Shown: piece by piece, positions 1 to 64,000 of the stretch
Layout of the letters: every line of letters starts with the position of its first letter
Numbering within the stretch: position 1 is the first letter of the stretch
Origin: Candidatus Omnitrophota bacterium
GTDB lineage: Bacteria; Omnitrophota; Omnitrophia; Omnitrophales; Aquincolibacteriaceae
Direction: 5' to 3'
Assembly: GCA_035368605.1 (NCBI GenBank)
Contig: DAOSLF010000001.1
Coordinates: 22,877 to 86,876, forward strand
DNA: 64,000 bases
Program-made: the position numbers and the translations under genes
The notes under the pieces: model-generated
The model's database searches: none
What the model saw: the letters and a program-made list of their open reading frames with translations, nothing else
Told to the model about the DNA's origin: nothing

Positions 1-582
1 GCGTTTCTGAAACTGCGTTTTCACGGGGCCCGGGCAAAACACGGTGGCGGTCACGCCGGTGCCGGATAATTCCCCGGAGAGCGCTTCCGTGAACGAAAGG
101 ACATAAGCCTTCGAGGCGAAATAACAGGCCATGAACGGGCCGGGCTGGAACGCGGCCGTGGAAGCAACATTCAGGACCTTTCCGGAAGCCTTCGCGATCA
201 TCCCCGGGAGCAGGAGCCGCGTCAAGTGAGTGAGCGCCATGATATTAAGCGAAAGCATGGCCTCCGTGGCTTTCCAGTCTGAACGGTCGAACGGGCCGTG
301 AATGCCGCACCCGGCGTTATTCACAAGCGTGCCGACCGCGATCGCTTGCCCGTCCAGTTCTTCTTTGATCTCCTGCGCGGCGCCCGGCCGGCTCAGGTCT
401 TTTGCGATGATGCGGACGTCAACCCCGTGAAGGGACGAGAGCTCGCGGGCGATATCAGCCAGCCGCGAATGATTCCGGGCGACAAGGACGATGGGAAAAC
501 GGTCGGCGGCGAACAGTTTTGCGAATTCCCGGCCGAGGCCTTCGGAAGCTCCCGTGATGAGAACGTATTCCCGCGCCTGCAT
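1..582 (-). CDS. classical short-chain dehydrogenase/reductase (SDR), partial (3' end outside window); possible 3-ketosphinganine-reductase-like partner of the upstream alpha-oxoamine synthase
   Basis: Minus-strand ATG (rc of cat at 580-582) lies 6 nt after the stop of the upstream gene. The N-terminus MQAREYVLITGASEGLGREFAKLF carries the TGxxxGxG Rossmann motif of classical SDRs. The ORF is in frame to position 1 and is absent from the ORF track because it runs off the window. Confidence 0.6.
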   Translation of the reverse strand, partial: MQAREYVLITGASEGLGREFAKLFAADRFPIVLVARNHSRLADIARELSSLHGVDVRIIAKDLSRPGAAQEIKEELDGQAIAVGTLVNNAGCGIHGPFDRSDWKATEAMLSLNIMALTHLTRLLLPGMIAKASGKVLNVASTAAFQPGPFMACYFASKAYVLSFTEALSGELSGTGVTATVFCPGPVKTQFQKR

Positions 583-587
583 AAGCC

Positions 588-1811
588 TCAACGCAGGATG
601 CCGGTGGAGCGGGCGATTTGCTCGAAGACATGAACCGCCCGTTCGATCTCCTGGAGGGAGTGTCCGGCCGTGACGGTGGCGCGGATGCGGGCCGTGTTGG
701 GTTCGACGGCCGGCGGGAGGATGGGGACGATGAAGATGCCTTTCTCTTTTGCGAGGTGTGTCATTTCGAGGGCCTTGCGTTCTTCGCCGATGATGATCGG
801 GACGATCGGCGTCTGGCTTCGGAGCGTGTCGAACCCGCGGTCCTTGAGCGTTTTCAGGAAAAAGGCCGTGTTCTTGCGGAGTTTTTCCACCCGCCACGTT
901 TCCTCTCCCATGACCTCGAAGGCGGTTTTCGCGGCCGCGGCGGATGCGGGCGGAAGCGCGGCGGAAAAAATGAACGGCCGGATCGAATGCTTCAGATAAT
1001 TCACGAGTCTGGAACTCCCGGCGATATAGCCGCCGATGCTCGGGATGGTCTTGCTGAGGGTTCCCATCTTGATGTCAATCAGTCCTTCGCGGGGATCGAT
1101 CCCGAAGTGTTCCTCGATGCCGGTGCCTTTCTTGCCGAGGACGCCGAGAGAGTGGGCCTCATCGACCATCAGCATCGCTTTGTGCTTCCGGCAGACACGA
1201 ATCATCTCGGGCAGGTCGACGATATCGCCGTCCATGCTGAAGACGGCGTCTGTCACGACCAGTTTGGTGCCTTTCCTGGATGCGCCATGGAGCGCTTTGT
1301 CGAGGGCCTCCATGTCGTTATGTTCGAACCGGACGAAGTGGGCGCGCGAGAGGATGCACCCGTCGACGATACTCGCGTGATTGATCTTGTCCGAGATGAC
1401 GGTGTCGTTCCGGCCGAGCAGGGCGGAGATCGTGCCGAAGTTGGCGCCGTACCCGGTCGAGATGGCAAGGGCGTCCTCGGTTTTTTTAAAGCTGGCGATC
1501 TTTTTTTCAAGTTCGACGTGCACTCGGGTCGTTCCGGTCAGGAAACGGACACCGTGGGTGCCGGTCCCGAACTTGTCGAGGGCTTGTTTTGCGGCGGCGT
1601 TGATCTTCGGATGGCCGAGGAGGTCGAGGTAAGAGTATGAAGCGAACTGGAGCATCGGACGGCCGTTCACCGTGATGTGCACGCCGGAAACCGCGTCGGA
1701 GCAGTGCATGTACGGATAGACGCCATGTTTTTTGGCGGCCCGGGTGCGGTAGTTCAGGGCTTCGATGCGTGAGAACAGGAGATTTTTCTGGGACATAGCG
1801 GAATCGCTCAT
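588..1811 (-). CDS. alpha-oxoamine synthase family PLP-dependent acyltransferase (serine palmitoyltransferase / KBL / BioF-like)
   Basis: 407 aa from ATG (rc of cat at 1809-1811), start MSDSAMSQKNLLF. Family motifs present: NHASIVDG, SMDGD, DEAHSLG, and the PLP-lysine region GTLSKTIPSIGGY. Which family member it is cannot be decided from sequence alone. Confidence 0.8.
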   Translation of the reverse strand: MSDSAMSQKNLLFSRIEALNYRTRAAKKHGVYPYMHCSDAVSGVHITVNGRPMLQFASYSYLDLLGHPKINAAAKQALDKFGTGTHGVRFLTGTTRVHVELEKKIASFKKTEDALAISTGYGANFGTISALLGRNDTVISDKINHASIVDGCILSRAHFVRFEHNDMEALDKALHGASRKGTKLVVTDAVFSMDGDIVDLPEMIRVCRKHKAMLMVDEAHSLGVLGKKGTGIEEHFGIDPREGLIDIKMGTLSKTIPSIGGYIAGSSRLVNYLKHSIRPFIFSAALPPASAAAAKTAFEVMGEETWRVEKLRKNTAFFLKTLKDRGFDTLRSQTPIVPIIIGEERKALEMTHLAKEKGIFIVPILPPAVEPNTARIRATVTAGHSLQEIERAVHVFEQIARSTGILR

Positions 1812-2164
1812 GGTTGTTTTTCTTTCAGGAAATGGAGTTGGTTGTTCCCGGTCTTTTCGAGAGTCATCTGTGCCGCGTGACTGAGCCCGTTGAAATCGTA
1901 ACAATCGACGGTGAGGAGATCGCCGGGCGCAATGCCGGTCAGGGAATCCACGCCGGCAAACGACGTTTTTGAGGTGATCCGGAAAAAGGACAGGATCACT
2001 GGTTGTGTGACGGTCATGGCGATATTCGCTCCCGGTTTTCTGGAAAGTCTATCGTTCCCGTCATGTTTGGCAAGGAAAAAGACGCCCGCCGGCAAAAATC
2101 AGGGATACACCCCGATTTACAGCGGTCGGGAAAATCGGAGTATGGCCCCGGTTTCCACTATCCT

Positions 2165-2194
2165 GTGGCAATATCGGTCTCCGGCAGTTATAAT
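2165..2194 (+). promoter_or_regulatory. candidate sigma70-type promoter for tRNA-His (-35 TGGCAA, 18-nt spacer, -10 TATAAT)
   Basis: TATAAT at 2189-2194 lies about 20 nt upstream of the tRNA 5' end. TGGCAA sits 18 nt upstream of the -10. Confidence 0.4.
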
Positions 2195-2214
2195 GCGCAC
2201 TCCAAAAAATCCTT

Positions 2215-2290
2215 GGTGGGCGTAGCTCAATTTGGTTAGAGCACAAGATTGTGGATCTTGGGGTTGCGGGTTCAATTCCCGTCGCCCACC
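2215..2290 (+). tRNA. tRNA-His (anticodon GTG) with genomically encoded G-1
   Basis: Cloverleaf read by eye. Acceptor 5' strand GTGGGCG pairs with 3' strand CGCCCAC. The extra 5' G at 2215 opposite discriminator C is the His-specific G-1. Anticodon loop is TTGTGGA with GTG. T-arm is GCGGG-TTCAATT-CCCGT. No encoded CCA. Confidence 0.85.
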
Positions 2291-2322
2291 CGTTTTTACA
2301 TCCGAAGTGATGGGAGGCAGGT

Positions 2323-2530
2323 CATGAAAGAATTTTTCGTCGGTCTGCTCGCGATCATCGTTGTTCTCCTCCTCGCCGGCGTGGGGGTTCTCCTTTTTCC
2401 GTTCTTTCTTCTTCTCGGGATCGCGCTGAGATTTTTGGTCCTTGTTCTGGTCGGCCTTTTCGCGATCTGGCTCGTCGGCAAGCTTGTTTTGCTCCTGATC
2501 GATTCCCTGAAGAAGAAAGACCAAACGTAA
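2323..2530 (+). CDS. small hydrophobic membrane protein (two predicted TM helices), hypothetical
   Basis: ATG at 2323 is preceded by GGGAGG. 68 aa, almost entirely L/V/I/G/F with a KKKDQT tail. The longer track ORF from 2249 would overlap the tRNA. Confidence 0.45.
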
Positions 2531-2540
2531 GGAAGACCGC

Positions 2541-2792
2541 ATGGAAAGACTGATGACCGCCCGGCAGGTCAGTGAATTGCTCGAGGTCAATCCGTCCACG
2601 GTCTACCAATGGGTCCACCTCGGACTGATCCCGTACGTCAAGCTCGGGAAATGCGTCCGCTTCAAGAAGATCGAACTGTTCCGCTGGATCGACAAGAACC
2701 TGCGCCACGAAAAGGTCTCGTTCAAAACCGTCGAAAAAGTTCTTCGCAAACATCCTTCTGCCCGCCAGAAGGAATTCTCCGACCTGGAATGA
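2541..2792 (+). CDS. excisionase/AlpA-family helix-turn-helix DNA-binding protein
   Basis: MERLMTARQVSELLEVNPSTVYQWVHLGLIPYVKLGKCVRFKKIELFRWI matches the Xis/MerR-type HTH_17 pattern (L-t-x-xE-A-xLL-vs-xTvyrw-x-G-lP-x-kvG). Its stop overlaps the downstream OST start (ATGA at 2789-2792). Confidence 0.65.
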   Translation: MERLMTARQVSELLEVNPSTVYQWVHLGLIPYVKLGKCVRFKKIELFRWIDKNLRHEKVSFKTVEKVLRKHPSARQKEFSDLE

Positions 2793-5356
2793 AGACGGAC
2801 CTCTCCGGTGTTCTGAACAGACTTTCCGGGGCGGTGCCGGCCCGCATCGAGTTCCGGAGCCCCGTGACCGCTATCCTCCTGATGGTCCTCTGCCTCGGGG
2901 CCAATATCTATGTCCGTCTCTTTCCCGCGCATCTGCCCGGTCTCCGTCAGGAGGCGCTCCTGAACGTTGTGAACGCCGAACTGAAAGAGGGTGCCGGAAA
3001 CTATACCGGCGAGGCGAGGCTCAAGGGGCTTGCGGTTTCCGCCGCGGCACAAACCGGCATTACCCGGGATCCGACCGCTTTTTCCAGGAAGGTTGACGCA
3101 GAGCTCACGAAACTGAAAGGCCCGCTGCAGGATGAGAGTGGTTTGACCTATCTCCTGGAAAGCGATCCCTATGCCTGGGCGGTCTGGACGGAGAATGTCC
3201 TGCGGTATGGTCATCCGGGGAACCGGATCGTGAACGGGAAAAGTCATGACAGCCTGATGCTCGCCCCCCGCGGCCTCGAGGTCTTTCATTTTACATTCCT
3301 TTTTTATCTGACGGCGCACCTGTACAAGGCTGTTTCGCTTTTCAGCGGTGCGGTTTCTTTCCAGTCGTTCCTCTTTTATGTGCCGGTTTTTTATTCCGCT
3401 TGTTTTCTCGCGCTTTTTTATCTTTTCGTGAGGCGGTGGTCGACCGATCTCGCCGCGTTCTTTGCCGTGATGCTCGCGGGGTTTACGGGGGAAATGGTCC
3501 AGCGTGGCTGCGCGGGATGGTATGACTTCGATATGCTGAGCCTTTCCTTCGCGGTCCTTGTCGGCGGGTGTCTCGCGGAGGCCTTTCGGGACGGGGGATG
3601 GAAACGGATGATCCTTGGCACGGTGGCGGCGGCGTTTTTTGAAGGCGTCTACGCGATGACGTGGCTCGGCTGGTGGTTCATGCTTGTTGTCGCGGCCGGT
3701 TTTTTTATCTCGTCCGCCACGCTCGCGGTCATTGCAGGTCCCCAAAAGCTCAGTGCGGTGCTGCGTTCTCTTTTTTTCCATTTGTCCGCGGCGGTCCTCT
3801 TTTATGTCCTTTCGTTCCTGTTCGCCGGATGGATGACCGGTGTCGATATGATCGAACGGGTCGGGTGGCTCAGGTCGTTTCTCAGGTTCAATACGGCCCT
3901 GGGGGCGGACATCTGGCCGAATGTTTTCTACACGATCAGCGAACTCGGCGCCCTCTCGCTCCGGGGGATCGCAAGCCGTTTTTACGGGGTCATTCTTTTC
4001 TCGGCCATCCTTGTGTCTGTTGCGTTTGCGGTTGTCAGGGAATGGCGCTCGGACCGCCGGTCGGTGGTCCTGATCCTGCTTTCGTGGTTTGCTTTCATGT
4101 TTTTCGCTTCTTTTAGAGGAAATCGCTTCGTCCTTTACCTTGCGGTTCCGGCGTTCGCTTTCTTCGGGATCGCGCTTGCGGAATATTTGCCGGGCTGGAT
4201 CAAGGATCGTCTCGGCGGTATCTTGCGGATTCTTGCCTTTGGCGGTTATGTCGTTCTGCTCGGTTTTCTCGTCCGGACGGGATTTGCCTCCGGGATCGCG
4301 GTGGCCGAAAGCATCCGGCCCGTCATGAATGACGCATGGTATGAGGCCCTGAGCCGGATCGAACGTGAGACACCCAGGGATGCTATCATCAATTCCTGGT
4401 GGGATTTCGGGAGCTGGTTCCGCTATTACGGGAAACGCGGCGTGATCTTTGACGGTCAGTCTCAGGGCGGCCAGTTGGCGTACTGGATGGCAAGGGCGAT
4501 GCTTGAGACCGATGAAGAGAAGGCGGTCCGTATCCTTCGCATGTTGGACCTTTCGGGAACCGGCGCGTTTTTCCTTATCCAGGAACGGATTCGGGATCCC
4601 TACCGGAGCAAGACTGTTCTCGACAGCCTGTTGGCCTCGGATGAGGCAACTGCCCGTGAGATCCTCGCGTCGGAAGGTTTCGAGGCGGAAGGCGCGAAGA
4701 AGGTCCTGGATGATCTCTTTCGGCTTCCGGCGCCGGCGTATTTTGTCGTCGAAGGATCCATGGTCGGCAAGATGGCGAGTATCTCGTTCATTGGAAACTG
4801 GGACGCAAGGAAACTCATGATCGAACGCATGGCGGGTGAACCGGCGGAAGCTGTCCGGGGGCGGCTGACGTCCCTGTTCGGTCTCGCTCCGGAGGAGGCG
4901 GAAAGACTCTATCAAAGGCAGACGGAGACACTGAAAGGCGTTGATCGCAATGAAAGCATCTCCACGAGATCGGATTTCTTTTCAAGTCCCGTCAAGGGGG
5001 AGAAGGGGAAATCCCTCATCCGTTTTGACAATGGCGTTGTGTTCGACCCGGTTTCGCCGGAGGTGCTTTATTACTCGGAGGCCGCTTCGAAATTCAGGGT
5101 TCCGAAACGGGTCGTCTTGTGGCGTGAGGGTGTCCGCAGTGAAATGAAAAATGAAGGCGGTGGCGACGATGCGACGGTCCTGATCGCGGCGAACGGAGAG
5201 GAATACCGCGCGGTTCTCGCGAACGATGACCTGATCGATTCTCTTTTTGTGAGGCTTTATCTTCTCGGCGGTTCAGGCCTGAAACACTTCAATCCGTTCC
5301 ACTCGGATGACGAGTACAAGATTTATATTTACGAGATCGATTGGGGTGCTTCATGA
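2789..5356 (+). CDS. oligosaccharyltransferase of the STT3/AglB/PglB family (GT-C fold, N-glycosylation OST)
   Basis: 855 aa. The N-terminal half has many hydrophobic helices; the C-terminal half is a soluble domain. It contains the diagnostic WWDFG (INSWWDFGSWFRYYG), a TIxE loop motif (FYTISELGALS) and a DPY motif in the first external loop (ESDPYAWAVW, compare FDPYFNYR of eukaryotic STT3). Start MKTDLSGV at ATG 2789. Confidence 0.85.
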   Translation: MKTDLSGVLNRLSGAVPARIEFRSPVTAILLMVLCLGANIYVRLFPAHLPGLRQEALLNVVNAELKEGAGNYTGEARLKGLAVSAAAQTGITRDPTAFSRKVDAELTKLKGPLQDESGLTYLLESDPYAWAVWTENVLRYGHPGNRIVNGKSHDSLMLAPRGLEVFHFTFLFYLTAHLYKAVSLFSGAVSFQSFLFYVPVFYSACFLALFYLFVRRWSTDLAAFFAVMLAGFTGEMVQRGCAGWYDFDMLSLSFAVLVGGCLAEAFRDGGWKRMILGTVAAAFFEGVYAMTWLGWWFMLVVAAGFFISSATLAVIAGPQKLSAVLRSLFFHLSAAVLFYVLSFLFAGWMTGVDMIERVGWLRSFLRFNTALGADIWPNVFYTISELGALSLRGIASRFYGVILFSAILVSVAFAVVREWRSDRRSVVLILLSWFAFMFFASFRGNRFVLYLAVPAFAFFGIALAEYLPGWIKDRLGGILRILAFGGYVVLLGFLVRTGFASGIAVAESIRPVMNDAWYEALSRIERETPRDAIINSWWDFGSWFRYYGKRGVIFDGQSQGGQLAYWMARAMLETDEEKAVRILRMLDLSGTGAFFLIQERIRDPYRSKTVLDSLLASDEATAREILASEGFEAEGAKKVLDDLFRLPAPAYFVVEGSMVGKMASISFIGNWDARKLMIERMAGEPAEAVRGRLTSLFGLAPEEAERLYQRQTETLKGVDRNESISTRSDFFSSPVKGEKGKSLIRFDNGVVFDPVSPEVLYYSEAASKFRVPKRVVLWREGVRSEMKNEGGGDDATVLIAANGEEYRAVLANDDLIDSLFVRLYLLGGSGLKHFNPFHSDDEYKIYIYEIDWGAS

Positions 5357-6492
5357 GTGCCCATGATATTGAAGTTTCGGTGGTGATTCCGTGCCTGAAT
5401 GAGAGCGGGAGCGTCGGGACCTGTGTCGAAAAGGCGCGCGCTTATTTTTCGGCCAGGGGTATGGCGGGTGAGGTTATCGTGGTGGATAACGGTTCCTCCG
5501 ACGATTCGGTCGTGAAAGCACTGAATGCCGGCGCGCATGTCGTTCATGAGAAGGTTCGGGGGTATGGGGCCTCCTGCCTGCGGGGATTCCGGGAAGCTCG
5601 TGGTAAATATCTCGTCATGGGCGATGCTGACAATACCTACGATTTTGCTTCCCTGGACCCTTTCCTGGATCCCTTGCGAAGGGGGGCAGATGTTGTGATG
5701 GGGTCCCGTTTCCGGGGAAAGATCCATCGCGGAGCTATGCCGTGGACGAACCGCTATCTTGGCAATCCCGTCCTGACGGGGTTGTACCGCCTTTTCTTCC
5801 GCACGCGGCTCACGGACATCCACTGTGGCATTCGGAGTTTGACAAAAGATGCTTTTCTGAAGCTGAACCTGCACTGTCTCGGGATGGAATTCGCGTCTGA
5901 GATGGTTCTGGAAGCGCTGCAGAAGAAACTGAAGATCGTGGAAACACCGGTTGATTATTTTCCCCGCGAGGGCCGCTCAAAACTGGAGCCCATGAAAGAC
6001 GCCTGGCGGCATCTCCGCTTCATGCTTCTTTTCTGCCCGGACTGGCTTTATTTTGTCCCGGGTTTGTGTGTCGGGGGATCCGGATTTCTGGTGCTGCTCG
6101 CTCTTATCGGCGGGCCGGTCCATTTCCTGGGGCACGCCTGGGATATTCATATGCTGGTCTTTGCGGCATTCCTGAGCATTCTTGGCTATCAGATCCTCAA
6201 CGTTGGTCTCTACGCCAAGCTTTTTGCCGTTAAACAGGGATATCTGGAGAGTGATAGTACGCTGAACTGGTTCGCGCGGCACCTCCGTCTTGAGACCGGA
6301 GTTGTTTTGGGCCTGATATTGTTCGGCGCAGGACTTGTTCTGAATCTCTGGATCTTTGCTGAATGGTGGCAAAATGCTTTCGGGCCGCTCTATCGTATCC
6401 GCGAATCGGTCGCGGGGATGACGTTCATGACACTGGGCCTCCAGACGGTTTTTTCCTCTTTTTTTCTCAGCCTCATGAATCTCCGCCGCTGA
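5353..6492 (+). CDS. GT2 polyprenyl-phosphate glycosyltransferase (Dpm1/AglD/ArnC/GtrB-like) with C-terminal TM helices
   Basis: N-terminal GT-A domain with VVIPCLNE, VVDNGSSDDS and a DADNTYD (DxD) motif, followed by 2-4 hydrophobic helices. Start ATG 5353 overlaps the OST stop (ATGA). Confidence 0.8.
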   Translation: MSAHDIEVSVVIPCLNESGSVGTCVEKARAYFSARGMAGEVIVVDNGSSDDSVVKALNAGAHVVHEKVRGYGASCLRGFREARGKYLVMGDADNTYDFASLDPFLDPLRRGADVVMGSRFRGKIHRGAMPWTNRYLGNPVLTGLYRLFFRTRLTDIHCGIRSLTKDAFLKLNLHCLGMEFASEMVLEALQKKLKIVETPVDYFPREGRSKLEPMKDAWRHLRFMLLFCPDWLYFVPGLCVGGSGFLVLLALIGGPVHFLGHAWDIHMLVFAAFLSILGYQILNVGLYAKLFAVKQGYLESDSTLNWFARHLRLETGVVLGLILFGAGLVLNLWIFAEWWQNAFGPLYRIRESVAGMTFMTLGLQTVFSSFFLSLMNLRR

Positions 6493-6494
6493 AG

Positions 6495-7475
6495 ATGCAG
6501 AATTCAGTAACCAATCCCGCAGTCCCGAAAGCGTCCAGGGTTTCGATTGTGATCGCTGCGCGAAATGCCGAAAGGACGCTCGCTAAATGTCTCGATTCGC
6601 TCATGAAGCTCGATTATCCGGATTACGAGGTTATCGTGGTGGACGACGGCTCGACGGATGGAACGCGCGATATTGCGTGTCATTATCCCGGTATCGTCTT
6701 GCTTGGGACTGGTGGCGCAGGACCTGCCGTGGCTCGAAATACAGGTGTCAAGATCGCACGAGGCGAGTTCGTCGCCTTTTTAGATTCGGATTGTTATGTG
6801 CGCCCGGATTGGTTATCCGAGCTCCTTCGGGGGTTTGTTGACGACCGTGTAGCGGGGGTCGGGGGGTGCCAAGAAAGTCCGCATGATGAAGAACCCTTCG
6901 GGCGTGAGGTCCATCGTTTTTTCTCCTGCGCCGGATTCCTCACAAATTATATGCAGCGCGCCGTTGCGACGCGCGAGGTCACGCACAATGCGAGCTGCAA
7001 CGTCATGTACCGGAAGGCGGTCTATCGGGTGCTCGGCGGGTTCGAAGAAGGGTTCTGGCCCGGGGAGGATCTGGAGTTCGACCACAGGGTGCGGACCCGG
7101 GGATATCGTCTGTTTCAGGTGCCGGACGCGATCGTTTATCACTACCGGGCCGACACGATCGAACGGTTCAGGAACATGATGCACCGCTACGGCTGGGCGC
7201 AGGGGATGCTGGCCCGCCGGCACGGCCTGTTCCGTCCTATCCAGTGGGTGCCGGTCCTGATGTTGCTGCTGGCGGTGGGGGGCGGAGCGGGGTTTTTGGT
7301 TTCTCCAACCTGGACCGTGGTGCTGGCGGTTGTTGTTTCGTGGATTGTTTGGGAATGGCTCGGTCGCGATCCCGCGCTGCTGAAACTGTTTGTGAACGCT
7401 CTTTTTTTCTGGAACGCCGGTTTTATGAAAGGGCTGACGGAACGCCGCGAGGGTGAGAGGCGTCCGAATCGGTAA
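6495..7475 (+). CDS. GT2 family glycosyltransferase
   Basis: Start MQNSVTNP at ATG 6495, 2 nt after the previous stop. Motifs SIVIAARN, VIVVDDGSTDGT and FLDSDCYV (DxD), with a C-terminal hydrophobic segment. Confidence 0.8.
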   Translation: MQNSVTNPAVPKASRVSIVIAARNAERTLAKCLDSLMKLDYPDYEVIVVDDGSTDGTRDIACHYPGIVLLGTGGAGPAVARNTGVKIARGEFVAFLDSDCYVRPDWLSELLRGFVDDRVAGVGGCQESPHDEEPFGREVHRFFSCAGFLTNYMQRAVATREVTHNASCNVMYRKAVYRVLGGFEEGFWPGEDLEFDHRVRTRGYRLFQVPDAIVYHYRADTIERFRNMMHRYGWAQGMLARRHGLFRPIQWVPVLMLLLAVGGGAGFLVSPTWTVVLAVVVSWIVWEWLGRDPALLKLFVNALFFWNAGFMKGLTERREGERRPNR

Positions 7476-7517
7476 TGCCCGCGTGTTCTATTGGACGGAT
7501 GGAGAGAGATTCCCTGT

Positions 7518-8723
7518 ATGATGCGGTCTGTTTATCGTGTAGCCGTTAAGTGCTTTGCCTGGGGCATGCTGGGAATCGGGCGGGTGTTGCGGCGCTCCCG
7601 GCCTCGCTACGATTTTGCGACCATCCGGAAGATCCTAATCAATAAGTGTGACCGACTGGGAGACGCGGTCGTGATCTTGCCGCTACTCTTGGAACTTCAA
7701 AAACATTACCAGATCACCGTTTTGACTTCAGAACGGAACGATGAGTTCCTTCGTCGGTTTGTCCCGACGAAAAAGTATATTGCCGAACCGAAATCTTTTC
7801 ACCAAGTCCTGCGGATGCTCTTGAGTGGTTGTGCCGTTTTTTGGGGGAAGAGGGGCTCAAAGGATCCCGACTATGACCTTTACCTTGACTTCAACGGCCT
7901 CAAGGAGCTTGATGTTTTTTTTAAAGTTTGGAAGGATGCTCTTTGTGCACATCATGCCAGTTTCAATATGGGTTTTTGGAACGGGATGCTGGATTATTCA
8001 CATCGGGATTATCCGGTGCTTTTTTCCCGGAGGCCCGTTCTGGATTCTTATGCCCAATTGGTGTGCGAAGCGCTTGGAGTCGAAATTACATTAGCGAGCG
8101 TGGGAGGGGCACACGCTGTTTTTCCGGAGGAAATGCCGCCCGGTGATTTTGTCATCATTAATGTTTCCGGCCATGAACGTTATCGCGGACCGGCGCTGGT
8201 CTTCTATGCGGAGTTGATAAAGGAAATAGCACAGCGGTTGGGATGTTTCATTATGGATGAGCTTGGCGGGACCCATATGCCAGCCATCAAGGAAATGACC
8301 CGGGGAACAGACAATGTCTATTATGCGGAACGGGATTTTTCAATATGGGAGTTGGCCGGGCTTGCTTCCAAGGCCCGGGGCTATCTCGGTGCTGATTCCG
8401 GTATCAGTCATCTGATGGGGGGGCTAACGAATGCGATCGTTTTCTTTGGCGATCAAACAAGTGAAATCTGGCGGCCCTATGTTCCAAGTGGTTATGAAAA
8501 ATGCGAGTATAAGGAAGGGTTTATCCTTGAGAGATCGGTCGATCCGTCCGGTTTTTTGAAGGCTGTTATTTATCAACCCGTGCGCTGCCGGCCCTGTTTC
8601 GATTGGGGATGCCGTCGGCCCGTGTGCGTGGACGCATTTTTAGCTGTTAAGGAGCCATTGATCAACGTGGTGTTAGAGCTTTTCAGATCGTGCGGTGCGA
8701 TCCCGGGAGCGGTGGATTTATGA
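7518..8723 (+). CDS. GT9 family glycosyltransferase (heptosyltransferase-like)
   Basis: KILINKCDRLGDAVVILPLL is the typical GT9 N-terminal motif. The gene is visibly AT-richer than its neighbours. Confidence 0.6.
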   Translation: MMRSVYRVAVKCFAWGMLGIGRVLRRSRPRYDFATIRKILINKCDRLGDAVVILPLLLELQKHYQITVLTSERNDEFLRRFVPTKKYIAEPKSFHQVLRMLLSGCAVFWGKRGSKDPDYDLYLDFNGLKELDVFFKVWKDALCAHHASFNMGFWNGMLDYSHRDYPVLFSRRPVLDSYAQLVCEALGVEITLASVGGAHAVFPEEMPPGDFVIINVSGHERYRGPALVFYAELIKEIAQRLGCFIMDELGGTHMPAIKEMTRGTDNVYYAERDFSIWELAGLASKARGYLGADSGISHLMGGLTNAIVFFGDQTSEIWRPYVPSGYEKCEYKEGFILERSVDPSGFLKAVIYQPVRCRPCFDWGCRRPVCVDAFLAVKEPLINVVLELFRSCGAIPGAVDL

Positions 8724-9853
8724 GAATTGCCGTGGATGCGTTCCCTTTGGTCACCCCGAGGACCGGGTTCGGCCAGTGGGTCCATCATCTGGCGCGCGAA
8801 TGGTCGGGGGAGCGCAGCCAGGAACTTTATTTGTTTAATACGAAGAAACGCCGGATCGACGGATATCCCGGAGCTGTTTTTAATACCCGATATCCGACGA
8901 TCCTGGATCGATCCAGTATTTTTTGGATGACGGTCCGCGGTCGTGCCGAGCTGTCGGATTGTCGCCCCGACGTTTTTTGGGGAAGCCAGGGGTTCCTGCC
9001 ACTGCGGATGCCGGAGGAGGTCGCCAAGGTCATCACGGTCCATGATGCCGTTTATTATGCTTGTCCCGAAACGATGAGCGGCATCACACACTTTACCTAC
9101 CAGACTTTTTTAGAACAGTCGATTCGGAAGGCCGACGCGGTAGTGACGGTTTCCCGAACGATGAAAGAACAACTGGAGGGGATTTTTCTCAAAAGGGAGA
9201 TCCGCCGGGAACTGGATGTGGTTTACCCCGGCGTGGATGATGCCTTTCGATTTACGGAGAAGTCTTTAGCCCGAGAGTGTATCGCAGGGACTTACCGGAT
9301 AACCCGGCCGTATCTGCTTTTTGTCGGGACTTGCGAACCGAGAAAAAATCTTGTCGGATTGATAAGGGCGTTCCGGATTTTTCTTGAAAGAAATCCCTCT
9401 GACCACCAGCTGCTGATCGTGGGCGCCAAGGGGTGGAAGGACGCTCCGATCTATGCCGAGGTGAAACGCCAAGGCGCCGAGGATCGGGTAAGGTTTCTCG
9501 GGTATGTCCCTCAAAAAGACCTTCCCGCTTTTTATTCCGCAGCGGATGCGTTTGTTTTTGTGCCTTTTTATGAAGGATTCGGAATTCCGAACCTGGAAGC
9601 CATGGCTTGCGGCGTTCCGATCATTGCCTCAGATATACCGGTCTTCCGTGAGGTTCTGAACGACGCGGCATTCTTTGTCAGGCCGGAAGACCCGCGGGAC
9701 ATTGCCGACGGGATACAGGCAGTGCTTTTGAATACCGGCTTGCGAAACGACCTTGTCCGGAGGGGGGCGATCCGGGCTCGCGCTTTTTCCTGGCCCCGTT
9801 CTTCCGAAGCGATGCTCGATGTTTTTCGCCGGGTTTTGAAATCTCGCGCGTGA
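8720..9853 (+). CDS. GT4 (glycosyl transferase group 1) glycosyltransferase
   Basis: Start MRIAVDAF overlaps the previous stop (ATGA). C-terminal EGFGIPNLEAMACGVPIIASDIPVFREV is the GT4 EX7E-type motif. Confidence 0.8.
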   Translation: MRIAVDAFPLVTPRTGFGQWVHHLAREWSGERSQELYLFNTKKRRIDGYPGAVFNTRYPTILDRSSIFWMTVRGRAELSDCRPDVFWGSQGFLPLRMPEEVAKVITVHDAVYYACPETMSGITHFTYQTFLEQSIRKADAVVTVSRTMKEQLEGIFLKREIRRELDVVYPGVDDAFRFTEKSLARECIAGTYRITRPYLLFVGTCEPRKNLVGLIRAFRIFLERNPSDHQLLIVGAKGWKDAPIYAEVKRQGAEDRVRFLGYVPQKDLPAFYSAADAFVFVPFYEGFGIPNLEAMACGVPIIASDIPVFREVLNDAAFFVRPEDPRDIADGIQAVLLNTGLRNDLVRRGAIRARAFSWPRSSEAMLDVFRRVLKSRA

Positions 9854-9861
9854 AGAACGAT

Positions 9862-10269
9862 ATGAAAAAGACCATGACTATCACCGCGTTCAACCGGCCG
9901 GGATATCTCGAACAGATGCTGCGCGACGCGGGATCAATGGCGGTCTTGTTTCATGCCGCGATGGTTCGATGGACGGAATCTATCGCGGACCTGCGGGCTG
10001 TTGCTGACCCGGGAAGGATGGGATTGGGCGATCTTGAGGGGGGGGATCTTCGGCGGGGTTCTAAATTATTCGCGCTCCAGCCTCTTTACGCTCGGGCGAC
10101 ACACATCGGTCGGGATCAGGTGACTTACTGTGTCCCGGAGTTTTATGGCATTATTTTTGATGGAATCCGTTTGTGTGAAAGAACGATGCCGGTCCAGTAT
10201 CGCATTTCGCGAAAATGGTCCAACTTGTTCTGGAATGGTCTGCCCCTGGTTTACGATCTGTCGCGATAG
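9862..10269 (+). CDS. hypothetical protein; N-terminus resembles the start of a GT-A glycosyltransferase (possible gene remnant)
   Basis: MKKTMTITAFNRPGYLEQML resembles the xTxxNRPxYL opening of GT2 enzymes, but no DxD follows. No SD is visible. Followed by an AT-rich roughly 400-bp gap. Confidence 0.3.
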   Translation: MKKTMTITAFNRPGYLEQMLRDAGSMAVLFHAAMVRWTESIADLRAVADPGRMGLGDLEGGDLRRGSKLFALQPLYARATHIGRDQVTYCVPEFYGIIFDGIRLCERTMPVQYRISRKWSNLFWNGLPLVYDLSR

Positions 10270-10668
10270 GCTTCTTCAGGCAGATTCTTTTGATGTGTTT
10301 TGGGGAATGAAAGGGGATGTCTCCGGTTACGGGGATGATGATATGTGTCATAAATTAAAATAGATTCACGGAGATTGGTGGGGATTTTATAGCCCCAAGT
10401 TGAAAGTGATGATAGCGGTCCGGAATGAATTATGACCGGCGGTCTTGATGCCTGTATTAAACGAGAAGAATCATGATACTGATAGGGTGTTGTCTACCCG
10501 TGAAATCATGTGGGTTGATTTTCTTGCGGATGCTTTGGAGGACGATGATTTGAAAAAGAAATATTCAGAACCGGGGAAGCGGCGGGCGTATGACTTTCAT
10601 ATCGACAAGATCGTGCCGCAGTGGCTGGAGTGTCTCTCGTGAGATCAGTCCGTTCCGGGGATTCGTTT

Positions 10669-12255
10669 ATGAGGCACTCTTTCAGGTTCATGCTGTCCAG
10701 AGGATTATTTGCTGTTTCGGGTGTGCTATTCTGGTTTGTAGCGGCCCGGTGCTATTCGGTGGAGGCGATCGGTTTGGCATCGGCAGTGATCTCAGCGTCT
10801 TCTCTCATTCTTTTTTTTGCAGGATTGGGAATGGGCCCCGTTTTGGTGCGGTTTTTACCGCGGAGTTCAGAAAAAAAGAAGCTTTTGGCGACTCTTTTTC
10901 TTTTTTCCCTTATCCTGCTCGGTTTGTTGCTGACGGTTTTTATATCTGGCATAAAAAGTTTTCTGCCACAGGCTGCCTCTTTCGACCTCATCTATACCCG
11001 GATCCTCTTCGTCGCATCCGTCATCTCGTTCTTTGTGTTTTACGTACTGGAGGCAGTCCTGGTGGCTTTTAAACGGACCGGTGCGCTTGTCGCGACGGAC
11101 ATCCTGCAGTATTTTCCCCGGATCGTTTTCCTGCCGCTTATGGTCGGGTGGGGAGGGAGCGGTATTTATTTCGCGAATGGTTTGTCCGCGGCCCTCGCGG
11201 TGGTTGCCGGACTTTTTTTTATGCGGGATAAGATGGGCCCCGGGAACGGACAGAGCGGATTCGACCCCGGACTTTTGCGCGAGACGCTGCCCCTTTCGCT
11301 GGTCAATTTTTTCAGTTCTGCCACCCTTTTTTTACCGGGAGTATTAATCCCGCTAGTCATCGTTAGATGGTTTTCCGAACGCGAAGCCGGTTTTTTTTAT
11401 TTGCCGTGGATGATGTTCTCGGTCTACGCATCGTTCCTGGGGTCGGCGACCGGCACTCTTTTGATGAAAGCCTCTCACGGCGAGGACCCGGAACCGCTTT
11501 TTAAAAAAACCGTGGCTGTGACGATTTTTTTGGTTGTCGCAGGAGCCCTTGTTTTTCTACCGTTTGCGCCGGCGATCCTGGGGATCTTTAAAAAGGAATT
11601 TCAATCCGAATCCCTTGTGATCTTGAGGATTCTTTTTTTGTCCATTTTCTTTTTCCCGGTCCACCAGATTTACATCACGCTTTGTAATATCCGCAGGGAC
11701 GTGGTTCGGATCGGGTGGGTGGCTTTCGTTTTTTTAGCGCTGCTTGCGATCTTTTCGATCATTTTGTTTGTCCGCCAGGGTGTCGCGATATTCGCCTGGG
11801 CGTGGTTTTGGGCGAATGTGGTGACGGCAGGGTTTGTGCTATTGCTGGTAACTCTGGACAGGCGGAAGGGTATCCGGAGAAATTTCGACTCATCTCTTGA
11901 GCCGATTGTGTCGAGAGAATATAATAGCCCGGAGGAAAGACAGGGCCGATATCTTTGGTTGGGACGGCAATTCCAAAAAAAGCGGCTTGATTTTCATTGG
12001 AAGAGAAAGTGGAAATCAATGCGATCCAATTTTTTGTCAGAAAAAACTGGATTGGAGAGGTGGCCCATGACAGAACCTCAGCGACATACACTGGTTGCGA
12101 GCGGCGCATTTGTTGTGGTCGGGTGTTTTATCCTTTATCTGGCTCTTTTCGGTCTCCACGTTGTGGATCCCAAGGGGCTGATCCTGATGGTGGGATTCCT
12201 GGCCGCGGTCACGATGATCGCCGCGCAAAAGCGTAAACGCAATCCGTTGCTGTAA
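10669..12255 (+). CDS. Wzx-like polysaccharide/oligosaccharide flippase (MOP superfamily polysaccharide biosynthesis protein)
   Basis: About 12 hydrophobic helices with the typical PST-family organisation (LVRFLPRSSEKKKLL loop). Start ATG 10669. The unusual charged insertion plus extra TM at the C-terminus was not checked. Confidence 0.65.
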   Translation: MRHSFRFMLSRGLFAVSGVLFWFVAARCYSVEAIGLASAVISASSLILFFAGLGMGPVLVRFLPRSSEKKKLLATLFLFSLILLGLLLTVFISGIKSFLPQAASFDLIYTRILFVASVISFFVFYVLEAVLVAFKRTGALVATDILQYFPRIVFLPLMVGWGGSGIYFANGLSAALAVVAGLFFMRDKMGPGNGQSGFDPGLLRETLPLSLVNFFSSATLFLPGVLIPLVIVRWFSEREAGFFYLPWMMFSVYASFLGSATGTLLMKASHGEDPEPLFKKTVAVTIFLVVAGALVFLPFAPAILGIFKKEFQSESLVILRILFLSIFFFPVHQIYITLCNIRRDVVRIGWVAFVFLALLAIFSIILFVRQGVAIFAWAWFWANVVTAGFVLLLVTLDRRKGIRRNFDSSLEPIVSREYNSPEERQGRYLWLGRQFQKKRLDFHWKRKWKSMRSNFLSEKTGLERWPMTEPQRHTLVASGAFVVVGCFILYLALFGLHVVDPKGLILMVGFLAAVTMIAAQKRKRNPLL

Positions 12256-12496
12256 GTCCGGGGATTCGGGTCTGCGGATCCGTTTCTCGTGAAAAAACGG
12301 TTTAAGCGGGTCCCGAGATGCGGATTCCGGTTTCCGGTATTCCTCCTTGTCAAACTCATGCCTCTCCCTTACACTACCGCGGCTGTGAACCCCGTCGGAT
12401 TTTTAACCCGCACTGAGGCGAACGTTTCAGGGAAGAATGGAGTCATGAAATATTCTTTTGAGTTGAATCATTCGGGCCAATGGGAGATTTAACCAG

Positions 12497-13607
12497 GTGA
12501 ACGAAGAAGTTTTCGCCCTCAAAGCAACCCTCCAGGATCTCAAGGACAAACTCCAAGAGATAAGGAGGTATCTTTGACCTCGCCAGCCAGGAGCAGGAAG
12601 TCGAAGCGATAAACCGGAAGATGGCGGCTGCCGATTTCTGGGACTGTCAGTCGGAAGCCCAGACGACCGTCGAACGCCTGAAAATCCTCAAGAAGGTCGT
12701 CGAACCCTGGCATCATGCCGACCGCGCCTGCGCCGATCTTGTCGAGTTTCTCGATATGGTCGATGAAAACCAGATCGAATCCCTGAAAGATCTTGCCGTT
12801 GATGTTCAAAAGGTCCGGCAGGAGGTCGAGAACCTCGAATTCCAGCGTCTTTTCACCGATCCCTTTGATCCGAACAACGCGATTATCAGCATCAACGCCG
12901 GTGCCGGCGGCACCGAGGCCTGCGATTGGGCGCAGATGCTCTTCCGGATGTATACCCGTTATTGCGAACAGCATGATCAAAAGATCCAGATGATCGATCT
13001 GATGGAAGGGGAAGGCGCGGGGATCAAGAGTGCGACCTTTATCGCACAGGGGCCCTACGCGTACGGCTACCTCAAGGCCGAATCCGGCGTGCATCGCCTT
13101 GTCCGAATCTCGCCGTTCGACGCGAACAAACGACGCCACACCTCCTTTGCCTCTGTCGATGTGATCGCGGAGGTTGAGGACACGCCCGAAGTCGAGATCA
13201 AGGAAGCGGATCTCCGGATCGACGCCTATCGCGCGGGAGGCGCCGGTGGCCAGCATGTCAACAAGACCTCGAGCGCGATCCGCATCACGCACATTCCGAC
13301 CGGTATCGTGGTACAATGCCAGAACGAACGTTCCCAGGGACAGAATAAAGCGGTCGCGATGAATGTCCTCCGGGCGCGCCTTTACGAGCGGTACCGGCAG
13401 GAGCAGGAATCCGAACTTGCCAGGAAATACGGCCCCAAGAAAAAGATCGAGTGGGGTTCCCAGATCCGGTCCTATGTGTTCCATCCGTATTCCATGGTGA
13501 AAGATCACCGGACGGACGTCGAGACTTCGAATGTCCAGGCCGTGATGGACGGGGACCTCGATGAATTCATTCACGTCTATCTGAAACAGCACGTGTCAAA
13601 AATCTGA
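12497..13607 (+). CDS. prfB: peptide chain release factor 2 with programmed +1 ribosomal frameshift (join 12497..12574,12576..13607)
   Basis: Frame-0 ORF VNEEVFALKATLQDLKDKLQEIRRYL ends at the in-frame TGA (12575-12577) within AGGAGG TAT CTT TGA C. The +1 frame continues DLASQEQEV... to 13607. SPF motif (RISPFD) and GGQ (RAGGAGGQHVNKT) are present. This parallels E. coli RGYL-UGA-D. Confidence 0.9.
12563..12578 (+). promoter_or_regulatory. prfB autoregulatory +1 frameshift site (internal SD AGGAGG, slippery CTT, UGA-C stop)
   Basis: Sequence AGGAGGTATCTTTGAC matches the conserved RF2 recoding cassette. Confidence 0.85.
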
Positions 13608-13610
13608 GAA

Positions 13611-13640
13611 CCGGGACTCGTCCCCAGGGACGAATCCCGG
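13611..13640. repeat. GC-rich imperfect palindrome CCGGGACTCGTCCCCAGGGACGAATCCCGG (member of the CCGGG(G)ATTCG repeat family), likely terminator-like hairpin after prfB
   Basis: Inverted repeat read directly, 3-33 nt after the prfB stop. Confidence 0.6.
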
Positions 13641-13661
13641 GTGGGTTAAACGGAGGCGGTC

Positions 13662-14462
13662 ATGAAAAAGTTCGCACAACTATTTGTCTTGCTCGTTGGT
13701 TGTTTGGTCTTGTCAGGTTGCCTGACACAGGTTGAGGACGGCCAGGTCGGCGTGAAGATCGATTTCGGAAAGATCCAGGAGCAGCCGCTCGGCGCGGGCT
13801 GGCACTTCTTCGTGCCGGCGGTGACACAGATCGAGATCTGGAACGTCAAGATCCAGGAACTCAAGGAGCTGGCCATGGTGCCGTCTTCGGAAGGTCTGAT
13901 CTCTCAGCTCGATATCTCCATCCTTTATCAGGTCCCCGCAGGCCAGGCGAGCCTTGTCCGTCGCACGATCGGACGCTACTATGTGCAGATCGTGCTCGAG
14001 CCGTATGTCCGTGAAGCGATCCGGAACGTCGCAAGCGGCTACGCGGTGAAGGCCCTCTATAGCGAGGCGGGCCGGAAGGAGATCGGCAAGAACATGCTCG
14101 ATTTCCTGCAAAGCAAGTTGGACGAGAAAGGCATCATCGTGCAGGATGTGCTTCTGCGGGATGTGAAGCTGCCGCCGTCGTTTTCCCAGTCGATCGAGGC
14201 GAAGCTCCGGGCCGAACAGGAGGCCCTCCAGAAGGAGTTCGAATTGCAGAAGGCGAAGAAAGATGCCGAGATCGAGGTTGCGCGCGCGGAAGGTGTCGCG
14301 AAGGCCAACCAGATCATTGGGGATTCCCTCAAGAACAACGAACCGTACCTCCGGTACCTCTGGATCAACAACCTCAAGGAGACGAAGAACAATGTGATCT
14401 ACGTCCCGACCGAGGCGGGGCTGCCGATCCTCGAGGCATCCAGGAAAACAAACACTCAATAA
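13662..14462 (+). CDS. SPFH/band-7 (prohibitin/HflC-like) domain lipoprotein
   Basis: Signal peptide with lipobox LSGC. Coiled-coil AEQEALQKEFELQKAKKDAEIEVARAEG is typical of the SPFH C-terminus. GGAGG RBS precedes the start. Confidence 0.7.
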   Translation: MKKFAQLFVLLVGCLVLSGCLTQVEDGQVGVKIDFGKIQEQPLGAGWHFFVPAVTQIEIWNVKIQELKELAMVPSSEGLISQLDISILYQVPAGQASLVRRTIGRYYVQIVLEPYVREAIRNVASGYAVKALYSEAGRKEIGKNMLDFLQSKLDEKGIIVQDVLLRDVKLPPSFSQSIEAKLRAEQEALQKEFELQKAKKDAEIEVARAEGVAKANQIIGDSLKNNEPYLRYLWINNLKETKNNVIYVPTEAGLPILEASRKTNTQ

Positions 14463-14470
14463 AAAGGAAT

Positions 14471-14498
14471 GGGTCCGGGGATTCGTTCCCGGGACCCG
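14471..14498. repeat. hairpin repeat GGGTCCGGGGATTCGTTCCCGGGACCCG (same family)
   Basis: Imperfect palindrome immediately after the SPFH gene stop. Confidence 0.6.
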
Positions 14499-14559
14499 TG
14501 AATTGCTTTAAAAAACATATCCGAAGGAACCGGCCGCAAGCCCCGATTTTGGAAAAAAT

Positions 14560-17235
14560 ATGATCAATTTCATCCTGAAAAAAATATTCGGAACGCAGAA
14601 CGCAAGAACGTTGAAAACCCTCTGGCCGGTCGTCGCACAGGTGAACGCTTTCGAACCGGAGATCCAGAAGCTTTCGGACGACGCCCTGCGGGCAAAAACG
14701 GATGAGTTCCGGAAAAGGCTCGCCGCCGGCGCGACGATAGATGAGATTCTGCCCGAGGCGTTCGCCGTGGTCCGGGAGGCCTCCAGGCGGACGACGAAGA
14801 TGCGACATTTCGACGTCCAGATTCTCGGCGGTCTTGTGCTCCATAAGGGAAAGATCGCGGAGATGTCGACCGGGGAAGGGAAAACGCTGGTCGCGACGCT
14901 CCCGCTTTATTTGAACGCGCTGGAAGGGAAGGGCGCGCACCTTGTCACAGTGAACGACTATCTGGCTAAACGTGACCGGAACTGGATGGGACCCATCTAC
15001 GAGTTCTTGGGGCTTACCGTTGGCGTCATCCAGCATGACATGCCGCACGAGGAACGCCAGAAGGCCTATGCCTCGGATATCACCTATGGGACGAACAACG
15101 AGTTCGGGTTCGATTACCTGCGCGATAACATGGTTACGAGCCTCGAGGGACGTGTGCAGCGGCCGCTCCATTTTGCGATCGTCGACGAGGTCGACTCGAT
15201 CCTTATCGACGAGGCCCGGACGCCGCTCATCATTTCCGGCCCCGCCGAAGAATCCACGGACAAGTATTACCGGGCCCAGCGAGCCACCCATGTCCTGAAG
15301 GGTTACCGGATCGTCAAGGAAGAGGTCGACCCCGAATGGAAGGCGAAGCTCGAGGAGATCAAGAAGGACTACGATTACATCGTCGATGAAAAGGCGAAGA
15401 CGGTCCGCCTCACGGAATCAGGTGAGGCCAAATCGGCGAAAGCGATGGGGGTCGAGAATATGCACGACTCCGACACCGTGGCGGAACGTCACCACATCAT
15501 CACGGCCATTCGGGCGAAGGAGTTCTTTGAGAAGGACGTTGATTACATCGTCAAGGACGGCGCGATCATCATCGTGGACGAGTTCACGGGCCGCCTGATG
15601 CCCGGCCGCCGCTTCTCGGACGGTCTTCATCAGGCCCTCGAAGCGAAGGAATCGGTCGAGATCAAGCGAGAGAACCAGACGCTCGCGACGATAACGTTCC
15701 AGAACTATTTTCGCATGTACAAGAAACTTGCGGGCATGACCGGTACCGCCGCGACGGAAGCGGTCGAGTTCGACAAGATCTACAAGCTCGATGTTGTCGT
15801 TATCCCGACGAACCGGCCCTGCATCCGCGCCGACCATCACGATTCCGTCTATCGCACCGAGCGCGAGAAGTTCGACGCGGTAGTGCGCGAAGTGGCCGAG
15901 ACGCACAAAGCGGGGCGTCCCGTGCTCGTTGGCACGATCTCCATTGAAAAATCGGAGCAGCTTAGCAAACTCCTCCAGAAGATCAATCTTCCTCACACGG
16001 TCCTGAACGCCAAATACCACGAGAAAGAGGCTGAAATCGTCGCGCAGGCGGGCCAACCCGGTGCCGTCACGATCGCGACGAACATGGCGGGGCGCGGTAC
16101 CGACATTGTGCTTGGTCCCGGCGTCAGGGAAAAGGGCGGTCTCGCGGTGATCGGCACCGAGCGTCACGAGTCGCGTCGCATCGATAACCAGCTGAGAGGG
16201 CGATGCGGGCGGCAGGGGGACCCGGGGACATCGAAGTTCTTCATCTCGCTTGAGGATGAGCTTATGCGGCTTTTCGGTTCCGACCGTATTGCGAGCCTTA
16301 TGCAACGGCTTGGGATGCAAGAGGGCGATGAAATCCAGCATCCTCTTGTCAGCCGCGCGATGGAGACGGCTCAACGGCGCGTCGAGGCGTACAACTTCGA
16401 GATTCGCAAACACCTGCTCGAATATGACGACGTCATGAACCGCCAACGGGAACTTATTTACGGCGAACGCGATCTTGTTCTCAAAGGGACTTACGAGGAA
16501 CTCAAGAAACACATTCTCGACATGTCCGACAACGTTGTAGAGAACCTTCTCCTGACGTATGTGAATCCGGATATCCGCGACGATGAAAAGGACCCCGAGG
16601 GGCTCGTCGCCGCGATGAGGGAGAAGTACGGCGCGGATCTGCGCCAGGCGGTCGATGAGAATATGTACGGGATCGATTCTCTCCAGGCTGAGCTCGAGGA
16701 GAGGGTCCGTGCCATCTACGACGCGCGGGAGAAGGCGTTCGGGATCGAACGGTTTCATTTCCTGGAAAAGTACATCCTTCTGCAGGTGATCGATACGAAA
16801 TGGAAAGAACATCTTTACGCGCTCGACAATCTCCGTGACGGGATCGGTTTGCGGGCCTATGGCCAGCGGGACCCGCTCGTTGAGTACAAGAAAGAAGCGT
16901 TCGATCTTTTCGACGCGATGACCGATGTGATCAAGGATGAGGCGATCGAGCTTCTGTTCCGCGTCCAGGTGGTCCATGAAGAAAAGATGAAAGCCGCGCC
17001 GGAAACGCCGAAAGCCCGGTACCTTCATCCGGATTCCGGTGGTATGAAAAAGACAGCCGAGAAAGTCCATCAACAGGTCGAGCAGGGCATGGAATCCCGC
17101 TTTGCTCCGCGGCAAGGCGCACCCGACCAGAAACCCGAACCGATCCACCGGGAAGGCCCGAAAGTCGGAAGAAATGACCCCTGTCCCTGCGGAAGCGGCA
17201 AAAAATTCAAAAAGTGCTGCGGAGGCAATGAATAA
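14560..17235 (+). CDS. secA: preprotein translocase ATPase SecA
   Basis: Start [19 protein letters not shown]. Walker [19 protein letters not shown]-like helicase motifs. C-terminal zinc-binding [14 protein letters not shown]. Confidence 0.95.
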
Positions 17236-17236
17236 A

Positions 17237-17317
17237 CCCGGGTCTAGAGACTCGTTCCCGGGGGCTCAAGAAGACAAGGCGCCGGACGAGTCCCGGGAGA
17301 CCGGCTCCGGGTCCCGG
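17237..17317. repeat. cluster of CCCGGG-containing inverted repeats (GAGACTCGTTCCCGGG ... GGACGAGTCCCGGGAGACC ... GGGTCCCGGG) after secA
   Basis: Multiple SmaI-type CCCGGG palindromes and the TCGTYCCCGGG motif lie between the secA stop and the lnt start. Confidence 0.55.
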
Positions 17318-17330
17318 GTTTAAGGACGAC

Positions 17331-18848
17331 ATGAAAAAAGTCAGGTTTTTATTAGCTATTGTAAGCGGCATTCTCCTCGCCCTCTCCTTTCCTCACCCCG
17401 GTTGGGGCTGGATTGCCTGGGTTGCACTGATCCCTCTTTTTTATGCGATCCGGTCCGCTCAGAGCGGGCTGTCGGCCTTTGGCCTCGGGTATCTCGCGGG
17501 GTTCGTTTTCTTTTCCGTCTCGATGCAGTGGATGACGCATGTGACCGCCGTCGGCTGGCTTCTTCTCGCGATCCTGGAGTCCTTTTTTATCGGCGTGTTC
17601 GCTTATCTGGTCTACCTCGGGAAACAGACGTCCTGGCCGGTGTTCTGCAAAGTCCTCTGGACGGCGTCCGCGTGGACGCTTACGGAATATGCCCGGTCTG
17701 AAGTGCCCGTGTTCGGTCTCGGCTGGAATCTGCTCGCTTACTCGCAGGCGTCTTGCCCTGTCATGATCCAGATCGCGAACGCGGGCGGCGCTTACGGTCT
17801 GGGGTTTCTGATCGCGGTTGTGAATGTCAGCCTCGCGAAACTTTGTCTTTTTGAGAAAAAACGGAAACGCGGCGTCACAGCGGGGCTTTTTGCGTCGGCG
17901 CTACTCGTTCTTTTCGGGACCTATGCTTATGGCGAATGGCAGCTCGCGGAGGCGAAGCCCGCCGAAGAATTCCTGAGGGTAACGGTCCTGCAGGGAAATA
18001 TCCCGCAGTCCCTGAAGTGGGCGCCGGTCGCGCGAGAAAAGATCATCGAGGTTTATTCCAAACTCACGGAGCTCGCCTCTCTTTCGCAATCGGATCTGGC
18101 CGTCTGGCCCGAGGCCTCTTTTCCGGGATATTTCAACCGCGATCTCCTGGCGGAGGTTGTCAAACGCCGGATCCGGGAACTTGGCGTGCCGGTGTTGCTC
18201 GGCGGGCTTCACTGGGAAAGCCGCGAGGAGGTCTACAACAGCGCTTATTTTGTGGATCGGAACGGCGAGACCGGTCAGCGGTATGACAAGCTGAACCTTG
18301 TTCCGTTCGGGGAATACATCCCGCTGAAGCGGATTTTTTTCTGGCTGACGCCGATCGCGGACGCTCTCGGGATCAGCGATTTCAGCATGGGGAAGGACGC
18401 GGTTCTTTTCCGTTGGGCGAGGGAGGCCTGGCCGTTCGGCACGCTGATCTGTTTTGAGGATGTGGTGCCGTCACTTGCGCGGGAATTTGCCGCGCGCGGC
18501 GCGACCTTCCTTGCCGTGATCACGAATGACGCGTGGTTCCTCGACACGGGGGCGCCGTTCCAGCATCTCCAGGCCTCGATCTTCCGGGCTGTCGAGAACG
18601 GGATTCCCGTCGTGCGTTCTGCCAATACCGGCGTTTCCGGTTTTATCACCCACCGCGGGGAGGTGAGCAAGACCGTTACCGGTAACAATGGCAAGGAAAC
18701 CTTTGTGACGGGGCTCACGACTCACGATATCCCGCTCATCTCCAGGATAACCTGGTATCGCCGTGGCGGTTGGATGTTCCCGCACGCGACACTTATTGTC
18801 TTCATGGTCTTGAGTGTTGTTATGTGGCGGAGAAGATCCCATGGATAA
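17331..18848 (+). CDS. lnt: apolipoprotein N-acyltransferase
   Basis: N-terminal multi-TM region (LALSFPHPGWGWIAWVALIPLF) followed by a CN-hydrolase domain (VWPEASFPGYF, ICFEDVVP). Confidence 0.85.
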   Translation: MKKVRFLLAIVSGILLALSFPHPGWGWIAWVALIPLFYAIRSAQSGLSAFGLGYLAGFVFFSVSMQWMTHVTAVGWLLLAILESFFIGVFAYLVYLGKQTSWPVFCKVLWTASAWTLTEYARSEVPVFGLGWNLLAYSQASCPVMIQIANAGGAYGLGFLIAVVNVSLAKLCLFEKKRKRGVTAGLFASALLVLFGTYAYGEWQLAEAKPAEEFLRVTVLQGNIPQSLKWAPVAREKIIEVYSKLTELASLSQSDLAVWPEASFPGYFNRDLLAEVVKRRIRELGVPVLLGGLHWESREEVYNSAYFVDRNGETGQRYDKLNLVPFGEYIPLKRIFFWLTPIADALGISDFSMGKDAVLFRWAREAWPFGTLICFEDVVPSLAREFAARGATFLAVITNDAWFLDTGAPFQHLQASIFRAVENGIPVVRSANTGVSGFITHRGEVSKTVTGNNGKETFVTGLTTHDIPLISRITWYRRGGWMFPHATLIVFMVLSVVMWRRRSHG

Positions 18849-19095
18849 CTTTTTGAAACGGGATTATGAACCTGGTGTCCGGAGGAAACGTCGGCTTGGT
18901 GTGATTTCATGGCTCCGGACTCATGGCTGGCTGATGATCTTTCCGGCCCTTTTGTTAAGCGGCTGTGTCCGGCTTACCGGAACGGCCGGGTACTGGAAAA
19001 CGGACAAGCAGGGGAATCCTGACACGAAGCGAGCGACCTTTGATTCGGCGGATTTTTTCCCGGGAAGTCCCGCGCCCGGTTCGATCGATTACTGA
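18841..19095 (+). CDS. small predicted lipoprotein, hypothetical
   Basis: MDNFLKRDYE...LMIFPALLLSGCVRL has a lipobox LSGC. Overlaps the lnt 3' end by 8 nt. Confidence 0.35.
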   Translation: MDNFLKRDYEPGVRRKRRLGVISWLRTHGWLMIFPALLLSGCVRLTGTAGYWKTDKQGNPDTKRATFDSADFFPGSPAPGSIDY

Positions 19096-19325
19096 ACGCG
19101 TGCCATGCTCGCCACGCAAGTGCACCGCAGAAGGATGGTCCGGTACCGCGAAGATCCATGAAGCGTTTTTCCTCATCGGGTCCCCGTCCCTGTTTTTAGC
19201 CGCCGCGTATATCATTAAGGAAGAAAGAAGGGAAGAAGACACGGGTTCGCCCCGACCTTGTGCCCGATGAATGCATTGAGCGGTGCCGGCGCGTGGGATT
19301 GGCCGGCTGACGTTCTTCAGGCCTG

Positions 19326-19898
19326 CTACGCTCTTCCCGAAACCTCTCCGGTGTCGGTATTCACCCGAACAATGTCCCCGCTCTCAATGTACTGGGGAAC
19401 CTGGACCTCGATCCCTGTTTCAAGTTTCGCGGTTTTGAGCGAACGGCCGGATGCCGTCGCGCCCTTGAGTGCCGGGTCCGTTTGTGTGACGGCGAGTTCG
19501 ACGTAGACGGGCAGTTCCAGCGAAACGACGGAACCGTTTAGTTTGAGGGCCTGGATCTCGAGGTCTTCTTTCAGGTAAAAGCGCTGGTCCCCGAGTTTGT
19601 TCGCGCTGAGGGAGAACGGCTCATAGGTTGAGTTGTCCATAAAGTGATAATCGATCCCGGAAAGGTACTGGAAGACCACGGGTGATTTTTCCACGTCGGC
19701 GAGGTCGAATTTCTCGGAGGTCGTGAAGGTCTTGTCCAGAACGGCACCCGTGAGGAGGTTGCGGACCCTGGCTTTGGCCATTGTGGAGGCGCCGCGGGCG
19801 GTCGGGGTCGCGAATTTGACATCAAGGACATAGTAGGGCGTGCCCTCGATATAGATATAAAGTTTCTTCTCCAGTTCTTTTGCCGACACCTGCGACAT
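19326..19898 (-). CDS. efp: elongation factor P (EF-P family)
   Basis: Start MSQVSAKELEKKLYIYIEG. Three OB-fold domain pattern. ARVRNLLTG matches EF-P RVKLRRLLTG. C-terminal VNTDTGEVSGRA resembles VDTRSGEYVSRV. Confidence 0.8.
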   Translation of the reverse strand: MSQVSAKELEKKLYIYIEGTPYYVLDVKFATPTARGASTMAKARVRNLLTGAVLDKTFTTSEKFDLADVEKSPVVFQYLSGIDYHFMDNSTYEPFSLSANKLGDQRFYLKEDLEIQALKLNGSVVSLELPVYVELAVTQTDPALKGATASGRSLKTAKLETGIEVQVPQYIESGDIVRVNTDTGEVSGRA

Positions 19899-20055
19899 GA
19901 GGACTCCTTCCTTGTTTGCAAATGAAAGCGGTATTGTATATGAGATGCCGTGCGTCACCAAGTCCCTCTTCCTTCAGTCGAATCTGCCGATATATTTCCA
20001 TGACATTGAGATTTGCGAGATGGCCGATCAATCTCAGTGATGTCAAGGGAGGAAA

Positions 20056-20646
20056 ATGATAGCGAAAGACAGGAGATTCCGTCCGCTCCCGCCTGTAACG
20101 CTTTTATTCCTTCTCGGTGTCGTGCTTCCTTTGATGAGCGGAACCACGTATGTTGCTTTCGAAGGCAACAAGGAAGTGGGGCGCTATGAGGAGCATGACG
20201 GTAAAAACGATGTCAAGATCGTGCGTCAAGATGCTCCCGCAGCTGAACCTGTTGCCGGGGAAGAGGGGACAGGAGTGACCGGGTCGGTGAGGAGGTCCGG
20301 CTGGTTCGATCGGATCAATGAGAAATTCCTCCACTTAAAAATCGAAGATCCCGACCTTGTTGATTTTCTGAACCGTCAGCCGTGGGTTCAGAAGCTCCGG
20401 ATATGGGATGAGGAGCATGATCTCGAAGAACGGTTTACCGCATGGCGCCCCGTCATGATCGGCGCCATCTTCGGTCTTCTCTCGATCGCGGTTCTTTACA
20501 GGGGCTACCGTGTTTTCCGGTGGATGCGCGGCCGCGCTCGCAGAAGCGCGGTCAAGATTCCGTTGCCGACGACGACGGATACGGTCGGGAAAGTTTCAGG
20601 CAAAAAAACGGATACTTCTTCTGAAGAACAGGAAAAGGCGGAATGA
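20056..20646 (+). CDS. hypothetical membrane-anchored protein
   Basis: GGGAGG RBS. N-terminal and C-terminal hydrophobic segments. No recognisable motif. Confidence 0.4.
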   Translation: MIAKDRRFRPLPPVTLLFLLGVVLPLMSGTTYVAFEGNKEVGRYEEHDGKNDVKIVRQDAPAAEPVAGEEGTGVTGSVRRSGWFDRINEKFLHLKIEDPDLVDFLNRQPWVQKLRIWDEEHDLEERFTAWRPVMIGAIFGLLSIAVLYRGYRVFRWMRGRARRSAVKIPLPTTTDTVGKVSGKKTDTSSEEQEKAE

Positions 20647-21479
20647 CCGCGAGCTTTTCGATTTCCTTGCGCGTTGTTTTGTTTTTCGTGCCGATGGTGC
20701 TGTTGTCCGTTCCCTCCGCCTCCGCGATCCGCTATGACAAGGGGACCTATCAGCGCAAGGTCTATGAGAGCAAGGCCAGGGAACGGTTGAACAGTTTCAC
20801 GGTCCAGAACTTCACGGTGCTGCATGAGGTCTCCCTGACCCGGGAGCAGGTGAGCGCTCTCACGAAGGTTATCGAAAGCGCGATCGCGACCGTCAGAAAT
20901 GATTTCCAGTTCCAGCCGACCGGCACGTATGAGGTCATGCTTTTCGCGGGCGGGACCTATGAAAAGGTAGACAGCTCCAACCAGGTGACCGCCGGATTTT
21001 ACCAGGCCAAGAAGATCCGCGTACGTTTCGGGGACAGCGCCGGTCCTCCGGGGAATCTCGGCTACTTTCGCAAAGTGTTCACGCATGAACTGACCCACCT
21101 GGCTGTCCGTTCGCTTGACGGAGGCAAAATGACCCGCTGGATGGGGGAAGGTCTTGCCGTTTATGAGGAAAAGGGAATCCGGACCCGCACTCCGTTCATC
21201 GCGAAGGAGCTTTATGAACGGCGGAACCCGAAATACCGGAAACTCACTCCGGAGCAATTCTTCGATTTTGCCGCGACCGTCAATTCGGACGGGACGTATC
21301 CCCCGGGTTTTTACGAGAACAGCTATGCGGTCACCAAATTCATCATCGATGAGTACGGCTTCCCGAAGGTGCGGGACCTTCTGAAACGCATGAAATCGGG
21401 AGCCTCGTTCAGCGCGGCGTTCAAGGAGGTTTACGGTATGACGCCGTCCGAAATGGGCGCGAAGGCTTACGGATTCTGA
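20643..21479 (+). CDS. secreted putative zinc metallopeptidase (HExxH motif)
   Basis: Signal peptide MTASFSISLRVVLFFVPMVLLSVPSASA. HELTHL zinc-binding motif. Translationally coupled (ATGA) to the upstream gene. Confidence 0.5.
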   Translation: MTASFSISLRVVLFFVPMVLLSVPSASAIRYDKGTYQRKVYESKARERLNSFTVQNFTVLHEVSLTREQVSALTKVIESAIATVRNDFQFQPTGTYEVMLFAGGTYEKVDSSNQVTAGFYQAKKIRVRFGDSAGPPGNLGYFRKVFTHELTHLAVRSLDGGKMTRWMGEGLAVYEEKGIRTRTPFIAKELYERRNPKYRKLTPEQFFDFAATVNSDGTYPPGFYENSYAVTKFIIDEYGFPKVRDLLKRMKSGASFSAAFKEVYGMTPSEMGAKAYGF

Positions 21480-21483
21480 CGGG

Positions 21484-22242
21484 TCAGATCAGGGACAGAC
21501 CGCCATCCGCGATGACGATCTGACCGACGATCCAGGAAGATTCGGGTGAGCAGAGGAATGTGATGACGCGCGCGAGGTCTTCGGGGGTTGCGACGCGGCC
21601 GGCCGGTGTCCTTTTGACGACTTCTTGCTTGAAGATCTCGAAAAAGGGGAATGCCTTCAGCGCATCCGTGTCCACAAGCCCGCCGGAGACTCCGTTCACC
21701 CGGATTCCCTTGGGCATCAGCTCCACCGCGAGATAACGGATCAGGCTTTCGAGCGCCGCCTTGGAGATACCGATGGCCCCGTAATTCGGGATGTAGCGGT
21801 GAGAACCCAGACTTGAGATCGCGAGGATCGCTCCTTCTTTTTTTGCCTCCATGCCCGGCAGGACCTTCTGGACCATGGCGAGGAAGGCCTTTGTGTTGAT
21901 GTTCATCGAAAGGTCGTATTGATTCATCTTGAGTTTGTGGACCGGCTTGAAGGCCCCGAGCGCGGCGTTGTGGATGAGGATGTCGATCGATCCAAAAGTT
22001 TTGGTGACATTCTCGAACAGCGCGGGGAGTGCGTCGAGGTCGCCGACATTGCACTGGAAGATTTCGGCTTTGACGCCTTTCAAGCGGATTTCTTCGGCCG
22101 TTTTTTGCGCGGCGCCTTCGTTCTGAAGATAATTGACCGCAATGTTCGCACCTTTTTCCGCGAGCGCGAGGGCCGTGGCTTTTCCGATCCCGCGGGATGC
22201 GCCAGTAATGAGGGCTGTCTTGCCATGAAGCGGTGTCGTCAT
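21484..22242 (-). CDS. SDR family reductase, FabL/FabG-like (enoyl- or ketoacyl-ACP reductase)
   Basis: MTTPLHGKTALITGASRGIGKA. Catalytic YGAIGISKAALE (YxxxK). Divergent from the radical SAM gene. Confidence 0.8.
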   Translation of the reverse strand: MTTPLHGKTALITGASRGIGKATALALAEKGANIAVNYLQNEGAAQKTAEEIRLKGVKAEIFQCNVGDLDALPALFENVTKTFGSIDILIHNAALGAFKPVHKLKMNQYDLSMNINTKAFLAMVQKVLPGMEAKKEGAILAISSLGSHRYIPNYGAIGISKAALESLIRYLAVELMPKGIRVNGVSGGLVDTDALKAFPFFEIFKQEVVKRTPAGRVATPEDLARVITFLCSPESSWIVGQIVIADGGLSLI

Positions 22243-22329
22243 AGGCCGAGAGAATAGCAAAGAACACCGGAAAGCTCAATTTAATTCCCCGTGGCCGGTA
22301 AAACAAATTCGGGTAAAAAAGGGAAAGTC

Positions 22330-22338
22330 TGTTATACT
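22330..22338 (+). promoter_or_regulatory. extended -10 element TGtTATACT placed 6 nt upstream of ATG (predicts a leaderless transcript for the radical SAM gene)
   Basis: TCTGTTATACTTCCGCA-ATG. The same TATACTTCCG motif recurs at 59474 and 63192. Confidence 0.5.
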
Positions 22339-22344
22339 TCCGCA

Positions 22345-23946
22345 ATGAAAGTTCTCCTGATTAATCCAAAATTCGCCCCGACGATCTGGTCGTTCGACGG
22401 TCTTCGCCCGTTCACGGGCACGAGTTTTTCGACGACCCCTCTCGGGCTCGCGACCGTCGCCGCCTTGACGCCCGCTTCCTGGGAAGTCGAAATTCTCGAC
22501 GAGAATGTCGAGCCGATCGATTTTGAAAAACCGGCCGATCTCGTTGCCGTCAGCGCCTTCAATGTCCAATACCGTCGCGCGATCGAGATCGCGCGCGAAT
22601 TCAGATCCCGCGGCCGGAAAGTGGCGTTTGGCGGACCGTATTGCAGCCTTTTTCCGGAGGCGTTCGAGGGCAAGGCCGACCACCGCATCGTGGGGGAGGC
22701 CGAGGACATTTGGCCGCTTTTTCTTCGTGATTTCGAAGAAGGCAAGGCGCTTGAGCTTTATGTGGCTCCGAAAGCGAGCGTGGATATCCGGAAGAGCCCT
22801 GTCCCGCGTTTTGATCTTATTAAGGGCGATCGATACAATATGTTTTCCCTTCAGACGACTCGAGGTTGTCCCTATAACTGTGAATTTTGCGATATCATCA
22901 TCATGGACGGCCGGAAACCCCGTACGAAGACCGTTCAGCAGGTGCTTGCCGAAGTGGACCATTGCGTTCAGCAGGGGGCCCATTACATCGTGTTCGGTGA
23001 CGCGAATTTTATCGGCAATATCGGCTTTGCCAGGGAACTGCTCACGGCCCTCGCGGATTATTCGAAAAAGAACGGCTACCCGATCGAGTTCTCATGCGAA
23101 TTGACGATCAATGTCGCCCATCACCCCGATCTTCTGGAGCTTCTTCAGGAGGCGAACTTCTACGCCGTTTTCGTGGGGATCGAATCGCCGAGGAAGCAAA
23201 GCCTCCTCGAAGCCGGAAAGTATCAGAACACGCGCGAGGACATCATCGAAGACATCAAGCGTATCCAGTCGTATCACATTTCGGTTGTTGCCGGCATGAT
23301 CGTCGGCTTTGATTCCGACGACAAGGGAATCTTCAAGGAGACCTACGATTTTCTCCAGGAACTCGGCATTGCGTTTACGACCTGCGGGACGCTGATGGCC
23401 CTGCCTCACACGCCGCTCCTTAAACGCCTTAAGGCCGAAGGGCGGCTTCTCGATCTCGAGTGGACGGGCATGAACGGTCACGGCGCTTCGGACTGCAATT
23501 TCATCCCGAAGCTCATGACGCTCGACGAACTGCGTAAAGGCTATAATTGGCTTAGCCGCTGCCTCTATCGTTACGATAGTTACGCTGACCGCCTTGTCGC
23601 CACGCTGAACCGTTTCAGGAACCGTAATAAAGAACATAAAAGAGCGAGTCTCGACACGAAATTCCTGAGCGTTCTCGTCAAGGTCTTCGCCTATTACACG
23701 CTGACCTTCGATCTCAAAAGGATGTCGTTTTTTTACGGAACCATGTGGCGTGTCGCGGTGGGCGGGCCCTTTTCTGTCGGGAAATGGCTGGAATTCTTCC
23801 GCTGGATCGCGACGCATCGCGCTTTTCGCCAATATGTGATGGAAACCCAGGGAGATCCGGAAGAAATGGATCCCAACTCGCCTCCGTTCGATGTCGAGTG
23901 TGCCCCGGTCACGGACGACAGTCCCCGGGAAGAGGTGTTGGTTTAA
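22345..23946 (+). CDS. B12-binding-domain radical SAM enzyme (class B radical SAM)
   Basis: N-terminal cobalamin-binding-like domain (MKVLLINPKF...DLVAVSA). Radical SAM cluster motif CPYNCEFC. About 530 aa with a C-terminal extension. Confidence 0.8.
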   Translation: MKVLLINPKFAPTIWSFDGLRPFTGTSFSTTPLGLATVAALTPASWEVEILDENVEPIDFEKPADLVAVSAFNVQYRRAIEIAREFRSRGRKVAFGGPYCSLFPEAFEGKADHRIVGEAEDIWPLFLRDFEEGKALELYVAPKASVDIRKSPVPRFDLIKGDRYNMFSLQTTRGCPYNCEFCDIIIMDGRKPRTKTVQQVLAEVDHCVQQGAHYIVFGDANFIGNIGFARELLTALADYSKKNGYPIEFSCELTINVAHHPDLLELLQEANFYAVFVGIESPRKQSLLEAGKYQNTREDIIEDIKRIQSYHISVVAGMIVGFDSDDKGIFKETYDFLQELGIAFTTCGTLMALPHTPLLKRLKAEGRLLDLEWTGMNGHGASDCNFIPKLMTLDELRKGYNWLSRCLYRYDSYADRLVATLNRFRNRNKEHKRASLDTKFLSVLVKVFAYYTLTFDLKRMSFFYGTMWRVAVGGPFSVGKWLEFFRWIATHRAFRQYVMETQGDPEEMDPNSPPFDVECAPVTDDSPREEVLV

Positions 23947-24029
23947 AAGATGCGGGATTGTCTCGGGATTGTCGAGGACCCGGATCCGCGGGCGAACCGG
24001 CCGAATGCTCCTCTCTTATAAAAAGATGC

Positions 24030-24059
24030 TTGGGAGCTAAAAAGTCCCTGTGTTATAAT
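24030..24059 (+). promoter_or_regulatory. strong candidate promoter: -35 TTGGGA, 18-nt spacer with TG, -10 TATAAT (TGtTATAATTCCG)
   Basis: Read directly in the rSAM-methyltransferase intergenic region. Confidence 0.55.
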
Positions 24060-24095
24060 TCCGAACCCTTGAACAGGGCAGGGACCATTTCTATT

Positions 24096-24731
24096 GTGGA
24101 ATCGCTCTCAAATACACTTCGGACATACCAGCGAAAACTGTTGGATACGTTAGTCAGGTGTCATTTTCGTCCGACGCTCGAAGCGAGGGCGGAATCATTC
24201 GTCAGGCTCTTTGAAACGTTTCTCCCGAAAGGGAGCCGGATTCTGGACCTCGGCGGCGGCTGGGGGTTCTATAGCGAACCGCTTGCCCGGCGCGGGCACG
24301 ATTCGCTCGTTCTTGATGTCGTAAAGCCGGGATATCAAAAGGCACCGGTTGTCATTTACGACGGGAGCAAGATCCCGTTCGGGGACAAAAGCTTTGATGT
24401 AACCCTCCTTGTGACCATGTTACATCATGTGCCGGACCCGGAGGCGCTGATGCGGGAGGTGACGCGCGTGACGCGCTCGCGGGTGGTCGTGGTCGAGGAT
24501 CTTTATCATCATGGAGCGGGACGTTTCTGGACCATCCTTCGGGACCGGTTGCTCAATATGGAGTTCGTGGAACATCCGCATCAGTTCCGGACCCACGGGG
24601 ATTGGCTTCATTTTTTTTGTAGTAAGGGGTTCCGGCTTGAGAAGTTCGCGCGGGTCTATACTTGGCTCGCGGGATTCCGTATTCTGAACGGTGTTTATGT
24701 TTGGGAGTGTGAACCATCGCTCCGCCATTGA
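24096..24731 (+). CDS. class I SAM-dependent methyltransferase
   Basis: Motif I ILDLGGGWGF and motif post-I VLDVV. The start is uncertain; the in-frame GTG at 24096 is the first start downstream of the promoter. Confidence 0.65.
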   Translation: MESLSNTLRTYQRKLLDTLVRCHFRPTLEARAESFVRLFETFLPKGSRILDLGGGWGFYSEPLARRGHDSLVLDVVKPGYQKAPVVIYDGSKIPFGDKSFDVTLLVTMLHHVPDPEALMREVTRVTRSRVVVVEDLYHHGAGRFWTILRDRLLNMEFVEHPHQFRTHGDWLHFFCSKGFRLEKFARVYTWLAGFRILNGVYVWECEPSLRH

Positions 24732-24766
24732 GAACGATACGCGGGGAATGACATCAAGGGCAGGAC

Positions 24767-25177
24767 ATGTCCACTGTTTCGATCGAAAAAGTGCTCTGGA
24801 TCAGGGAGGGAGAAGGGATCGCCGCTTGCGGCCGCATCCCGAGTGACTCGGAGTTTTTTCGCGATCATTTCCCCGAGTTCCCGGTCCTGCCGGGCGTGCT
24901 GGCGCTTGAGATGCTCAAACAGACAGCCGAGAAGTACTTGGCGTCGCTTGGGAACGGCGCGGGGGGCCGTTATTTCCTGAAGCATATCCGCGCGACGCGT
25001 TTCACGAAATATCTGCGTCCCGGGGACGAATGGGAAAGCCGGCTCACGCTGACGCAGAGTTCGGACGAAGAAACGGCTTGGGACGCCAGGCTTTATTATC
25101 ACGGTGAGGTCGCGGTATCCGCCAGACTGACGCTCGCCAGGGTCAAGAATCCTCAATCATCGGCGACATCGTTATAA
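24767..25177 (+). CDS. FabZ/FabA-like hot-dog 3-hydroxyacyl-ACP dehydratase (catalytically competent)
   Basis: FFRDHFPEFPVLPGVLALEMLKQ contains the catalytic His (HFP) and Glu of FabZ. Confidence 0.8.
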   Translation: MSTVSIEKVLWIREGEGIAACGRIPSDSEFFRDHFPEFPVLPGVLALEMLKQTAEKYLASLGNGAGGRYFLKHIRATRFTKYLRPGDEWESRLTLTQSSDEETAWDARLYYHGEVAVSARLTLARVKNPQSSATSL

Positions 25178-25196
25178 CGCAAGGAAAAGGAGAATC

Positions 25197-25607
25197 ATGA
25201 ATAACGAGATTTTCAAGAAAGTGCAGGAAACATTAGCCGGCGCGCTTGGTGTTGACGCCTCTGACGTCACGCCCGACGCCTCCCTGAAGAGAGACCTTGG
25301 CGCCGAATCGATCGATTTTATCGACATCATCTTCCGCCTGGAAAAAAGTTTCGACCTCAAGATTCCCGCGAACGACCTTTTCCCGAGCCATATCTTCACG
25401 AACGAACGTTTCGTGAAAGAGGGAATGGTCACTCCGGAAGGGATTCATGAACTCCGCACGAAACTTCCGTACCTTGACCTCGGGGCTTTCGACAAGGACC
25501 CGCAGGTTGTGAAGCTGGCCGATTATTTCACCGTCAAGATGATCCTCCGTTATCTGGAAGAGCGGCTGGGAAAATCCTCGGGTTGTTCCGGCACCTGCAA
25601 ATCGTGA
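25197..25607 (+). CDS. acyl carrier protein with roughly 55-aa C-terminal extension
   Basis: AAGGAG RBS. DLGAESIDFIDIIFRLEKSF is the ACP phosphopantetheine-attachment helix II region (Ser in AES). Unusual C-terminal tail ending SSGCSGTCKS. Confidence 0.8.
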   Translation: MNNEIFKKVQETLAGALGVDASDVTPDASLKRDLGAESIDFIDIIFRLEKSFDLKIPANDLFPSHIFTNERFVKEGMVTPEGIHELRTKLPYLDLGAFDKDPQVVKLADYFTVKMILRYLEERLGKSSGCSGTCKS

Positions 25608-25978
25608 CGGTCAAAACGCGCCGTCTTCATGGGGTCGGGGTCGATCTCGTATCCCGTTCGCGCATGAAAATGTTTCTGTCCCGCCATCGCGATATGATCA
25701 CGCGCAGGTTCCTGAATGACAGTGAGCGCCGGCGCCGCACCAACATCGGTCTCACGGAACTTGCGGAACTTTTCACCGCCAAGGAAGCTTTCTTCAAGGC
25801 CTGTAATGAGCCCTGGATGGGGTTAGGAGGTTTTCGGGGAATGCGGATCACGGAACGTCGCGGCGACGGATTCACCATGGAATGGAAGGTAGCTGGCACC
25901 CGGCGATGTTATCGCGGTGAGGGGGTTTTTTTCCGTGACGGTGATCTGGTCGGTGCCCACACGATGATCTGGAGTTGA
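25604..25978 (+). CDS. acpS: holo-ACP synthase (4'-phosphopantetheinyl transferase, AcpS type)
   Basis: GVGVDLV near the N-terminus and FTAKEAFFKA match AcpS motifs (GxGxDxV, AxKEAxxKA). GTG start overlaps the ACP stop (GTGA). Confidence 0.7.
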   Translation: MTVKTRRLHGVGVDLVSRSRMKMFLSRHRDMITRRFLNDSERRRRTNIGLTELAELFTAKEAFFKACNEPWMGLGGFRGMRITERRGDGFTMEWKVAGTRRCYRGEGVFFRDGDLVGAHTMIWS

Positions 25979-25980
25979 GT

Positions 25981-26415
25981 ATGCGTTGGCTTCTTCTTGA
26001 CAAAGTTCTCTCGATCCACCGTGGCAAACGAGCCGTGACCGAATCCCGTGTTCCCTGCGCGCCCTACTCAAGCGAAGTCCTTTTTGTCGAAATGATGGCC
26101 CAGACCGGAGGTCTTCTGGTCGGAGCGGAAAGCGATTACCGGAACGACGTGATCTTCGCGAAGATCGAGTCTGCTTCGTTCGCCGGGGTTCCGGCCCCAG
26201 GTACTCCGATCACGGTTGAGGCGTTCGCGGACGGGCTCGCTCCCGAGGGTGGGTGGATCGAAGGTGTGATAACAATGGCCGGCGTGGTCATCGCGAAGGC
26301 AAAACTGCTTCTTATGTCTGTCGGGCGGCTCGTCCCGGGGCATTCTCAACCCATCACCTTCCATGATAATTTCATGGAGCATTTCAAGGTCCGGGAGAAG
26401 GTGTCGGTATCATGA
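25981..26415 (+). CDS. hot-dog fold dehydratase-like protein lacking the catalytic His (probable non-catalytic DH partner)
   Basis: Hot-dog length and FVEMMAQTGGLL central helix resemble FabZ, but there is no HxP/HFP motif. Confidence 0.6.
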   Translation: MRWLLLDKVLSIHRGKRAVTESRVPCAPYSSEVLFVEMMAQTGGLLVGAESDYRNDVIFAKIESASFAGVPAPGTPITVEAFADGLAPEGGWIEGVITMAGVVIAKAKLLLMSVGRLVPGHSQPITFHDNFMEHFKVREKVSVS

Positions 26416-27701
26416 CCAGGCACCGGGTGGTCGTCACGGGGTTTGGTGTTATCAGCGCCTGCGGGAACGGATGGGAACCCTATTGGGACAGCGCTCTCCA
26501 GGGACGCTCGGCGGTTCGTGAAGTCGAACGTCTCAAACTGAACGGATTTTCTTTCAAATATGCCGGAACGATTCGGGATTTTGACCCCAAACAATACGTG
26601 GAGAACCGAAAATCCCTCAAGGTCATGTCCCGCGAGATCCAGCTCGCCGTGGGGGCCGCGAAGCTTGCCCTCCAGGATGCCGGTCTTTTCGGGACCGCTT
26701 ATGACCAGTCCCGCTTCGGTGTGACGCTCGGGACCGGTATCATCAATAACGATCTTGACGAGATCGGTGTGGGTTTCAAGAACGCGATCGATGGCTCGGG
26801 ACGTTTTTCGATGGCGAAGTTCGGCCAGGAAGGTGTCCGCTCTCTTTTTCCGCTCTGGTTCCTGAAATACCTTCCGAATATGCCTGCCTGTCACGTTTCG
26901 ATCGCTTACCATCTCCGGGGACCCAGCAACACGATCACGACATCCTCGGCGGCGGGGGCCCAGGCGATCGGGGAGGCGTATCGGGTGATCGAGCGCGGCG
27001 ACGCGGATATCATGCTGGCCGGCGGGACCGATTCAAAATTGAATGCGATGGGGATCTCCCGTTTCCATCTGCTCGGTCTTCTCTCAAAACGGGCCGGATT
27101 GCCGGAGCATGTCTACACGCCGTTCGATGAGCGTCACGACGGGATCGTGCTCGGGGAAGGAGCCGGCATTCTTGTTCTGGAATCGCTGGAGAACGCGAAA
27201 CGGCGCGGGGCTCCCATCTATGCCGAGATCACGGGTTATGGTTCCTCTTCGGATTTCAATTTCGATCCGCGTGACGAGGATGATTTCACCGGCAAGCGGG
27301 TCGCGATGCGGCGAGCGCTCGAAGACGCGGGGATCGAACATCACGACGTCGATGTGATCGTCGCAAACGGGAGCGGCGTTCCCCAGGGGGATATCCAGGA
27401 AGCCCTTGCCATCCACTCGTTCTGTATGGGGTCGTTCGACAAACAGAGCGTGACCGCGCTCAAATCCGTGACGGGAGATCTCGTCTACGGCTCGGGTGGT
27501 GTCGAGGCTGTGATCGCCGCGTTGATCGCCAACAAGCGGGTCGTACCGCCCGTGACCAATCTTAAAAAACCTTATCCGGAATGTCCGCTGCCGCTTGTCC
27601 GGGACAAAGCCAAGTCCGCCGACGTCACGAACGTCATGTTCAACAACTTCGGTTTCGGCGGACAGAACGCGTCACTGGTGTTCAAACATGTCAAAGCGTA
27701 G
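26412..27701 (+). CDS. ketosynthase-like protein lacking Cys/His/His catalytic triad (chain-length-factor-like KS-beta)
   Basis: Thiolase-fold KAS architecture. Active-site positions read ITTSSAAGAQAIGEA (Cys to Ser), DVIVANGSGV (His to Asn) and KSVTGDLVYGSGGVE (His to Asp). ATGA coupling to the upstream gene. Confidence 0.85.
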   Translation: MTRHRVVVTGFGVISACGNGWEPYWDSALQGRSAVREVERLKLNGFSFKYAGTIRDFDPKQYVENRKSLKVMSREIQLAVGAAKLALQDAGLFGTAYDQSRFGVTLGTGIINNDLDEIGVGFKNAIDGSGRFSMAKFGQEGVRSLFPLWFLKYLPNMPACHVSIAYHLRGPSNTITTSSAAGAQAIGEAYRVIERGDADIMLAGGTDSKLNAMGISRFHLLGLLSKRAGLPEHVYTPFDERHDGIVLGEGAGILVLESLENAKRRGAPIYAEITGYGSSSDFNFDPRDEDDFTGKRVAMRRALEDAGIEHHDVDVIVANGSGVPQGDIQEALAIHSFCMGSFDKQSVTALKSVTGDLVYGSGGVEAVIAALIANKRVVPPVTNLKKPYPECPLPLVRDKAKSADVTNVMFNNFGFGGQNASLVFKHVKA

Positions 27702-28983
27702 GATCGTCGTTACAGGAGTGGGGGCGGTGACGCCTCTCGGGAACAATGTCAGGGATACCTGGCTCCGTGTCACACAGGGTAAATCGGGGATCGGTCCTAT
27801 TACGCTTTTTGACGCCTCGACGTTCAACACGCGGATCGCGGGCGAAGTGAAAAATTTCAATTTTGAACGCTGGCTCGAACGGAACCCGCCACTCGCGTCT
27901 GCCACGCGCAGTACGTTCTTCGCGCTTCAGGCCGCCGCGGAAGCCTATAAAGACGCGATGTTGAAGCCGTTCAGTGTTGATTCGCGGCGCTTCGGCCTTT
28001 ATTTCGGTGCCGGGGACAGCGGAATCGATTTCGAGCCGTTTATCAAGACCCTCATGGCCTCCTTCGGCCCGGGCGCCGAGTTGGTCGATAAGGGGAAATA
28101 CCTCCACCATGCCCCGGAACACATGAGCGCCTTGCGCGAGCTCGAAAGCCAGCCGTTCATGACGGTAACGCATCTGACGCGCCTTTTCGACATCCGGGGT
28201 CCCGTGTCGAACTGTCTGACAGCCTGCGCGGCTTCCTCGCAGGCGATCGGCGAAGCTTACGAATGGATCAAGCGCGGTGATGCGGATGTTATGATGTCGG
28301 GCGGTTCTCATTCCATGGTCTATCCGCTGGGTATCGCGGGTTTCAGTCTCCTGACCGCGCTGTCGACGCGTAATTCGGAGCCCGAGAAAGCGTCGCGGCC
28401 GTTCGACAAGAAACGTGACGGTTTTGTGATCTCGGAAGGCGCTGGCGTGCTGATTATCGAGGAACTCCAGCACGCGAAGAAACGCAAGGCGCATATTTAT
28501 GGTGAGGTTGTCGGCTACGGTTCGACAGCCGACTCGTACCGGCTTACGGATATGGATCCGGAGGCTCGCGGGGCCTCGGAGGCGATGCGGATCGCGATGA
28601 CGAAAGCCGGCATCGGACCCGCTGACGTTGATTACATCAACGCGCACGGGACCTCGACCTCGGTCAACGACTCTCTTGAAACAACCGTAATCAAGAAGGT
28701 CATGGGGGAGTATGCGAAGAAGATCCCTGTGAGCTCGACCAAATCGATGCTTGGGCATATGATCGCGGCGGCGGGTGGTGTGGAAGCGATCTTCTGCCTG
28801 CTCGCAATGCGTGATTCGATCATCCCTCCGACGATCAATTATGAAGAGCCCGACCCGGAACTCGATCTGGACTATGTTCCCAACGTTGCCCGCCGCACCG
28901 ACGTGAATGTCGCGCTTTCCAACTCATTTGGCTTCGGCGGTCAGAATATCTGCTTGGCATTGAGGAGATACGATGGCGCATGA
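27688..28983 (+). CDS. beta-ketoacyl-ACP synthase (FabF-like KS-alpha, catalytic)
   Basis: Start MSKRRIVVTGVGAV. CLTACAASSQAIGEA (Cys), YINAHGTSTSVND (His) and KSMLGHMIAAAGGVE (His). Overlaps the KS-beta 3' end by 14 nt. Confidence 0.9.
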   Translation: MSKRRIVVTGVGAVTPLGNNVRDTWLRVTQGKSGIGPITLFDASTFNTRIAGEVKNFNFERWLERNPPLASATRSTFFALQAAAEAYKDAMLKPFSVDSRRFGLYFGAGDSGIDFEPFIKTLMASFGPGAELVDKGKYLHHAPEHMSALRELESQPFMTVTHLTRLFDIRGPVSNCLTACAASSQAIGEAYEWIKRGDADVMMSGGSHSMVYPLGIAGFSLLTALSTRNSEPEKASRPFDKKRDGFVISEGAGVLIIEELQHAKKRKAHIYGEVVGYGSTADSYRLTDMDPEARGASEAMRIAMTKAGIGPADVDYINAHGTSTSVNDSLETTVIKKVMGEYAKKIPVSSTKSMLGHMIAAAGGVEAIFCLLAMRDSIIPPTINYEEPDPELDLDYVPNVARRTDVNVALSNSFGFGGQNICLALRRYDGA

Positions 28984-30064
28984 TCTTGTTTTTATGACCG
29001 GAGCGACCGGTGTGCTCGGTCAGGAGCTTGTCAAAAAACTGCTGCTCACGACGGAGTCCGATATCGCGATTCTTTCACGCGCGAAGAATCGCGTGCCCCA
29101 TGCCGAGCGTGTCCGGAAGATCCTGAAGGCGGCGGGGATGGACGCCCATTTCGGTTCGCGGGTCCGCGTGGTGGAAGGGGATGTCACGAAGCGTAAATTC
29201 GGATTGAAGAAAGAGGATCTCGATTTTCTCGAAAGGGAATGCCGCGTTTTTTATCATATTGCCGCCCTGACCGCGTTGAATGGAACGGATAAGGAATGCC
29301 AGCAGATTAATGTGGGCGGGACCGAACACGCGCTTGAGCTTGCGTGGGATCTCCGGAAAAAGGGGAATCTCGAGCGCTTTATCTATTTCAGCACCGCGTT
29401 CGTGGCCGGCAGTGTCTGGAATTACCGGTCTACGGAGGATTCGCTTCCCGAGAAACCCGCATTTGCAAACTACTACGAGTCCAGCAAGCATGAGGCAGAA
29501 GGCAAGGTCCGGAAGGCGATGGGACACGGCCTGCCGGTGACCATCATCCGGCCGAGCATCGTGGTCGGCGACTCCGTGACGGGCGAGGTTTCCGATTTTA
29601 ACGTGATCTACCCTTTCATCAAACTGTTCGCGCACGGCATCCTGACGAAGCTTCCGACCCACCCTGAGAATACGTTCAATATCGTGCCGATCGATTTCGT
29701 CATCAACGCGACGACGGCCATCGTCAGGAATCCCCGATCGATCAACAAGTGTTTCCATCTGGTGTCGCCGGAGCCGCCTTCCATCGGTTCCCTGGTGGCT
29801 CTCCGCGAATCTTTCCCGAAGGTCGCCAAGATCGAGATGATCGATCCGTCGAGCTTTAAAAAGGACCAGCTGGACCCGCAGGGGCAGATGGTCTTTTCGA
29901 TGCTGGAGCCCTATCTCGGTTATTTGAACGGCAAGTTGACCTTCGACACCTCGAACACCGAAGAAATCCTGCGTGATACGGACGTCCGGATGCCTGAGAC
30001 GGGTCCCGCTTTCCTGAAAACGCTGATCACCTATGCCGCCAAGGCGGGATATTTGGCGATCTGA
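28973..30064 (+). CDS. stand-alone thioester reductase (NAD(P)-dependent, extended SDR; fatty acyl-ACP/CoA reductase-like terminal R domain)
   Basis: FMTGATGVLGQELVKKLL (TGxxGxxG) and YYESSKHEAE (YxxxK) with the overall TR-domain layout. Overlaps the KS stop. Confidence 0.75.
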   Translation: MAHDLVFMTGATGVLGQELVKKLLLTTESDIAILSRAKNRVPHAERVRKILKAAGMDAHFGSRVRVVEGDVTKRKFGLKKEDLDFLERECRVFYHIAALTALNGTDKECQQINVGGTEHALELAWDLRKKGNLERFIYFSTAFVAGSVWNYRSTEDSLPEKPAFANYYESSKHEAEGKVRKAMGHGLPVTIIRPSIVVGDSVTGEVSDFNVIYPFIKLFAHGILTKLPTHPENTFNIVPIDFVINATTAIVRNPRSINKCFHLVSPEPPSIGSLVALRESFPKVAKIEMIDPSSFKKDQLDPQGQMVFSMLEPYLGYLNGKLTFDTSNTEEILRDTDVRMPETGPAFLKTLITYAAKAGYLAI

Positions 30065-30577
30065 CGGGTTCCGGAGCGTTTCGGTATGTTTTTAGCGGCG
30101 GATCGGAAATAGCGCAAATCCGATCGGTCCAGGGAGCGCATGAAGGAGATGCCCTCCGGTCAGTTGTTCCATCCGGTGCGCGTTTTTTGTCGTGCTTCTT
30201 GTCTTTCTTGCCTGTCCCTCTATCCCCGAATTAGCGGCCGACCCTGTATCTGTCTCCGCCACGGATAACGCATGATAATGTCAATGTTCTTATGCAAGGA
30301 TTGAGAGGCGTTTTCTCGAAGATCAGTTCCCGGACCCTGTTTTTCAGCCCCTAGGGATTTTTATCGGTGTGAATGGCGGGGGGGGATATGAGGTTCTGGT
30401 CACGGGCATCGGAAGATTGGTTTGCGCGGGCCATTCCACCCGATCCTTTCGAGATACGGGCGCTTTTTGATCCCGTCAGCCTATGCCGGGAAAGCCGCTC
30501 GGGCCAGCCGGAACCGGGATGGTCGCGTTGCTTCAAAAGAAAAAACAATGGCCAAGGCGGAATAGGGGTTTTTATTT

Positions 30578-31753
30578 CTATCGCCAGTGTGTCGGGTGTT
30601 TCAGCGCGGCCATTTTCAGGGCATCCGCGAGGATGAGCGTGAAAACGGCGGCGGCAAGCGGATGAAACAATGCTGATACCGGATTCGCCTTGACTATCGT
30701 ATGGGTCTTAAACGCCGTGATCCAGATGATGAACGCAAGTCCTGTCGCCAGAATCCCGGCCAGTGAATTTCCGAAACAGAAAGGCAGGATGGCGAACGGT
30801 AACACCGAAAAAAGAAAAGTGCTCAGGACACAGCGTAGAAGGTCCGCCGGATTTTGTTCAAAGGCGTGAAGGTAGATGCGCCGCCACCCCCGCCATAGCG
30901 TCTCGAACGAGTCATACATCCGGGTACCATAGAGATTCATTCCGAAAGCGCAAATCCCCTTTGCCCCGGTTTCCTTGGTCTTTCTCATCAGCGCGAAGTC
31001 TTCGAGAAAAGCCTCCTTGACCGCGTGATGACAGCCGAGTTTCCGGTAATGGCTGTGCCGGAGAAGGAGGTACTGGCCGTTTCCGAAGTAGACCTTTGAT
31101 TCGGGATCGTTGATCTTCCGGACAGGGAACCATAGCCCCATGTAGCCCATCGCGCAGGGCTGGATGAGGTTTTCCCAGAAGCCGTGAGCCAGACAGCGGG
31201 GAAGCAGGGTCAGGAGGTCAAGGGAGTTTGTTTCCGAAAAAGCGATCGCGGCGTCGACGCTTCCCGGTTCGTGTCTTGTGTCGGCGTCCGTGAAAAGCAG
31301 CCAGTCGCCTTTGGCGTAGTCTTTGCCGAGATGAAGCGCATAGTTCTTTCCCGTCCAGCCTTCAGGAGTCTCGGGAGTATTGAGATATCCCAAAAAGGGT
31401 CCGTCGCTACTGTCCTTTTTTGTACCGAAAAAGGTGCCTGACCCCTTGATTTCCTCAGCGCCAAGGTCTTTCAGGATCGCTTCGGTTCTGTCTGTGGAGC
31501 CGTTATTGATGACGATGATCTCATCGCTCTCTCGGAGCTGGCTCAAAAAGGGCCGGACGCATGCCGCGATGTTTTTTTCCTCGTTCCGGGCCGGGATCAG
31601 GACCGTCACAGAACCTTTGCGAATGTTTCCGGAAGGAATTCTGAGCGCGGGGGCTTGGGCCAGTTCGGAGAGGGACCGGATGCTACGGTAAATCCATACA
31701 CCAAGCGCAGTCAGGAGATAGGTCAGGAGGATGGGCTCCATAGAGTCAGGCAT
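30578..31753 (-). CDS. membrane-anchored GT2 glycosyltransferase
   Basis: N-terminal TM, VLIPARNEE, IIVINNGSTDRT and FTDADT (DxD), plus C-terminal hydrophobic helices. Start assumed at MPDSMEPILLTY. Confidence 0.7.
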   Translation of the reverse strand: MPDSMEPILLTYLLTALGVWIYRSIRSLSELAQAPALRIPSGNIRKGSVTVLIPARNEEKNIAACVRPFLSQLRESDEIIVINNGSTDRTEAILKDLGAEEIKGSGTFFGTKKDSSDGPFLGYLNTPETPEGWTGKNYALHLGKDYAKGDWLLFTDADTRHEPGSVDAAIAFSETNSLDLLTLLPRCLAHGFWENLIQPCAMGYMGLWFPVRKINDPESKVYFGNGQYLLLRHSHYRKLGCHHAVKEAFLEDFALMRKTKETGAKGICAFGMNLYGTRMYDSFETLWRGWRRIYLHAFEQNPADLLRCVLSTFLFSVLPFAILPFCFGNSLAGILATGLAFIIWITAFKTHTIVKANPVSALFHPLAAAVFTLILADALKMAALKHPTHWR

Positions 31754-31821
31754 CTTAGCAAATGGAGATGGCGGGTCAAGGAAAACTATCAACGGCTAGC
31801 ATTTCTAATCGTTGGGATGGA

Positions 31822-31850
31822 TTGATTATTGGAGGCGCCTGGCTTATAAT
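31822..31850 (+). promoter_or_regulatory. canonical sigma70 promoter for lysS (-35 TTGATT, 17-nt spacer, -10 TATAAT)
   Basis: TTGATTattggaggcgcctggctTATAAT lies about 100 nt upstream of the lysS ATG. Confidence 0.6.
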
Positions 31851-31949
31851 ACTCGCTCTTCACCATAAACCTTTTCCGCCACAAGGCATAGGTTGGTTCC
31901 GCGCTTGCGATGGTAAGTCGGTCATGCTAAAGGCATAAGGATAAACGAC

Positions 31950-33371
31950 ATGAGTGTTTCAGATTACGGAGCCCGGTTTCTTCCCAAAGAGTCCCTTGCC
32001 GGGATCGTTTCCGATTTCCAGCCCGGGCGAAAGGTCCGCGTGGCGGGGAGACTCATGTCCCGCCGTGATATGGGCAAGAGCACGTTCGCAGACATCAAGG
32101 ATGAAGGCGGACGCATTCAGACCTATGCCAAAAAAGACGTGCTCGGCGACGAATCTTACGCCGCGTTCAAGTCGCTGAGTTTGGGTGACATCATCGGGCT
32201 TGAGGGCGAGCTCTTTCTCTCGAGAACGGGCGAGAAGACGATCAAGATCGAAAAGTATGAGCGGCTTTCCAGGATCGTCCGCACACTCCCGGAGAAATGG
32301 CACGGCCTGAAGGATATCGAGACGCGTTACCGCCGGCGGTATGTGGACTTGATCGTCAATGATGAGGTCCGCGAAACTTTCAGGAAGCGGAGTCGCATCA
32401 TCAGCGAGATACGTAAATTCCTCGACGCTAAAGGATTCATGGAGGTCGAGACCCCCATGATGCAGCCTCTCGCGGGAGGTGCCCGCGCCAAACCGTTCGT
32501 GACGCATCACCATGCCCTCGCGACCGATCTTTACCTGCGTGTTGCTCCCGAGCTGTATCTGAAGCGACTTCTGGTGGGCGGTTTCGAAAAGGTGTATGAG
32601 ATCAACCGGAATTTCCGCAACGAGGGAATCTCCGTTCGCCACAACCCCGAATTCACGATGATGGAGCTTTACCAGGCGTACGCGGATTACACGGACATGA
32701 TGAGCATCACCGAAGAACTGGTTCGTCATCTGGTGATGATGCTTTATGGCAAGGACGAAATCCCGTACGGGGATCGCACCCTGAATTTCAAGGCCCCGTG
32801 GAAGCGGATTTCCTTTTACGGCGCTCTCGAAGAGACGACGGGGATGGATTTTCGCAAAGTGAACGTGCGGGAAGCCGCGAAAAAACTTCACGTCAAATTC
32901 GACGAGGATATGGAGGATATCGATGTCCTGAATGAGATCTTTGGTGAGAAGGTCGAGAAAAACCTTTGGGACCCGACGTTCGTCGTCGATTATCCGACGG
33001 TCATGACGCCCCTCGCGAAGGCGAAGGCGGAAGACCCTGAGCTTGTGTACCGGTTCGAACTTTTTATCGCCAAAATGGAAGTGGCGAATGCCTTTTCGGA
33101 GCTGAACGATCCCGCGGTCCAGCGCGGGCGGCTTGAAAAACAGCAGGAGTTGATCGGCGAGCACAAGGAGATCGATGATGATTTCCTGATGGCGCTTGAA
33201 TACGCGATGCCTCCGGCGGGGGGGCTCGGCATCGGTATCGACCGACTCGTGATGCTGCTCACCAACCGGATTTCGATTCGGGATGTGATCCTGTTCCCGC
33301 AACTTAAGCCGAAGAAGAAGGCTGAATTGGAAAACGAAATGGAAACGACGGAAGAAGGTTCCGCTCAATGA
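31950..33371 (+). CDS. lysS: lysyl-tRNA synthetase (class II)
   Basis: OB-fold N-domain (KVRVAGRLMSRRDMGKSTFADIKD). Class II motifs (FRNEG, GGLGIGIDRLVMLLT). Confidence 0.9.
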   Translation: MSVSDYGARFLPKESLAGIVSDFQPGRKVRVAGRLMSRRDMGKSTFADIKDEGGRIQTYAKKDVLGDESYAAFKSLSLGDIIGLEGELFLSRTGEKTIKIEKYERLSRIVRTLPEKWHGLKDIETRYRRRYVDLIVNDEVRETFRKRSRIISEIRKFLDAKGFMEVETPMMQPLAGGARAKPFVTHHHALATDLYLRVAPELYLKRLLVGGFEKVYEINRNFRNEGISVRHNPEFTMMELYQAYADYTDMMSITEELVRHLVMMLYGKDEIPYGDRTLNFKAPWKRISFYGALEETTGMDFRKVNVREAAKKLHVKFDEDMEDIDVLNEIFGEKVEKNLWDPTFVVDYPTVMTPLAKAKAEDPELVYRFELFIAKMEVANAFSELNDPAVQRGRLEKQQELIGEHKEIDDDFLMALEYAMPPAGGLGIGIDRLVMLLTNRISIRDVILFPQLKPKKKAELENEMETTEEGSAQ

Positions 33372-34678
33372 AATTCGAGCTTTTTATCGCCCACAGGCAT
33401 CTGACCCGGCGACGGAAGACGGGATTCATCTCCCTTATTTCGTTGATATCGATGGGCGGGATCGCGATCGGTGTGATGGCGCTTATTATTGTGCTTTCGG
33501 TCATGACCGGGTTCGATAATGAACTCAAACGCAAGATCGTCAGCATCCAGCCGCATCTCCGGATCGAAAAGTCGGAGGATTGGACGAACTCGGCCGACGA
33601 TATGGCGAAGATCCGGGCGTTAAACATCCCCGGGCTCAAGATTGTAATGCGATTCATCGAAAAGCAGGCGATCCTTCGCACCGATACCGCCGCGCAGGGC
33701 GTGGTGGTGATGGGGCTGGATACGGAGAACGGGGATTTTTCGATCTATGAAAAGAATCTTGTGTCCGGGACGCTTGGTTTCCAGGAGTCCGTTTACACGG
33801 AAAAGAGACGCCGCTGGTGGTCCTTCAAAAGCAAGGTCGAGAAGTCGAATGTCCCCAGTATCGTGCTGGGCGAGATCCTGGCTTCCCGGCTTCGGGTTCA
33901 GGTGGGGGATGTTATCCATCTGATCACGCCGGAGCCCGAAAAAAAGAACCCGTTCATGCCGCTCCCGATGCATGTCAAGACGTGGCCGGTCATCGTGCGG
34001 GGGATTTTTCATATCGGGATGTCCGATGCCGACGCCCAGGTGGCGTTGCTCAGCCTTGAGACGGCCCAAAAGTTCTATCACATGGAGAATAAGATTTCGG
34101 GACTGAGTCTTCAGTTCAGCGATGTGGATGAGGCGGAAAAATGGAAGTGGGTTCTGGCGGGTCATTTCCCGATGCAGTACCGGCTCGCGTCCTGGTATGA
34201 CATGAATCAGCATTTTTTTCAGGCGCTGAAGGTCGAAAAATTCCTCATCAGCATTCTGCTCTCCCTGATCGTTGTCGTGGCGGCGTTCAATATCATTTCG
34301 ACCCTGATCATGGTCTCCATGGAAAAGACCAGGGATATCGGGATCCTCCGCGCCCTTGGGGCCACGCGGTCCGCGATCCGGAGAATCTTCCTGATCGAAG
34401 GGATGAGTTACGGGTTCTGGGGAATGGTGATCGGCGTGGGCATGGGCGTGTGGGGGGCGCTTCACATCAACGATCTTTCGGAATTTCTCAAGACGACGTT
34501 CGGATTCGAGGTTTTCCCGAGAGATGTTTATATTTTTGACAGAATTCCGGCGGAAGTCCGCATGGAGGATATCATGGTGGTCGCCGGGCTGGCGTTCATT
34601 CTTGCCGTGATCGCGGCGCTTTATCCCGCGCACCGGGCAGCAAGCCTCAAACCGGTGGAGGCGCTTCGTTATGAATAA
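33368..34678 (+). CDS. lipoprotein-releasing system permease (LolC/LolE, FtsX family)
   Basis: MKFELFIAHRHLTRRRKTGFISLIS. Four TM helices with a large periplasmic loop. Confidence 0.8.
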   Translation: MKFELFIAHRHLTRRRKTGFISLISLISMGGIAIGVMALIIVLSVMTGFDNELKRKIVSIQPHLRIEKSEDWTNSADDMAKIRALNIPGLKIVMRFIEKQAILRTDTAAQGVVVMGLDTENGDFSIYEKNLVSGTLGFQESVYTEKRRRWWSFKSKVEKSNVPSIVLGEILASRLRVQVGDVIHLITPEPEKKNPFMPLPMHVKTWPVIVRGIFHIGMSDADAQVALLSLETAQKFYHMENKISGLSLQFSDVDEAEKWKWVLAGHFPMQYRLASWYDMNQHFFQALKVEKFLISILLSLIVVVAAFNIISTLIMVSMEKTRDIGILRALGATRSAIRRIFLIEGMSYGFWGMVIGVGMGVWGALHINDLSEFLKTTFGFEVFPRDVYIFDRIPAEVRMEDIMVVAGLAFILAVIAALYPAHRAASLKPVEALRYE

Positions 34679-35366
34679 CGCGGCGGCGATCCTCAGCGCA
34701 TCCGGACTGCGGAAGGATTATGACACCGTGACCGGTAGCCTCGAAATCCTGCGAGGGGTTAATCTGGAGGTTTGCCAGGGGGAAATGCTTTACATCACGG
34801 GTAAATCGGGGTGCGGGAAGTCGACCCTGCTTCATCTCCTGGGCGGTCTTGACCGACCGACGGACGGGAAGCTTTTCTTTCGGGGGCGTGAGATGACCGG
34901 CATGCCCGAACGCGAGATCGCAAGAATCCGCTGTCGCAATATCGGTTTCGTGTTCCAGTTCTATCATCTGTTGCCGGAGCTCACGGTCCATGAAAATGTA
35001 TTACTCCCCACACTTATCGCGAAAAAAAAGGACTCGGGCTGGGTCAAGGAGGTTCTGAAACGTGTGAAGCTCTGGAACCGGAGGACGCATTTCCCGTCCG
35101 AGCTCTCCGGCGGGGAGAAACAGCGCGTGGCGATCGCCCGGGCCCTCGCCAATCGACCGGACGTCGTTCTTTGTGACGAACCGACCGGCAATCTCGACGA
35201 AGAAACGGCCGGGACGATTACGTCGTTGCTCGCGGAATTGAACCAGAAAGAGGGTCACACATTTCTTATCGTGACCCATGATGAAGAAATTGCCCGGACA
35301 GGGAGCCGGTCGCTGACGCTTCACGAAGGTCAGCTGATGCCGGCTTCGAATGTTTTTAAACATTGA
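34671..35366 (+). CDS. lolD: lipoprotein-releasing system ATP-binding protein
   Basis: Walker [13 protein letters not shown] signature [15 protein letters not shown], Walker [13 protein letters not shown]. Confidence 0.85.
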
Positions 35367-35398
35367 TCGCAGCGGATCCTTAAACAAGGAGATTCAAG

Positions 35399-36304
35399 AT
35401 GGAACTTCAAATCTATATCGACGGTAAATGGTATCCCAGGAGTGAAGCGAAAGTGTCTGTCTTCGATCACGGCCTTCTTTACGGAGACGGTGTTTTTGAG
35501 GGGATTCGCGCCTACGATGGAATCGTCTTCAAGCTCGAGGAGCATCTCAAACGGCTCTGGGAGTCGGCCCATACGATCATGCTCGAAATTCCGATGACGC
35601 CCAGGGAAATGGAAAAAGCCGTTATTGAAACCCTTCGCAGGAACAAGCTGACGAGCGGCTATATCCGACTGGTCGTCACGCGCGGCACGGGGGACCTCGG
35701 ACTATCGCCCTTTCTCTGCAAGAAACCGACAGTTTTCATTATCACGGACAAGATTGCACTTTATCCGGCGGATTTGTACCAGAAAGGGTTGGAGATTATC
35801 ACCGTTCCGACCGTCCGGAATCTCCCCGAGGCCGTGAATCCGTCGATCAAAAGCCTGAACTATCTCAATAATATCATGGCCAAGATCGAGGCAAGGAACG
35901 GCGGTTGTATGGAAGCGCTGATGCTCAACCACCAGGGCTACGTCGTAGAATGCACGGGTGACAATGTGTTCATGGTCAAGAAAACCGGCAAGGGGTCGGC
36001 CGTGAAGGATTGCACGCTTTTGACGCCTCCGTCCTATCTCGGAGCGCTCAAGGGGATCACGCGTGATGCGATCATCGAGATTGCCCGCAAACTCAAACTG
36101 CCTTTCGCGGAAAGAATCCTGACGCGGCATGATTTTTTTAACGCCGATGAGGTATTCCTCACGGGAACGGCGGCGGAGGTCATCCCGGTCGTCAAGATCG
36201 ACGGACGCGTTGTCGGAAGCGGTAAGCCGGGCAAGATTACCAAACTGCTTTTGGAGGATTTTCACGCGCTGGTCCGCAAGGACGGGGTCCGGTTCTCCCT
36301 TTGA
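35399..36304 (+). CDS. ilvE: branched-chain amino acid aminotransferase (class IV PLP)
   Basis: AAGGAG RBS. YGDGVFEGIRAY and EVFLTGTAAEV motifs. Confidence 0.85.
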   Translation: MELQIYIDGKWYPRSEAKVSVFDHGLLYGDGVFEGIRAYDGIVFKLEEHLKRLWESAHTIMLEIPMTPREMEKAVIETLRRNKLTSGYIRLVVTRGTGDLGLSPFLCKKPTVFIITDKIALYPADLYQKGLEIITVPTVRNLPEAVNPSIKSLNYLNNIMAKIEARNGGCMEALMLNHQGYVVECTGDNVFMVKKTGKGSAVKDCTLLTPPSYLGALKGITRDAIIEIARKLKLPFAERILTRHDFFNADEVFLTGTAAEVIPVVKIDGRVVGSGKPGKITKLLLEDFHALVRKDGVRFSL

Positions 36305-36326
36305 TCGGGCCGGGAGCGAAGCGAAC

Positions 36327-36848
36327 ATGATCTGCAATGTGTGCGGGACAAAGGAAGCGACGATTCACCTGACCGAGGTTGTGAGCGGTCAGATGGCGGA
36401 AGTGCATATCTGCGAGCAGTGCGCCGAAGAGAAGGGGACGGATTTCAAGACCTATTTCAACTTTGGCGACTTCTTCACGGGTTTCGCGGGGATCGGAAAA
36501 CTTCTTGAGACGCCGGGGGAAAAAACCGCGGTCGCCTGCAAATCCTGCGGTATGACCTTCGAGGAATTCTCCAAACAGGGACGTCTTGGATGCGCGCAGT
36601 GTTATACCGCGTTTCATCGTCAGCTTGAAGCCGTGATCAAACAGGTCCAGCGGGCGGGGGTCCATGTCGGCAAAAAACCGTCCAGAATCCCGAAGGATGT
36701 TCGGCGCGCTCACGATCTCCGCCAGCTTCAGGACCGTCTGCGCAAATGCATCCAGAACGAGGCGTTTGAGGAAGCGGCGCGCCTTCGCGACGAGATCAGG
36801 CAGATCGAAGACAAGAACAAGCGCCCGAGGAAAACAAAAAATGACTGA
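36327..36848 (+). CDS. mcsA: protein-arginine kinase activator McsA-like (zinc-finger plus UVR domain)
   Basis: Paired CxxC motifs (CNVCG...CEQC; CKSCG...CAQC). C-terminal UVR motif AFEEAARLRDEIRQIE. Confidence 0.7.
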   Translation: MICNVCGTKEATIHLTEVVSGQMAEVHICEQCAEEKGTDFKTYFNFGDFFTGFAGIGKLLETPGEKTAVACKSCGMTFEEFSKQGRLGCAQCYTAFHRQLEAVIKQVQRAGVHVGKKPSRIPKDVRRAHDLRQLQDRLRKCIQNEAFEEAARLRDEIRQIEDKNKRPRKTKND

Positions 36849-37905
36849 GAACGGTTCTTCGCCGGCGCAGTCGGTCAACTGGCTTCGGGCCACGGGTCCC
36901 GAGAACGATGTGGTCGTCAGCTCCCGCATACGGCTCGCGCGCAATCTCGCGAATTACCCGTTCCTGATCAAGATGACGCCCGATCAGCGGATCGCCCTGA
37001 TCGCGGAGATGGAAAAGGCGGTCCGCGCCTCGAGTTTTCTGAAGAAGGCCAACATGATCCTGACGAAGGAGATCGGCGAGATCGACCGGCAGTTCCTTCT
37101 CGAGCGGTATCTGATTTCGAACGCGCTGGTGCGCGAGGACGGTGCGAGCGCGGTTGTGATCACGCCGGATGAAATGGTCAGCCTCATGATGATCGAGGAA
37201 GACCACCTCCGGCTCCAGGTCTTCCAGTCGGGGCTGAACCTTGCCGAGGCGTGGCGCATTGCCGACGAGATCGATATGGAACTCGAAAAGAGCCTTAGTT
37301 ACGCTTTTGACGCGACGCTTGGTTACCTGACGGCCTGCCCGACGAATGTCGGGACCGGTATTCGCGCCTCCTGCATGCTGCATCTGCCGAGCCTTGTGAT
37401 TACGAAACAGATCCAGAAGGTGTTGCAGGCGCTTTCAAAACTGAACCTCGCGGTGCGAGGCCTTTACGGCGAAGGGACACAGGCGCTCGGGAGTTTTTTC
37501 CAGTTCTCGAACCAGATCACGCTCGGACAGCCTGAGACGGAGATCATCTCGAATCTCGAAGGAGTCATTAAACAGGTAATCACGCATGAGCGGGAGGCGC
37601 GGGAATATCTCCGGAAGAAACGCAAAACAAAAATGGAAGACCAGGTGTGGCGGGCGCTCGGCGTTCTGAAATCGGCGAGGCTCATCTCGTCCCAGGAAGC
37701 GATCCAGCTTTTGTCGCTTGTGCAGACCGGTGTCGATACCGGGATCATCGAAGGCCGGGTGACCCACCGGGACCTGAACCAGCTTTTTTTATGGATCCAG
37801 CCCGGGCATCTCCAAAAAATGCACGGGTCGGAACTCAGCGCTGCGGATCGCGACATTCAACGCGCTGACCGGATCCGGACGTTCTTCTCAAAGTTGTTAC
37901 TTTAA
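36841..37905 (+). CDS. mcsB: protein arginine kinase McsB (ATP:guanido phosphotransferase)
   Basis: Phosphagen-kinase signature CPTNVGTGIRAS. Overlaps the mcsA 3' end. Confidence 0.85.
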   Translation: MTENGSSPAQSVNWLRATGPENDVVVSSRIRLARNLANYPFLIKMTPDQRIALIAEMEKAVRASSFLKKANMILTKEIGEIDRQFLLERYLISNALVREDGASAVVITPDEMVSLMMIEEDHLRLQVFQSGLNLAEAWRIADEIDMELEKSLSYAFDATLGYLTACPTNVGTGIRASCMLHLPSLVITKQIQKVLQALSKLNLAVRGLYGEGTQALGSFFQFSNQITLGQPETEIISNLEGVIKQVITHEREAREYLRKKRKTKMEDQVWRALGVLKSARLISSQEAIQLLSLVQTGVDTGIIEGRVTHRDLNQLFLWIQPGHLQKMHGSELSAADRDIQRADRIRTFFSKLLL

Positions 37906-37908
37906 CCC

Positions 37909-39621
37909 ATGAGGATACCGTTTATGAAGAAGCCCCTTCTCGTTCTCATCCTTTCAATATTGTGGGTGCCGGCGAGCGTGTTCGCGGAAAATGTGACAGC
38001 TGATTCGAGGATCAGTCAGGTGACGGTGTATTCGAATGATGCCTTTGTTACGCGCGCGGCAACGGTCGAGGTCAATCCGGGCGACACCAGGGTCGTGTTG
38101 CCGAATCTTGTGGCCGCTTTCGATCCGGACTCGCTTCGCGTGAGGGGCCGCGGGACCGCCGCCGTGAAAATCCTGGGTGCCCAGGTTGAGAGGGCTTTTC
38201 TCAAGGAAACCCCTGTCGCAAGGGTGAAGGAGCTTGAAGCGCAGATCGAAGGGATCGAGGACCAGAATAAAAAACTTGAGAACGAGAAGAATGTTTTGAA
38301 GGAAGAGAAATCTTACCTGGATTCGATCAGGCTCTTCGCGGGGCAGAAACTTCCCGAGGACCTGGTGACCAGGATGCCGACCGCCCAGGATCTGGAATCA
38401 ACGCTTGTATTCCTGGGTACCAGGTTGAAGGAGAATTTCAGCCGCGGTCTGGCGATCGACCTTGAGATCCGTGAGAACGTGAAGAAGCTTGAGGTCCTGC
38501 GCCGCGAACTCGCCGAGCTCTCCGGTTACGGGCAGAAGGTGAAATACTCCGTCGTGGTGGATATCGAAGTGGCGAAAGCCGGTCGACTCGATCTCGAGGC
38601 CGCCTACAAGGTCGGCGGGGCATCGTGGGAATCCGTCTATGATGCCCGCGCCCAGCTTGACAAGGCTAGGACCGAGCTTGTGACCTATGCGATTGTCCGC
38701 CAGACCACGGGCGAACCCTGGGATGATGTGGATATGACACTTTCGACGGCGCAGGTGAATGCCGGCGGCAGCATGCCTGAGGTGAACAGCTGGTTCATTC
38801 ATCCGTATCAGCCGCCGGTGCCTGTGAATCGCGGAAAAATGATGTATGCGGCAAAGGCTGGGTCCCTGGAGGCAAAGTCGCCGGGTGACTTTGACATGAT
38901 GAGAGCTTCGGCGGCCCCGCCACAGCTCGCGATGGAACCCGAAATGATGATCGCCGAAACGGCTTATACCCAGGCCGAAAGCAAGGGCATCTCCGTTGTT
39001 TACAAACTGCCCCGGCGAGTTACGATCAAACCGGACGGAGCCGATCACAAAGTGCCGGTGACCGCCCAGGACCTGGTCTCCAACTTCGAATATTCCGCGT
39101 ATCCGAAAATGGTCCCGGTCGCATATCTCAAGAGCCGGGTCACGAACGCGAAAGATATCCAGCTTTTGGGAGGCAAGGTGAATGTCTTCTTTGAAGGGGA
39201 TTTCGTCGGGAACTCCCGTATCCCGAACATCGCTCCGGGCGAGGAATTTGACCTTTATCTGGGCGCGGACGACAACGTGAAAGTGAAGCGGGAATTGCTC
39301 GAGAAGAAATCCGATAATGTCCTGATCGGCAATATTCCGTCGTCCACCAAGAAAATCGCTTATAAATACAAGCTGACAGCCGAAAATTATAAGGCCCAGG
39401 CCGGTAAACTCAGCCTGTTCGAGGCGATCCCGGTCTCCCAGGATGAGCGCATCAAGGTCAAGGTCACTCAGATCAGCCAGGAACCCCAGGACAAGGACTG
39501 GAAGGACAGGAAGGGTGTCTGGCGCTGGGAGCTTCAGCTTGAACCGAAAGCCAAAAAAGAGATTTTCTACACCGTGACCGTTGAGTTCCCGCGGGACATG
39601 ACGGTGGAGGGACTCGAGTAA
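37909..39621 (+). CDS. secreted coiled-coil protein, DUF4140/DUF4139-like (hypothetical)
   Basis: Signal peptide MKKPLLVLILSILWVPASVFA. N-terminal VTVYSNDAFVTRAATVEV. Long coiled-coil. Family assignment is from memory only. Confidence 0.45.
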   Translation: MRIPFMKKPLLVLILSILWVPASVFAENVTADSRISQVTVYSNDAFVTRAATVEVNPGDTRVVLPNLVAAFDPDSLRVRGRGTAAVKILGAQVERAFLKETPVARVKELEAQIEGIEDQNKKLENEKNVLKEEKSYLDSIRLFAGQKLPEDLVTRMPTAQDLESTLVFLGTRLKENFSRGLAIDLEIRENVKKLEVLRRELAELSGYGQKVKYSVVVDIEVAKAGRLDLEAAYKVGGASWESVYDARAQLDKARTELVTYAIVRQTTGEPWDDVDMTLSTAQVNAGGSMPEVNSWFIHPYQPPVPVNRGKMMYAAKAGSLEAKSPGDFDMMRASAAPPQLAMEPEMMIAETAYTQAESKGISVVYKLPRRVTIKPDGADHKVPVTAQDLVSNFEYSAYPKMVPVAYLKSRVTNAKDIQLLGGKVNVFFEGDFVGNSRIPNIAPGEEFDLYLGADDNVKVKRELLEKKSDNVLIGNIPSSTKKIAYKYKLTAENYKAQAGKLSLFEAIPVSQDERIKVKVTQISQEPQDKDWKDRKGVWRWELQLEPKAKKEIFYTVTVEFPRDMTVEGLE

Positions 39622-39667
39622 GCGAGTGTCGTTCGTCATCGTACCATAAAATCTCCGGAGGTTTTTC

Positions 39668-42130
39668 ATGTTCGACCGTTTCACCGAGCGAGCCCGCAAG
39701 GTCATCATCCTTGCGAAGGAAGAGGCCAAACGCTTCAATCACGATTACATTGGGACCGAGCACATCCTTCTCGGTCTGATCAAAGAGGGGGAGAGCGTCG
39801 CTGCGGCTGTACTGCAGAACCTCGGACTTTCGCTCGACACGATCCGTCTCGAGATCGAGAAGCTCGTGCAGTTTGGACCAAGCACCGTTGTGTCAGGGGA
39901 TATCCCGTTCACGCCCAAGGCGAAAAAGGTCATCGAGCTCGCAATGGACGAGGCGCGCCGGCTTGGGCACAACTACATCGGGACCGAGCATCTGCTGCTC
40001 GGTCTCATCAAGGAGGGGGAAGGCGTTGCGAGTCACGTGCTCACGAACGTCGGCCTTGACCTCAATAAGGTCCGTTCAGAAGTCATCAAGCTTCTCGGAT
40101 CGGCTTCGCCCGGCGGCGATGCGGGCGGTGCCCCGGGACAACCGGCTTCCGGGATCGGGGGCGGCAGCAAGGCAAAGACCAAAACGCCGGCGCTCGACGC
40201 TTTTGGACGCGATCTTTCGCAGCTCGCGCGTGAGGGAAAACTCGACCCCGTGGTCGGCCGCCATGACGAGATCGAGCGCGTGATCCAGATTCTCGCCCGG
40301 CGCACAAAGAACAACCCGGTGCTTCTCGGAGAGGCCGGGGTCGGCAAGACCGCGATCGTTGAAGGGCTCGCCCAGAGGATCATCGCGGGCGATGTCCCGG
40401 AGATTCTGATCGACAAGCGCATGATCGTGCTGGATCTTGCTTTGATGGTTGCCGGTACGAAATACCGCGGGCAGTTCGAGGAACGCATCAAGGCGGTGAT
40501 GGACGAGATCCGCCGCGCCGACAACGTGATTATTTTCATCGACGAGCTTCACACTCTGGTAGGGGCCGGCGGCGCGGAAGGCGCGATTGATGCATCGAAC
40601 ATCTTGAAGCCATCGCTTTCCCGCGGCGAGATCCAGTGCATTGGCGCGACGACGCTCGACGAATACCGTAAATACATCGAAAAGGACGCCGCGTTGGCCC
40701 GCCGTTTCCAGACCGTCATCGTCGATCCTCCCTCGGTCGACGACACGATCCAGATTCTGAAAGGCCTTCGCGATAAGTATGAGGCGCATCACCGGGTCAA
40801 GATCACCGATGAAGCCCTCTCCGAAGCCGCGAAACTCTCCGACCGCTATATTTCCGGCCGGTTCCTTCCGGACAAAGCGATCGATATTATCGATGAGGCC
40901 GCTTCGCGCGCCCGTCTTTCCGTGACGACGCTCCCGAAGGACCTGAAGAAAATGGAGACCGAGATCGAATCGCTTCGCCGTGAAAAAGAAGCTTCGATCA
41001 AGGGACAGGATTTCGAAAAGGCCGCAAAGCTCCGGGACGAGGAACGCAAGGCCAAGGAAGACCTCCAAAAGATGAAGAAGAGCTGGAAGGAATCCAAATC
41101 CGAGGTCGAAATCCAGGTGACGGGTGAGGATATCGCGTTCGTGGTCTCGAAGTGGACCGGTGTTCCGCTCGCACGTCTTGAAGAAAAAGAGACCGCGCGT
41201 CTTCTCAAGATGGAGGAAGAAATCCATAAACGGATTATCGGCCAGGACGAGGCGATCCGGGCGATCGCGCACGCGGTCCGCCGCTCGCGGTCCGGGCTCC
41301 GCAATCCGCGCCGTCCCATCGGCACCTTTATTTTTCTCGGTCCCACAGGTGTCGGCAAGACGCTGCTCGCGCGCGCTCTCGCCGAGTTTATGTTCGGCGA
41401 CGAAGACGCCATCATCACGGTCGATTGCTCCGAATATGGTGAGAAGTTCAACGTCTCACGTCTCGTCGGTGCGCCCCCCGGCTATGTCGGGTACGAAGAG
41501 GGCGGTCAGTTGACGGAAAAGGTGCGCCGGCGCCCCTATTCGGTGGTGTTGCTTGACGAGATCGAAAAAGCGCATCCGGACGTTTTTAATATCCTTCTCC
41601 AGCTGATGGAGGAAGGCCGGCTGACGGATTCTTTCGGCCGCAAGGTGGACTTCCGGAACACGATCGTCATTATGACCTCCAACGTCGGCGCGGATCTCGT
41701 CCGCAAACAGGGCGACCTTGGCTTTACGGTCAAAAAGGACGATCTGAACTACGACAATCTCAAGACGAAGCTCCTCGATGAGACCAGGAGAGTCTTTCGT
41801 CCGGAGTTCTTGAACCGGGTCGACGACATCATCGTCTTTCACCCGTTGACGCGCCAGGACCTCGAACAAATCATTGATATCGAGCTCGGCGAGGTCAAGG
41901 ATCGGCTCAAGGAAAAGAAGATGGAACTTTTGCTCTCCGATGAGGTGCTCAAGTTCCTGATCGACCAGGGTTATGATCCCGTGTTTGGTGCCCGACCGCT
42001 CAAGCGGACGATCCAGCGGCATATCGAAAACATTCTTGCTGAGGAAATCCTTGGCGGCAAGTTCCGGGAAGGTGACAAGATACGAGCGGAAGTCCGCGGT
42101 GACAGGATCGTTTTTGAGAAAGCGACCTGA
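39668..42130 (+). CDS. clpC: ATP-dependent Clp protease ATP-binding subunit ClpC
   Basis: Two Clp_N repeats. Two AAA modules (GEAGVGKT; GPTGVGKT). Middle UVR motif ([15 protein letters not shown]). Confidence 0.95.
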
Positions 42131-42136
42131 CGCCTT

Positions 42137-44053
42137 GTGAAAAAACGCCGAATCCTCAGACTCATCCTTCTGCTGGCGGTTCTGGCTGCGCTGGTGGCGG
42201 GAGGGGCCGTTCGTGTGGTTCTTTCACGGGTTGCCGCATCCGACGAGTTCCGGATCTTTGCTGAACAACGCGCCGGAGAATACCTTAAGGCTAAGGTTTC
42301 GATCGGCAATATCCGCCCCTACCGTTTCAACCAACTTGCGCTTGAGAATGTTATCATCGAATTTCCCCCGATGGGAGGCGGCTCTCAGCTGGTCCGTCTG
42401 GACCGTCTCATTTTCTGTTATCACCTCAGCCAGTTGTGGAACCGCAACCTGGAGGCTCCGGCCGGGGTGACGTTCCGGAATCCGTCGATGATTGTTGAAA
42501 ATGGGGATTTCCCGTATCAGTATTTTGAAACTCCCGCCCGGGCCGAGATGCCGGCCCTCAATTTCAAGGGCGGAGAGATCCGCTATCATATTCCCACCAT
42601 CGGAAGGGAGATCGTTCTCCGGGATATCGATGGCAAGGTCACGCCCGACGCCGAATTGAAGGTCCGGATCGATATCCGGGCGTCTGCCAGCGGATTTCTC
42701 GAAGGGGATGTGTTTGTGCGCGGGGTGGTGGACCCCGTCCGGCGGACACATGATCTGTGGCTTGAACTCGGAGGCATGGATTTCTCCCGTGATATTCCGC
42801 TCCCGTTCCGCGGCCTGACCGGTAAAATTCACTGGACCGGCAAGAATCTCGCCTTTAATGATGTCGCGACGGTCGTCCACGGCTGGTCGGCGAAGCTATC
42901 GGGCAAATTTTCGAGCGAGGACGGTAAGCCGCAACTGAGTTTTCGTTCGCTGATCGGAAAGGAAAATCCGTGGATTACCCTCGATTTCATGCTGGATCTT
43001 TCCGGCCAGCGGGTTGAAGGAGGCCTGGATATCGCCGGCGCGGGTCGCTATTCCTTTGACGGTAGCGCACGTTTGGCCGGCCGGCGCTTCATCATGGATT
43101 CGCTCATGCTGAACGGTCTCTACCAGGGGCGCGGGGAACTCGATTTCGCTTCCGGTAATTATGAAATAGCCGTTGAAAAGGGCTCCAGGCGGATCTCGGT
43201 GATGTCAAATCTCCGGGGTCTTGATTTTACCGTTCGCGGCAAGCTGGACCACCTGGACCTTTTTGGCATGGATGCCGTGACGCAGGGCCGGCTCTATATT
43301 CACGCGCTTGACCCGGCGTGGCAGGACCGGCAGTTCCGTTTCAAGGCGGATCTCGAAACCGATTACTTCATCATTAACCAGGAACCGCTTCAGGACCTGA
43401 AAGGGTCTTTTGATATCAGTCCCATGGGGATTACCGGTATCCGGTTCTCGTGGGGCCGAAAATTCGAAATGACCGGCCAGGTGATGCCCCCCCTCAAGGC
43501 GCCCCAGGCGAAACTTGTGATCCGGACGGTGAGTTTCGATCTCGGGCAGGTACAGTTTTTTGCCTCCAGGCCGCTTCCTAAAGAACTCGGCGGCCTGATG
43601 GATGGGAAGCTATCGATCGAAGGAGATCTCCGCAGGCCAGAGTTCGCCGCGACCATCAACATCCGTGACGGGAAGTGGGGAAAGATCGACTATGACCGGG
43701 GGATCATCCAGTTCCGCGGTTTTTCGCCTTACTTCCCACTGCAGGATTCCAAGATATGGAAAGGGCGTAGTGTCTTTTTTTTGACGGGTGCGGTGGATTT
43801 GACGCTTGACAACATGCTCGCGGGCGTAAAAATAGAGACTTTGGACAGACTGGTCGTGTGGAAGGGGTTTGAGGTTACCCTTCATGAGAAGGACAGTAGC
43901 GTTCAGCTCGTGAAGGGTACCAATATCGATGTTCCCGTGCCGTCGATCGATGTCGGGGCGGTCAGGCCGTCCGGGGATCGAAACGGTAACAGGGACGGAG
44001 ACGGAAGGCCGGATGAAAAGGGCCTTACCGTGGGGACGAAACTGAAGTTCTAG
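42137..44053 (+). CDS. large membrane-anchored/exported protein, possibly AsmA/TamB-like (uncertain)
   Basis: GTG start. N-terminal TM (ILRLILLLAVLAALVAG) then a 600-aa beta-rich region. Immediately upstream of mlaEFD. Confidence 0.35.
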   Translation: MKKRRILRLILLLAVLAALVAGGAVRVVLSRVAASDEFRIFAEQRAGEYLKAKVSIGNIRPYRFNQLALENVIIEFPPMGGGSQLVRLDRLIFCYHLSQLWNRNLEAPAGVTFRNPSMIVENGDFPYQYFETPARAEMPALNFKGGEIRYHIPTIGREIVLRDIDGKVTPDAELKVRIDIRASASGFLEGDVFVRGVVDPVRRTHDLWLELGGMDFSRDIPLPFRGLTGKIHWTGKNLAFNDVATVVHGWSAKLSGKFSSEDGKPQLSFRSLIGKENPWITLDFMLDLSGQRVEGGLDIAGAGRYSFDGSARLAGRRFIMDSLMLNGLYQGRGELDFASGNYEIAVEKGSRRISVMSNLRGLDFTVRGKLDHLDLFGMDAVTQGRLYIHALDPAWQDRQFRFKADLETDYFIINQEPLQDLKGSFDISPMGITGIRFSWGRKFEMTGQVMPPLKAPQAKLVIRTVSFDLGQVQFFASRPLPKELGGLMDGKLSIEGDLRRPEFAATINIRDGKWGKIDYDRGIIQFRGFSPYFPLQDSKIWKGRSVFFLTGAVDLTLDNMLAGVKIETLDRLVVWKGFEVTLHEKDSSVQLVKGTNIDVPVPSIDVGAVRPSGDRNGNRDGDGRPDEKGLTVGTKLKF

Positions 44054-44060
44054 GAGCTTT

Positions 44061-44873
44061 ATGACGCGGTGGGGGAATCTTAAAAGACTGGTCAGTGTCA
44101 GGTCCTGGCTCGGGCATTTTGGCGGGCTGTGCGTTGAGTTTTTTGAGGATGCGGGCGGGATCGCCCTTCTCTTTCGGGATACCTGTGCGCATCTTTTCAG
44201 GAACAGGATTCGATGGAAAATGACGCTCGATCAGATGAACAAGATCGGCGTGATGTCATTGCCGCTTGTCTTCCTGACATCACTCTTCACGGGGATGGTG
44301 CTGGCTCTCCAGTCCGCTTATCAGCTCCGTCTCTTCGCGGCTGAAAAGTTCACGTCCGACCTGATCGCGGTTTCCCTGTGTCGCGAGCTCGGTCCGGTCC
44401 TCACCGCAATGGTCGTCGCGGGCCGCGTCGGCGCCTCGATCGCTGCGGAGCTCGGGACCATGAAGGTCACCGAACAGATCGACGCACTGAAGGCGCTTGC
44501 CGCGAGCCCGATCCAGTATCTCGTGATCCCCCGATTCGTTGCGGCGCTTTTCATGCTTTTCGTGCTGACGATCTACGCGGATTGCATCGGGATGTTCGGC
44601 GGGTACCTGATTTCGGTTTTCAAGCTCGGCATGAGTTCTCACACGTACATCAAACGCGGCATGGACGCGCTTATGGTGAAGGACGTTGTGACGGGGCTCA
44701 TTAAAGCGTTTTTCTTCGGGGGGTTCATTTCGATCGTGGGATGTTTCTACGGTTTCCGCGCACGCGGCGGCGCCGAAGGCGTGGGACGTGCGACGACGCT
44801 TGCGGTCGTTGTTTCGCTGATTCTCGTCATCGCTTCGGACGCGCTTTTTTCCGCGATTTTTTATTTCTTTTAA
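44061..44873 (+). CDS. mlaE: MlaE-family ABC transporter permease
   Basis: LALQSAYQLRLFAAEKFTSDLIAVSLCRELGPVLTAMVVAGRVGASIAAELGTMKVTEQIDAL matches the MlaE/YrbE core. Confidence 0.8.
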   Translation: MTRWGNLKRLVSVRSWLGHFGGLCVEFFEDAGGIALLFRDTCAHLFRNRIRWKMTLDQMNKIGVMSLPLVFLTSLFTGMVLALQSAYQLRLFAAEKFTSDLIAVSLCRELGPVLTAMVVAGRVGASIAAELGTMKVTEQIDALKALAASPIQYLVIPRFVAALFMLFVLTIYADCIGMFGGYLISVFKLGMSSHTYIKRGMDALMVKDVVTGLIKAFFFGGFISIVGCFYGFRARGGAEGVGRATTLAVVVSLILVIASDALFSAIFYFF

Positions 44874-44888
44874 AGGAATAATGTTTTT

Positions 44889-45659
44889 ATGATCGAGATC
44901 AAAAACGTTCATAAATGGTTTGGAGCGAATCACGTCCTGCGGGGTGTGGATCTGGAGATCCAGAAAGGCGAGACGCTTGTTATCATCGGGCGCTCCGGCT
45001 GTGGGAAGAGTGTTCTCCTCAAACATATCATTGCTATCCTGGAGCCTGACGAAGGCGATATCCGCATCGATGGGCGTTCGATGTTCGCCATGACGCCCGG
45101 TGAACAGGACGAATTTCGCTTGCGGCTGGGGATGCTCTTCCAGGGGGCCGCGCTCTTTGACTCATTAAATGTCCGGGAGAATGTCGGGTTTTCCCTTTAT
45201 GAACACACAAAACTTGCCGAGGAGACGATCAGCGCCCGGGTCAAGGAAAAGCTCGGGCTTGTGGGACTCAGTGGTATCGAAGACCTGATGCCGTCGAGCC
45301 TTTCGGGAGGAATGAAGAAGAGGGTTGGGCTCGCGCGTGCGATTTGCAGCGAGCCGGAGATTATTCTGTATGACGAACCGACGACGGGTCTGGATCCGAT
45401 CAACGCTGACGTGATAAACGATCTTATTCTGCGGATGCAGGCCAAACTCAAGGTGACCTCGATCGTTGTGACCCACGACATGACGAGCGCCTACAAGGTC
45501 GGCAACCGGATCGCGATGCTTTACGAAGGAAAGATCATCGGTCTTGGGACGCCGGACGAGATCCGGAGTTCCCGGAACCCGGTCATCCGGCAGTTTATCA
45601 CGGGATCGGCCAACGGCCCGATCACGAACGGAACGAAAAAGGAAACGGAGAATATATGA
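44889..45659 (+). CDS. mlaF: MlaF-family ABC transporter ATP-binding protein
   Basis: Walker A GRSGCGKS, signature LSGGMKKRVGLARA, Walker B ILYDEPTTGLD. Confidence 0.85.
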   Translation: MIEIKNVHKWFGANHVLRGVDLEIQKGETLVIIGRSGCGKSVLLKHIIAILEPDEGDIRIDGRSMFAMTPGEQDEFRLRLGMLFQGAALFDSLNVRENVGFSLYEHTKLAEETISARVKEKLGLVGLSGIEDLMPSSLSGGMKKRVGLARAICSEPEIILYDEPTTGLDPINADVINDLILRMQAKLKVTSIVVTHDMTSAYKVGNRIAMLYEGKIIGLGTPDEIRSSRNPVIRQFITGSANGPITNGTKKETENI

Positions 45660-46474
45660 AAAAAAATACCAATGAGATGGCGGTCGGCGTTTTCGTGATT
45701 GTCGGCTTCATTTTTCTTACGATGGTGCTTTTCTTTGTCAGCGGCGTCTACCTGTTCCGGTCCGGCTACGGTCTCAGGATCATGTACGAGTATGTGAGCA
45801 TTCTGGACCGGGGGGCGCCCGTGAGGATGGCGGGTGTCCGGGTGGGCGAGGTCAGCAAGGTGCGGTTGTTCTTTGACGAGATGAAGAAAAAGAACCGCGT
45901 GGAGGTGAAGCTTTTCATTGAAAAGGGAGTGGAAATCGGTGAGAATTACCAATTCAAGATCCAGGGAACGCATATCCTGAGCGAGCCCCATATAGAGATC
46001 ACACCCGTGGTCGGCGCTACCCGCCTCCTGAAGGACGGCGATTCGGTTGAAGGTGTAAGCCCGGTAGCTGTGGAAGAGCTGGTTGAGCGGGCTCACGAGA
46101 TCTCAAACCAGATCTCGGAGATCATGGCGAAGTTCCGTGCCGGTGTCGAGTCTGATGGGACGATCGAGGATCTGAAGACCATGGTCAAAAACTTCTCCGA
46201 TATCAGTACCGCGCTCAACACCACCGTGGGAGGTTCCGAAGGCCGGCTCAAACAGAGCGTTCAGAATATCGAATCATCAACCGATTCACTAAGCAAGATT
46301 CTTGATGGAGTCGAACGGGGGGAAGGGACCCTCGGAAAACTCCTCAGGGAGGACGAACTTTACGAAGAGATGTGCGCCTTCGTCAAGGATATCCGCGCCC
46401 ATCCCTGGAAATTGCTGAAAAAAGATTCCAAGGATGGAAAGAAAAAGAAGTGGTATTACCTGTTCCTGAAATGA
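45656..46474 (+). CDS. mlaD: MlaD-family MCE-domain protein
   Basis: N-terminal TM then MCE domain (RSGYGLRIMYEYVSILDRGAPVRMAGVRVGEV). Confidence 0.75.
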   Translation: MKKNTNEMAVGVFVIVGFIFLTMVLFFVSGVYLFRSGYGLRIMYEYVSILDRGAPVRMAGVRVGEVSKVRLFFDEMKKKNRVEVKLFIEKGVEIGENYQFKIQGTHILSEPHIEITPVVGATRLLKDGDSVEGVSPVAVEELVERAHEISNQISEIMAKFRAGVESDGTIEDLKTMVKNFSDISTALNTTVGGSEGRLKQSVQNIESSTDSLSKILDGVERGEGTLGKLLREDELYEEMCAFVKDIRAHPWKLLKKDSKDGKKKKWYYLFLK

Positions 46475-46524
46475 GCGAATAAATATCTTCTATTTGTTCG
46501 GAAGTGACCAAAGGAGTTGTGATT

Positions 46525-47673
46525 ATGATCATATTTATCCGGTGTTTGTTTGTCCTGTGCTGCGCGGCGGTGGGCTGGTCGATGCAGATGCAGACCTTTT
46601 TGAACATCCAGCTGCCGCATGGGGCCTGGATCTCGGCTGTGGTTGGCGGGATCGTCGGCAGTCTCATCGTGCTGATCGATATTTTCTTCAAGCAGTATAC
46701 GGTCCGCAACATCCTGTCAGTCATCGTGGGGCTTGCGTTCGGCCTTTTGACGCACAAGCTGTTCATGACGGTGGTGGCGTACGGGAATCTGACGCCTGAA
46801 CAGAGCCGGATCCTTGCGATTTCATCGGCGATCCTTTTCTCGTATCTTGGCATTATCACGATTCTCCGCGGCCAGGATGAGTTTGCCCTGATGATCCCGT
46901 TCGTGCGCCTCGACACAAAGGGGACGGGGGAGGATCTCGTACTGCTCGACACCTCCGTGATTATCGACGGTCGTATCGCCGACATCGCGAACACCCATTT
47001 CCTCGGCGGGAAGCTCATCCTTCCCCGTTTCGTCCTGAAAGAGCTTCAGCTTATCGCGGATTCTTCGGATCCCCTCAAACGCAACCGGGGTCGTCGCGGT
47101 CTCGATGTCCTGAATGCGATCCGCGAGAACCCGAACATCAACGTCAAGATCCACGAAATGGATTTTCCCGAGTTCAACACCGTGGACGCGAAACTCGTGA
47201 AGATGGCCCAGGTCATCGAGGCGAAGGTGTTCACGAATGACTACAACCTCAACAAGGTTGCCGAATTACAGGGAGTCAAGGTTCTCAATATCAATGATCT
47301 CGCGAACGCGCTCAAGCCCGTCGTGATGCCCGGTGAAGAGATGGAGATCAAGATTCTCAAGGAAGGCAAGGAGCATGAGCAGGGCGTGGCGTATCTGGAC
47401 GACGGGACGATGGTCGTCGTGGATTCCGCGCGCCGCCGGATCGGTCAGACCGTTCGCGTGACGATCACGAGCGTGCTGCAAACCCAGGCCGGGCGCATGA
47501 TCTTCGCAAAGCTTTCGGATGATTCGGACGGGCGGCGCGATCGGCATGACAGGGGACGCGGGGACCGCTGGCATGACAACCGGGGCCGGGATCAGCGCTC
47601 CCGCGGAAATGGGCACGGTCAGCACCAGCCATCCTCCAGCCCGGGTCAACAGGGCCCGGGACAGAACGCCTAG
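46525..47673 (+). CDS. yacL: PIN/TRAM domain membrane protein (YacL-like)
   Basis: AAGGAG RBS then ATG 46525. N-terminal TM helices. PIN domain ([17 protein letters not shown]). TRAM domain ([11 protein letters not shown]). Lies upstream of ispDF, as in known yacL-ispD-ispF arrangements. Confidence 0.7.
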
Positions 47674-47708
47674 CCCATAGCGCATTCGCCCGGGATCGCT
47701 GTGATCTG

Positions 47709-48965
47709 ATGTCAAAAAAGTCCAGGACGGATCGACGGAAAGGTTTTTCCGGCGCAAGCCTGATTGTTCCCGCCGCGGGGCTTGGAACGCGTTTTGTCGA
47801 TAGCTTAAGGAAGCCCGGAGCCCCGAGGCCTTCCGATCGCTCCAAGCTCTTTTATCAGCTCGGCGGTGAACCGGTGCTCCTGCGAACCCTCAGGGTATTC
47901 GCGGGAATACCGGAAATTCGCGAGATTATCCTTGCGGTGAGTCCCGAAATGCACGCCGGCGTACGGTCCCTGTTAAGGGATCTGAATGATCCGCGCGTGA
48001 CCTGGGTGCCTGGCGGGAAGACCCGTGCCCAATCGGTATGGAACGCGCTCCGGAGAACATCCTCAACATCCGAGTGGGTCCTGGTCCATGATGGCGCGCG
48101 CCCTCTCATCACGGAACGCGATATCCGGAAAGTGCTCAGGGCGGGCAACGGATGGGATGGTGTTATTCTGGCGCGCAAGGTCGTCCCGACAATCAAGCGT
48201 GTTTTGAAAAGCGACGGCCATATCGAAGGTACGGTGGACCGGAGCGTGCTTTATGAAGCGGAAACCCCTCAGATGGTCCGTCGTGAGGTCCTGCTTCGGG
48301 CTTATAAAGCGGATTCCGCCGCGGTATTGCGCGCGACCGACGAAGCGGGACTTCTGGAGGCGATTGGCGCCCGTGTGAAGATCGTGACCCATACCGGCTG
48401 GAACCCGAAACTGACAACTGTTACGGATCTTATGCTCGCTCAGGCGATGATGGAAAAAGGTGGCGCTCCGGGCGTCCGGATCGGGATCGGCTTTGACACG
48501 CACCGGCTTGTCCCCGGGAGGAAACTTTGGCTTGGCGGCGTGACCGTCCCGTCGACGAAAGGTTCTTTGGGGCATTCGGACGGGGACGCGCTTCTTCACG
48601 CCGTCGCTGACGCGATCCTTGGGGGGATCGGCCGGGGCGATATCGGAGAATGGTTTTCGGACAAGGATCGCCGCTGGAAGAACATGAAAAGTTCCATTAT
48701 TGTCAGTACGGTCATGAGGGAAGCGAAAAAGCTCGGATGGGTCCCGTATCACATCGATTCGAATATTATCCTGCAAACGCCAAAGCTTGGCCCTCACAAG
48801 ATGAGGATTCGAAAAAAGGTCGCGAAGATTGTCGGGTTGCCGCCCGATAGCGTTTCGGTCAAGGCGCGGACGCGGGAGGGACTGGGGCCCGAAGGTGAAG
48901 GCCTCGCCGTGACCTGCCAGGCGGTTGTCGCGATGAAGAGGGTTTCAGATGATCAGATTCCATAA
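47709..48965 (+). CDS. ispDF: bifunctional 2-C-methyl-D-erythritol 4-phosphate cytidylyltransferase / 2-C-methyl-D-erythritol 2,4-cyclodiphosphate synthase
   Basis: IspD N-domain (LIVPAAGLGTRF). IspF C-domain (IGIGFDTHRL, GHSDGDALLHA). Confidence 0.9.
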   Translation: MSKKSRTDRRKGFSGASLIVPAAGLGTRFVDSLRKPGAPRPSDRSKLFYQLGGEPVLLRTLRVFAGIPEIREIILAVSPEMHAGVRSLLRDLNDPRVTWVPGGKTRAQSVWNALRRTSSTSEWVLVHDGARPLITERDIRKVLRAGNGWDGVILARKVVPTIKRVLKSDGHIEGTVDRSVLYEAETPQMVRREVLLRAYKADSAAVLRATDEAGLLEAIGARVKIVTHTGWNPKLTTVTDLMLAQAMMEKGGAPGVRIGIGFDTHRLVPGRKLWLGGVTVPSTKGSLGHSDGDALLHAVADAILGGIGRGDIGEWFSDKDRRWKNMKSSIIVSTVMREAKKLGWVPYHIDSNIILQTPKLGPHKMRIRKKVAKIVGLPPDSVSVKARTREGLGPEGEGLAVTCQAVVAMKRVSDDQIP

Positions 48966-50364
48966 CACGTTGACCGGCCGGCTTGAGGAGTTCACGCCTC
49001 TTGTCCCGGGCAGGGTTTCGCTTTATACCTGCGGTCCGACGGTCTATCACTACGCGCATATCGGCAATTTCAGGACCTTTGTTTTCGAGGACCTCCTGCG
49101 CCGATACCTTGAATCCCGGGGGTACCAGGTCACGCATGTGATGAATGTGACCGATGTTGACGACAAGACCATCGCCGGTGCGATCCGCGAGAAAAAATCG
49201 CTCGGGGAATACACTTCCTTTTACACGCAGGCATTCCTGGATGATATGAAGACGCTGCATGTCCTGGCGCCGACGATCCGGCCGCACGCGACCGGGGAGA
49301 TCCCCGCCATGATCAGACTGATCGGGGACCTTGAAAAGAAAGGGATCGCGTACAAGGCTGAGGACGGATCGGTCTATTACCGTGTCTCCAGGTTCCCGGG
49401 ATACGGGAAGCTTTCGAAAAAGAAACTCGACGGAAACATCGCGGGAGCGCGGGTCGATGTCGATGAATATGAAAAGGAAGAGGGCGCGGATTTCGTGCTC
49501 TGGAAGGCCGCGAAAGAAGGCGAGCCCGCCTGGGACTCGCCGTGGGGGAGGGGCCGTCCGGGCTGGCATATCGAATGCTCGGCGATGTGCATGCGCTATC
49601 TTGGCGAGACTATCGATATTCACGCGGGCGGCGAAGACCTTGTTTTCCCGCATCACGAGAACGAAATCGCCCAATCCGAGGCTTCGACGGGCAAGGCGTT
49701 CGTCCGTTACTGGCTTCATGCGAAACATCTCCTTGTGAACGGCGAGAAGATGTCGAAATCCAGGGGTAATTTCCTCACGCTTCGCGATCTTTTGGACAAA
49801 GGCCACGATCCGATGGCTATCCGCCTCGCGCTGATGTCCGTGCATTACCGCGCGTCGCTCAACTTTACTTTGGATGGCCTGAAAGAGGCGCGTGAGATTA
49901 TTGAGAAATTTGATAACTGTTATTCGCAGTGTCTGAGCCGTCTTCAGCTGGCGGCCCCCGGCGCGGGCAGTGAACTCGACCTCAAGGGAGCGTTGGAGGA
50001 GATCGGTACGGATCTCGCGGAGGACCTCAATGTCGCGTCGGCCCTCGCGACCCTCCAGAAAGCCGTGACGGAAATCAATGCCCATCTTGCGCAACTTTCC
50101 GTGACCGGGCTCGCGGGTTGCGTGGAATTCTTTCGGGCTGTCGACCGGGTTTTTGGATTTGATATCGCGGCGGTTGCCGGTATCCCGGCGGATGTGAAGA
50201 TGGTCCTCTCGGATTATGTTGAGGCGCGAAAGGCGAAGGATTTCGCAAGGTCGGATGCCCTTCGCAAACAGATCGCGGACCAGGGGTGGCTCGTCAAGGA
50301 TGGTCGTCCCGGAGAACCTTCCTCGGTGAAGAAGATTCGACGGGTATGGGATGTAAAAAAATGA
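48949..50364 (+). CDS. cysS: cysteinyl-tRNA synthetase
   Basis: HIGN (YHYAHIGNFR) and KMSKS motifs. Zinc-binding CGP. Confidence 0.9.
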   Translation: MIRFHNTLTGRLEEFTPLVPGRVSLYTCGPTVYHYAHIGNFRTFVFEDLLRRYLESRGYQVTHVMNVTDVDDKTIAGAIREKKSLGEYTSFYTQAFLDDMKTLHVLAPTIRPHATGEIPAMIRLIGDLEKKGIAYKAEDGSVYYRVSRFPGYGKLSKKKLDGNIAGARVDVDEYEKEEGADFVLWKAAKEGEPAWDSPWGRGRPGWHIECSAMCMRYLGETIDIHAGGEDLVFPHHENEIAQSEASTGKAFVRYWLHAKHLLVNGEKMSKSRGNFLTLRDLLDKGHDPMAIRLALMSVHYRASLNFTLDGLKEAREIIEKFDNCYSQCLSRLQLAAPGAGSELDLKGALEEIGTDLAEDLNVASALATLQKAVTEINAHLAQLSVTGLAGCVEFFRAVDRVFGFDIAAVAGIPADVKMVLSDYVEARKAKDFARSDALRKQIADQGWLVKDGRPGEPSSVKKIRRVWDVKK

Positions 50365-50978
50365 AAAAGGGCGTTTTTATCACGTTCGAGGGAGCGGAAG
50401 GGAGCGGGAAGAGTACGCAGATCAGGAATGCGGCATCTTTTTTCCGTCATCAAAAACGCCAGGTCGTCCTTTTGCGTGAGCCGGGCGGGACCCGGATCAG
50501 CGAGGCGATCCGTTCGGTGCTTCTTGACAGGGGCAACCGGGGGATGAGTCACGTGACCGAACTTCTCCTGTACCTTTCGGCGCGCGCCCAGATCGTTCAC
50601 GAGAAGATTCTGCCGGCCCTTCGCTCGGGAAAGGTCGTCATCTGCGACCGGTTCGAAGACTCGACCCTGGCGTATCAGGGCTATGGACGCGGGATTCCGC
50701 TTCCCCTGATCCGTGAGGTGAGTCGGCTTGTTCGCGGGACGCTCCGGCCGGACCTCACGTTCGTCCTTGATATCGATATCAAAAAGGGGCTTTCGCGCGG
50801 CGGCCGTCATGACCGGATCGAGCGGGAGGCGTTCAGTTTTCATCAGAAGGTGCGCCGCGGGTTTCTGGCGCTTGCCCGGAAGGAGCCGCGACGCGTGATC
50901 GTGGTCGACAGCGGTCAGCCGCTTCCCGAAGTCAGCCGGCGCGTCCTGGAGAAATTACAGAATGTATTTGGCGAATAA
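50361..50978 (+). CDS. tmk: thymidylate kinase
   Basis: FITFEGAEGSGKSTQ P-loop. ATGA overlap with cysS. Confidence 0.9.
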   Translation: MKKGVFITFEGAEGSGKSTQIRNAASFFRHQKRQVVLLREPGGTRISEAIRSVLLDRGNRGMSHVTELLLYLSARAQIVHEKILPALRSGKVVICDRFEDSTLAYQGYGRGIPLPLIREVSRLVRGTLRPDLTFVLDIDIKKGLSRGGRHDRIEREAFSFHQKVRRGFLALARKEPRRVIVVDSGQPLPEVSRRVLEKLQNVFGE

Positions 50979-51840
50979 GACCCAGAAGCTGGCGGCCCGG
51001 ATCCTGGATTCCCATCTTGCGCAGGACCGTATTTCGCACGCGTATATTTTTAGCGGAGCGGGAACCTCATCCGGATCGGCCGAGTTCGCCGCGGAACGGG
51101 GCGGGGATATCCGGGAAGGATTTGCCGCCGCTTTTGCGGCCGCGCTTGTGAGCGGCGGGACACGGCTTTTCGGGAAAACGGATCCGGCGTTTCTCCGGCG
51201 TGTCGAGCGGCATCAGCATCCGGACGTGCGGTGGATCGGTGAGGACCGCGAAGAGAAGTCGATCAAGATCGGCGAGAATTCCGGGGATGCCGGCACGGTT
51301 CGCGATGTGATCCACTGGGCGGGCTTGAAGCCTTACGAAAGCCCGCGGAAGGTGTGCGTGGTGATCAAGGCGGAGCGGCTGACGGACGAGGCCGCGAATG
51401 CTTTTTTAAAAACGCTCGAGGAACCGCCGAAACATACGGTGTTTATCCTCCTGGTCGAGAACAAGACGCAGCTTCTGGAGACGATCCAGTCGCGATGTTT
51501 CGAGCTGCGTGTCGCGGCGACCGGGGATGACGCGGTGGGGCACGCCGCGTTTCTGGATGCGATGCCGGTGCGGGAAATCTTTGAATCGTATCCCGGACTT
51601 CCGAAACCGGAACTGAAAGGCAAACTGGACGGGCTCATGGCGCTCGCCCGCACGAAAGCGGAGAAGCTTCTGTCGGGAGGGTCGGCCAACACCCGGGCGG
51701 CCCACACCTGGCTCGAGGCTTTTGATCTTGTCTATGATTCAAAGTCCGCGATCGAGGCGAACGCCAATCAAAAACTGATGGCGACACGCCTCGCGATGAG
51801 GCTTGCAAAACTTTTTCCGTCAACGAAAGCGACGCTCTGA
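50962..51840 (+). CDS. holB: DNA polymerase III delta-prime subunit-like (HolB)
   Basis: HAYIFSG, LKTLEEPP and SRCF motifs. Degenerate Walker A, typical of delta-prime. Confidence 0.7.
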   Translation: MYLANKTQKLAARILDSHLAQDRISHAYIFSGAGTSSGSAEFAAERGGDIREGFAAAFAAALVSGGTRLFGKTDPAFLRRVERHQHPDVRWIGEDREEKSIKIGENSGDAGTVRDVIHWAGLKPYESPRKVCVVIKAERLTDEAANAFLKTLEEPPKHTVFILLVENKTQLLETIQSRCFELRVAATGDDAVGHAAFLDAMPVREIFESYPGLPKPELKGKLDGLMALARTKAEKLLSGGSANTRAAHTWLEAFDLVYDSKSAIEANANQKLMATRLAMRLAKLFPSTKATL

Positions 51841-53381
51841 TGACAAAACGGTATTACCTTACGACGCCGATCTATTACGTGAATGGAAAACCCCATATCG
51901 GCCACGCCTACACCAGCATCCTGTGCGACACGTTCGCGCGGTATCACCGGATGCTCGGTGACGAGGTGTTTTTTTTGACGGGGACTGATGAACACGGCAT
52001 CAAGGTGCAAAAGGTTGCGACGGCCGAGGGGATGGAACCGAAGGCCTTTGTGGACGGAATCGTTCCGAAATTCAGGGAACTGTGGTCCCTTCTGGGGATT
52101 CGTTACGAGCATTTCATCCGGACGACGGACGACTATCACAAGACCGGCGTTCAAAAGGTGCTGGGCGATCTCGAAAGAAAGGGGGACATCTACAGGGCGG
52201 CCTATCACGGCTGGTACTGTACTCCCTGCGAATCGTTCTGGACAGAACTCCAGCTGAAGGAGGGGAGGTGTCCGGATTGCGGCCGCGACGTGGAACGTCT
52301 GGAGGAGGAGAACTATTTCTTCAAACTTTCAAGCTATCAACAGTTTCTGATCGATCACATCAGAGCGAATCCCGATTTCATTCAGCCGGACTATCGCAGG
52401 AACGAGATTCTGGGATTCCTCCGTCAGCCGCTCGAAGATCTTTGCATTACCCGGCCGAAGACCCGGCTCACTTGGGGGATCGAATATCCGGGCTCCCCCG
52501 ATCATGTGGTCTATGTATGGTTCGACGCGCTGCTTAACTATCTGACCGGTATCGGATTCGGGACCGATGACGCCAGGTTTCGCAAGTTCTGGCCCGCCGA
52601 TTGCCATATGGTCGGCAAGGATATCCTGCGTCAGCATGCCGTTTACTGGCCGATCATGTTGAGGGCGATGGGCGTTGAACTGCCGAAGCGCGTGTACGCG
52701 CACGGCTGGTGGAAGATCGGCGGGGCCAAGATGTCGAAATCGCTCGGCAATATCGTCGATCCCGTCGAGATCGTCACGAAGTACGGGACGGACGCGTTCC
52801 GGTATTTCCTGATGCGTGAAGTAACGCTCGGCCTGGACGGCACCTATTCGGAGGACCTTCTGCTCGAGCGTTACACGAGCGACCTTGCGAACGATCTCGG
52901 AAATCTGTGGCACCGGACCGCGTCGATGATCGAAAAGTATTTTGAAGGCAAGGTCCCGCAGGTGGCGCCGGAGGTCTGGCAGACGAAACTCATGAGGGAC
53001 ACGCTCGCGCTCTGGCGTGGTGTCACGGACGATGTCCTGCGGTATGATCCCCGGGAGGCCCTCGCAAAGATCTGGTCGGTTGTTACCGAGGCGAACCAGT
53101 TCGTGGAAGAGAAAAAGCCGTGGTCGCTTGCGAAAGATCCGGCGAAACACGGGGAGCTCGCGGATGTTCTTTATGCTCTTGCCGAGTGCGTCGCGCACAT
53201 CGGTATCCTGATCGGTCCGTTCATGCCCGCGACTTCAGAACGGATTCTCAGCCGGTTGAAGGTCGCCACCGCAGGTCGGGTCAGTGACGAAGCCGGATTT
53301 GGGGAACCGATGACCGTGCCCGGAACGCCGATCGAAAAAGGCGCTCCTCTCTTTCCACGACTCGATGAAAAGACCGCATGA
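51840..53381 (+). CDS. metG: methionyl-tRNA synthetase (short form)
   Basis: PYVNGKPHIGHAYT (HIGH), KMSKSLGN and zinc knuckle CPDCG. Confidence 0.9.
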   Translation: MTKRYYLTTPIYYVNGKPHIGHAYTSILCDTFARYHRMLGDEVFFLTGTDEHGIKVQKVATAEGMEPKAFVDGIVPKFRELWSLLGIRYEHFIRTTDDYHKTGVQKVLGDLERKGDIYRAAYHGWYCTPCESFWTELQLKEGRCPDCGRDVERLEEENYFFKLSSYQQFLIDHIRANPDFIQPDYRRNEILGFLRQPLEDLCITRPKTRLTWGIEYPGSPDHVVYVWFDALLNYLTGIGFGTDDARFRKFWPADCHMVGKDILRQHAVYWPIMLRAMGVELPKRVYAHGWWKIGGAKMSKSLGNIVDPVEIVTKYGTDAFRYFLMREVTLGLDGTYSEDLLLERYTSDLANDLGNLWHRTASMIEKYFEGKVPQVAPEVWQTKLMRDTLALWRGVTDDVLRYDPREALAKIWSVVTEANQFVEEKKPWSLAKDPAKHGELADVLYALAECVAHIGILIGPFMPATSERILSRLKVATAGRVSDEAGFGEPMTVPGTPIEKGAPLFPRLDEKTA

Positions 53382-54145
53382 TCCTGACTGACACGCATCT
53401 CCATCTTCATTTTCCTCAATATGATGCCGACCGCGAGGATGTGATCCGGAGGGCGTTCGCGGGCGGCGTCGGCCGCCTGATCAATATCGGTACCGGTCTC
53501 GAAGACTCGCGGAAGGCGGTTGCGGTTGCGGAGCGTTATCCCGAGGTGTACGCCGCGGTCGGCTACCACCCGCATGAAAGCAAGAATGCTACGGCCGGGG
53601 ACCTGGCCGGGCTTGAAGCGCTGGTCGCGCATCCCAGGGTGGTGGCGATCGGGGAGGTGGGACTCGACTACTTTCACGACCATTCGCCAAGGAACGTCCA
53701 GATGGAGCTGTTCCATACGTTCCTCGGATGGTGCCGCAAACATCAGAAGCCGCTCATTCTGCACTGCCGTGAGGCTTATGGCGATATGCTGAGAATCCTT
53801 CGCGAGACCCTTCCGGTGCCCTGCCGCGGGGTCCTCCACTGTTTTTCCTCCGACGCCGCCACAATGGAAAAATTCCTTGAGATGGGATTCCATATCGCGT
53901 TCGGTGGCGCGATCACTTATAAGAATAACGATGCCCTCCGGGAGGCTTGCAGGGCCTGTCCCGCGGATCGCCTTGTGCTTGAGACCGATGCCCCTTATCT
54001 TGCTCCCCAGTCAAAGCGGGGACGGAGGAACGAGCCGCTTTATATGATCGAGACCGCCGAGTTCATCGCGAAGCTTCGGGGCGATACTGTGGACCGGATC
54101 GCAGCGGCGACCACGGAGAACGCCAAAAAACTGTTCGGTCTATGA
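53378..54145 (+). CDS. tatD: TatD-family metal-dependent hydrolase/DNase
   Basis: DTHLHL, IGEVGLDY and LHCR motifs. Confidence 0.85.
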   Translation: MILTDTHLHLHFPQYDADREDVIRRAFAGGVGRLINIGTGLEDSRKAVAVAERYPEVYAAVGYHPHESKNATAGDLAGLEALVAHPRVVAIGEVGLDYFHDHSPRNVQMELFHTFLGWCRKHQKPLILHCREAYGDMLRILRETLPVPCRGVLHCFSSDAATMEKFLEMGFHIAFGGAITYKNNDALREACRACPADRLVLETDAPYLAPQSKRGRRNEPLYMIETAEFIAKLRGDTVDRIAAATTENAKKLFGL

Positions 54146-55236
54146 TAAAAGACATCCTGAAGTTCTTTAAACGCGAGCGGTTATATCTTCTGTTGGTCCT
54201 GTTGCTCGGCGCTTTCTATGCGTTCATGACGCTGGGGCCCAAGCCGCAAACGGAGCATCCGCGGGCGCAATCATCTTTGTCGGGTCTCGAACAGTTCAGG
54301 GCGGCCGAACGGAAATTCAGCGATGAGACATTGTCCGAACCGGCATTCGGAAATTTCGCCAGGAAGGAGCCGCTTCTCGCGGCCGGGTTCGGCGCTTACA
54401 CGGCATTGCTCGGTCTGGCGCTCACTGTGGGGTTCGTCATTAATTTTTTGGCCGTGTTCCGTCCCTCGTTCAGGGAAAAGATACTGCCGCGGCTTCCTCC
54501 CCCTTCCGAGACCCGCGTCTGGCCTTTCTCGATCCTCTTCAAGACCGTGGTTCTTTTTGTGGTGTGGAGTATCCTGATCAGCTTTTTGATGGGAGTGGTC
54601 AGCGCCATTTTTCCGGTCGAGGGCGCCGACAATGCCTACATGGTTCTTCACACGTTCATCCTGAATGTCCTTTGCGTGATGTTCATGGTCCGGTTTCTTA
54701 AGCAGCAGGGAAGTTCCTGGCGGGACTTGGGATTCAACGTTCCCCAGGGGAAGCCGTTCCGGGAGATGATGATCGGGTGGACGGGATATCTCGGGGTGCT
54801 GCCGATCTTCGCCCTGGTGCTCGCAGTGTTGCTTTTTCTGGCGAACCTGGTGCGCTATGAGCCGCCGCCGCATCCGCTCGTGAACGTTTTCATCGAAGAG
54901 GAGAAACGTCTGCCGTTTCTCGTGGCGTTCTCCGCATTCCTTGGCGCCGTGATCGGTCCTGTCTTCGAGGAGGTCTTTTTTCGGGGGTTCTGTTACCCGA
55001 TCCTCAAAGGGAAGGTCGGGAAGGTTTGGGCGATGGTCATCAGCGCCGCGTTTTTTGCCTCGATCCATCACACGGGTTTCGTGTTCTGGCCGATCTTTGT
55101 GCTCGGCCTTGCCCTCGCGTATCTCTACGAATCCCGGAGGTCGCTCCTCGCTCCCATTACCCTGCACGTCACGCACAATACGCTTTTTATCAGCTATTTT
55201 TTCCTGGTCAAACAAATGATCAGCTCGAGCGCCTGA
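54142..55236 (+). CDS. CPBP-family intramembrane glutamic endopeptidase (CAAX protease-like)
   Basis: EEVFFRG and FFASIHH motifs in a polytopic membrane protein. Confidence 0.75.
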   Translation: MIKDILKFFKRERLYLLLVLLLGAFYAFMTLGPKPQTEHPRAQSSLSGLEQFRAAERKFSDETLSEPAFGNFARKEPLLAAGFGAYTALLGLALTVGFVINFLAVFRPSFREKILPRLPPPSETRVWPFSILFKTVVLFVVWSILISFLMGVVSAIFPVEGADNAYMVLHTFILNVLCVMFMVRFLKQQGSSWRDLGFNVPQGKPFREMMIGWTGYLGVLPIFALVLAVLLFLANLVRYEPPPHPLVNVFIEEEKRLPFLVAFSAFLGAVIGPVFEEVFFRGFCYPILKGKVGKVWAMVISAAFFASIHHTGFVFWPIFVLGLALAYLYESRRSLLAPITLHVTHNTLFISYFFLVKQMISSSA

Positions 55237-55253
55237 TCGAAACGAGGTAGAAT

Positions 55254-56324
55254 GTGCCCATGAAAAATCCCAAAGTCCCGTTCTCTCCGGTTGAATTCCG
55301 CAAGGAAACGCTTTATCTGCTTGACCAGAGAAAACTCCCGAACCGGGAGGTTTGGGTCGCTTGCCGGACCTCCCGGGCCGTTTGGAAGGCGATCCGCCAC
55401 ATGATCGTGCGGGGCGCCCCGGCGATCGGGATCGCGGCGGGATACGGTCTCTACCTCGGCGTCCGCGGATTTCGCGGCGGACGGTATGAATTCATGCAAG
55501 AGCTGAGCCGTCAGGGCCGGTACCTTGATTCTTCGCGTCCGACCGCTCGAAATCTTGCCTATGCGCTCGAGCGTATCTTGAACCGGGTATGCCTGAGTCG
55601 TCAGGATCACATTGTGGACCTCAAGCGTCTTGTGCTCGAAGAGGCACGGCAGATCCATCTGGATGATATCGTGCTTTGCCGGAAGATCGGTCAGTATGGT
55701 TCAAGGCTCTTCAAACGGGGTGACACGATCCTCACGCATTGCAACGCGGGGGGGCTCGCAACCTCTGGCTACGGGACGGCGCTCGCGGTTTTCTATGCCC
55801 TGAAAGAAAAGAAGATTCCGTTCTCGGTCTTCGTTGATGAAACCCGCCCGCTCCTTCAGGGCGCGCGGCTTACGGCGTGGGAGCTGAGCAGGAGCAAGAT
55901 TCCGGCGACGCTTATTTGCGATAATATGGCCGCGAGTCTGATGCGGGCTCGCAAGATCCAGGGCGTGGTCGTGGGCGCGGACCGGATCGCGATGAACGGT
56001 GACACGGCCAACAAGATCGGGACCTACGGCGTGGCGGTCCTCGCCCATGTTCACCGAATCCCGTTCTATATTGCCGCCCCGAGCACGACATTCGACCTCA
56101 AGGCGAAGACCGGGAAGGATATCCCGATCGAGGAGCGTCCGCATGACGAGGTCCGGAAGCTCCACGGCAAGCAGCTCGCGCCGAAGGGGATAAAGGTCTT
56201 TAATCCGTCGTTCGACGTGACACCCGCGAAATACATCTCCGGCATCATTACCGAGGCGGGGGTCCTCCGGCCTCCTTTTGCCAGGTCGATCGGGAAGGTG
56301 AAACGGCTTCTTGAGCACGCATGA
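55254..56324 (+). CDS. mtnA: S-methyl-5-thioribose-1-phosphate isomerase (MtnA / eIF-2B-related family)
   Basis: GAPAIGIAAGYG and GADRIAMNGDTANKIGTYGVAVLA. Start is either GTG 55254 (6 nt after GAGG) or ATG 55260. Confidence 0.75.
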   Translation: MPMKNPKVPFSPVEFRKETLYLLDQRKLPNREVWVACRTSRAVWKAIRHMIVRGAPAIGIAAGYGLYLGVRGFRGGRYEFMQELSRQGRYLDSSRPTARNLAYALERILNRVCLSRQDHIVDLKRLVLEEARQIHLDDIVLCRKIGQYGSRLFKRGDTILTHCNAGGLATSGYGTALAVFYALKEKKIPFSVFVDETRPLLQGARLTAWELSRSKIPATLICDNMAASLMRARKIQGVVVGADRIAMNGDTANKIGTYGVAVLAHVHRIPFYIAAPSTTFDLKAKTGKDIPIEERPHDEVRKLHGKQLAPKGIKVFNPSFDVTPAKYISGIITEAGVLRPPFARSIGKVKRLLEHA

Positions 56325-56366
56325 TCACAAGACCCTGTTACGCAGGGGACTGGGGAGCAGGCCGTG

Positions 56367-57296
56367 ATGGATGAGTTCACTTTTATCGAAAGATTGAAAA
56401 AAAAGATCCCGCCCGCGAAGAACGCTGTCCTTGGCATCGGAGATGATGCGGCGGTTTTAAGGTTTTCCGGTCCCGGGCGACTTGTGGTTTCAACGGACAT
56501 GATCGTCGAAAAGGTTGATTTTGTCCTGAACCGGTCCGAGCCGGAACAGATCGGGCGCAAGGCATTGGCCGTGAACTTGAGCGATCTCGCGGCAATGGGC
56601 GCCAAACCGCTCGCGTTCGTCATTAGTATCGGCAAACCCGCTTACGTTGATGCCCGGTGGCTTGACCGTTTCTATGACGGACTTCTGAGACTGGCTCGCC
56701 GGTACAAAGTCGATTGCGTGGGCGGGGATTTTTCGGCCGCAAAAGAGTTTTCCGCAAGCGTTACGATCTTTGGGACAGCCCGAAAACCGATTCTCCGCTC
56801 CGGCGCGAAAGCGGGCGACTGGATCGCGGTGACGGGACGCCTGGGAGGTTCAATCCTGCGTCATCATTTTGATTTCACCCCGCGTGTCCGCGAAGGCCTT
56901 GCGCTCGCCCGAAGCGGTCTTGTCCATTCGATGATTGATATCTCGGATGGCCTTTGCCAGGACCTGCATCATATTCTGAACGCGTCTTGTGTGGCCGCCG
57001 AGCTTGATCCGCGGCGAATTCCCGTTTCGTCCGACGCGATCCATCTCGGTCGCAAGAACAGCCTGGCCGCTCTGGAGAGGGCCTTGACCGATGGCGAGGA
57101 TTTCGAGCTTTTGTTCACCGTGCCCGGACCCGCGAAATCCGTTCTGGAACGACGCTGGAAAAAGGAGTGCCGGGGCGTTTCGCTGAACTGGATCGGCCGG
57201 ATCGTCAAGGGAAAACCCGGTATTCGCTGGATCTCAAATGACAAGCGGGTCCGGATGCGGCGGGGGTTGTCGCGGAAAGGATTCAGGCATTTTTAG
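56367..57296 (+). CDS. thiL: thiamine-monophosphate kinase
   Basis: LGIGDDAAVL and AIR-synthase-related fold motifs. The GTG at 56364 is an alternative start. Confidence 0.8.
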   Translation: MDEFTFIERLKKKIPPAKNAVLGIGDDAAVLRFSGPGRLVVSTDMIVEKVDFVLNRSEPEQIGRKALAVNLSDLAAMGAKPLAFVISIGKPAYVDARWLDRFYDGLLRLARRYKVDCVGGDFSAAKEFSASVTIFGTARKPILRSGAKAGDWIAVTGRLGGSILRHHFDFTPRVREGLALARSGLVHSMIDISDGLCQDLHHILNASCVAAELDPRRIPVSSDAIHLGRKNSLAALERALTDGEDFELLFTVPGPAKSVLERRWKKECRGVSLNWIGRIVKGKPGIRWISNDKRVRMRRGLSRKGFRHF

Positions 57297-57299
57297 ATC

Positions 57300-57779
57300 A
57301 TGGAGAAATTGTCGACCATTACAACGTCTTCCGATGAAACGATCGCGTTCGCGGAAAGGTTTGCGTTGACCCTGAAACCGGGAAGTGTTCTTTGCCTCGA
57401 AGGGGATCTCGGAAGCGGGAAAACAACGTTTATCAAGGGAGTCGCGGCAGGTCTTGGGCTTCCACGTTCCGAACAGGTAAAGAGCCCGACCTTTGTCCTC
57501 ATGCATGTGTACCGGACAAAGATTCCCTTGTATCATTTTGACTGTTACCGGATCGATTCGGTCGACGAACTTGCCAATATCGGAGTGGGGGATTTTGCGG
57601 CGGATCCGGGAGCGATTTGCTGTATCGAATGGGCTGAGAAGGCGGGTGATCTGATTCCGCCGCACGCTTACCACGTCCGGTTGGCGATCCTTGGCGAATG
57701 CGAGCGGAAGATCGATATTGTTTGCCCAAAGGCTGTCGCCGATGTGAAAAGGTCCGGGAAGGGGCGGAGGATGACATGA
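57300..57779 (+). CDS. tsaE: tRNA threonylcarbamoyladenosine biosynthesis protein TsaE (P-loop ATPase YjeE)
   Basis: LCLEGDLGSGKTTFIKG Walker A. Size about 160 aa. Confidence 0.85.
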   Translation: MEKLSTITTSSDETIAFAERFALTLKPGSVLCLEGDLGSGKTTFIKGVAAGLGLPRSEQVKSPTFVLMHVYRTKIPLYHFDCYRIDSVDELANIGVGDFAADPGAICCIEWAEKAGDLIPPHAYHVRLAILGECERKIDIVCPKAVADVKRSGKGRRMT

Positions 57780-58057
57780 TCCGGAACCGCCTGCGCTGAT
57801 GCCGGTGGAGTTGCCGACCGACGAACCAAACGACCCCCAAAATTGAATTGCCCGAGCCGGGGCCTGACGAAGAACCTGAGGATGAATCTTTAAATTCGAT
57901 GTTGTAAGCATTAAGCATCGCAGAACGGTTATAGCCAAGGTACAGTGGCGAGTCAGGAACGTTGCTGTGCCTTTTCTTTTTAGCGATCGTTACACCTGCG
58001 TTTCCGGAAGTTCCTGCCACCGGCCAAACAGGGGCAGCAAAGATGCGTCGGCTCCTG

Positions 58058-58091
58058 AAAAAAAGGGGAATGTTTTTCATGCGACATTCCC
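58058..58091 (-). terminator. Rho-independent terminator of the minus-strand flippase gene (hairpin GGGAATGT/ACATTCCC followed by a T7 tract on the minus strand)
   Basis: Plus strand reads AAAAAAAGGGGAATGTTTTTCATGCGACATTCCC, 48 nt beyond the flippase stop. A second hairpin GGGAAA-tatcg-TTTTCCC follows at 58097-58114. Confidence 0.7.
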
Positions 58092-58138
58092 ATTGTGGGA
58101 AATATCGTTTTCCCCATAGTGCCCTTCCGGGCGGGCGT

Positions 58139-59425
58139 TCATTTTAGTCTTAACTGTTTGACTGTGAAGTACGTGATCGTGAAGATCCCGGCTTCGATGA
58201 TGACGGTTGCGATGGCGGCTCCGGCATAGGAAAAAGAATAGATCAAGAGAAAGATCAACGGGAGACCCACCATCGCCATGACGATGTGGATTCTGGAGTA
58301 AATGGAGGTCTTGCCGCAGATCAGCAGGAACTGGATCCGGAAGGCGTTTGCGCCGACGATAAAGACCGCGCAAAGAAGGATCCGGAGGGTCAGGACGGCC
58401 TGGGGTGAATCGCCGCCGCAGATGATGCGGACGATCGGCCCGGCGAAGAGGAAGATCAGCGGAAGACAGATCAGGGAGATCGAGACCGTGATCTGCTGGA
58501 TTTTTCTCATGAATTCATAGGCGCGCCGCTGGTTTTTCTGGAAGATCTTGCTGAGCCTCGGGAAGAGTGCCTGTGAAAACGATGAGAGCGGGAACTGCTG
58601 GCAGAACCCGGCGATCCTTTCCGCGATCGAATAATATCCCGTGAGGGTGTTGTTCGTGAGAAGCCCGACCGTGAACACGCGCGTGGTCGTATAGGCGTTG
58701 ATCGCGACGTTGGATATGAAAATGTCCCAACCCGCCTTCATCTGCTGCTGCATGGAGGTGTAGCCCGGGAACCGGAAGGAGATTCCGAGTTTCGTAAAGC
58801 CGATGAAGAGGGCCCAAAGGCCCGTCATGATAGAGACAACGGAATAGACGAGCGGTACTATGAGGTAGTCGGACGGGCTCTTGACAAACATGAACACGAA
58901 AAGCGCGAAAAGGACTCCGCCGAGGATGTTGAGATCCGCGATGTGCTTCATTTTCTCGGTTCCCTGGAACAGCCACACTGGGAAAATCGTGTTTCCGATG
59001 ACCGCTCCGAAACTGAAAAGGTAGACCATCCAGTCCGCGCGGAAGCGCGGGACCAGGTAGACAATGGCGCCCAGGATCATCAGGCTCAACGCGGCCAGGA
59101 CGATCTTGGCCGTTATAACCGCGGAAAAGATTTCGCTGATCCTGGCGCGGCGATCCTGGTAGAGAGAGATCTCCCTGGTGGCCGAGATGCCGAATCCGTA
59201 GTCGGTCAGGATCATGAAATACTGGATGAAGGACTGCGCGAAAGCGATCAGGCCGAACTTGTCAGGACCGATGACCCGGAACAGGTAAGGGATGATGATG
59301 ACCGGAAGGATGTACGTGATCGCTTGAAGGATCGAAAGCGAGGCGAAATTCTCAAGCACGGTCCGGCGTTCGTGCCGGCCGGCCATGCGATAAGTTTTTT
59401 TGATCTGTCCGATGAGGGAGCGCAT
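58139..59425 (-). CDS. Wzx-like polysaccharide flippase (MOP/PST family)
   Basis: Start MRSLIGQIKKTYRMAGRHERRTVLENFASLSILQAITYILP (rc of cat at 59423-59425). 12-14 TM helices. The long track ORF N-extension was rejected. Confidence 0.7.
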   Translation of the reverse strand: MRSLIGQIKKTYRMAGRHERRTVLENFASLSILQAITYILPVIIIPYLFRVIGPDKFGLIAFAQSFIQYFMILTDYGFGISATREISLYQDRRARISEIFSAVITAKIVLAALSLMILGAIVYLVPRFRADWMVYLFSFGAVIGNTIFPVWLFQGTEKMKHIADLNILGGVLFALFVFMFVKSPSDYLIVPLVYSVVSIMTGLWALFIGFTKLGISFRFPGYTSMQQQMKAGWDIFISNVAINAYTTTRVFTVGLLTNNTLTGYYSIAERIAGFCQQFPLSSFSQALFPRLSKIFQKNQRRAYEFMRKIQQITVSISLICLPLIFLFAGPIVRIICGGDSPQAVLTLRILLCAVFIVGANAFRIQFLLICGKTSIYSRIHIVMAMVGLPLIFLLIYSFSYAGAAIATVIIEAGIFTITYFTVKQLRLK

Positions 59426-59473
59426 GGCGTGTAATCTATCTGTTTCGAGGGTATAAAACAAGGATGCCGAGTG

Positions 59474-59482
59474 TGCTATACT
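59474..59482 (+). promoter_or_regulatory. extended -10 TGcTATACT 6 nt upstream of the GH1 ATG (leaderless geometry)
   Basis: GTGCTATACTTCCGGC-ATG. Same motif and spacing as at 22330. Confidence 0.5.
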
Positions 59483-59488
59483 TCCGGC

Positions 59489-60712
59489 ATGAAAAAATTT
59501 CCGGACGGATTCCTGTGGGGCGCGGCGACGGCCGCTCATCAGGTGGAGGGGGGCAACATCGGTTCCGACTGGTGGGAGTGGGAACAGACACGGGGGAGGG
59601 AGCGGTCCGGCGATGCGTGTCGTCATTATGAGTTGTATGAGCGGGATTTTGATCTTGCGAGAAGCCTCCACCACAACGCCCATCGCCTTTCGGTTGAGTG
59701 GGCCCGCGTCGAGCCTCAAGAGGGAAGATTCAGTGACGATGCCCTGAAACATTACGCGGAGGTCGTGCTTGCCCTCAAAGACCGGGGCATTGAGCCGGTC
59801 GTGACCTTGCATCATTTCACAAACCCTCTCTGGTTCGCGCGGGACGGCGGCTGGGAAGATCGACGCGCCCCCGGGAGATTTCTCCGGTACTGTGACGCTG
59901 TGGTGAGGATTCTCGGCAAGCATGTCCGGTACTGGATTACGATCAACGAGCCGACGATCTATGTCTCTCACTCGTTTCTCTTTGGCGTTTGGCCTCCTCA
60001 AGCCAGGTCGCTTTGGAGGATGTGGCGGGTCAGCCGGAACATGGTTCGCGCGCATGTTGCGGTTTTTCGCATGATCCATCAGGTCTGCAGAGATTTTGGC
60101 CTCCGGGAGCCTGCCGTCAGCATCGCCCAGCACATGACGGCGCTGGTACCGTGCGGGAGCGGTCTGAGATGCCGATTCGCGTCCTGGCTCCGGCACAAGA
60201 TTTTCAACGAAAGTTTTGTGGATGCCCTGGTCCGCCGCCGCGCCCTTGATTTTATCGGATTGAATTATTATTCACGGCAGCTTGTGGAGCCTTCGAATTG
60301 GGGGATCCGCAGCCTGCTTTCCGATGTGTGCCGGGAGAACCACCGGCCTGTTCCCAAAAATTCCGTCGGTTGGGACATCTATCCCGAAGGGCTGTACGAA
60401 TTGCTTCTGAAACTCAAAAAATATGATCTGCCCGTCATGATCGCCGAGAACGGAATCTGTGCTGAGGAAGACGCTTCGCGCTGGATTTTTATCCGGGATC
60501 ATCTGCGGAGCGTGAGCCGCGCGATCGGAGCGGGTGTTCCCGTCACAGGCTATCTCTACTGGTCGCTCCTTGATAACTTTGAATGGGAAAAGGGGTTTGG
60601 ACCCAGGTTCGGGCTTGTTGAAATGAACTATCGGACTTTTGAGCGAAAGGTTCGTCCGAGTTCTCTCAAATACGCCGAAGTCTGCAGGACCGGCGTTCTC
60701 TCCGCTGAATAA
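59489..60712 (+). CDS. glycoside hydrolase family 1 beta-glucosidase
   Basis: MKKFPDGFLWGAATAAHQVEG. Acid/base ITINEP. Nucleophile MIAENGI. Confidence 0.9.
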   Translation: MKKFPDGFLWGAATAAHQVEGGNIGSDWWEWEQTRGRERSGDACRHYELYERDFDLARSLHHNAHRLSVEWARVEPQEGRFSDDALKHYAEVVLALKDRGIEPVVTLHHFTNPLWFARDGGWEDRRAPGRFLRYCDAVVRILGKHVRYWITINEPTIYVSHSFLFGVWPPQARSLWRMWRVSRNMVRAHVAVFRMIHQVCRDFGLREPAVSIAQHMTALVPCGSGLRCRFASWLRHKIFNESFVDALVRRRALDFIGLNYYSRQLVEPSNWGIRSLLSDVCRENHRPVPKNSVGWDIYPEGLYELLLKLKKYDLPVMIAENGICAEEDASRWIFIRDHLRSVSRAIGAGVPVTGYLYWSLLDNFEWEKGFGPRFGLVEMNYRTFERKVRPSSLKYAEVCRTGVLSAE

Positions 60713-60824
60713 TTGAGCACGGTTGTCATTTGAGCAGTTTGAGGTTGCCCGCGAAATGCGAATTCTGCAATAAAAAAATGCGAAATAAACATTGACTTGT
60801 GGTCCTGGAGAATTAAGATGAGTC

Positions 60825-61505
60825 ATGGTCAAAGGCATTAAGAGCTGGCCGGAAAGCGAGCGGCCGCGTGAAAAGCTGTTAAAAAAGGGGAGCGATGCGT
60901 TGTCGGACGCGGAACTCCTGGCGGTACTCTTTTGTCATGGTATTCGGGGGCTCGATGCGGTCAGCTTTTCCAGGGTGCTTCTGGCGGAAGCGGGAGGCCT
61001 TCGGGGGCTCTTGAACCGCCCTCATGAATGGGCCGGAAAATTGAAAGGTCTGGGAAAGGCCAAGATCGCCATGCTCGCTGCAGTCCGCGAGTTGGGTGTG
61101 CGGCATCTCCGGGAAAAAATGACCGGGCAGAATTTCATCCGGAGCCCGCAGGCGGTCGCGGATTATCTTTATGCCGCGCTGCGTGACAGGAAACGGGAGG
61201 TTTTCAAGGTTCTCTTTCTCGACAAGTCGCTCCGCATTCTCGGAGAGCGGGACCTCTTTATAGGGACGGTTGATGAGGCGGCCGTGCATCCCCGCGAGAT
61301 CGTGAAGGCCGCGCTGGAATTCCACGCGTCCAATATCGTGCTCGTGCACAATCACCCCTCGGGGAAAACGGAGCCGAGCCGGGAGGATTACGAGATCACA
61401 CAGAAGATCAAAGCCGCCTGCCAGACGGTCTCGGTGCGGGTGTTGGACCATATCATCGTCGGTGAGAATCAGCACTTCAGCTTTTCCGAGCGCAATGTTT
61501 TATAA
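60825..61505 (+). CDS. radC: RadC-like JAB/MPN domain protein
   Basis: HNHPSGKTEPSREDYEITQKI (JAMM-like HxHPxG motif). N-terminal HhH-like region. Confidence 0.8.
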   Translation: MVKGIKSWPESERPREKLLKKGSDALSDAELLAVLFCHGIRGLDAVSFSRVLLAEAGGLRGLLNRPHEWAGKLKGLGKAKIAMLAAVRELGVRHLREKMTGQNFIRSPQAVADYLYAALRDRKREVFKVLFLDKSLRILGERDLFIGTVDEAAVHPREIVKAALEFHASNIVLVHNHPSGKTEPSREDYEITQKIKAACQTVSVRVLDHIIVGENQHFSFSERNVL

Positions 61506-61513
61506 AAAAATAC

Positions 61514-62260
61514 GGGGTCAGACACCATTTCCCTGTAATGGTGTCTGACCCCATTCGTTGGAGGCTATTATGGCGAGGCCGAATCGCGGATTTATTGACG
61601 GGGGGATTTACCACATTTTGAATCGTGGCAACGGAAGGCAACCGGTTTTCCTCAGCGAGGGGGATTATCGGGCCTTTATAGATGTGCTTCAGGAATCCAA
61701 AAGAAAATTTTCGGTCGCGTTGTATGCTTATTCGATCATGCCGAATCACTTTCATTTTGTGGCGGAGTGCTCAAGCGCGAAAACTTATAGCCCCTGGTTG
61801 CAGTGGCTGACGACAACTCATGCTCGGCGTTATCACAAGTATTACGGAGGGAGCGGCCACGTCTGGCAAGGGAGATTTAAAAGCTTTTTGATAGGATCAG
61901 ATGAATATTTCCTGACAGTGCTGCGTTACGTCGAATCGAATCCGCTTCGGGCGGGTCTGGTCTGTTCTGCGGATCTTTGGCCCTGGTCTTCATTCAGGCA
62001 AAGGGATGGTTTTGATGACAATAAATGGATTGATGAGCCGCCTGTTCCATTACCCCAGGGTTGGAGCGATTGGGTGAATCGCCCAATCGGGGAGCCGGAG
62101 CTAATTGCCCTCCGTGCAAGTGTTAACCGTCAGGCGCCTTACGGCCCGAAACTGTGGCAAATAGAGATGTGCAAGAGGCTAAAAATGGAGTCAGTGTTAA
62201 AGCCATTGGGACGGCCGAAACGGGGTCAGACACCGTAATAGGGAAATGGTGACTGACCCC
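61514..62260 (+). mobile_element. IS200/IS605-family or REP-associated (RAYT-like) Y1 transposase element bounded by inverted 39-bp palindromic hairpins
   Basis: Left GGGGTCAGACACCATTTCCCTGTAATGGTGTCTGACCCC (61514-61552). Right GGGGTCAGACACCGTAATAGGGAAATGGTGACTGACCCC (62222-62260). The loops are reverse complements of each other. The element sits between the convergent radC and HAD genes. Confidence 0.75.
61570..62238 (+). CDS. tnpA: Y1 (HUH) transposase, IS200-like/RAYT
   Basis: GGAGG RBS. GIYHILNRGN and MPNHFHFV (HUH motif) plus YVESNPLRAGLV (catalytic Tyr region). The last codons RGQTP-stop are encoded by the right-end hairpin. Confidence 0.8.
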   Translation: MARPNRGFIDGGIYHILNRGNGRQPVFLSEGDYRAFIDVLQESKRKFSVALYAYSIMPNHFHFVAECSSAKTYSPWLQWLTTTHARRYHKYYGGSGHVWQGRFKSFLIGSDEYFLTVLRYVESNPLRAGLVCSADLWPWSSFRQRDGFDDNKWIDEPPVPLPQGWSDWVNRPIGEPELIALRASVNRQAPYGPKLWQIEMCKRLKMESVLKPLGRPKRGQTP

Positions 62261-62261
62261 A

Positions 62262-62948
62262 TTATTTGAGGCAGGCCAGAAACGCGGGGATATCGGTGAG
62301 GTCCTTCAGGATATGGTCGGGTCGGTTTTGGGAGAAGTGCTCACGGGAACGTCCGTTCGTGAGTACCGCGATGCTTCGTAGCCCCGCCGCATTGGCTGCC
62401 GCAATGTCGTATTCGGTGTCGCCGATAACGAAAGTCCGGGAGCGCTCGAATTTCCTGCCGGCAACCTTTTCGGAATGCGCGATCCCTGCCATGAGAATCT
62501 TCCGGCGCTCCCTTGAATCCATCCCGAATCCGCCTGCTCTGAAATAACGCTCGATCCCGCCTCGCGCGAGCTTCATGCGTCCCGCGCCTTCAAAATTTCC
62601 CGTAGCGAGGGCCAGAAAGATATCTTCGCGCGCGGAGAGATGTTCGAGCAGGGGAATGACGCCCGGCATGAGTCTGAACCGGACCGCCTGGTTAATATAT
62701 TTTCCGAAAAGCAGCTCGTAGCGACGCATGAGGGTGTCGAATTCATCCGCAGAAAGCAATCGCCCGATCTCCCGGAGCGCGATTTCGTCGAAGATCGCGG
62801 CATCTGTCCGTCCGTGAGGATCGAGATCCTTCCAGCAACCGGATATCCCGAAGATTGCTTCAAACGCTTCTTCAAGCGCAATCTTCCCGACGCCTTCCGC
62901 CAGCAGCAGGGTCCCGTCTATGTCGAATAAAAGAAGTTTTTGCAGCAT
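62262..62948 (-). CDS. HAD-superfamily hydrolase (phosphoglycolate-phosphatase-like)
   Basis: LLFDIDGTLL (motif I) and VIGDTEYDIAAA (motif IV). The stop lies 2 nt from the IS hairpin. Confidence 0.75.
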   Translation of the reverse strand: MLQKLLLFDIDGTLLLAEGVGKIALEEAFEAIFGISGCWKDLDPHGRTDAAIFDEIALREIGRLLSADEFDTLMRRYELLFGKYINQAVRFRLMPGVIPLLEHLSAREDIFLALATGNFEGAGRMKLARGGIERYFRAGGFGMDSRERRKILMAGIAHSEKVAGRKFERSRTFVIGDTEYDIAAANAAGLRSIAVLTNGRSREHFSQNRPDHILKDLTDIPAFLACLK

Positions 62949-63191
62949 CCGGGATTTTAGCATAAATATCCAATGTTCGTTATGTTGACATGGGCATTCA
63001 AAAGTTTTTCTTGTGAAGATGATGGCGGTCGAGGCGTTGCTTGGCCGGAGGACCGATGATGGTCTTTACCCTTTGTGGGAGCACGGTTTTTTTGCGAGAT
63101 TCCGGCGCCTTTACTCTAGCGATCTGTCCGAAGCCGTGCTTCCCGTATATGCGCATCGGTAAAAGCGCTTTCAGGTTCTCTCCCGTTCGGC

Positions 63192-63197
63192 TATACT
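63192..63197 (+). promoter_or_regulatory. -10-like TATACT within the recurring GCTATACTTTCCG motif upstream of mutS
   Basis: Third copy of the TATACTT(T)CCG element. TTTCAG sits 17 nt upstream as a weak -35. Confidence 0.35.
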
Positions 63198-63234
63198 TTC
63201 CGCGATACTAACGAGACATTTCAGGAGTTATCCG

Positions 63235-64000
63235 TTGACGCAGTCGAATCTTCCGAACCTGGACGCCCCGGTCAGGCTGACGCCCATGATGGAACAGTAC
63301 CGTTCCATCAAGAAGACGTTATCCGCTGACACGGTCCTTTTCTTCCGCCTTGGGGATTTCTATGAGATGTTTTTCGAGGATGCCGTGCGCGCATCGGATA
63401 TCCTGAATATCACCCTCACGGGGCGCGAGGGGGGAGAGGCCGGCCGTATTCCGATGTGCGGAATCCCGCATCACGCTTTTCAGGGGTATGTCCGGACGCT
63501 GCTCGATCATAATCTCAAGGTCGCGATCTGCGAACAGGTCGGGGATCCCGAACAGGCCAAGGGACTTGTCGAACGGAAGATCACCCGCATCATCACGCCC
63601 GCGACCTATCTCGATGACGAAACCCCCGAGCAGAATCTCCAGTACATGGTCTCGATCCTGGAGAATCAAGGGATCGCGGTCCTTGCCTATCTTGAACTGA
63701 GCACGGGGGAATTCCATGTCCGCGAGATCACGTCCGAGCGTCTCATGGACGAACTGACGCTTCTTTGGCCCAGGGAAGTGGTGATCCCCCGGTCGCTTGA
63801 AACGCGGGAGGAACTCAAGAACTTCATCAAGGAAACCCTTCAGGCGACGCTGACTGTCTATGAGGACTGGATTTTCGAGTATGAGGATTCAGCGAGATTG
63901 CTCATGGAGGTCTTCAAGTTCGGATCCCCGAAGAGCATTTCGTTCCACGATCACCGTCTTGCGGTCGGCGCGAGCGGCGCGATCCTTTATTACCTCAAGG
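63235..64000 (+). CDS. mutS: DNA mismatch repair protein MutS, N-terminal part (continues past window end)
   Basis: TPMMEQYRSIKK...LFFRLGDFYEMFFEDA matches the MutS domain I. TTG start at 63235 is preceded by AGGAG at 8-nt spacing. ATG 63286 is an alternative start. Confidence 0.85.
   Translation, partial: MTQSNLPNLDAPVRLTPMMEQYRSIKKTLSADTVLFFRLGDFYEMFFEDAVRASDILNITLTGREGGEAGRIPMCGIPHHAFQGYVRTLLDHNLKVAICEQVGDPEQAKGLVERKITRIITPATYLDDETPEQNLQYMVSILENQGIAVLAYLELSTGEFHVREITSERLMDELTLLWPREVVIPRSLETREELKNFIKETLQATLTVYEDWIFEYEDSARLLMEVFKFGSPKSISFHDHRLAVGASGAILYYLK

Follow-up and report, generated by a model that had tools for sequence, protein, structure and literature searches.

A predicted N-glycosylation locus of archaeal type in an uncultured Omnitrophota bacterium

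Does a bacterium of the phylum Omnitrophota carry the genes for attaching sugar chains to protein asparagines, and, if so, from where might they have come? The question is raised by one tightly packed gene string on the + strand (positions 2324–12255) of a 64-kb stretch of DNA, referred to here as the window, from a Candidatus Omnitrophica metagenome-assembled genome. It encodes a helix-turn-helix (HTH) protein, an STT3-family oligosaccharyltransferase (OST), a Dpm1/AglJ-like polyprenyl-phosphate GT2, a second GT2, a marginally GT9-like protein, a GT4, a truncated GT2 remnant and a divergent Wzx-like flippase candidate. The original prediction, that an OST shares an operon with a Dpm1-like glycosyltransferase, a GT2, a GT9, a GT4 and a Wzx-type flippase, is upheld, with the genes where it placed them and all on the + strand, whereas its GT9 and Wzx assignments rest on weak or transitive evidence. 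The ATGA start/stop overlaps at 2789, 5353 and 8720 and the 2-nt gap at 6493–6494 were read directly from the sequence, and a further GTGA overlap is present at 9850.

Marking the left boundary of the locus is a tRNA-His gene (GTG; 2216–2291, +), detected with ARAGORN, which is context and not part of the pathway. Downstream of it lies a small hydrophobic ORF of 68 amino acids (2324–2530, +), which starts at ATG 2324 and not at 2323 as originally given; it is called as a gene in four assemblies, has no Pfam family recorded, and its membership in the system is uncertain. The next gene (2541–2792, +) encodes an HTH_17/excisionase-family DNA-binding protein (Pfam HTH_17, 50.9 bits; TIGR01764, 41.2 bits, both above cutoff). 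Its stop overlaps the OST start, making it a possible regulator of the operon, although homologues occur in only 2 of 35 long Omnitrophota-type loci.

The large membrane protein (2789–5356, +; 855 amino acids) is an STT3/AglB/PglB-family OST (GT66), and not ArnT or PMT, the alternative that would have refuted the original prediction. It exceeds the Pfam gathering thresholds for both the STT3 N-terminal membrane domain (PF02516, 65.4 bits against a cutoff of 24.5, residues 115–468) and the STT3/PglB/AglB core domain (PF21436, 31.6 bits against a cutoff of 23). In profile alignments, D126 in EL1 aligns with the D of STT3A ‘EFDPY’, D246-x-D248 (within W-Y-D-F-D-M-L) with STT3A ‘YDNE’, and T382-I-S-E385 of EL5 and N-R446-F with ‘TIAE’ and ‘NRF’ of AfAglB; the WWDxG motif is present as W537-W538-D539-F-G541. 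Across 145 relatives, D126, E385, R446, W538 and G541 are invariant, D246 is kept in 141, and D248 and D539 are each kept in 142; of the motif residues, only T382, I383 and W537 are conserved in fewer than 141. The motif completing the +2 Ser/Thr pocket is atypical, the candidate being M658-V-G-K661-M-A-S-I665, in which M occurs in 120, K in 127 and I or W in 130 of the 145 relatives; it resembles a hybrid of the DK and MI motifs, but HMM alignments to solved OSTs stop before this region, after a helical insertion of about 60 residues. A predicted structure (pLDDT 92.8) matches STT3B, AglB and PglB best, ahead of ArnT and PMT, the top 19 Foldseek hits in the PDB are all N-OSTs, and the C-terminal domain matches OST C-terminal domains specifically.

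Overlapping the OST stop is the start of the Dpm1/AglJ-like GT2 (5353–6492, +), in which a catalytic domain (Pfam GT2, 82.3 bits) is followed by C-terminal transmembrane helices (PF26629 GT2_TM_C; hydrophobic segments at residues 231–339). Its best PDB hit is Pyrococcus furiosus dolichol-phosphate mannose synthase (DPMS; E = 1e-13), followed by ArnC (5e-9), over residues 7–289. The best NCBIfam hit is AglJ (TIGR04182), the initiating dolichyl-phosphate hexosyltransferase, at 148.6 bits, below the equivalog cutoff of 325; orthologues beside other Omnitrophota OSTs score 154–218 bits. The protein is thus AglJ-like, not a demonstrated AglJ.

Further glycosyltransferases follow. The second GT2 (6495–7475, +; Pfam GT2, 125.7 bits) is a presumed elongating enzyme, with MftF-like (160.7 bits) and AglG-like (53.7 bits) NCBIfam hits that are both below cutoff; among the related loci fetched for comparison (numbered with the prefix L), orthologues are found in L008 and L023 (51–59% identity) and L012 (36%). 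The protein at 7518–8723 (+; 401 amino acids), originally called a GT9, resembles that family only marginally: neither it nor two homologues has a Pfam hit (GT9, PF01075), and the only signals are heptosyltransferase hits in NCBIfam (E = 0.003–0.05) and an hhalign probability of 36% against a GT9 pair, over the N-terminal region only. It is better described as a putative GT-B glycosyltransferase of an undescribed family with a C-terminal Cys-rich motif (C-R-x-C-F-D-x-G-C), with homologues in L001 (55%), L035 (39%) and L059 (37%) that are always beside an OST. The gene at 8720–9853 (+) encodes a GT4 (Glycos_transf_1, PF00534, 130.1 bits against a cutoff of 26.4; Glyco_transf_4, 40.3 bits). The ORF at 9850–10269 (+; 139 amino acids), absent from the original prediction, has no Pfam hit itself but is 45% identical to a 288-residue protein at the same position in L023 that hits Pfam GT2 at 30.5 bits (cutoff 23.3), and is a truncated GT2 remnant, probably non-functional.

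The last gene (about 10669–12255, +; start codon at 10621, 10669, 10690 or 10831) encodes a divergent Wzx/MOP-type flippase candidate with many hydrophobic segments and a C-terminal extension of about 120 amino acids. It has no Pfam or NCBIfam hit itself, and the assignment derives from its homologues (33–67% identity), of which one carries Polysacc_synt and is named an oligosaccharide flippase; three of six family members scanned hit PF01943 (best E = 4.2e-7), and the pairwise E value to the Polysacc_synt protein of L001 is 7e-5. A terminator-like hairpin (12262–12281, +) found by consensus scan is a plausible operon end, although weakly supported, as the number of such sites in the region is not above the shuffled expectation.

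The OST belongs to a large Omnitrophota family, unpublished as far as the literature searched shows. An exhaustive HMM search found 1121 cluster representatives at E ≤ 1e-30, of which every named member of the 800–890-residue group is from Omnitrophota and every named member of the 900–1190-residue group is from Woesearchaeota, Nanoarchaeota or DPANN. The nearest relatives outside the phylum are DPANN archaeal AglBs, and the archaeal or eukaryote-like features noted originally are more strongly supported than the sequence alone could show. An OST followed directly by a Dpm1-like GT2 is shared by both groups, this GT2 being the next gene in 28 of 49 Omnitrophota-type loci (26 with the transmembrane extension, 2 short) and in 11 of 13 DPANN-type loci; the GT2 of the window is 30–33% identical to those following DPANN AglB (E = 2e-24 and 7e-18). 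Monophyly of the Omnitrophota clade is poorly supported, the exact bipartition appearing in 9 of 40 neighbour-joining bootstraps, and as the tree has no outgroup, the direction of transfer, from archaea to bacteria, is inferred from AglB being near-universal in Archaea.

In agreement with the original prediction, no initiating phosphoglycosyltransferase family (Bac_transf or Glycos_transf_4) is recorded on any called gene of the window. No canonical motif of such enzymes was found in 99 fetched sequences, although this search had no positive control, Pfam was run on only part of the neighbouring genes, and an enzyme encoded elsewhere in the genome could not be excluded.

Taken together, these data suggest that the locus is probably a functional N-linked protein glycosylation operon of archaeal ancestry, with enzymatic activity, glycan structure, lipid carrier and targets inferred. 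In the proposed mechanism, the AglJ/Dpm1-like GT2 loads the first sugar onto polyprenyl monophosphate on the cytoplasmic face, the second GT2, the GT9-like protein and the GT4 extend it to a short oligosaccharide, the Wzx-like protein flips the lipid-linked glycan to the periplasmic face, and the OST transfers it en bloc to Asn in N-X-S/T sequons of exported proteins. That the GT2 initiates the glycan, implying a monophosphate carrier as in Euryarchaeota, which assemble N-glycans on dolichol monophosphate (PMC11407970), is more tentative than the rest, as the protein is equally compatible with a Dpm1/GtrB/ArnC-type donor synthase.

Type IV pilin-like proteins are the lead as targets. Of 42 Omnitrophota-type loci, 12 have prepilin-motif ORFs within 3 kb upstream of the OST on the same strand, supported by Pfam N_methyl hits, compared with 0 of 11 DPANN loci. 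These ORFs carry 98 sequons against 43.2 expected from own-composition shuffles, and five of the proteins have 5–7 sequons, which no shuffle out of 500 reached. The window itself has no prepilin-motif ORF, and the lead comes from related loci only.

The alternative that survives best, although we consider it unlikely, is N-glycosylation with a conventional diphosphate donor, as used by PglB and eukaryotic STT3 (PMC11407970). A phosphoglycosyltransferase encoded elsewhere (WecA/MraY-like or PglC-like) would start the glycan on undecaprenyl phosphate, the second GT2, GT9-like protein and GT4 would extend it, and Wzx and the OST would act as above. The Dpm1-like GT2 would then make only polyprenyl-P-monosaccharide, to be flipped and used on the periplasmic side by a GT-C of PMT_2 type to decorate the glycan, as with AglD/AglS in Haloferax or Dpm1 with ALG3/9/12 in eukaryotes. 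Consistent with this, a PMT_2 GT-C is present in 16 of 35 longer Omnitrophota-type loci, typically in the order OST, GT2 with transmembrane region, PMT_2, which is the classical synthase–consumer pairing and argues that the product of the GT2 feeds a second GT-C rather than starting the OST donor; one PMT_2 protein hits Agl23 weakly, and the best PDB hits of the GT2, DPMS and ArnC, are both donor synthases. However, the window has no PMT_2 gene and no second GT-C, the pair conserved across DPANN and Omnitrophota is OST plus GT2 with no other GT-C in the DPANN cassettes, and no phosphoglycosyltransferase was seen within the limits of the searches described above.

Less probable still is that the locus builds a surface polysaccharide or LPS-like glycan, the STT3 homologue transferring it to a non-protein acceptor or mainly hydrolysing the lipid-linked donor, an activity that PglB may also show in releasing free oligosaccharides. 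A mix of GT2, GT4, GT9-like and Wzx genes is typical of polysaccharide and LPS-core loci, and some related loci carry Wzm/Wzt-type ABC transporter genes. Against this stand the conservation among the relatives of the peptide-binding WWDxG motif and the following candidate M-xx-K-xxx-I/W helix, the OST-specific match of the C-terminal domain, the absence of a Wzy polymerase or WaaL-type ligase from the locus, and the sequon-rich pilin-like genes of related loci. A recently acquired or decaying, no longer functional island at tRNA-His is very unlikely, as, despite the adjacent tRNA and excisionase-family genes, the truncated GT2, the slightly lower GC of some genes (0.50–0.51 against flanks of 0.57–0.59) and the frequent location of the OST next to leuCD in relatives, there is no integrase and no att-like repeat of the tRNA of 12 nt or more in 2292–16000, all other genes are intact with overlapping start and stop codons, catalytic residues are intact, and an identical OST was recovered from several independent metagenomes.

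Bacterial N-linked glycosylation by an STT3-type enzyme has been characterized essentially only in Campylobacterota and a few Desulfovibrionia. The family described here, from a different phylum, does not appear in the literature searched, and two recent Omnitrophota genome surveys do not mention glycosylation. If active, the locus would add an independent archaea-to-bacteria transfer of the OST, this time between two groups of ultrasmall organisms, offer a testable case for a monophosphate-donor pathway in a bacterium, point to N-glycosylated type IV pilins as a surface feature of these epibionts, and supply a diverse set of single-subunit OSTs for glycoengineering. With a conventional donor it would still be a new phylum-level occurrence with unusual gene partners, namely the Dpm1-like GT2, PMT_2 GT-C proteins and B12-radical SAM enzymes. 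In a further, speculative scenario, which is possible but doubtful, Omnitrophota acquired a two-gene core of AglB and an AglJ-like enzyme from DPANN archaea and run a euryarchaeal-style pathway with a monophosphate-linked donor and no need for a phosphoglycosyltransferase, to our knowledge the first described in Bacteria, to N-glycosylate type IV pilin-like proteins, the appendages thought to mediate attachment of these nanobacteria to host cells.

Among known systems, similarity to eukaryotic STT3, which works with Dpm1 and lumenal GT-C enzymes (ALG3/9/12, PMT), is remote (E about 1e-10 with a profile); the enzyme here is single-subunit, and no Alg7, Alg13 or Alg14 homologues are nearby. With PglB of the Campylobacter jejuni/lari pgl locus it shares being a bacterial single-subunit N-OST, a close predicted fold (Foldseek E = 5.8e-23; TM-score 0.68 normalized to PglB) and GT4 enzymes in the same operon. 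However, there is no PglC, no bacillosamine gene and no PglK ABC flippase in the window, the PglB equivalog (NF050801) scores 34.6 bits against a cutoff of 1300, the EL1 motif is E-x-D-P-Y as in STT3 and AglB, and the candidate motif in the helix after WWD, which resembles a hybrid, carries Lys, as in DK-type motifs.

In the Haloferax volcanii Agl pathway (AglJ, AglG, AglI, AglE and AglB, plus AglD and AglS), and probably in the Methanococcus AglK/AglC/AglB pathway, a Dpm1-family GT2 charges dolichyl monophosphate with the linking sugar, soluble or peripheral glycosyltransferases extend it and a single-subunit AglB transfers it to Asn, with no phosphoglycosyltransferase needed (carrier chemistry, PMC11407970). 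The GT-C that follows the GT2 in many relatives recalls AglD/AglS. Here the host is a bacterium, the lipid would presumably be an unsaturated polyprenol rather than dolichol, and the GT9-like, GT4 and Wzx-like proteins are not Agl orthologues. The OST is only remotely related to the euryarchaeal AglBs with solved structures (profile E = 7.6e-9 to AfAglB) and scores 30.3 bits against a cutoff of 450 for the archaeosortase-associated archaeal STT3 (TIGR04154).

Another close system is the uncharacterized DPANN cassette of geranylgeranyl reductase, AglB, GT2 (220 amino acids), DUF2304 and GT9. Its OSTs are longer, with N-terminal extensions and, in some, PPIase domains; the reductase gene, absent from the Omnitrophota locus, lies upstream, and there are no pilin genes. 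Its GT2 lacks the fused transmembrane region and is followed by a separate DUF2304 membrane protein, which may represent a split version of the fused form. The cassette nevertheless holds the closest OST relatives outside Omnitrophota, at 24–29% identity over the full length, C-terminal domain included, with the same Dpm1-like GT2 directly after the OST and often a GT9 downstream.

Between tRNA-His (2216–2291) and a release-factor gene (12621–13607), the + strand carries a compact string of genes. At the start of the string are a 68-aa hydrophobic ORF (2324–2530), for which the precomputed record shows no family, and an HTH_17/excisionase-type protein (2541–2792). These are followed by an 855-aa membrane protein (2789–5356), a 379-aa GT2 with C-terminal hydrophobic helices (5353–6492), a 326-aa GT2 (6495–7475), a 401-aa protein without any Pfam match (7518–8723), a GT4 (8720–9853) and a 139-aa ORF (9850–10269). 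After a 399-bp spacer, a multi-TM protein of about 528 aa (about 10669–12255) follows. The ATGA overlaps at 2789, 5353 and 8720 and the 2-nt gap at 6493–6494 are exactly as in the original prediction, and a further GTGA overlap is found at 9850; the locus start of 2323 in that prediction is one base early, because the ATG is at 2324. Promoter and terminator scans gave no more sites than the shuffled expectation.

The large membrane protein is an STT3-family OST, passing the Pfam gathering scores for STT3 (65.4 bits against 24.5) and for the STT3/PglB/AglB core domain (31.6 bits against 23). In profile alignments to solved OSTs, L-E-S-D126-P-Y aligns with the STT3A ‘EFDPY’ motif, W-Y-D246-F-D248 with STT3A ‘YDNE’, and T-I-S-E385 and N-R446-F with AfAglB ‘TIAE’ and ‘NRF’, respectively, and W537-W-D-F-G541 is the WWDxG motif. 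Across an alignment of 145 relatives, D126, E385, R446, W538 and G541 are invariant, and D246, D248 and D539 are kept in 141–142 sequences. The helix that should carry the DK or MI motif reads M658-xx-K661-xxx-I665; this atypical hybrid is conserved in the family, although an HMM alignment of the C-terminal region to solved OSTs did not reach it. An AlphaFold model built on 79 sequences is confident (pLDDT of 92.8 and pTM of 0.90), whereas a first model from 8 sequences was mediocre (pLDDT of 64). The 19 best Foldseek matches of the 79-sequence model in the PDB are all N-OSTs (PglB at 5.8e-23, AfAglB at 1.6e-15, and STT3 at 1e-15 to 1e-12), with DPY19, AftA and ArnT following at 6e-10 to 2e-5.

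Directly after the OST is a GT2 of the polyprenyl-phosphate glycosyltransferase type (5353–6492), composed of the GT2 domain and GT2_TM_C, with the best PDB hit to Pyrococcus dolichol-phosphate mannose synthase, followed by ArnC. Its best NCBIfam hit is AglJ, albeit at 148.6 bits and below the cutoff of 325. The second GT2 (6495–7475) and the GT4 (8720–9853) are unambiguous. The assignment of the protein at 7518–8723 as a GT9, as originally predicted, is the weak point: neither it nor two homologues hit Pfam, and only marginal heptosyltransferase signals exist, with hhalign of the GT9-like pair against a GT9 pair giving only 36% probability. It is nevertheless a conserved OST neighbour, present at 37–55% identity in three of the fetched loci (designated by L numbers) that carry related OSTs, L001, L035 and L059. 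The ORF at 9850–10269 is a truncated remnant of a 288-aa GT2 found intact at the same position in locus L023. The last gene, originally taken for a Wzx-type flippase, has no family hit itself but belongs to a small family in which 3 of 6 scanned members hit Polysacc_synt and one homologue is annotated as an oligosaccharide flippase.

No phosphoglycosyltransferase family is recorded on any called gene across the 64-kb window, in agreement with the original prediction. At window 58139–59425 (− strand) and 61570–62238 (+ strand), a canonical Polysacc_synt (Wzx) flippase gene lies next to a GH1 glycosidase, and an IS200/IS605-type Y1 transposase lies further on; the genome therefore has a conventional flippase besides the Wzx-like candidate. 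Located at 22345–30064 (+ strand) is a lipid or polyketide-like cluster comprising B12 radical SAM with DUF4070, a methyltransferase, a FabA-like dehydratase, an ACP, a phosphopantetheinyl transferase, two ketosynthases and an epimerase/3-beta-HSD, with a GT2 on the opposite strand at 30578–31741; no record was found for the product of 22291–23946. An alpha-oxoamine synthase-type aminotransferase (588–1904, − strand) sits next to a ketoreductase, the short-chain dehydrogenase just beyond the window start (7006–7794 of L003, which covers the contig upstream). As this pair resembles serine palmitoyltransferase plus ketosphinganine reductase, sphingolipid-like synthesis is possible. Further upstream on the same contig (L003 1–1312) is the end of a giant 5549-aa ORF with weak GT2, inositol monophosphatase and cytidylate kinase hits, very long ORFs being a known Omnitrophota trait. 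A McsA-like UVR protein, McsB arginine kinase and ClpC-type ATPase are encoded together at 36129–42130 (+ strand), a protein-arginine phosphorylation and degradation module best known from Firmicutes.

The OST is identical to a protein of a ‘Candidatus Omnitrophica bacterium’ MAG (GCA_022705965.1), and the same protein was recovered from several sludge and digester metagenomes. A word-indexed search found only 8 close relatives, and only 7 loci were found in 185,579 GTDB species, but an exhaustive HMM search yielded 1121 cluster representatives at E<=1e-30, showing that the small number was a sensitivity artefact. The top 150 fall into two groups: proteins of 800–890 aa, in which every named member is Omnitrophota, and proteins of 900–1190 aa, in which every named member is Woesearchaeota, Nanoarchaeota or DPANN. 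An NJ tree groups 59 of the 66 sequences shorter than 900 aa, including all 5 named Omnitrophota, but with the exact bipartition in only 9 of 40 bootstraps and no outgroup, it resolves neither monophyly nor direction of transfer.

The neighbourhood was analysed in 58 non-redundant Omnitrophota-type loci and 16 DPANN-type loci, a sample biased towards the best matches. The gene directly after the OST is a Dpm1-like GT2 in 28 of 49 Omnitrophota-type loci and in 11 of 13 DPANN-type loci, and the window GT2 is 30–33% identical to the DPANN GT2. The recurrent DPANN order (L017 2459–9610, L018 2394–7924, and L084–L097) is a geranylgeranyl-reductase family gene, AglB (900–1190 aa), a 220-aa GT2, a DUF2304 membrane protein of about 110 aa, and GT9; GT2 plus DUF2304 may be a split form of the fused GT2+TM protein of Omnitrophota. 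Some DPANN-type contigs (L091 and L098) carry two or three tandem OST paralogues. Among 35 Omnitrophota-type loci with at least 5 kb downstream, a PMT_2 GT-C is present in 16, usually right after the GT2, further GT2s in 19 and B12-radical SAM genes in 18. These B12-binding radical SAM enzymes, embedded together with SAM methyltransferases (L001 14636–16078, L008 15257–16687 and 17644–19164, L023 5953–7407, and others), suggest unusual, possibly C-methylated, sugars. The window lacks PMT_2 and radical SAM genes near the OST. A motif search for canonical phosphoglycosyltransferase signatures, which had no positive control in the data, found none in any of the 99 sequences.

In several relatives (L001, L002 and L008), the OST sits directly beside leuC/leuD, whereas in the window it sits after tRNA-His and an excisionase-type HTH gene, and leuCD is absent from the 64 kb; the locus has moved within the phylum.

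A lead on the targets comes from the related loci. In 12 of 42 Omnitrophota-type loci with enough upstream sequence, one to five ORFs with a prepilin (class III) signal motif lie within 3 kb upstream of the OST on the same strand, whereas DPANN-type loci have none in 11. These type IV pilin-like genes, with the prepilin motif GFTL(I/L)E, occur in runs immediately upstream of the OST (for example, L039 8134–9364, L042 7193–9880, L053 3241–5360 and L041 309–2500), and Pfam N_methyl and Pilin_GH hits support the pilin assignment. The 34 ORFs hold 98 N-X-S/T sequons, against 43.2 expected from shuffles of their own composition. One recurring protein of about 115–120 aa has 5–7 sequons in several loci, a number that no shuffle out of 500 reached, and this group includes a conserved C-terminal N-(I/V)-T-W sequon. 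These proteins are candidate N-glycosylation substrates, although the window itself has no prepilin-motif ORF. In one OST subclade (L051, L061, L063, L065 and L077; for example, L065 6508–14621), the downstream genes are an Rce1-like CPBP protease, a PPIase, RcpC/CpaB, a secretin and a T2SSE/ParA-type ATPase, that is, a Tad or type II secretion-like pilus assembly set.

The locus is likely to be a functional N-glycosylation operon, which is the best-supported reading. How the donor is started is less certain. The OST–GT2 pair conserved across two domains, the AglJ-like best hits and the lack of any phosphoglycosyltransferase in the window annotation and the motif search fit the euryarchaeal route, in which a Dpm1-family enzyme puts the linking sugar on the lipid monophosphate (PMC11407970). 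We hold this monophosphate route only tentatively, at slightly less than even odds. The frequent GT2–PMT_2 pairing in relatives fits instead the classical arrangement of a donor synthase plus a periplasmic GT-C, and a phosphoglycosyltransferase may also lie elsewhere in the genome; overall, we consider a conventional donor unlikely but possible. An integrated island at tRNA-His is not supported, as there is no integrase, no att-like repeat of 12 nt or more, and only a mild GC dip.

N-OST systems themselves are well known, and proteins of this family are auto-annotated as ‘STT3 domain-containing’. In the literature searched, no paper links Omnitrophota with STT3 or oligosaccharyltransferase, and two Omnitrophota genome surveys do not mention glycosylation. 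Transfer from archaea to bacteria is inferred from AglB being near-universal in Archaea, and it also fits the published view that bacterial PglB came from archaea at least twice (PMC4973528). The window OST is 24–29% identical to the DPANN proteins over its full length; by contrast, it matches solved PglB, AfAglB and STT3 only at profile E-values of 1e-4 to 1e-10.

Follow-up and report, generated by a model that had tools for sequence, protein, structure and literature searches.

The gene at the center of this study lies in a 64,000-nucleotide stretch of DNA from a Candidatus Omnitrophota bacterium, which was analyzed as a whole (the window), and likely encodes an active single-subunit oligosaccharyltransferase (OST) of the STT3 family, served by a probable polyprenyl-phosphate-linked donor and belonging to a clade of Omnitrophota and DPANN sequences; in this joint reading, drawn from sequence comparison, we have fairly good confidence. 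More tentatively, we propose that the Omnitrophota N-glycosylation module might be of an archaeal type, common only to DPANN, in which a minimal STT3 enzyme with 11 helices and a Lys-type pocket would be combined with a polyprenyl monophosphate donor provided via a GT2 glycosyltransferase; as a whole, this fuller proposal is plausible rather than probable.

Most known cases of bacterial N-glycosylation come from Campylobacterota and a few Desulfobacterota, in all of which the enzymes are of the PglB lineage. A whole bacterial phylum of ultra-small cells appears to carry a different STT3 lineage, with close relatives only in DPANN, a Lys-type pocket and a shortened membrane domain, together with a conserved partner that points to another donor chemistry. 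If true, this would extend both the known range and the known mechanisms of N-glycosylation in bacteria and would represent the first bacterial N-OST pathway on euryarchaeal Dol-P logic rather than the Und-PP logic of PglB; it would also offer a compact single-subunit OST for glyco-engineering, possibly with other sequon or donor preferences, and would testify to an ancient inter-domain exchange of a surface module between ultra-small, probably host-attached lineages.

Reading frame and signature residues of the OST

The peptides ESDPYAWAVW, FYTISELGALS and SWWDFGSW, in which the sequence-only reading had recognized the three hallmark motifs of an OST, were all found in a single frame, that of an open reading frame (ORF) spanning 2609..5356 (+) (Table 1). 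Within this ORF, position 2789 is the first base of the ATG chosen by gene callers in three independent assemblies; the 60 codons located 5' of it correspond to an HTH gene in another frame, the stop codon of which overlaps the OST start as ATGA. The encoded protein is identical to P0001, from a Candidatus Omnitrophica MAG. Both Pfam STT3 (PF02516, CAZy GT66; E=1e-17, 65.2 bits, cutoff 24.5) and STT3-PglB_core (E=2.9e-7, 31.5 bits, cutoff 23) matched the ORF. These matches and the residue conservation described next show that the motifs are no accidental resemblances.

Conservation was counted in an alignment of 163 family members. The first acidic motif reads E124-S-D126-P-Y, with D126 present in 163/163 members and paired, in a profile search against the PDB, with D49-P-Y of human STT3A. 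In the second, D246 and D248 are each Asp in 158/163 sequences, with Glu in most others, and D246-F-D248 pairs with D154-T-D156 of PglB in profile alignments. By hhalign, T382-I383-x-E385 is matched to T316-I317-M318-E319 of PglB; E385 is found in all 163 members, T382 in 158 and W376-P377-N378 in at least 152. W537-W538-D539-F540-G541 is likewise matched to W463-W464-D465-Y466-G467, with W538 and G541 invariant (163/163 each), D539 shared by 161 and WWD by at least 159 members. R446, also invariant (163/163), would bind the carrier phosphate, judging from its equivalence to PglB R375.

That the motifs are catalytic and acceptor-binding signatures, as first proposed, agrees with their homologous positions in the PglB and STT3A alignments. 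Since the signature residues vary little or not at all among the 163 homologues, the OST call, for which the Pfam STT3 match and a PglB-like fold (see below) also speak, is borne out, and recognition of an N-x-S/T sequon is supported as far as conserved residues can indicate it. D126, D246/D248 and E385 coincide in position with the metal- and amide-activating acidic residues, and W537-W538-D539 together with K661 with the pocket reading Ser/Thr at +2 of N-x-S/T. The motif observation as originally stated is correct but an ordinary annotation check. Several signature residues had been passed over at that stage, namely, G243-W-Y-D246-F-D248, R446 and M658..K661..I665.

Inspection of the DK/MI motif, which had been suggested along with the initial observation, revealed a Lys-type pocket (M658-x-x-K661-x-x-x-I665), unlike that of PglB: M658, K661 and I665 pair with M569, I572 and V576 (hhalign), with K661 conserved in 151/163 and M658 in 144/163 homologues. 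As aligned, the motif is a hybrid, combining an MI-like first residue with the Lys of DK as its second. According to the work that defines the DK and MI motifs, all described PglBs carry MI, with an Ile-type pocket (PMC3703281).

Two smaller points were also considered. At position 4 of WWDXG, 120 of the 163 members have F, 30 have Y, 6 have N and 2 have Q; with F as the family majority and the motif known as WWDXG, we dropped the idea that WWDFG is a notable deviation from WWDYG. R397, a potential PglB-like reader of an acidic residue at -2, pairs with PglB R331 (hhalign), an alignment that is uncertain because the position lies in a loop; the column is a gap in 122/163 members and Arg in 3/163. 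Being aligned to R331 but poorly conserved, R397 was kept as a weak lead only.

Table 1. Features of the OST locus (positions counted from the first nucleotide of the window)
Feature	Position	Strand	Basis
HTH_17/excisionase-family DNA-binding protein	2541..2792	+	Pfam HTH_17, 1.9e-13
STT3-family OST gene, single-subunit, 855 aa	2789..5356	+	ORF call, Pfam STT3
EL1 insertion (predicted), ~70 residues (44-113), three helices, upstream of catalytic Asp	2918..3127	+	AF2 model
ESDPYAWAVW, first acidic (DXD-type) motif, EL1, catalytic D126	3158..3187	+	STT3A alignment
GWYDFD, second DXD motif, D246/D248	3515..3532	+	Aligned to PglB D154/D156
WPNVFYTISE (then LGALS), EL5 segment with TIxE T382-I383-S384-E385	3914..3943	+	PglB alignment
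R446, conserved Arg equivalent to PglB R375	4124..4126	+	Aligned to R375
SWWDFGSW, WWDXG motif, +2 Ser/Thr pocket	4394..4417	+	PglB alignment
MVGKMASI, DK/MI-position motif M658-x-x-K661-x-x-x-I665	4760..4783	+	hhalign to PglB
C-terminal beta-rich domain, residues ~735-850, resembling PglB C-terminal domain	4991..5338	+	DSSP, HMM/hhalign
GT2a, polyprenyl-monophosphate glycosyltransferase (DPMS/AglJ/PpgS/ArnC-like), C-terminal TM domain	5353..6492	+	Profile and PDB matches
Second GT2 glycosyltransferase, membrane-spanning C-terminus	6495..7475	+	Pfam Glycos_transf_2, 3e-36
Divergent GT9-like (heptosyltransferase-fold) protein	7518..8723	+	Weak Pfam and NCBIfam GT9 matches only
GT4 glycosyltransferase	8720..9853	+	Pfam Glycos_transf_1, 8.7e-38
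Multi-pass membrane protein, 521 aa	10690..12255	+	Homologues in related loci

Fold, membrane topology and relatives

In an AF2 model (pLDDT 85.8, pTM 0.82), the OST has the GT-C/STT3 fold. The best Foldseek match of the model was C. lari PglB (5ogl, E=7e-22), followed by STT3A and AfAglB, and hhalign aligned the OST with C. lari PglB at a probability of 99.75% (E=3e-27). From the model and hydropathy only, 11 transmembrane (TM) helices are predicted, versus 13 in PglB; the same hydropathy method gave 13 peaks in PglB and 10 (+1 weak) in the OST, and in profile alignments a 36-residue hairpin of PglB (TM7-TM8) is without counterpart in the OST. Hydropathy, DSSP and the positive-inside rule were concordant, and the orientation is consistent with a predicted cytoplasmic N-terminus and a C-terminal domain on the outside. 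The side of the membrane on which the motifs fall had been set beforehand as a possible refutation of the OST call; in the inferred topology all of them are predicted to be periplasmic, so that the call stands.

The helices of the EL1 insertion span residues 50-71, 76-93 and 95-113 in the model. The insertion is family-specific and found in bacterial and archaeal members alike, and the catalytic Asp is located at residue 126 from the N-terminus in the OST, at a median of 165 in the family and at 56 in PglB. At the other end of the protein, DSSP assigned strands within 735-850, and the HMM and hhalign alignments extend over residues ~601-708 of PglB.

With the single OST sequence as the query, the closest relatives outside Omnitrophota were DPANN archaea (Woese-/Nanoarchaeota; 224-235 bits), while PglB and STT3A reached only 15-24 bits. 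In an NJ tree, drawn without support values, Omnitrophota and DPANN sequences formed two sister clades. By these comparisons, the OST is not of the PglB lineage and has close relatives only in Omnitrophota and DPANN archaea, which together make up a distinct and, as it appears, previously undescribed STT3 clade; a literature search for Omnitrophota together with oligosaccharyltransferase found nothing relevant. A clade common to both groups implies, as far as sequence relationships go, one old inter-domain transfer of an OST plus GT2 module. We rejected the notion of a tiny family, to which a word-indexed search with 12-16 relatives might have led, as an exhaustive profile search returned 1641 cluster representatives at E<=1e-30, the top 150 of which were all full-length.

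The DPANN (Woesearchaeota/Nanoarchaeota) AglB-like proteins are 25-30% identical to the OST over their full length and have the same EL1 insertion, WWDFG, M-x-x-K, C-terminal domain and adjacent GT2. They differ in forming a clade of their own and in having a short GT2 with a separate DUF2304 protein beside it; many are longer, and at least P0010 has two extra helices after EL5. A. fulgidus AglB-L (3WAJ/5GMY/7E9S), for which a complex with dolichol phosphate has been solved, shares with the OST the STT3 fold, a Lys-type pocket and extra central core unit helices, but is a weaker profile match than PglB (71 versus 88 bits) and differs in its 13 TM helices, a variant DK motif with an insertion (E<>K) and other peripheral domains. 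The archaeal AglB model TIGR04154 (archaeo_STT3) scored 29.6 bits on the OST, below its cutoff of 450.

Neighboring genes and the putative glycan donor

Directly downstream of the OST, the ATG of GT2a overlaps the OST stop codon as ATGA, indicative of translational coupling. A GT2 (GT-A) catalytic domain is followed in GT2a by a hydrophobic C-terminal third, in which Pfam detected no DUF2304 (the precomputed label being GT2_TM_C). NCBIfam matches included AglJ (2.6e-43), Dol-P hexose transferase (4e-24) and PpgS (1.8e-22); the AglJ model covered 283/293 positions with 148 bits, below its equivalog cutoff of 325. The best PDB match was P. furiosus DPMS (5mlz, 9e-14), followed by ArnC (4.5e-9). 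By full-length similarity, GT2a fits the polyprenyl-monophosphate glycosyltransferases (DPMS/AglJ/AglK/GacI/PpgS/ArnC).

A GT2a homologue adjoins the OST in 51/75 related loci that have room for it, being located immediately 3' in 18/35 bacterial and 33/40 archaeal loci and undetected within the fetched flank in the other 17/35 bacterial ones. The archaeal operon order is OST-GT2-DUF2304(GacJ)-GT9, with GT9 genes in 19 and DUF2304 in 24 of the archaeal OST operons. MraY/WecA and PglC were absent from the 25 most frequent Pfam families among 264 ORFs downstream of related OSTs, and the window cluster, within the 64 kb of genome covered, contains no PglC/WecA-type phosphoglycosyl transferase (PGT).

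Since in our model the DPMS/AglJ-like GT2 charges polyprenyl monophosphate, the donor would probably be polyprenyl-P-linked, not Und-PP-linked. The coupling of the OST to GT2a, the adjacency of the pair in related loci and the lack of a recurrent PGT there would thus fit a monophosphate carrier of the euryarchaeal kind. In Euryarchaeota, glycans are carried on Dol-P (PMC11407970), and Und-P-GlcNAc synthesized by GacI/GacJ serves a GT-C enzyme (10.1101/180810). R446 is conserved in enzymes of both kinds, and P and PP carriers cannot be told apart from sequence.

Homologues of the second GT2 (the start of which was taken from gene calls) occur in related loci, as do those of the GT9-like protein, with 37-55% identity in 6 related bacterial loci. 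The membrane protein encoded at the end of the cluster is possibly a divergent Wzx/MOP-type flippase: without a Pfam or PDB match, it had, in pairwise comparison, a weak similarity (E=7e-5) to the N-terminal part of the Polysacc_synt flippase of another OST cluster (L001), and homologues with 56% identity directly follow the OST in two loci (L006 and L031). A second GT-C (PMT_2-like) was discarded as a candidate identity of the membrane protein, taken as 544 aa in that comparison, as the protein lacks similarity to the PMT_2 protein of L085 and Pfam and PDB matches; its single-sequence AF2 model was unusable (pLDDT 50.8).

We propose that the OST, with its predicted 11-helix membrane domain, resides in the inner membrane and would transfer a lipid-linked glycan to Asn of exported proteins. 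Built by co-transcribed genes, the donor would follow euryarchaeal AglJ/AglK-AglB logic rather than the Und-PP logic of PglB: GT2a would load the first sugar onto polyprenyl monophosphate, elongation on the cytoplasmic face may fall to the GT2, GT9-like and GT4 enzymes, and the 521-aa membrane protein may flip the glycan.

Upstream, the HTH_17 protein, translationally coupled to the OST, is a candidate regulator. The HTH gene directly precedes the OST in three other loci as well (L003, L006 and L031; 73-78% identity). An excisionase-like HTH gene after tRNA-His could also mark a genomic island, a reading that we rejected because the combination of tRNA-His, a small TM ORF, the HTH gene and the OST recurs in three relatives with OSTs 38-42% identical, because neither the window cluster nor those related clusters that were examined yielded an integrase gene and because housekeeping genes flank the locus.

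Known systems and alternative readings

The euryarchaeal AglB pathways likewise combine an OST with a DPM1-like GT2 (AglJ being the best NCBIfam match of GT2a), share the Lys-type pocket and variable WWDXG position 4 of the OST family and have further cytoplasmic glycosyltransferases (GTs) and a flippase-like protein, as does the OST locus. AglK (M. voltae) and AglJ (Hfx. volcanii) reportedly have their roles at the start of such pathways, on dolichol monophosphate. GT2a differs in scoring below the AglJ equivalog cutoff, and the OST host is a diderm bacterium, so that the lipid would be a bacterial polyprenol.

The main alternative, which we consider unlikely, is a conventional PglB-type OST that uses an Und-PP-linked glycan, with its PGT encoded elsewhere and with the GT2 making an Und-P-monosaccharide for periplasmic decoration of the glycan or another polymer. 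The NCBI name of P0001, 'Undecaprenyl-diphosphooligosaccharide--protein glycotransferase' (i.e., PglB), is in line with this, and among solved structures it is C. lari PglB (3RCE/5OGL), not archaeal AglB, that matches best in profile and fold: both enzymes are bacterial and single-subunit, with acidic residues, TIxE, the conserved Arg and WWD at equivalent positions, helices inserted after WWDXG and a C-terminal beta domain of the PglB kind. Moreover, a PMT_2-type GT-C, a possible consumer of Und-P-sugars, follows the GT2 in 7/39 related bacterial loci, so that the GT2 may serve another GT-C there. However, the window cluster contains no other GT-C able to use the GT2 product, a recurrent PGT is missing from 84 related loci, neither a pgl-type PGT nor bacillosamine genes are located near the OST and the OST-GT2 pair is conserved across two domains. 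The enzymes themselves also differ: their identity is only ~14-18%, the OST scored 34.5 bits with the PglB equivalog NF050801, far under its cutoff of 1300, its EL1 is ~70 residues longer, the TM7-TM8 hairpin is lacking (11 versus 13 helices) and the pocket has Lys in place of I572, MI being the motif of all described PglBs.

A different partnership is known from GacI/GacJ/GacK/GacL of Streptococcus pyogenes and PpgS/Rv3632 of M. tuberculosis, the genetic logic of which matches that of the OST locus: a GT2 polyprenyl-P-sugar synthase (with a DUF2304 partner or fused TM domain) is combined with a flippase resembling Wzx and with a GT-C transferase. By analogy to GacI/GacJ/GacL, the OST could act as the GT-C partner and transfer a single sugar from the polyprenyl-P-monosaccharide made by the GT2 to Asn, with the other GTs working elsewhere or after transfer. 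That the minimal conserved unit is OST plus GT2 (plus DUF2304/GacJ in archaea), that GacI/J products pass directly to a GT-C enzyme and that GT2a also resembles PpgS and ArnC fits such a scheme, which we nevertheless judge improbable: cytoplasmic GT9 and GT4 genes recur in operons of both domains, which fits elongation before flipping, and characterized STT3-family enzymes transfer preassembled glycans. In addition, the GT-C enzymes of the Gac and PpgS systems decorate polysaccharide with one sugar, whereas the OST is an STT3 protein with an intact peptide-sequon pocket.

Finally, we give hardly any credence to the view that the protein is no protein N-glycosyltransferase at all, being inactive, acting on a non-protein acceptor or stemming from archaeal DNA that contaminates a bacterial bin: its activity, acceptor and donor are all putative, the helix count is unusual, the EL1 insertion is large and the nearest relatives outside the phylum are archaeal, but the catalytic and Ser/Thr-pocket residues are conserved across 163 homologues and the Omnitrophota sequences form their own deep clade across many species, with the family also carried by single-cell genomes (the SAGs L014 and L030). 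The locus is identical in three assemblies, with bacterial housekeeping genes (SecA, Lnt, Mla, RF2 and aaRS) on both sides of the OST on one contig; judged from this context, the OST lies on a genuine bacterial chromosome.

Active-site motifs and relation to STT3 enzymes

The sequence-only reading had called the gene an oligosaccharyltransferase (OST) on the basis of three hallmark peptides, and all three, ESDPYAWAVW, FYTISELGALS and SWWDFGSW, are present in the translation of the long open reading frame. Since ATG 2789 (which overlaps the stop codon of the upstream 83-aa HTH_17 gene as ATGA) is the gene-caller start in three independent assemblies of the locus (JGI, ENA and NCBI GCA_022705965.1), the real product is 855 aa long. 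The OST annotation of the gene was already in the database, where the identical protein carries the NCBI label 'Undecaprenyl-diphosphooligosaccharide--protein glycotransferase [Candidatus Omnitrophica bacterium]'; as stated, the motif finding is correct and a routine check.

The OST call itself is right, with an STT3 Pfam match (E=1e-17, 65 bits; cutoff, 24.5), a PglB-like fold and catalytic residues at equivalent positions; the Pfam STT3/PglB core was matched at 2.9e-7. Against solved structures, the single sequence reached only 9e-5 for STT3A and 0.04 for PglB, while a 12-sequence family profile matched Campylobacter lari PglB (4e-24), STT3A (9e-22) and Archaeoglobus fulgidus AglB (3e-19). 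An AlphaFold2 model built on a 16-sequence alignment was confident (pLDDT 85.8, pTM 0.82), and its top Foldseek match was PglB (5OGL; E=7e-22, TM 0.68 on the target), followed by STT3A, AfAglB and yeast Stt3, with the remaining GT-C enzymes far lower.

C. lari PglB and its relatives were then aligned with the OST family by hhalign (probability 99.75%, E=3e-27, 558 columns aligned), which paired D246/D248, E385, R446 and the WWD motif with their PglB equivalents, and D126-P-Y was paired with D49-P-Y of human STT3A in a profile alignment. Conservation was counted across the family in a MAFFT alignment (163 members). Because position 4 of the WWDXG motif is F in 120 of these, against 30 with Y, 6 with N and 2 with Q, WWDFG is the family norm; in Euryarchaeota, the motif is already written WWDXG, with residue 4 variable (PMC11407970).

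Features of the OST gene and product and of the downstream cluster (PglB equivalents by hhalign; conservation from the MAFFT family alignment)
Feature	Position	Strand	Remarks
OST long ORF	2609..5356	+	915 codons
ESDPYAWAVW	3158-3187	+	OST translation
FYTISELGALS segment	3914-3943 onward	+	OST translation
SWWDFGSW	4394-4417	+	OST translation
TM1	residues 24-43		model helices, hydropathy
EL1 (external loop), long	residues 44-190		extra three-helix insertion (50-113), D126 helix, amphipathic helix
TM2, TM3, then EL2			OST model; EL2 with D246/D248
Four helices, then EL5	residues 248-350		EL5 with WPN...TISE
Four further helices	residues 401-507		R446 at periplasmic helix end
C-terminal domain	after helices 401-507		predicted periplasmic
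D126			163/163
D246/D248			PglB D154/D156; 158/163 each
T382-I383-x-E385			PglB T316-I317-x-E319; E385, 163/163
R446			PglB R375; 163/163
W537-W538-D539-F540-G541			PglB W463-W464-D465-Y466-G467; W538, 163/163; D539, 161/163; G541, 163/163
M658/K661/I665			PglB M569/I572/V576; M658, 144/163; K661, 151/163
GT2a	5353..6492	+	ATG overlaps OST stop (ATGA)
Second GT2	6495..7475	+	
GT9-like protein, weak	7518..8723	+	
GT4	8720..9853	+	
139-aa ORF	9850..10269	+	between GT4 and membrane protein
521-aa multi-pass membrane protein	10690..12255	+	

Membrane topology and the Ser/Thr pocket

Topology was derived from the model helices, hydropathy and charge distribution, which together place every OST motif outside, not on the wrong side of the membrane; the loops predicted to be cytoplasmic are enriched in clustered basic residues. 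In this enzyme, fold, catalytic residues and Ser/Thr pocket are those of an N-OST, and they are all located at the outer face of the membrane. The count of 11 helices, versus 13 in PglB, AglB and STT3, is only moderately secure, as it is based on the predicted model and hydropathy. The TM7-TM8 hairpin of PglB, an insertion of 36 residues, is absent from OST in both the HMM and the hhalign alignments, and the spacing from D248 to E385 is 137 residues (family median, 143; PglB, 163). Crude picking of hydropathy peaks gave 13 for PglB and 10 for OST, plus a weakly hydrophobic helix at residues 271 to 288. Helix number varies within the clade, since the spacing from E385 to R446 rises to 126 to 171 residues in part of the family. 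A Nanobdellota homologue (P0010, L004:3455-6181) has two extra hydrophobic helices after EL5, between the equivalents of 401-417 and 424-443.

For the pocket, Kohda's group defined the DK motif as DXXKXXX(M/I) and the MI motif as MXXIXXX(I/V/W), with MI (Ile-type pocket) in all PglBs and DK (Lys-type) in STT3 and most AglBs (PMC3703281). Inspection of this position, as the sequence-only reading had proposed, gave M-x-x-K-x-x-x-I: residue 1 of the signature is MI-like, and residue 2, the functionally decisive one, is Lys. Most archaeal relatives have D-M-x-x-K-x-x-x-W here in the family alignment. A Lys-type pocket in a bacterial OST is a departure from the PglB rule. In the hhalign alignment, R397 is paired with R331, the residue with which PglB reads an acidic side chain at -2; 122 of the 163 family members have a gap in this column and only 3 have Arg, and an extended sequon is at most a possibility, for this OST alone.

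A lineage of Omnitrophota and DPANN archaea

Searched exhaustively with a profile, 1.84 billion cluster representatives yielded 6511 matches at E<=1e-3, of which 1641 reached E<=1e-30, every one of the top 150 being full length with E<1e-190. When one genome per GTDB species was scanned, 80 loci with an OST homologue were found. The bacterial ones are nearly all from Omnitrophota, single-cell genomes among them, the others belonging to a few unclassified or crudely labelled bins and one Auribacterota bin; the non-bacterial ones are from DPANN archaea (Woesearchaeota, Nanoarchaeota and Nanobdellota), with 25 to 30% identity over the full length. The bacterial and archaeal clades are sisters in a neighbor-joining tree (824 columns, without support values). 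As a single sequence, OST scored DPANN proteins at 224 to 235 bits versus 15 to 24 bits for PglB and STT3A, and it missed the cutoffs of both the PglB equivalog (34.5 versus 1300 bits) and the archaeal STT3 subfamily (29.6 versus 450 bits).

The protein belongs to an STT3 clade confined to Omnitrophota and DPANN archaea. It is this lineage, not the motif finding, that is out of the routine, with its bacterial Lys-type pocket, predicted set of 11 helices, large EL1 insertion and conserved DPMS-like partner. Full-text searches of the literature in which Omnitroph* was paired with OST, oligosaccharyl or N-glycosylation returned nothing relevant. An archaeal contaminant was ruled out by the flanks, which hold an aminotransferase gene, tRNA-His, RF2, SecA, Lnt, EF-P and Fab genes, LolCDE-like and Mla transporters, ClpC/McsB, IspDF and aaRS genes. 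On a 3.4-kb contig labelled Aminicenantes (L059, JAUXFB010000246.1), the OST falls inside the archaeal clade beside a Nanoarchaeota SAG (L079), probably through mis-binning, the alternative being a recent transfer.

The downstream cluster and the glycan donor

GT2a, directly downstream, matched in NCBIfam AglJ (2.6e-43, whole model), Dol-P hexose transferase (4e-24) and PpgS (1.8e-22); its closest solved relatives are Pyrococcus furiosus dolichol-phosphate mannose synthase (9e-14) and then ArnC, and its C-terminal third is hydrophobic. By similarity, it is a polyprenyl-monophosphate glycosyltransferase. In tblastn searches, counting only loci with room downstream, a GT2a homologue directly follows OST at 18 of 35 bacterial and 33 of 40 archaeal loci; within Omnitrophota, this GT2 is better conserved (54 to 68% identity) than OST (32 to 44%). 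A Pfam census 3' of OST gave GT2 (30), radical SAM (9), GT4 (8) and PMT_2 (7) among 116 ORFs at 39 bacterial loci and GT2 (40), DUF2304 (24), GT9 (19) and GT4 (12) among 148 ORFs at 45 archaeal loci.

We propose polyprenyl monophosphate as the carrier on which the products of the operon assemble a glycan: GT2a would attach the first sugar, the second GT2, the GT9-like protein and GT4 would lengthen the glycan in the cytoplasm, the 521-aa membrane protein would flip it, and OST would move it onto the Asn of N-x-S/T in exported proteins. The same logic underlies the euryarchaeal AglB pathways, in which AglJ and AglK have their roles. Dol-P is the carrier in Euryarchaeota (PMC11407970). The chief rival is a donor linked to Und-PP, as for PglB, the gene of its phosphoglycosyl transferase lying elsewhere. 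Some related clusters contain PMT_2-type GT-C genes, which show that the product of the GT2 could serve other enzymes; neither MraY/WecA (PF00953) nor PglC-type (PF02397) proteins are among the 25 most frequent families of either downstream census, bacterial or archaeal. Separating a P-linked from a PP-linked donor is beyond what sequence alone can do. The second rival is that a single sugar is moved directly from a polyprenyl-P-monosaccharide, as by the GT-C enzyme GacL. In that system, GacI, with its small membrane partner GacJ (DUF2304), makes GlcNAc-P-undecaprenol, the substrate of GacL after a Wzx-like protein has flipped it, and GacI-GacJ fusions exist in some bacteria (bioRxiv 10.1101/180810).

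Within the proposed monophosphate-linked pathway, the candidate flippase has a weak Wzx-like match (E=7e-5) and, on comparison, no likeness to PMT_2, so that a PMT_2-like assignment was rejected. Over its gene and the poorly coding 10270-10690, the G+C content falls to 0.496 (measured for 10001-12000) versus 0.54 to 0.60 elsewhere, and the 139-aa ORF has a homologue in none of the related loci. A 685-aa protein (58139-60196, -), clearly recognised as having the Polysacc_synt domain of Wzx-type flippases, could be the real OST-pathway flippase or part of another polysaccharide system. A further GT2 gene, GT21-like, lies at 30578-31792 (-).

The related clusters vary. A recurrent DPANN operon (L035-L084, e.g., L036:898-5766) encodes an AglB-like OST, a short GT2 (~220 aa), a small DUF2304/GacJ-like membrane protein (~110 aa) and a heptosyltransferase-family GT9. 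In 7 of the 39 Omnitrophota-type loci (L085:4560-6182 and six others), a PMT_2-type (ArnT/PMT-like) gene follows the OST-GT2 pair, and radical-SAM/B12-binding genes occur in 9; through these clusters, sugars may be added or modified outside the cell, or methylated. In the relative P0008 (L002:7092-10023, >20 contigs), an amine-oxidase/phytoene-desaturase-like flavoprotein and an ABC-2 transporter pair replace the GT2 after OST, and in L004 a geranylgeranyl-reductase-like flavoprotein lies just 5' of OST; these proteins may act in modification or export of the carrier lipid.

Upstream of OST (2216-2792) lie tRNA-His, a 68-aa hydrophobic ORF (2324..2530) and the HTH_17/excisionase-family gene (2541..2792). 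As this arrangement recurs in three relatives (L003, L006 and L031), a tRNA-His/excisionase 'island' was rejected; the tRNA gene there is on the opposite strand, and the HTH protein is far better conserved (73 to 78% identity) than the coupled enzyme (38 to 42%). Beyond the left end of the window, ~8.7 kb 5' of OST, the source contig carries the gene of a giant protein of 5549 residues (first listed in L087-L089) with weak GT2, inositol-phosphatase and cytidylate-kinase-like matches. Downstream, prfB (12497-12640, on to 13607) contains the programmed +1 frameshift site that is classic for release factor 2. From GTG 12497, frame 0 extends to AGGAGG TAT CTT TGA C (12564-12578), and the body of RF2 is read on in the +1 frame, through ORF 12621..13607. 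Finally, adjoining genes at 36664-42130 encode a McsB-like arginine kinase (ATP:guanido phosphotransferase), a DUF4140/DUF4139 protein and a ClpC-type AAA+ protein, a trio resembling a quality-control module based on protein-arginine phosphorylation, here in a diderm bacterium.

Follow-up and report, generated by a model that had tools for sequence, protein, structure and literature searches.

Eight contiguous genes in the genome of a Candidatus Omnitrophota bacterium, from a methyltransferase to a terminal thioester reductase (TR), appear to form a dedicated lipid operon that resembles type II fatty acid synthase (FAS-II) and is conserved across Omnitrophota. We put the probability of this reading, with a fatty aldehyde or alcohol lipid destined for the cell envelope as the product, at roughly 0.55. 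The window analysed here is a 64,000-nucleotide stretch of that genome, and the locus comprises 11 open reading frames at positions 21484–31792 (Table 1). All 11 lie where the original prediction had placed them, with two starts revised: the radical SAM gene begins at 22345 and not 22291, and the KS-alpha gene at 27688. Pfam and NCBIfam profile searches back the domain calls throughout, and the functions first assigned hold for every gene except the short-chain dehydrogenase/reductase (SDR), whose type changes.

Table 1 Features of the locus, in window coordinates
Feature	Position	Strand	Evidence or remark
FabL-type enoyl-ACP reductase (SDR)	21484..22242	-	Divergent from operon; NCBIfam FabL NF005975, 306 bits
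B12-binding/Radical_SAM/DUF4070 protein	22345..23946	+	Three Pfam domains; HpnP-like architecture; motif CPYNCEFC
Sigma-70-like promoter match	24030..24059	+	TTGGGA-18-TATAAT with upstream TG; 10/12 matches; consensus match only
Class I SAM-dependent methyltransferase	~24069..24731	+	Pfam Methyltransf_11/23/25; opens conserved operon
FabZ-like 3-hydroxyacyl-ACP dehydratase, predicted catalytic	24767..25177	+	Pfam FabA; His and Glu kept
Acyl carrier protein (ACP), 136 aa	25197..25607	+	PP-binding, residues 8-62 only
AcpS-type phosphopantetheinyl transferase	25604..25978	+	Pfam ACPS, 44.6 bits
His-less hot-dog protein, presumed non-catalytic dehydratase partner (DH′)	25981..26415	+	Alignment
KS-beta, FabF-like, chain-length-factor-like	26412..27701	+	Ser/Asn/Asp at Cys/His/His positions
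KS-alpha, predicted catalytic FabF-like ketosynthase	27688..28983	+	Cys/His/His/Lys intact
Stand-alone thioester reductase-like enzyme (TR), last gene of operon	28973..30064	+	Pfam NAD_binding_4, 180 bits
Membrane GT2, HpnB/CruG lipid-glycosylating type	30578..31753	-	Convergent with operon; Pfam Glycos_transf_2, Glyco_transf_21

Conservation of the eight-gene unit

The conserved unit consists of the methyltransferase, FabZ-like dehydratase, ACP, AcpS, DH′, KS-beta, KS-alpha and TR genes. A synteny check across related genomes recovered the same eight-gene order in all seven other Omnitrophota loci (L006–L010, L089 and L090); AcpS, present in most orthologous operons, is missing from L008. Translational coupling had been proposed for the cluster, and gene overlaps bear it out at five junctions, from ACP/AcpS through KS-alpha/TR: 4 nt at each of ACP/AcpS, AcpS/DH′ and DH′/KS-beta, where KS-beta starts at an ATGA shared with the DH′ stop codon, 14 nt at KS-beta/KS-alpha and 11 nt at KS-alpha/TR. 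Methyltransferase orthologues (52–70% identity) come first in the operon in L006–L010 and L089. The window copy has no ATG start, the candidates being TTG at 24030, TTG at 24069 and GTG at 24096, and its best NCBIfam match is the DVU_1556 family (41 bits; BioC, 19 bits). The operon is set among the housekeeping genes SecA, Lnt, LysRS and LolCDE in conserved synteny.

The flanking genes are more variable. In L006–L010 a FabL orthologue lies upstream of the operon (61–83% identity) and a GT2 orthologue follows TR (44–65% identity), placing both genes at the flanks in five of the seven other loci, and an MMPL exporter is found in two of the seven. A lipid-type GT2 beside the operon, as first described, is supported by HpnB-like and CruG-like matches (125 and 108 bits, both under cutoff); its orientation is convergent. 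No GT2 or FabL gene lies within 10 kb of the operon in the closest relative (L089/L090), and glycosylation is therefore not a constant trait. The absence of an MMPL export gene likewise holds for the window but not for relatives, in which MMPL adjoins GT2.

The neighbouring B12 radical SAM gene

The original prediction counted the B12-binding radical SAM gene as a member of the cluster, but none of the other seven Omnitrophota loci has this B12/DUF4070 gene in the cluster. It adjoins the operon in the window lineage only and is not a core part of it. A promoter-like site, a consensus match only, lies between its stop codon and the methyltransferase start; the promoter scan returned 10 sites for the region, where chance alone would give 4.3. 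The gene is conserved in its own right, with orthologues of 57–87% identity found phylum-wide in surroundings that vary and are often lipid-related: two other contigs have it next to LuxC/LuxE/LuxD-like genes for fatty aldehydes, others next to type III PKS or LPG-synthase genes, and the 87%-identical orthologue is in an unrelated context. The CxxxCxxC motif is present in the window protein and in 120 of 120 orthologues, and an AF2 model (pLDDT 87.5) has AprD4, MgmA, TsrM, CysS and TokK as its nearest solved folds. Its B12-binding, radical SAM and DUF4070 domains are those of HpnP and 'HpnP-like' proteins (PMC10697835), the characterised members of which methylate lipid carbons. Unlike HpnP, however, the window protein matches neither hopanoid methylase nor HpnJ models significantly (HpnR, 34 bits with a cutoff of 650; HpnJ, 48 with 578), and the window holds no hopanoid genes.

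These observations bear on a pathway of the ladderane-cluster kind, in which the radical SAM enzyme would be a true member and would methylate, cyclise or cross-link the chain, either during its growth or after release. Adjacency in the window, the HpnP-like architecture, the lipid-related neighbourhoods of the orthologues and the antiSMASH 'ladderane' clusters reported from Omnitrophota MAGs (PMC9902471) are consistent with it, as is the presence, immediately behind TR in the closest relative, of three other B12 radical SAM genes. Those three, in L089, fall into different subfamilies (≤26% identity), with unrelated GT2 genes between them. The window protein falls outside the ladderane-associated family TIGR04072, its best NCBIfam match (80 bits, cutoff 360), and the cluster has no phytoene-desaturase-like gene. 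Together with absence of the gene from the seven other orthologous clusters, the unrelated context of its 87%-identical orthologue and the promoter-like site that splits it from the operon, these points make such a pathway unlikely. We favour a separately conserved Omnitrophota gene for what is plausibly a lipid C–H-functionalising enzyme; the product of the operon may or may not be its substrate.

A general kinship with the 'ladderane-like' FAS clusters of non-anammox bacteria, suggested at the outset, does hold. Anammox Cluster I (kuste3603–3608) encodes amxACP, amxFabZ, amxFabF2, amxFabFmut, a PDH-like protein and a B12 radical SAM enzyme. Both clusters are FAS-II-like, come from the PVC superphylum, have a dedicated ACP and FabZ, pair a catalytic KS with a triad-less KS and lack FabH; both have an adjacent B12 radical SAM gene (for Omnitrophota, in the window), and for both the product is still putative. 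The Omnitrophota cluster differs in adding DH′, AcpS, a methyltransferase and a terminal TR, in lacking the desaturase-like gene, and in a radical SAM gene that is neither of the TIGR04072 family nor conserved with the cluster. At the positions where KS-beta carries Ser and Asn, the amxFabFmut residues are Val or Thr and Asn, Glu or Cys. The likeness is one of gene content. The window KS proteins are 38–43% identical to Escherichia coli FabF, whereas a similarity of 27–32% is given for the anammox pair (bioRxiv 10.64898/2026.05.19.726425).

Elongation, reduction and release enzymes

The predicted pairing of a catalytic with a triad-less ketosynthase is borne out. KS-alpha keeps Cys/His/His and scores 487 bits against TIGR03150 fabF (cutoff 494) and 480 against NF005589 (cutoff 387, passed). 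KS-beta, 34% identical to it, has Ser/Asn/Asp at the positions of Cys163/His303/His340; of 120 orthologues, 98 have S and 19 have A in place of the Cys, 116 have N in place of His303, and all keep Lys335. In a neighbour-joining tree KS-alpha clusters with Planctomycetota KSs that are themselves paired with triad-less partners, canonical FabFs including those of Omnitrophota standing apart; this clade with triad-less partners and a long ACP occurs in Planctomycetota too.

The pairing of a dehydratase with a His-less partner is likewise sustained. The FabZ-like protein (Pfam FabA, 44.7 bits; NCBIfam FabZ, 61 bits, under the cutoff of 113) keeps its His (DHFP) and Glu (LALE) in every aligned orthologue, and its orthologues carry precomputed ApeI-like Pfam matches. 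DH′ keeps the Glu, but in the alignment an 11-residue deletion takes out its His loop; it has no Pfam match and matches NCBIfam FabZ weakly (31 bits), and in a Pirellulaceae homologue Tyr replaces the His. The ACP has its attachment Ser within GAESID and an insertion of about 46 residues after helix II that Omnitrophota share with Pirellulaceae locus L040; the full-length ACP is matched by over 150 clusters (50% identity).

We consider it very unlikely that the organism uses these genes as its housekeeping type II fatty acid synthase, in which the KS would be an unusual heterodimer. The strongly FabF-like KS-alpha, the conserved setting among SecA, Lnt, LysRS and LolCDE and the adjoining FabL point in that direction. 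However, the window contains no fabH, fabD, fabG or acc genes, the presence of the first three nearby having been named in the original prediction as a sign of this alternative; the ACP is atypical (59 bits against a cutoff of 71); KS-alpha forms a clade distinct from the canonical Omnitrophota FabFs; and a terminal TR would divert acyl chains from phospholipid synthesis. Canonical FabG–AcpP–FabF operons are common elsewhere in the phylum, in MAGs other than the window's genome, as illustrated by L027 (79-aa AcpP), which has more than 120 close orthologues.

The SDR had been taken for a ketoreductase. Its scores favour FabL (NF005975, 306 bits with a cutoff of 328) over FabG (models at ≤174 bits) and, with a Y-x6-K motif (PNYGAIGISK), mark it as an enoyl-ACP reductase of FabL type. 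A largely saturated product is therefore more probable than a polyene of the aryl-polyene (APE) type, and the cluster lacks a ketoreductase or malonyl transferase of its own. This argues against a cluster for an APE-like or other polyene pigment, whose highly reducing type II PKS would skip enoyl reduction. APE clusters also carry a methyltransferase, a glycosyltransferase and MMPL (here present in relatives), serve an envelope-associated lipid, and have the same KS/CLF and DH/DH′ pairs (ApeO/ApeC and ApeI/ApeP), a likeness extended by the ApeI-like matches of the FabZ-like orthologues. The APE-type architecture first proposed stands as far as this pairing goes but not at the level of sequence: canonical FabF outscores solved KS/CLF proteins (APE or ishigamide; entries 7f27, 6kxd and 1tqy) for both KS proteins. 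The absence of aryl-starter and release genes was correctly described, a Pfam domain search of the locus finding no ammonia-lyase, CoA-ligase, thioesterase or LolA-like gene. With enoyl reduction and predicted reductive release in place of hydrolysis or transfer, a polyene product is highly doubtful.

Reductive release, as originally proposed, is supported by the terminal TR. It contains TGATGVLG and YESSK motifs, and among solved structures it is closest to PKS/NRPS terminal reductases, with the alcohol-forming MxaA reductase domain (4u7w, 85 bits) first. Its TIGR01746 score of 164.5 bits lies under the cutoff of 213, so an acyl-ACP substrate is inferred. There is little to recommend an acpXL-like module that would supply very-long-chain fatty-acyl groups to LPS or to some other lipid of the envelope, with TR as a sugar or lipid epimerase/dehydrogenase: the ACP–FabZ–KS–KS layout resembles the specialised elongation module acpXL–fabZXL–fabF1XL–fabF2XL (PMC5613085), the envelope genes Lnt and Lol are syntenic and TR also matches Epimerase (59 bits), 3Beta_HSD and HpnA (58 bits), but NAD_binding_4 is far the best match, TR's solved relatives are terminal reductases and no LpxXL-like acyltransferase is present.

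Related systems and a proposed pathway

The rhizobial acpXL cluster remains instructive as an elongation module with a specialised ACP, FabZ and two FabF paralogues that uses housekeeping reductases, although it ends in a lipid A acyltransferase (lpxXL) and not a reductase, lacks DH′, methyltransferase and AcpS, and has an ACP without the 46-residue insertion. The inventory of the cyanobacterial heterocyte glycolipid (hgl) island is also similar: KS, CLF, DH, ER, ACP, thioester reductase, PPTase, glycosyltransferase and exporter together yield fatty-alcohol glycosides (PMC11804610), a long-chain alcohol being glycosylated and exported. Unlike the hgl system, which is multidomain and type I PKS-like with its own AT and KR and ABC/DevBCA export, the Omnitrophota loci encode discrete type II enzymes and, in relatives, an MMPL exporter, and there is no sequence-level orthology.

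In the favoured reading of a dedicated FAS-II-like operon, AcpS would, judging by its family, phosphopantetheinylate the insertion-bearing ACP, and malonate would be loaded by housekeeping FabD, borrowed because the cluster has no acyltransferase. A KS/CLF-like heterodimer from anammox bacteria both decarboxylates malonyl-ACP and produces acetoacetyl-ACP (bioRxiv 10.64898/2026.05.19.726425); by analogy with that amxFabF2/amxFabFmut pair and with type II KS/CLF, KS-alpha and KS-beta may self-prime by decarboxylation and then elongate. Housekeeping FabG presumably fills the gap at 3-keto reduction, the FabZ-like/His-less pair would dehydrate in the manner of ApeI/ApeP, and the adjacent FabL-type enzyme would saturate the enoyl intermediate. 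The methyltransferase could add an O- or C-methyl group at some stage, and the NAD(P)H-dependent terminal reductase would free the chain from ACP as an aldehyde or alcohol, which the HpnB/CruG-like membrane GT2 probably glycosylates and, in relatives, the adjacent MMPL/HAE3 transporter probably exports to the envelope.

The cluster is real, and no characterised pathway matches it; the original claim to that effect agrees with our comparison with the closest known systems. Judged from its gene content, the operon probably yields a long-chain lipid in Omnitrophota that is released by reduction and possibly linked to a sugar, and its fatty alcohols could equally enter ether lipids or wax esters instead of glycosides.

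Gene content and active sites of the operon

Open reading frame tabulation and profile searches recovered the complete set of eleven genes described in the original prediction, extending from 21484 to 31792. Eight core genes, running from a methyltransferase to a putative thioester reductase (TR), form the operon, flanked by an SDR gene, a radical SAM gene and a GT2 gene. The prediction had called these genes mostly translationally coupled. Coupling is borne out in the latter half, where start-codon inspection reveals overlaps at the five junctions from ACP to TR (4 nt each for ACP/AcpS, AcpS/DH′ and DH′/KS-beta, 14 nt for KS-beta/KS-alpha and 11 nt for KS-alpha/TR). KS-beta and the radical SAM protein each have a match of 100% identity among Candidatus Omnitrophota MAG proteins. 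The operon flanks are housekeeping in character, including genes for RF, SPFH, SecA, Lnt, EF-P, LysRS, LolC/E and LolD, as well as IlvE-like, McsB/ClpC, Mla, IspDF, CysRS and MetRS genes. A tRNA is the sole Rfam match in the window, with no RNA element within the cluster, and a terminator-like hairpin 3′ of TR (30071–30084) was dropped, its stability being at the level of shuffled sequence (z = 0.24).

Genes of the operon and its immediate neighbours, with the evidence for each assignment
Feature	Position	Strand	Evidence
SDR, FabL-like	21484–22242	minus	profile search
B12-binding/Radical_SAM/DUF4070 protein	22345–23946	plus	profile search
Class I SAM methyltransferase, non-ATG start	about 24069–24731	plus	profile search
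FabZ-like hot-dog protein	24767–25177	plus	profile search
ACP, 136 residues	25197–25607	plus	profile search
AcpS	25604–25978	plus	profile search
Second hot-dog protein (DH′), without Pfam match	25981–26415	plus	
KS-beta, FabF-like ketosynthase	26412–27701	plus	profile search
KS-alpha, FabF-like ketosynthase	27688–28983	plus	profile search
TR, NAD_binding_4 reductase	28973–30064	plus	profile search
Membrane GT2, convergent with operon	30578–31753	minus	profile search

Active sites were read by alignment to E. coli FabF and FabZ, and the alignment itself supports the reference sequences used (E. coli FabF is 42.5% identical to KS-alpha). KS-alpha retains all of Cys163, His303, Lys335 and His340, and KS-beta carries Ser, Asn, Lys and Asp at these positions. 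Among the best 120 KS-beta orthologues the catalytic Cys is missing in 118, replaced by Ser (98), Ala (19) or Thr (1) and present in 2; Asn occupies the His303 position in 116, Lys335 is present in all 120 and His340 is retained in 89. The FabZ-like protein keeps both catalytic His and Glu, and its partner DH′ has lost the His loop through an 11-residue deletion but retains Glu. The alignments thus bear out the predicted pairing of a ketosynthase with a triad-less KS and of a dehydratase with a His-less one. The window FabZ-like protein matches only the FabA family in Pfam, and ApeI-like Pfam matches are on record for its orthologues.

Profile scores for several of the remaining proteins fall short of model cutoffs. 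The ACP reaches 59 bits where the cutoff is 71. TR matches NAD_binding_4 at 180 bits (cutoff 20) and TIGR01746 at 164.5 bits, below the cutoff of 213; it carries TGATGVLG (TGxxGxxG type) and YESSK (YxxxK type) motifs, and its best solved match is the MxaA reductase. The assignment of the SDR refines the original prediction, which had listed it simply as an SDR reductase. It scores 306 bits with the FabL model NF005975, slightly under the cutoff of 328, against at most 174 bits with FabG models, and in its motif YGAIGISK the Tyr and Lys are spaced as in enoyl reductases (Y-x6-K), not as in FabG (YxxxK). By sequence, the SDR, the only one in the cluster, matches a FabL-type enoyl-ACP reductase, although its model score lies below cutoff; the cluster would therefore have an enoyl reductase without a ketoreductase or malonyl transferase of its own. 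BioC-like priming by the methyltransferase would be speculation, the BioC match being negligible (19 bits, E = 9e-4).

Other features of the window lie outside the operon. Positions 2609–9853 hold a 915-aa STT3/PglB-like oligosaccharyltransferase gene, followed by two GT2 genes, a 410-aa ORF without annotation and a GT4 gene. The group resembles a glycosylation cluster of the protein or lipid-linked kind, which to our knowledge is unusual in bacteria outside Campylobacterota and Desulfobacterota. Genes for a UVR-motif protein (McsA-like), an ATP:guanido phosphotransferase (McsB-like), a DUF4140/DUF4139 protein and ClpC stand in a row at 36129–42130 and look like a protein-arginine-kinase/ClpC quality-control module of the kind best known from Firmicutes. 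A 638-aa ORF without a Pfam match (42137–44053) lies directly 5′ of an MlaE/MlaF/MlaD-like lipid transport operon (44061–46474). A 685-aa Polysacc_synt flippase ORF (58139–60196, minus strand) and a glycoside hydrolase family 1 ORF (59471–60712, plus strand) have about 725 nt in common; as the domain of the flippase begins only at residue 280, the 685-aa ORF has probably been drawn too long at its 5′ end.

Conservation in Omnitrophota and the housekeeping alternative

More than 120 KS-beta orthologues share 56–100% identity with the window protein, and among the matches listed all of those with an organism name are from Omnitrophota. A scan of genome contigs with a KS-beta profile, whose KS motif is generic, listed mostly canonical FabFs; the matches listed also included two more true orthologues and a few relatives from Planctomycetota. 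The order methyltransferase-FabZ-ACP-(AcpS)-DH′-KS-beta-KS-alpha-TR is identical in all seven other Omnitrophota loci compared (L006–L010, L089 and L090), of which L089 and L090 are nearest to the window (KS-alpha 91%, KS-beta 86%). In five of the seven, a divergent FabL gene lies upstream and a convergent HpnB/CruG-like GT2 gene downstream (GT2 identity 44–65%). An MMPL/HAE3 transporter gene follows the GT2 gene in L006 and L008 (NCBIfam HAE3 212 bits, HpnN 90 bits), L006 also has a fatty-acid desaturase gene 3′ of TR, and in four loci the cluster lies 3′ of SecA-Lnt, matching the window arrangement.

The ACP is distinguished by a conserved insertion of about 46 residues, which separates the helix II region from the last helix; the ACPs of some Omnitrophota also have a Cys-rich C-terminal tail (SGCSGTCKS). 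The 46-residue insertion is common to Omnitrophota and Pirellulaceae: the ACP of a Pirellulaceae locus (L040, 8838–9224) is 49% identical to the window protein and carries the same insertion. The insertion-bearing family comprises more than 150 clusters at 50% identity with a full-length match; among ten sampled, one bore an organism name, Phycisphaerales.

These observations are best accounted for by a dedicated, FabH-independent, FAS-II-like operon, the product of which would be released reductively from the ACP and then, probably, glycosylated and exported. The gene set and architecture first described are confirmed, and their first interpretation is supported in part. That the operon is instead the housekeeping type II FAS of the organism is very unlikely. 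No fabH, fabD, fabG, canonical fabF, acc or MMPL gene was found across the 64-kb window, the 136-aa ACP departs from the canonical AcpP of about 78 aa, and not all KSs are competent, with Ser, Asn and Asp in the KS-beta triad. A housekeeping role is also opposed by the reductase at the end of the operon, the unusual ACP, the KS without a triad and the separate KS clade, and the window gives no sign of the simple fab operon that the original prediction had named as its refutation. An Omnitrophota MAG locus (L027) encodes FabG (325 bits, cutoff 298), a 79-aa AcpP and a canonical FabF with more than 120 orthologues at 77–100% identity, several of them named Omnitrophica, so the phylum does possess a canonical FAS II. 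Among the matches listed, no contig was shared by canonical FabF and KS-beta matches. At the left edge of the window (1–564, minus strand) is a partial FabG-like SDR gene, cut by that edge, whose product is 25% identical to L027 FabG over 195 residues.

The neighbouring radical SAM gene

Synteny comparison puts the radical SAM gene outside the conserved part of the cluster to which the original prediction had assigned it: the DUF4070 gene that lies between FabL and the methyltransferase in the window is missing from all seven orthologous clusters. In GCA_964385615.1 the cluster and the radical SAM gene share a contig but are about 70 kb apart. In the window, the stop codon of the radical SAM gene is followed, ahead of the methyltransferase gene, by a promoter-like site (24030–24059, by consensus match only). 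Omnitrophota encode more than 100 orthologues of the radical SAM protein at 57–87% identity, all with the CxxxCxxC motif, which reads CPYNCEFC in the window.

The protein combines B12-binding, radical SAM and DUF4070 domains, as do HpnP and the uncharacterised ‘HpnP-like’ proteins, a family defined in PMC10697835. Against TIGR04072, the ‘lipid biosynthesis B12/radical SAM’ family, it scores 80 bits (cutoff 360). The nearest folds to an AlphaFold model (pLDDT 87.5) are AprD4, MgmA, TsrM, CysS and TokK, a mixture of methylases (MgmA, TsrM, CysS and TokK) and a non-methylating dehydratase (AprD4), and the model would place the protein among class B-type enzymes.

Lipid or acyl genes occur in about half of the radical SAM contexts, with fatty-aldehyde-forming Lux genes in two. 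One orthologue (L003, 10001–15877, 81% identity) lies beside EF-P and is followed by genes for YceI, a FAD monooxygenase, a type III PKS and a UbiE-type methyltransferase, a set that resembles an alkylresorcinol or alkylquinone cluster. Orthologues at L001 and L002 adjoin genes for LPG_synthase_C, a FAD enzyme and a 4HBT thioesterase. The closest orthologue described here (L091, 87%) has HTH genes on one side and sigma-70 on the other, and those at L004, L005 and L092 have unrelated neighbours. LuxC, LuxE and LuxD-like genes are fatty-acid-reductase (fatty aldehyde) genes. On two JGI contigs encoding radical SAM proteins with 58–60% identity to that of the window, one orthologue (P0116) seems to share an operon with LuxC, a hexapeptide transferase gene, LuxE and a LuxD-like gene, and the other (P0114) has a LuxD-like gene, an AMP-ligase gene and a metal hydrolase gene close by. 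These Lux neighbours are a second, independent tie of the radical SAM family to aldehyde-forming lipid enzymes.

In the closest relatives of the window operon, three other B12 radical SAM genes, with two GT2 genes lying among them, start about 200 bp 3′ of TR (L089, 13852–20256; L090, 9927–16331). Their products are HpnJ/BchE-like (207, 190 and 354 bits, all under cutoff), mutually different and at most 26% identical to the window enzyme; the GT2 proteins are AglJ/PpgS-like and MftF-like. Together with the lipid and Lux contexts, these genes leave room for a functional link. On the best-supported reading, the radical SAM gene is conserved independently of the operon, adjoins it only in the lineage of the window and has a product that is possibly lipid-modifying.

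Relatives in Planctomycetota and comparison with known systems

We compared the window proteins with the collected loci by tblastn and placed the KSs in a neighbour-joining tree. KS-alpha groups with catalytic KSs of Pirellulaceae, Planctomycetaceae, Phycisphaerae and other Planctomycetota (50–54% identity), apart from canonical FabFs (42–47%), including those of the Omnitrophota loci L027 and L052. Wherever the upstream gene is visible (L020, L048 and L054), a triad-less KS (E/T/N or D/Q/N) precedes the planctomycete KS. The KS pair of L054 shows translational coupling to a gene for an NAD-dependent epimerase/NAD_binding_4 protein, and the Pirellulaceae locus L040 holds FabZ, ACP, His-less DH′ and KS genes together. 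The shared KS clade, triad-less partners and long ACP point to a module that is a feature of the PVC superphylum with variable accessory genes. Altered active sites are also present in FabB/F paralogues of Rhodopirellula (Rattray et al., 2009; PMC2649909).

Anammox Cluster I consists of amxACP, amxFabZ, amxFabF2, amxFabFmut, a PDH-like gene and a B12 radical SAM gene (PMC10139942). By gene content and active sites, the window operon resembles it in having a dedicated ACP, a FabZ, a catalytic KS and a triad-less KS. Unlike in Cluster I, the window radical SAM protein falls outside TIGR04072 and is not conserved with the cluster, and no phytoene-desaturase-like flavoenzyme was found in the window. 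A flavin amine-oxidase/phytoene-desaturase-like gene (L040, 13607–14860), about 2.3 kb 3′ of the FabZ-ACP-DH′-KS cluster, recalls the PDH-like gene of Cluster I. The anammox heterodimer decarboxylates malonyl-ACP and forms acetoacetyl-ACP (2026 preprint, bioRxiv 10.64898/2026.05.19.726425). Such decarboxylation is a precedent for FabH-independent priming in the window operon. The window KS proteins are much closer to FabF than the anammox pair is. PDB chains 9s5h_B and 9s5h_C, which may be the anammox heterodimer although the preprint gives no PDB codes, score below canonical FabF against both window KSs, a result from which we draw no conclusion.

With APE clusters the operon shares a KS/CLF pair and a DH/DH′ (ApeI/ApeP-type) pair; unlike them, it lacks aryl starter, ketoreductase and thioesterase genes and has a predicted enoyl reductase. 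Ammonia-lyase, CoA ligase and thioesterase domains, which the original prediction had called absent, were not found between 17 and 37 kb of the window, and neither were those of a 4-HBA route, an adenylating enzyme or a FabG-type ketoreductase, the sole SDR there being FabL-like. In the acpXL cluster, which has a dedicated ACP, FabZ and two FabFs, housekeeping reductases can suffice (PMC5613085). The hgl island encodes KS, CLF, DH, ER, ACP, TER, PPTase, GT and an exporter and yields exported fatty-alcohol glycosides (PMC11804610). We consider it the best functional analogue of the operon, with the same functional inventory, although hgl proteins are type I.

A more far-reaching proposal, to which we give only a small chance of being right, would join these strands. 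The operon and its Planctomycetota relatives would together represent a KS/CLF lipid module that spans the PVC group, works independently of FabH and uses an insertion-bearing ACP; anammox ‘ladderane’ Cluster I would be a derived offshoot of this module. B12 radical SAM enzymes, repeatedly recruited beside the operon in lineages like that of the window, would act on the reductively released chain to give a methyl-branched, cyclised or cross-linked fatty-alcohol glycolipid new to lipidomics.

Omnitrophota are widespread, uncultured and mostly ultra-small bacteria. Their main genomic survey does not discuss lipids (PMC10066038), and a study that lists antiSMASH ‘ladderane’ clusters for Omnitrophota MAGs does not analyse them further (PMC9902471). 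The operon may explain such calls outside anammox bacteria. The KS-alpha clade, triad-less partner and insertion-bearing ACP also occur in non-anammox Planctomycetota and so provide a comparative set for KS/CLF-type FAS modules of the PVC group, a comparison that bears on the role of the anammox cluster too. Conservation of this lipid operon across the phylum, its defined boundaries and its small core of eight genes make it a practical target for heterologous expression, and it could give a biomarker lipid for Omnitrophota.
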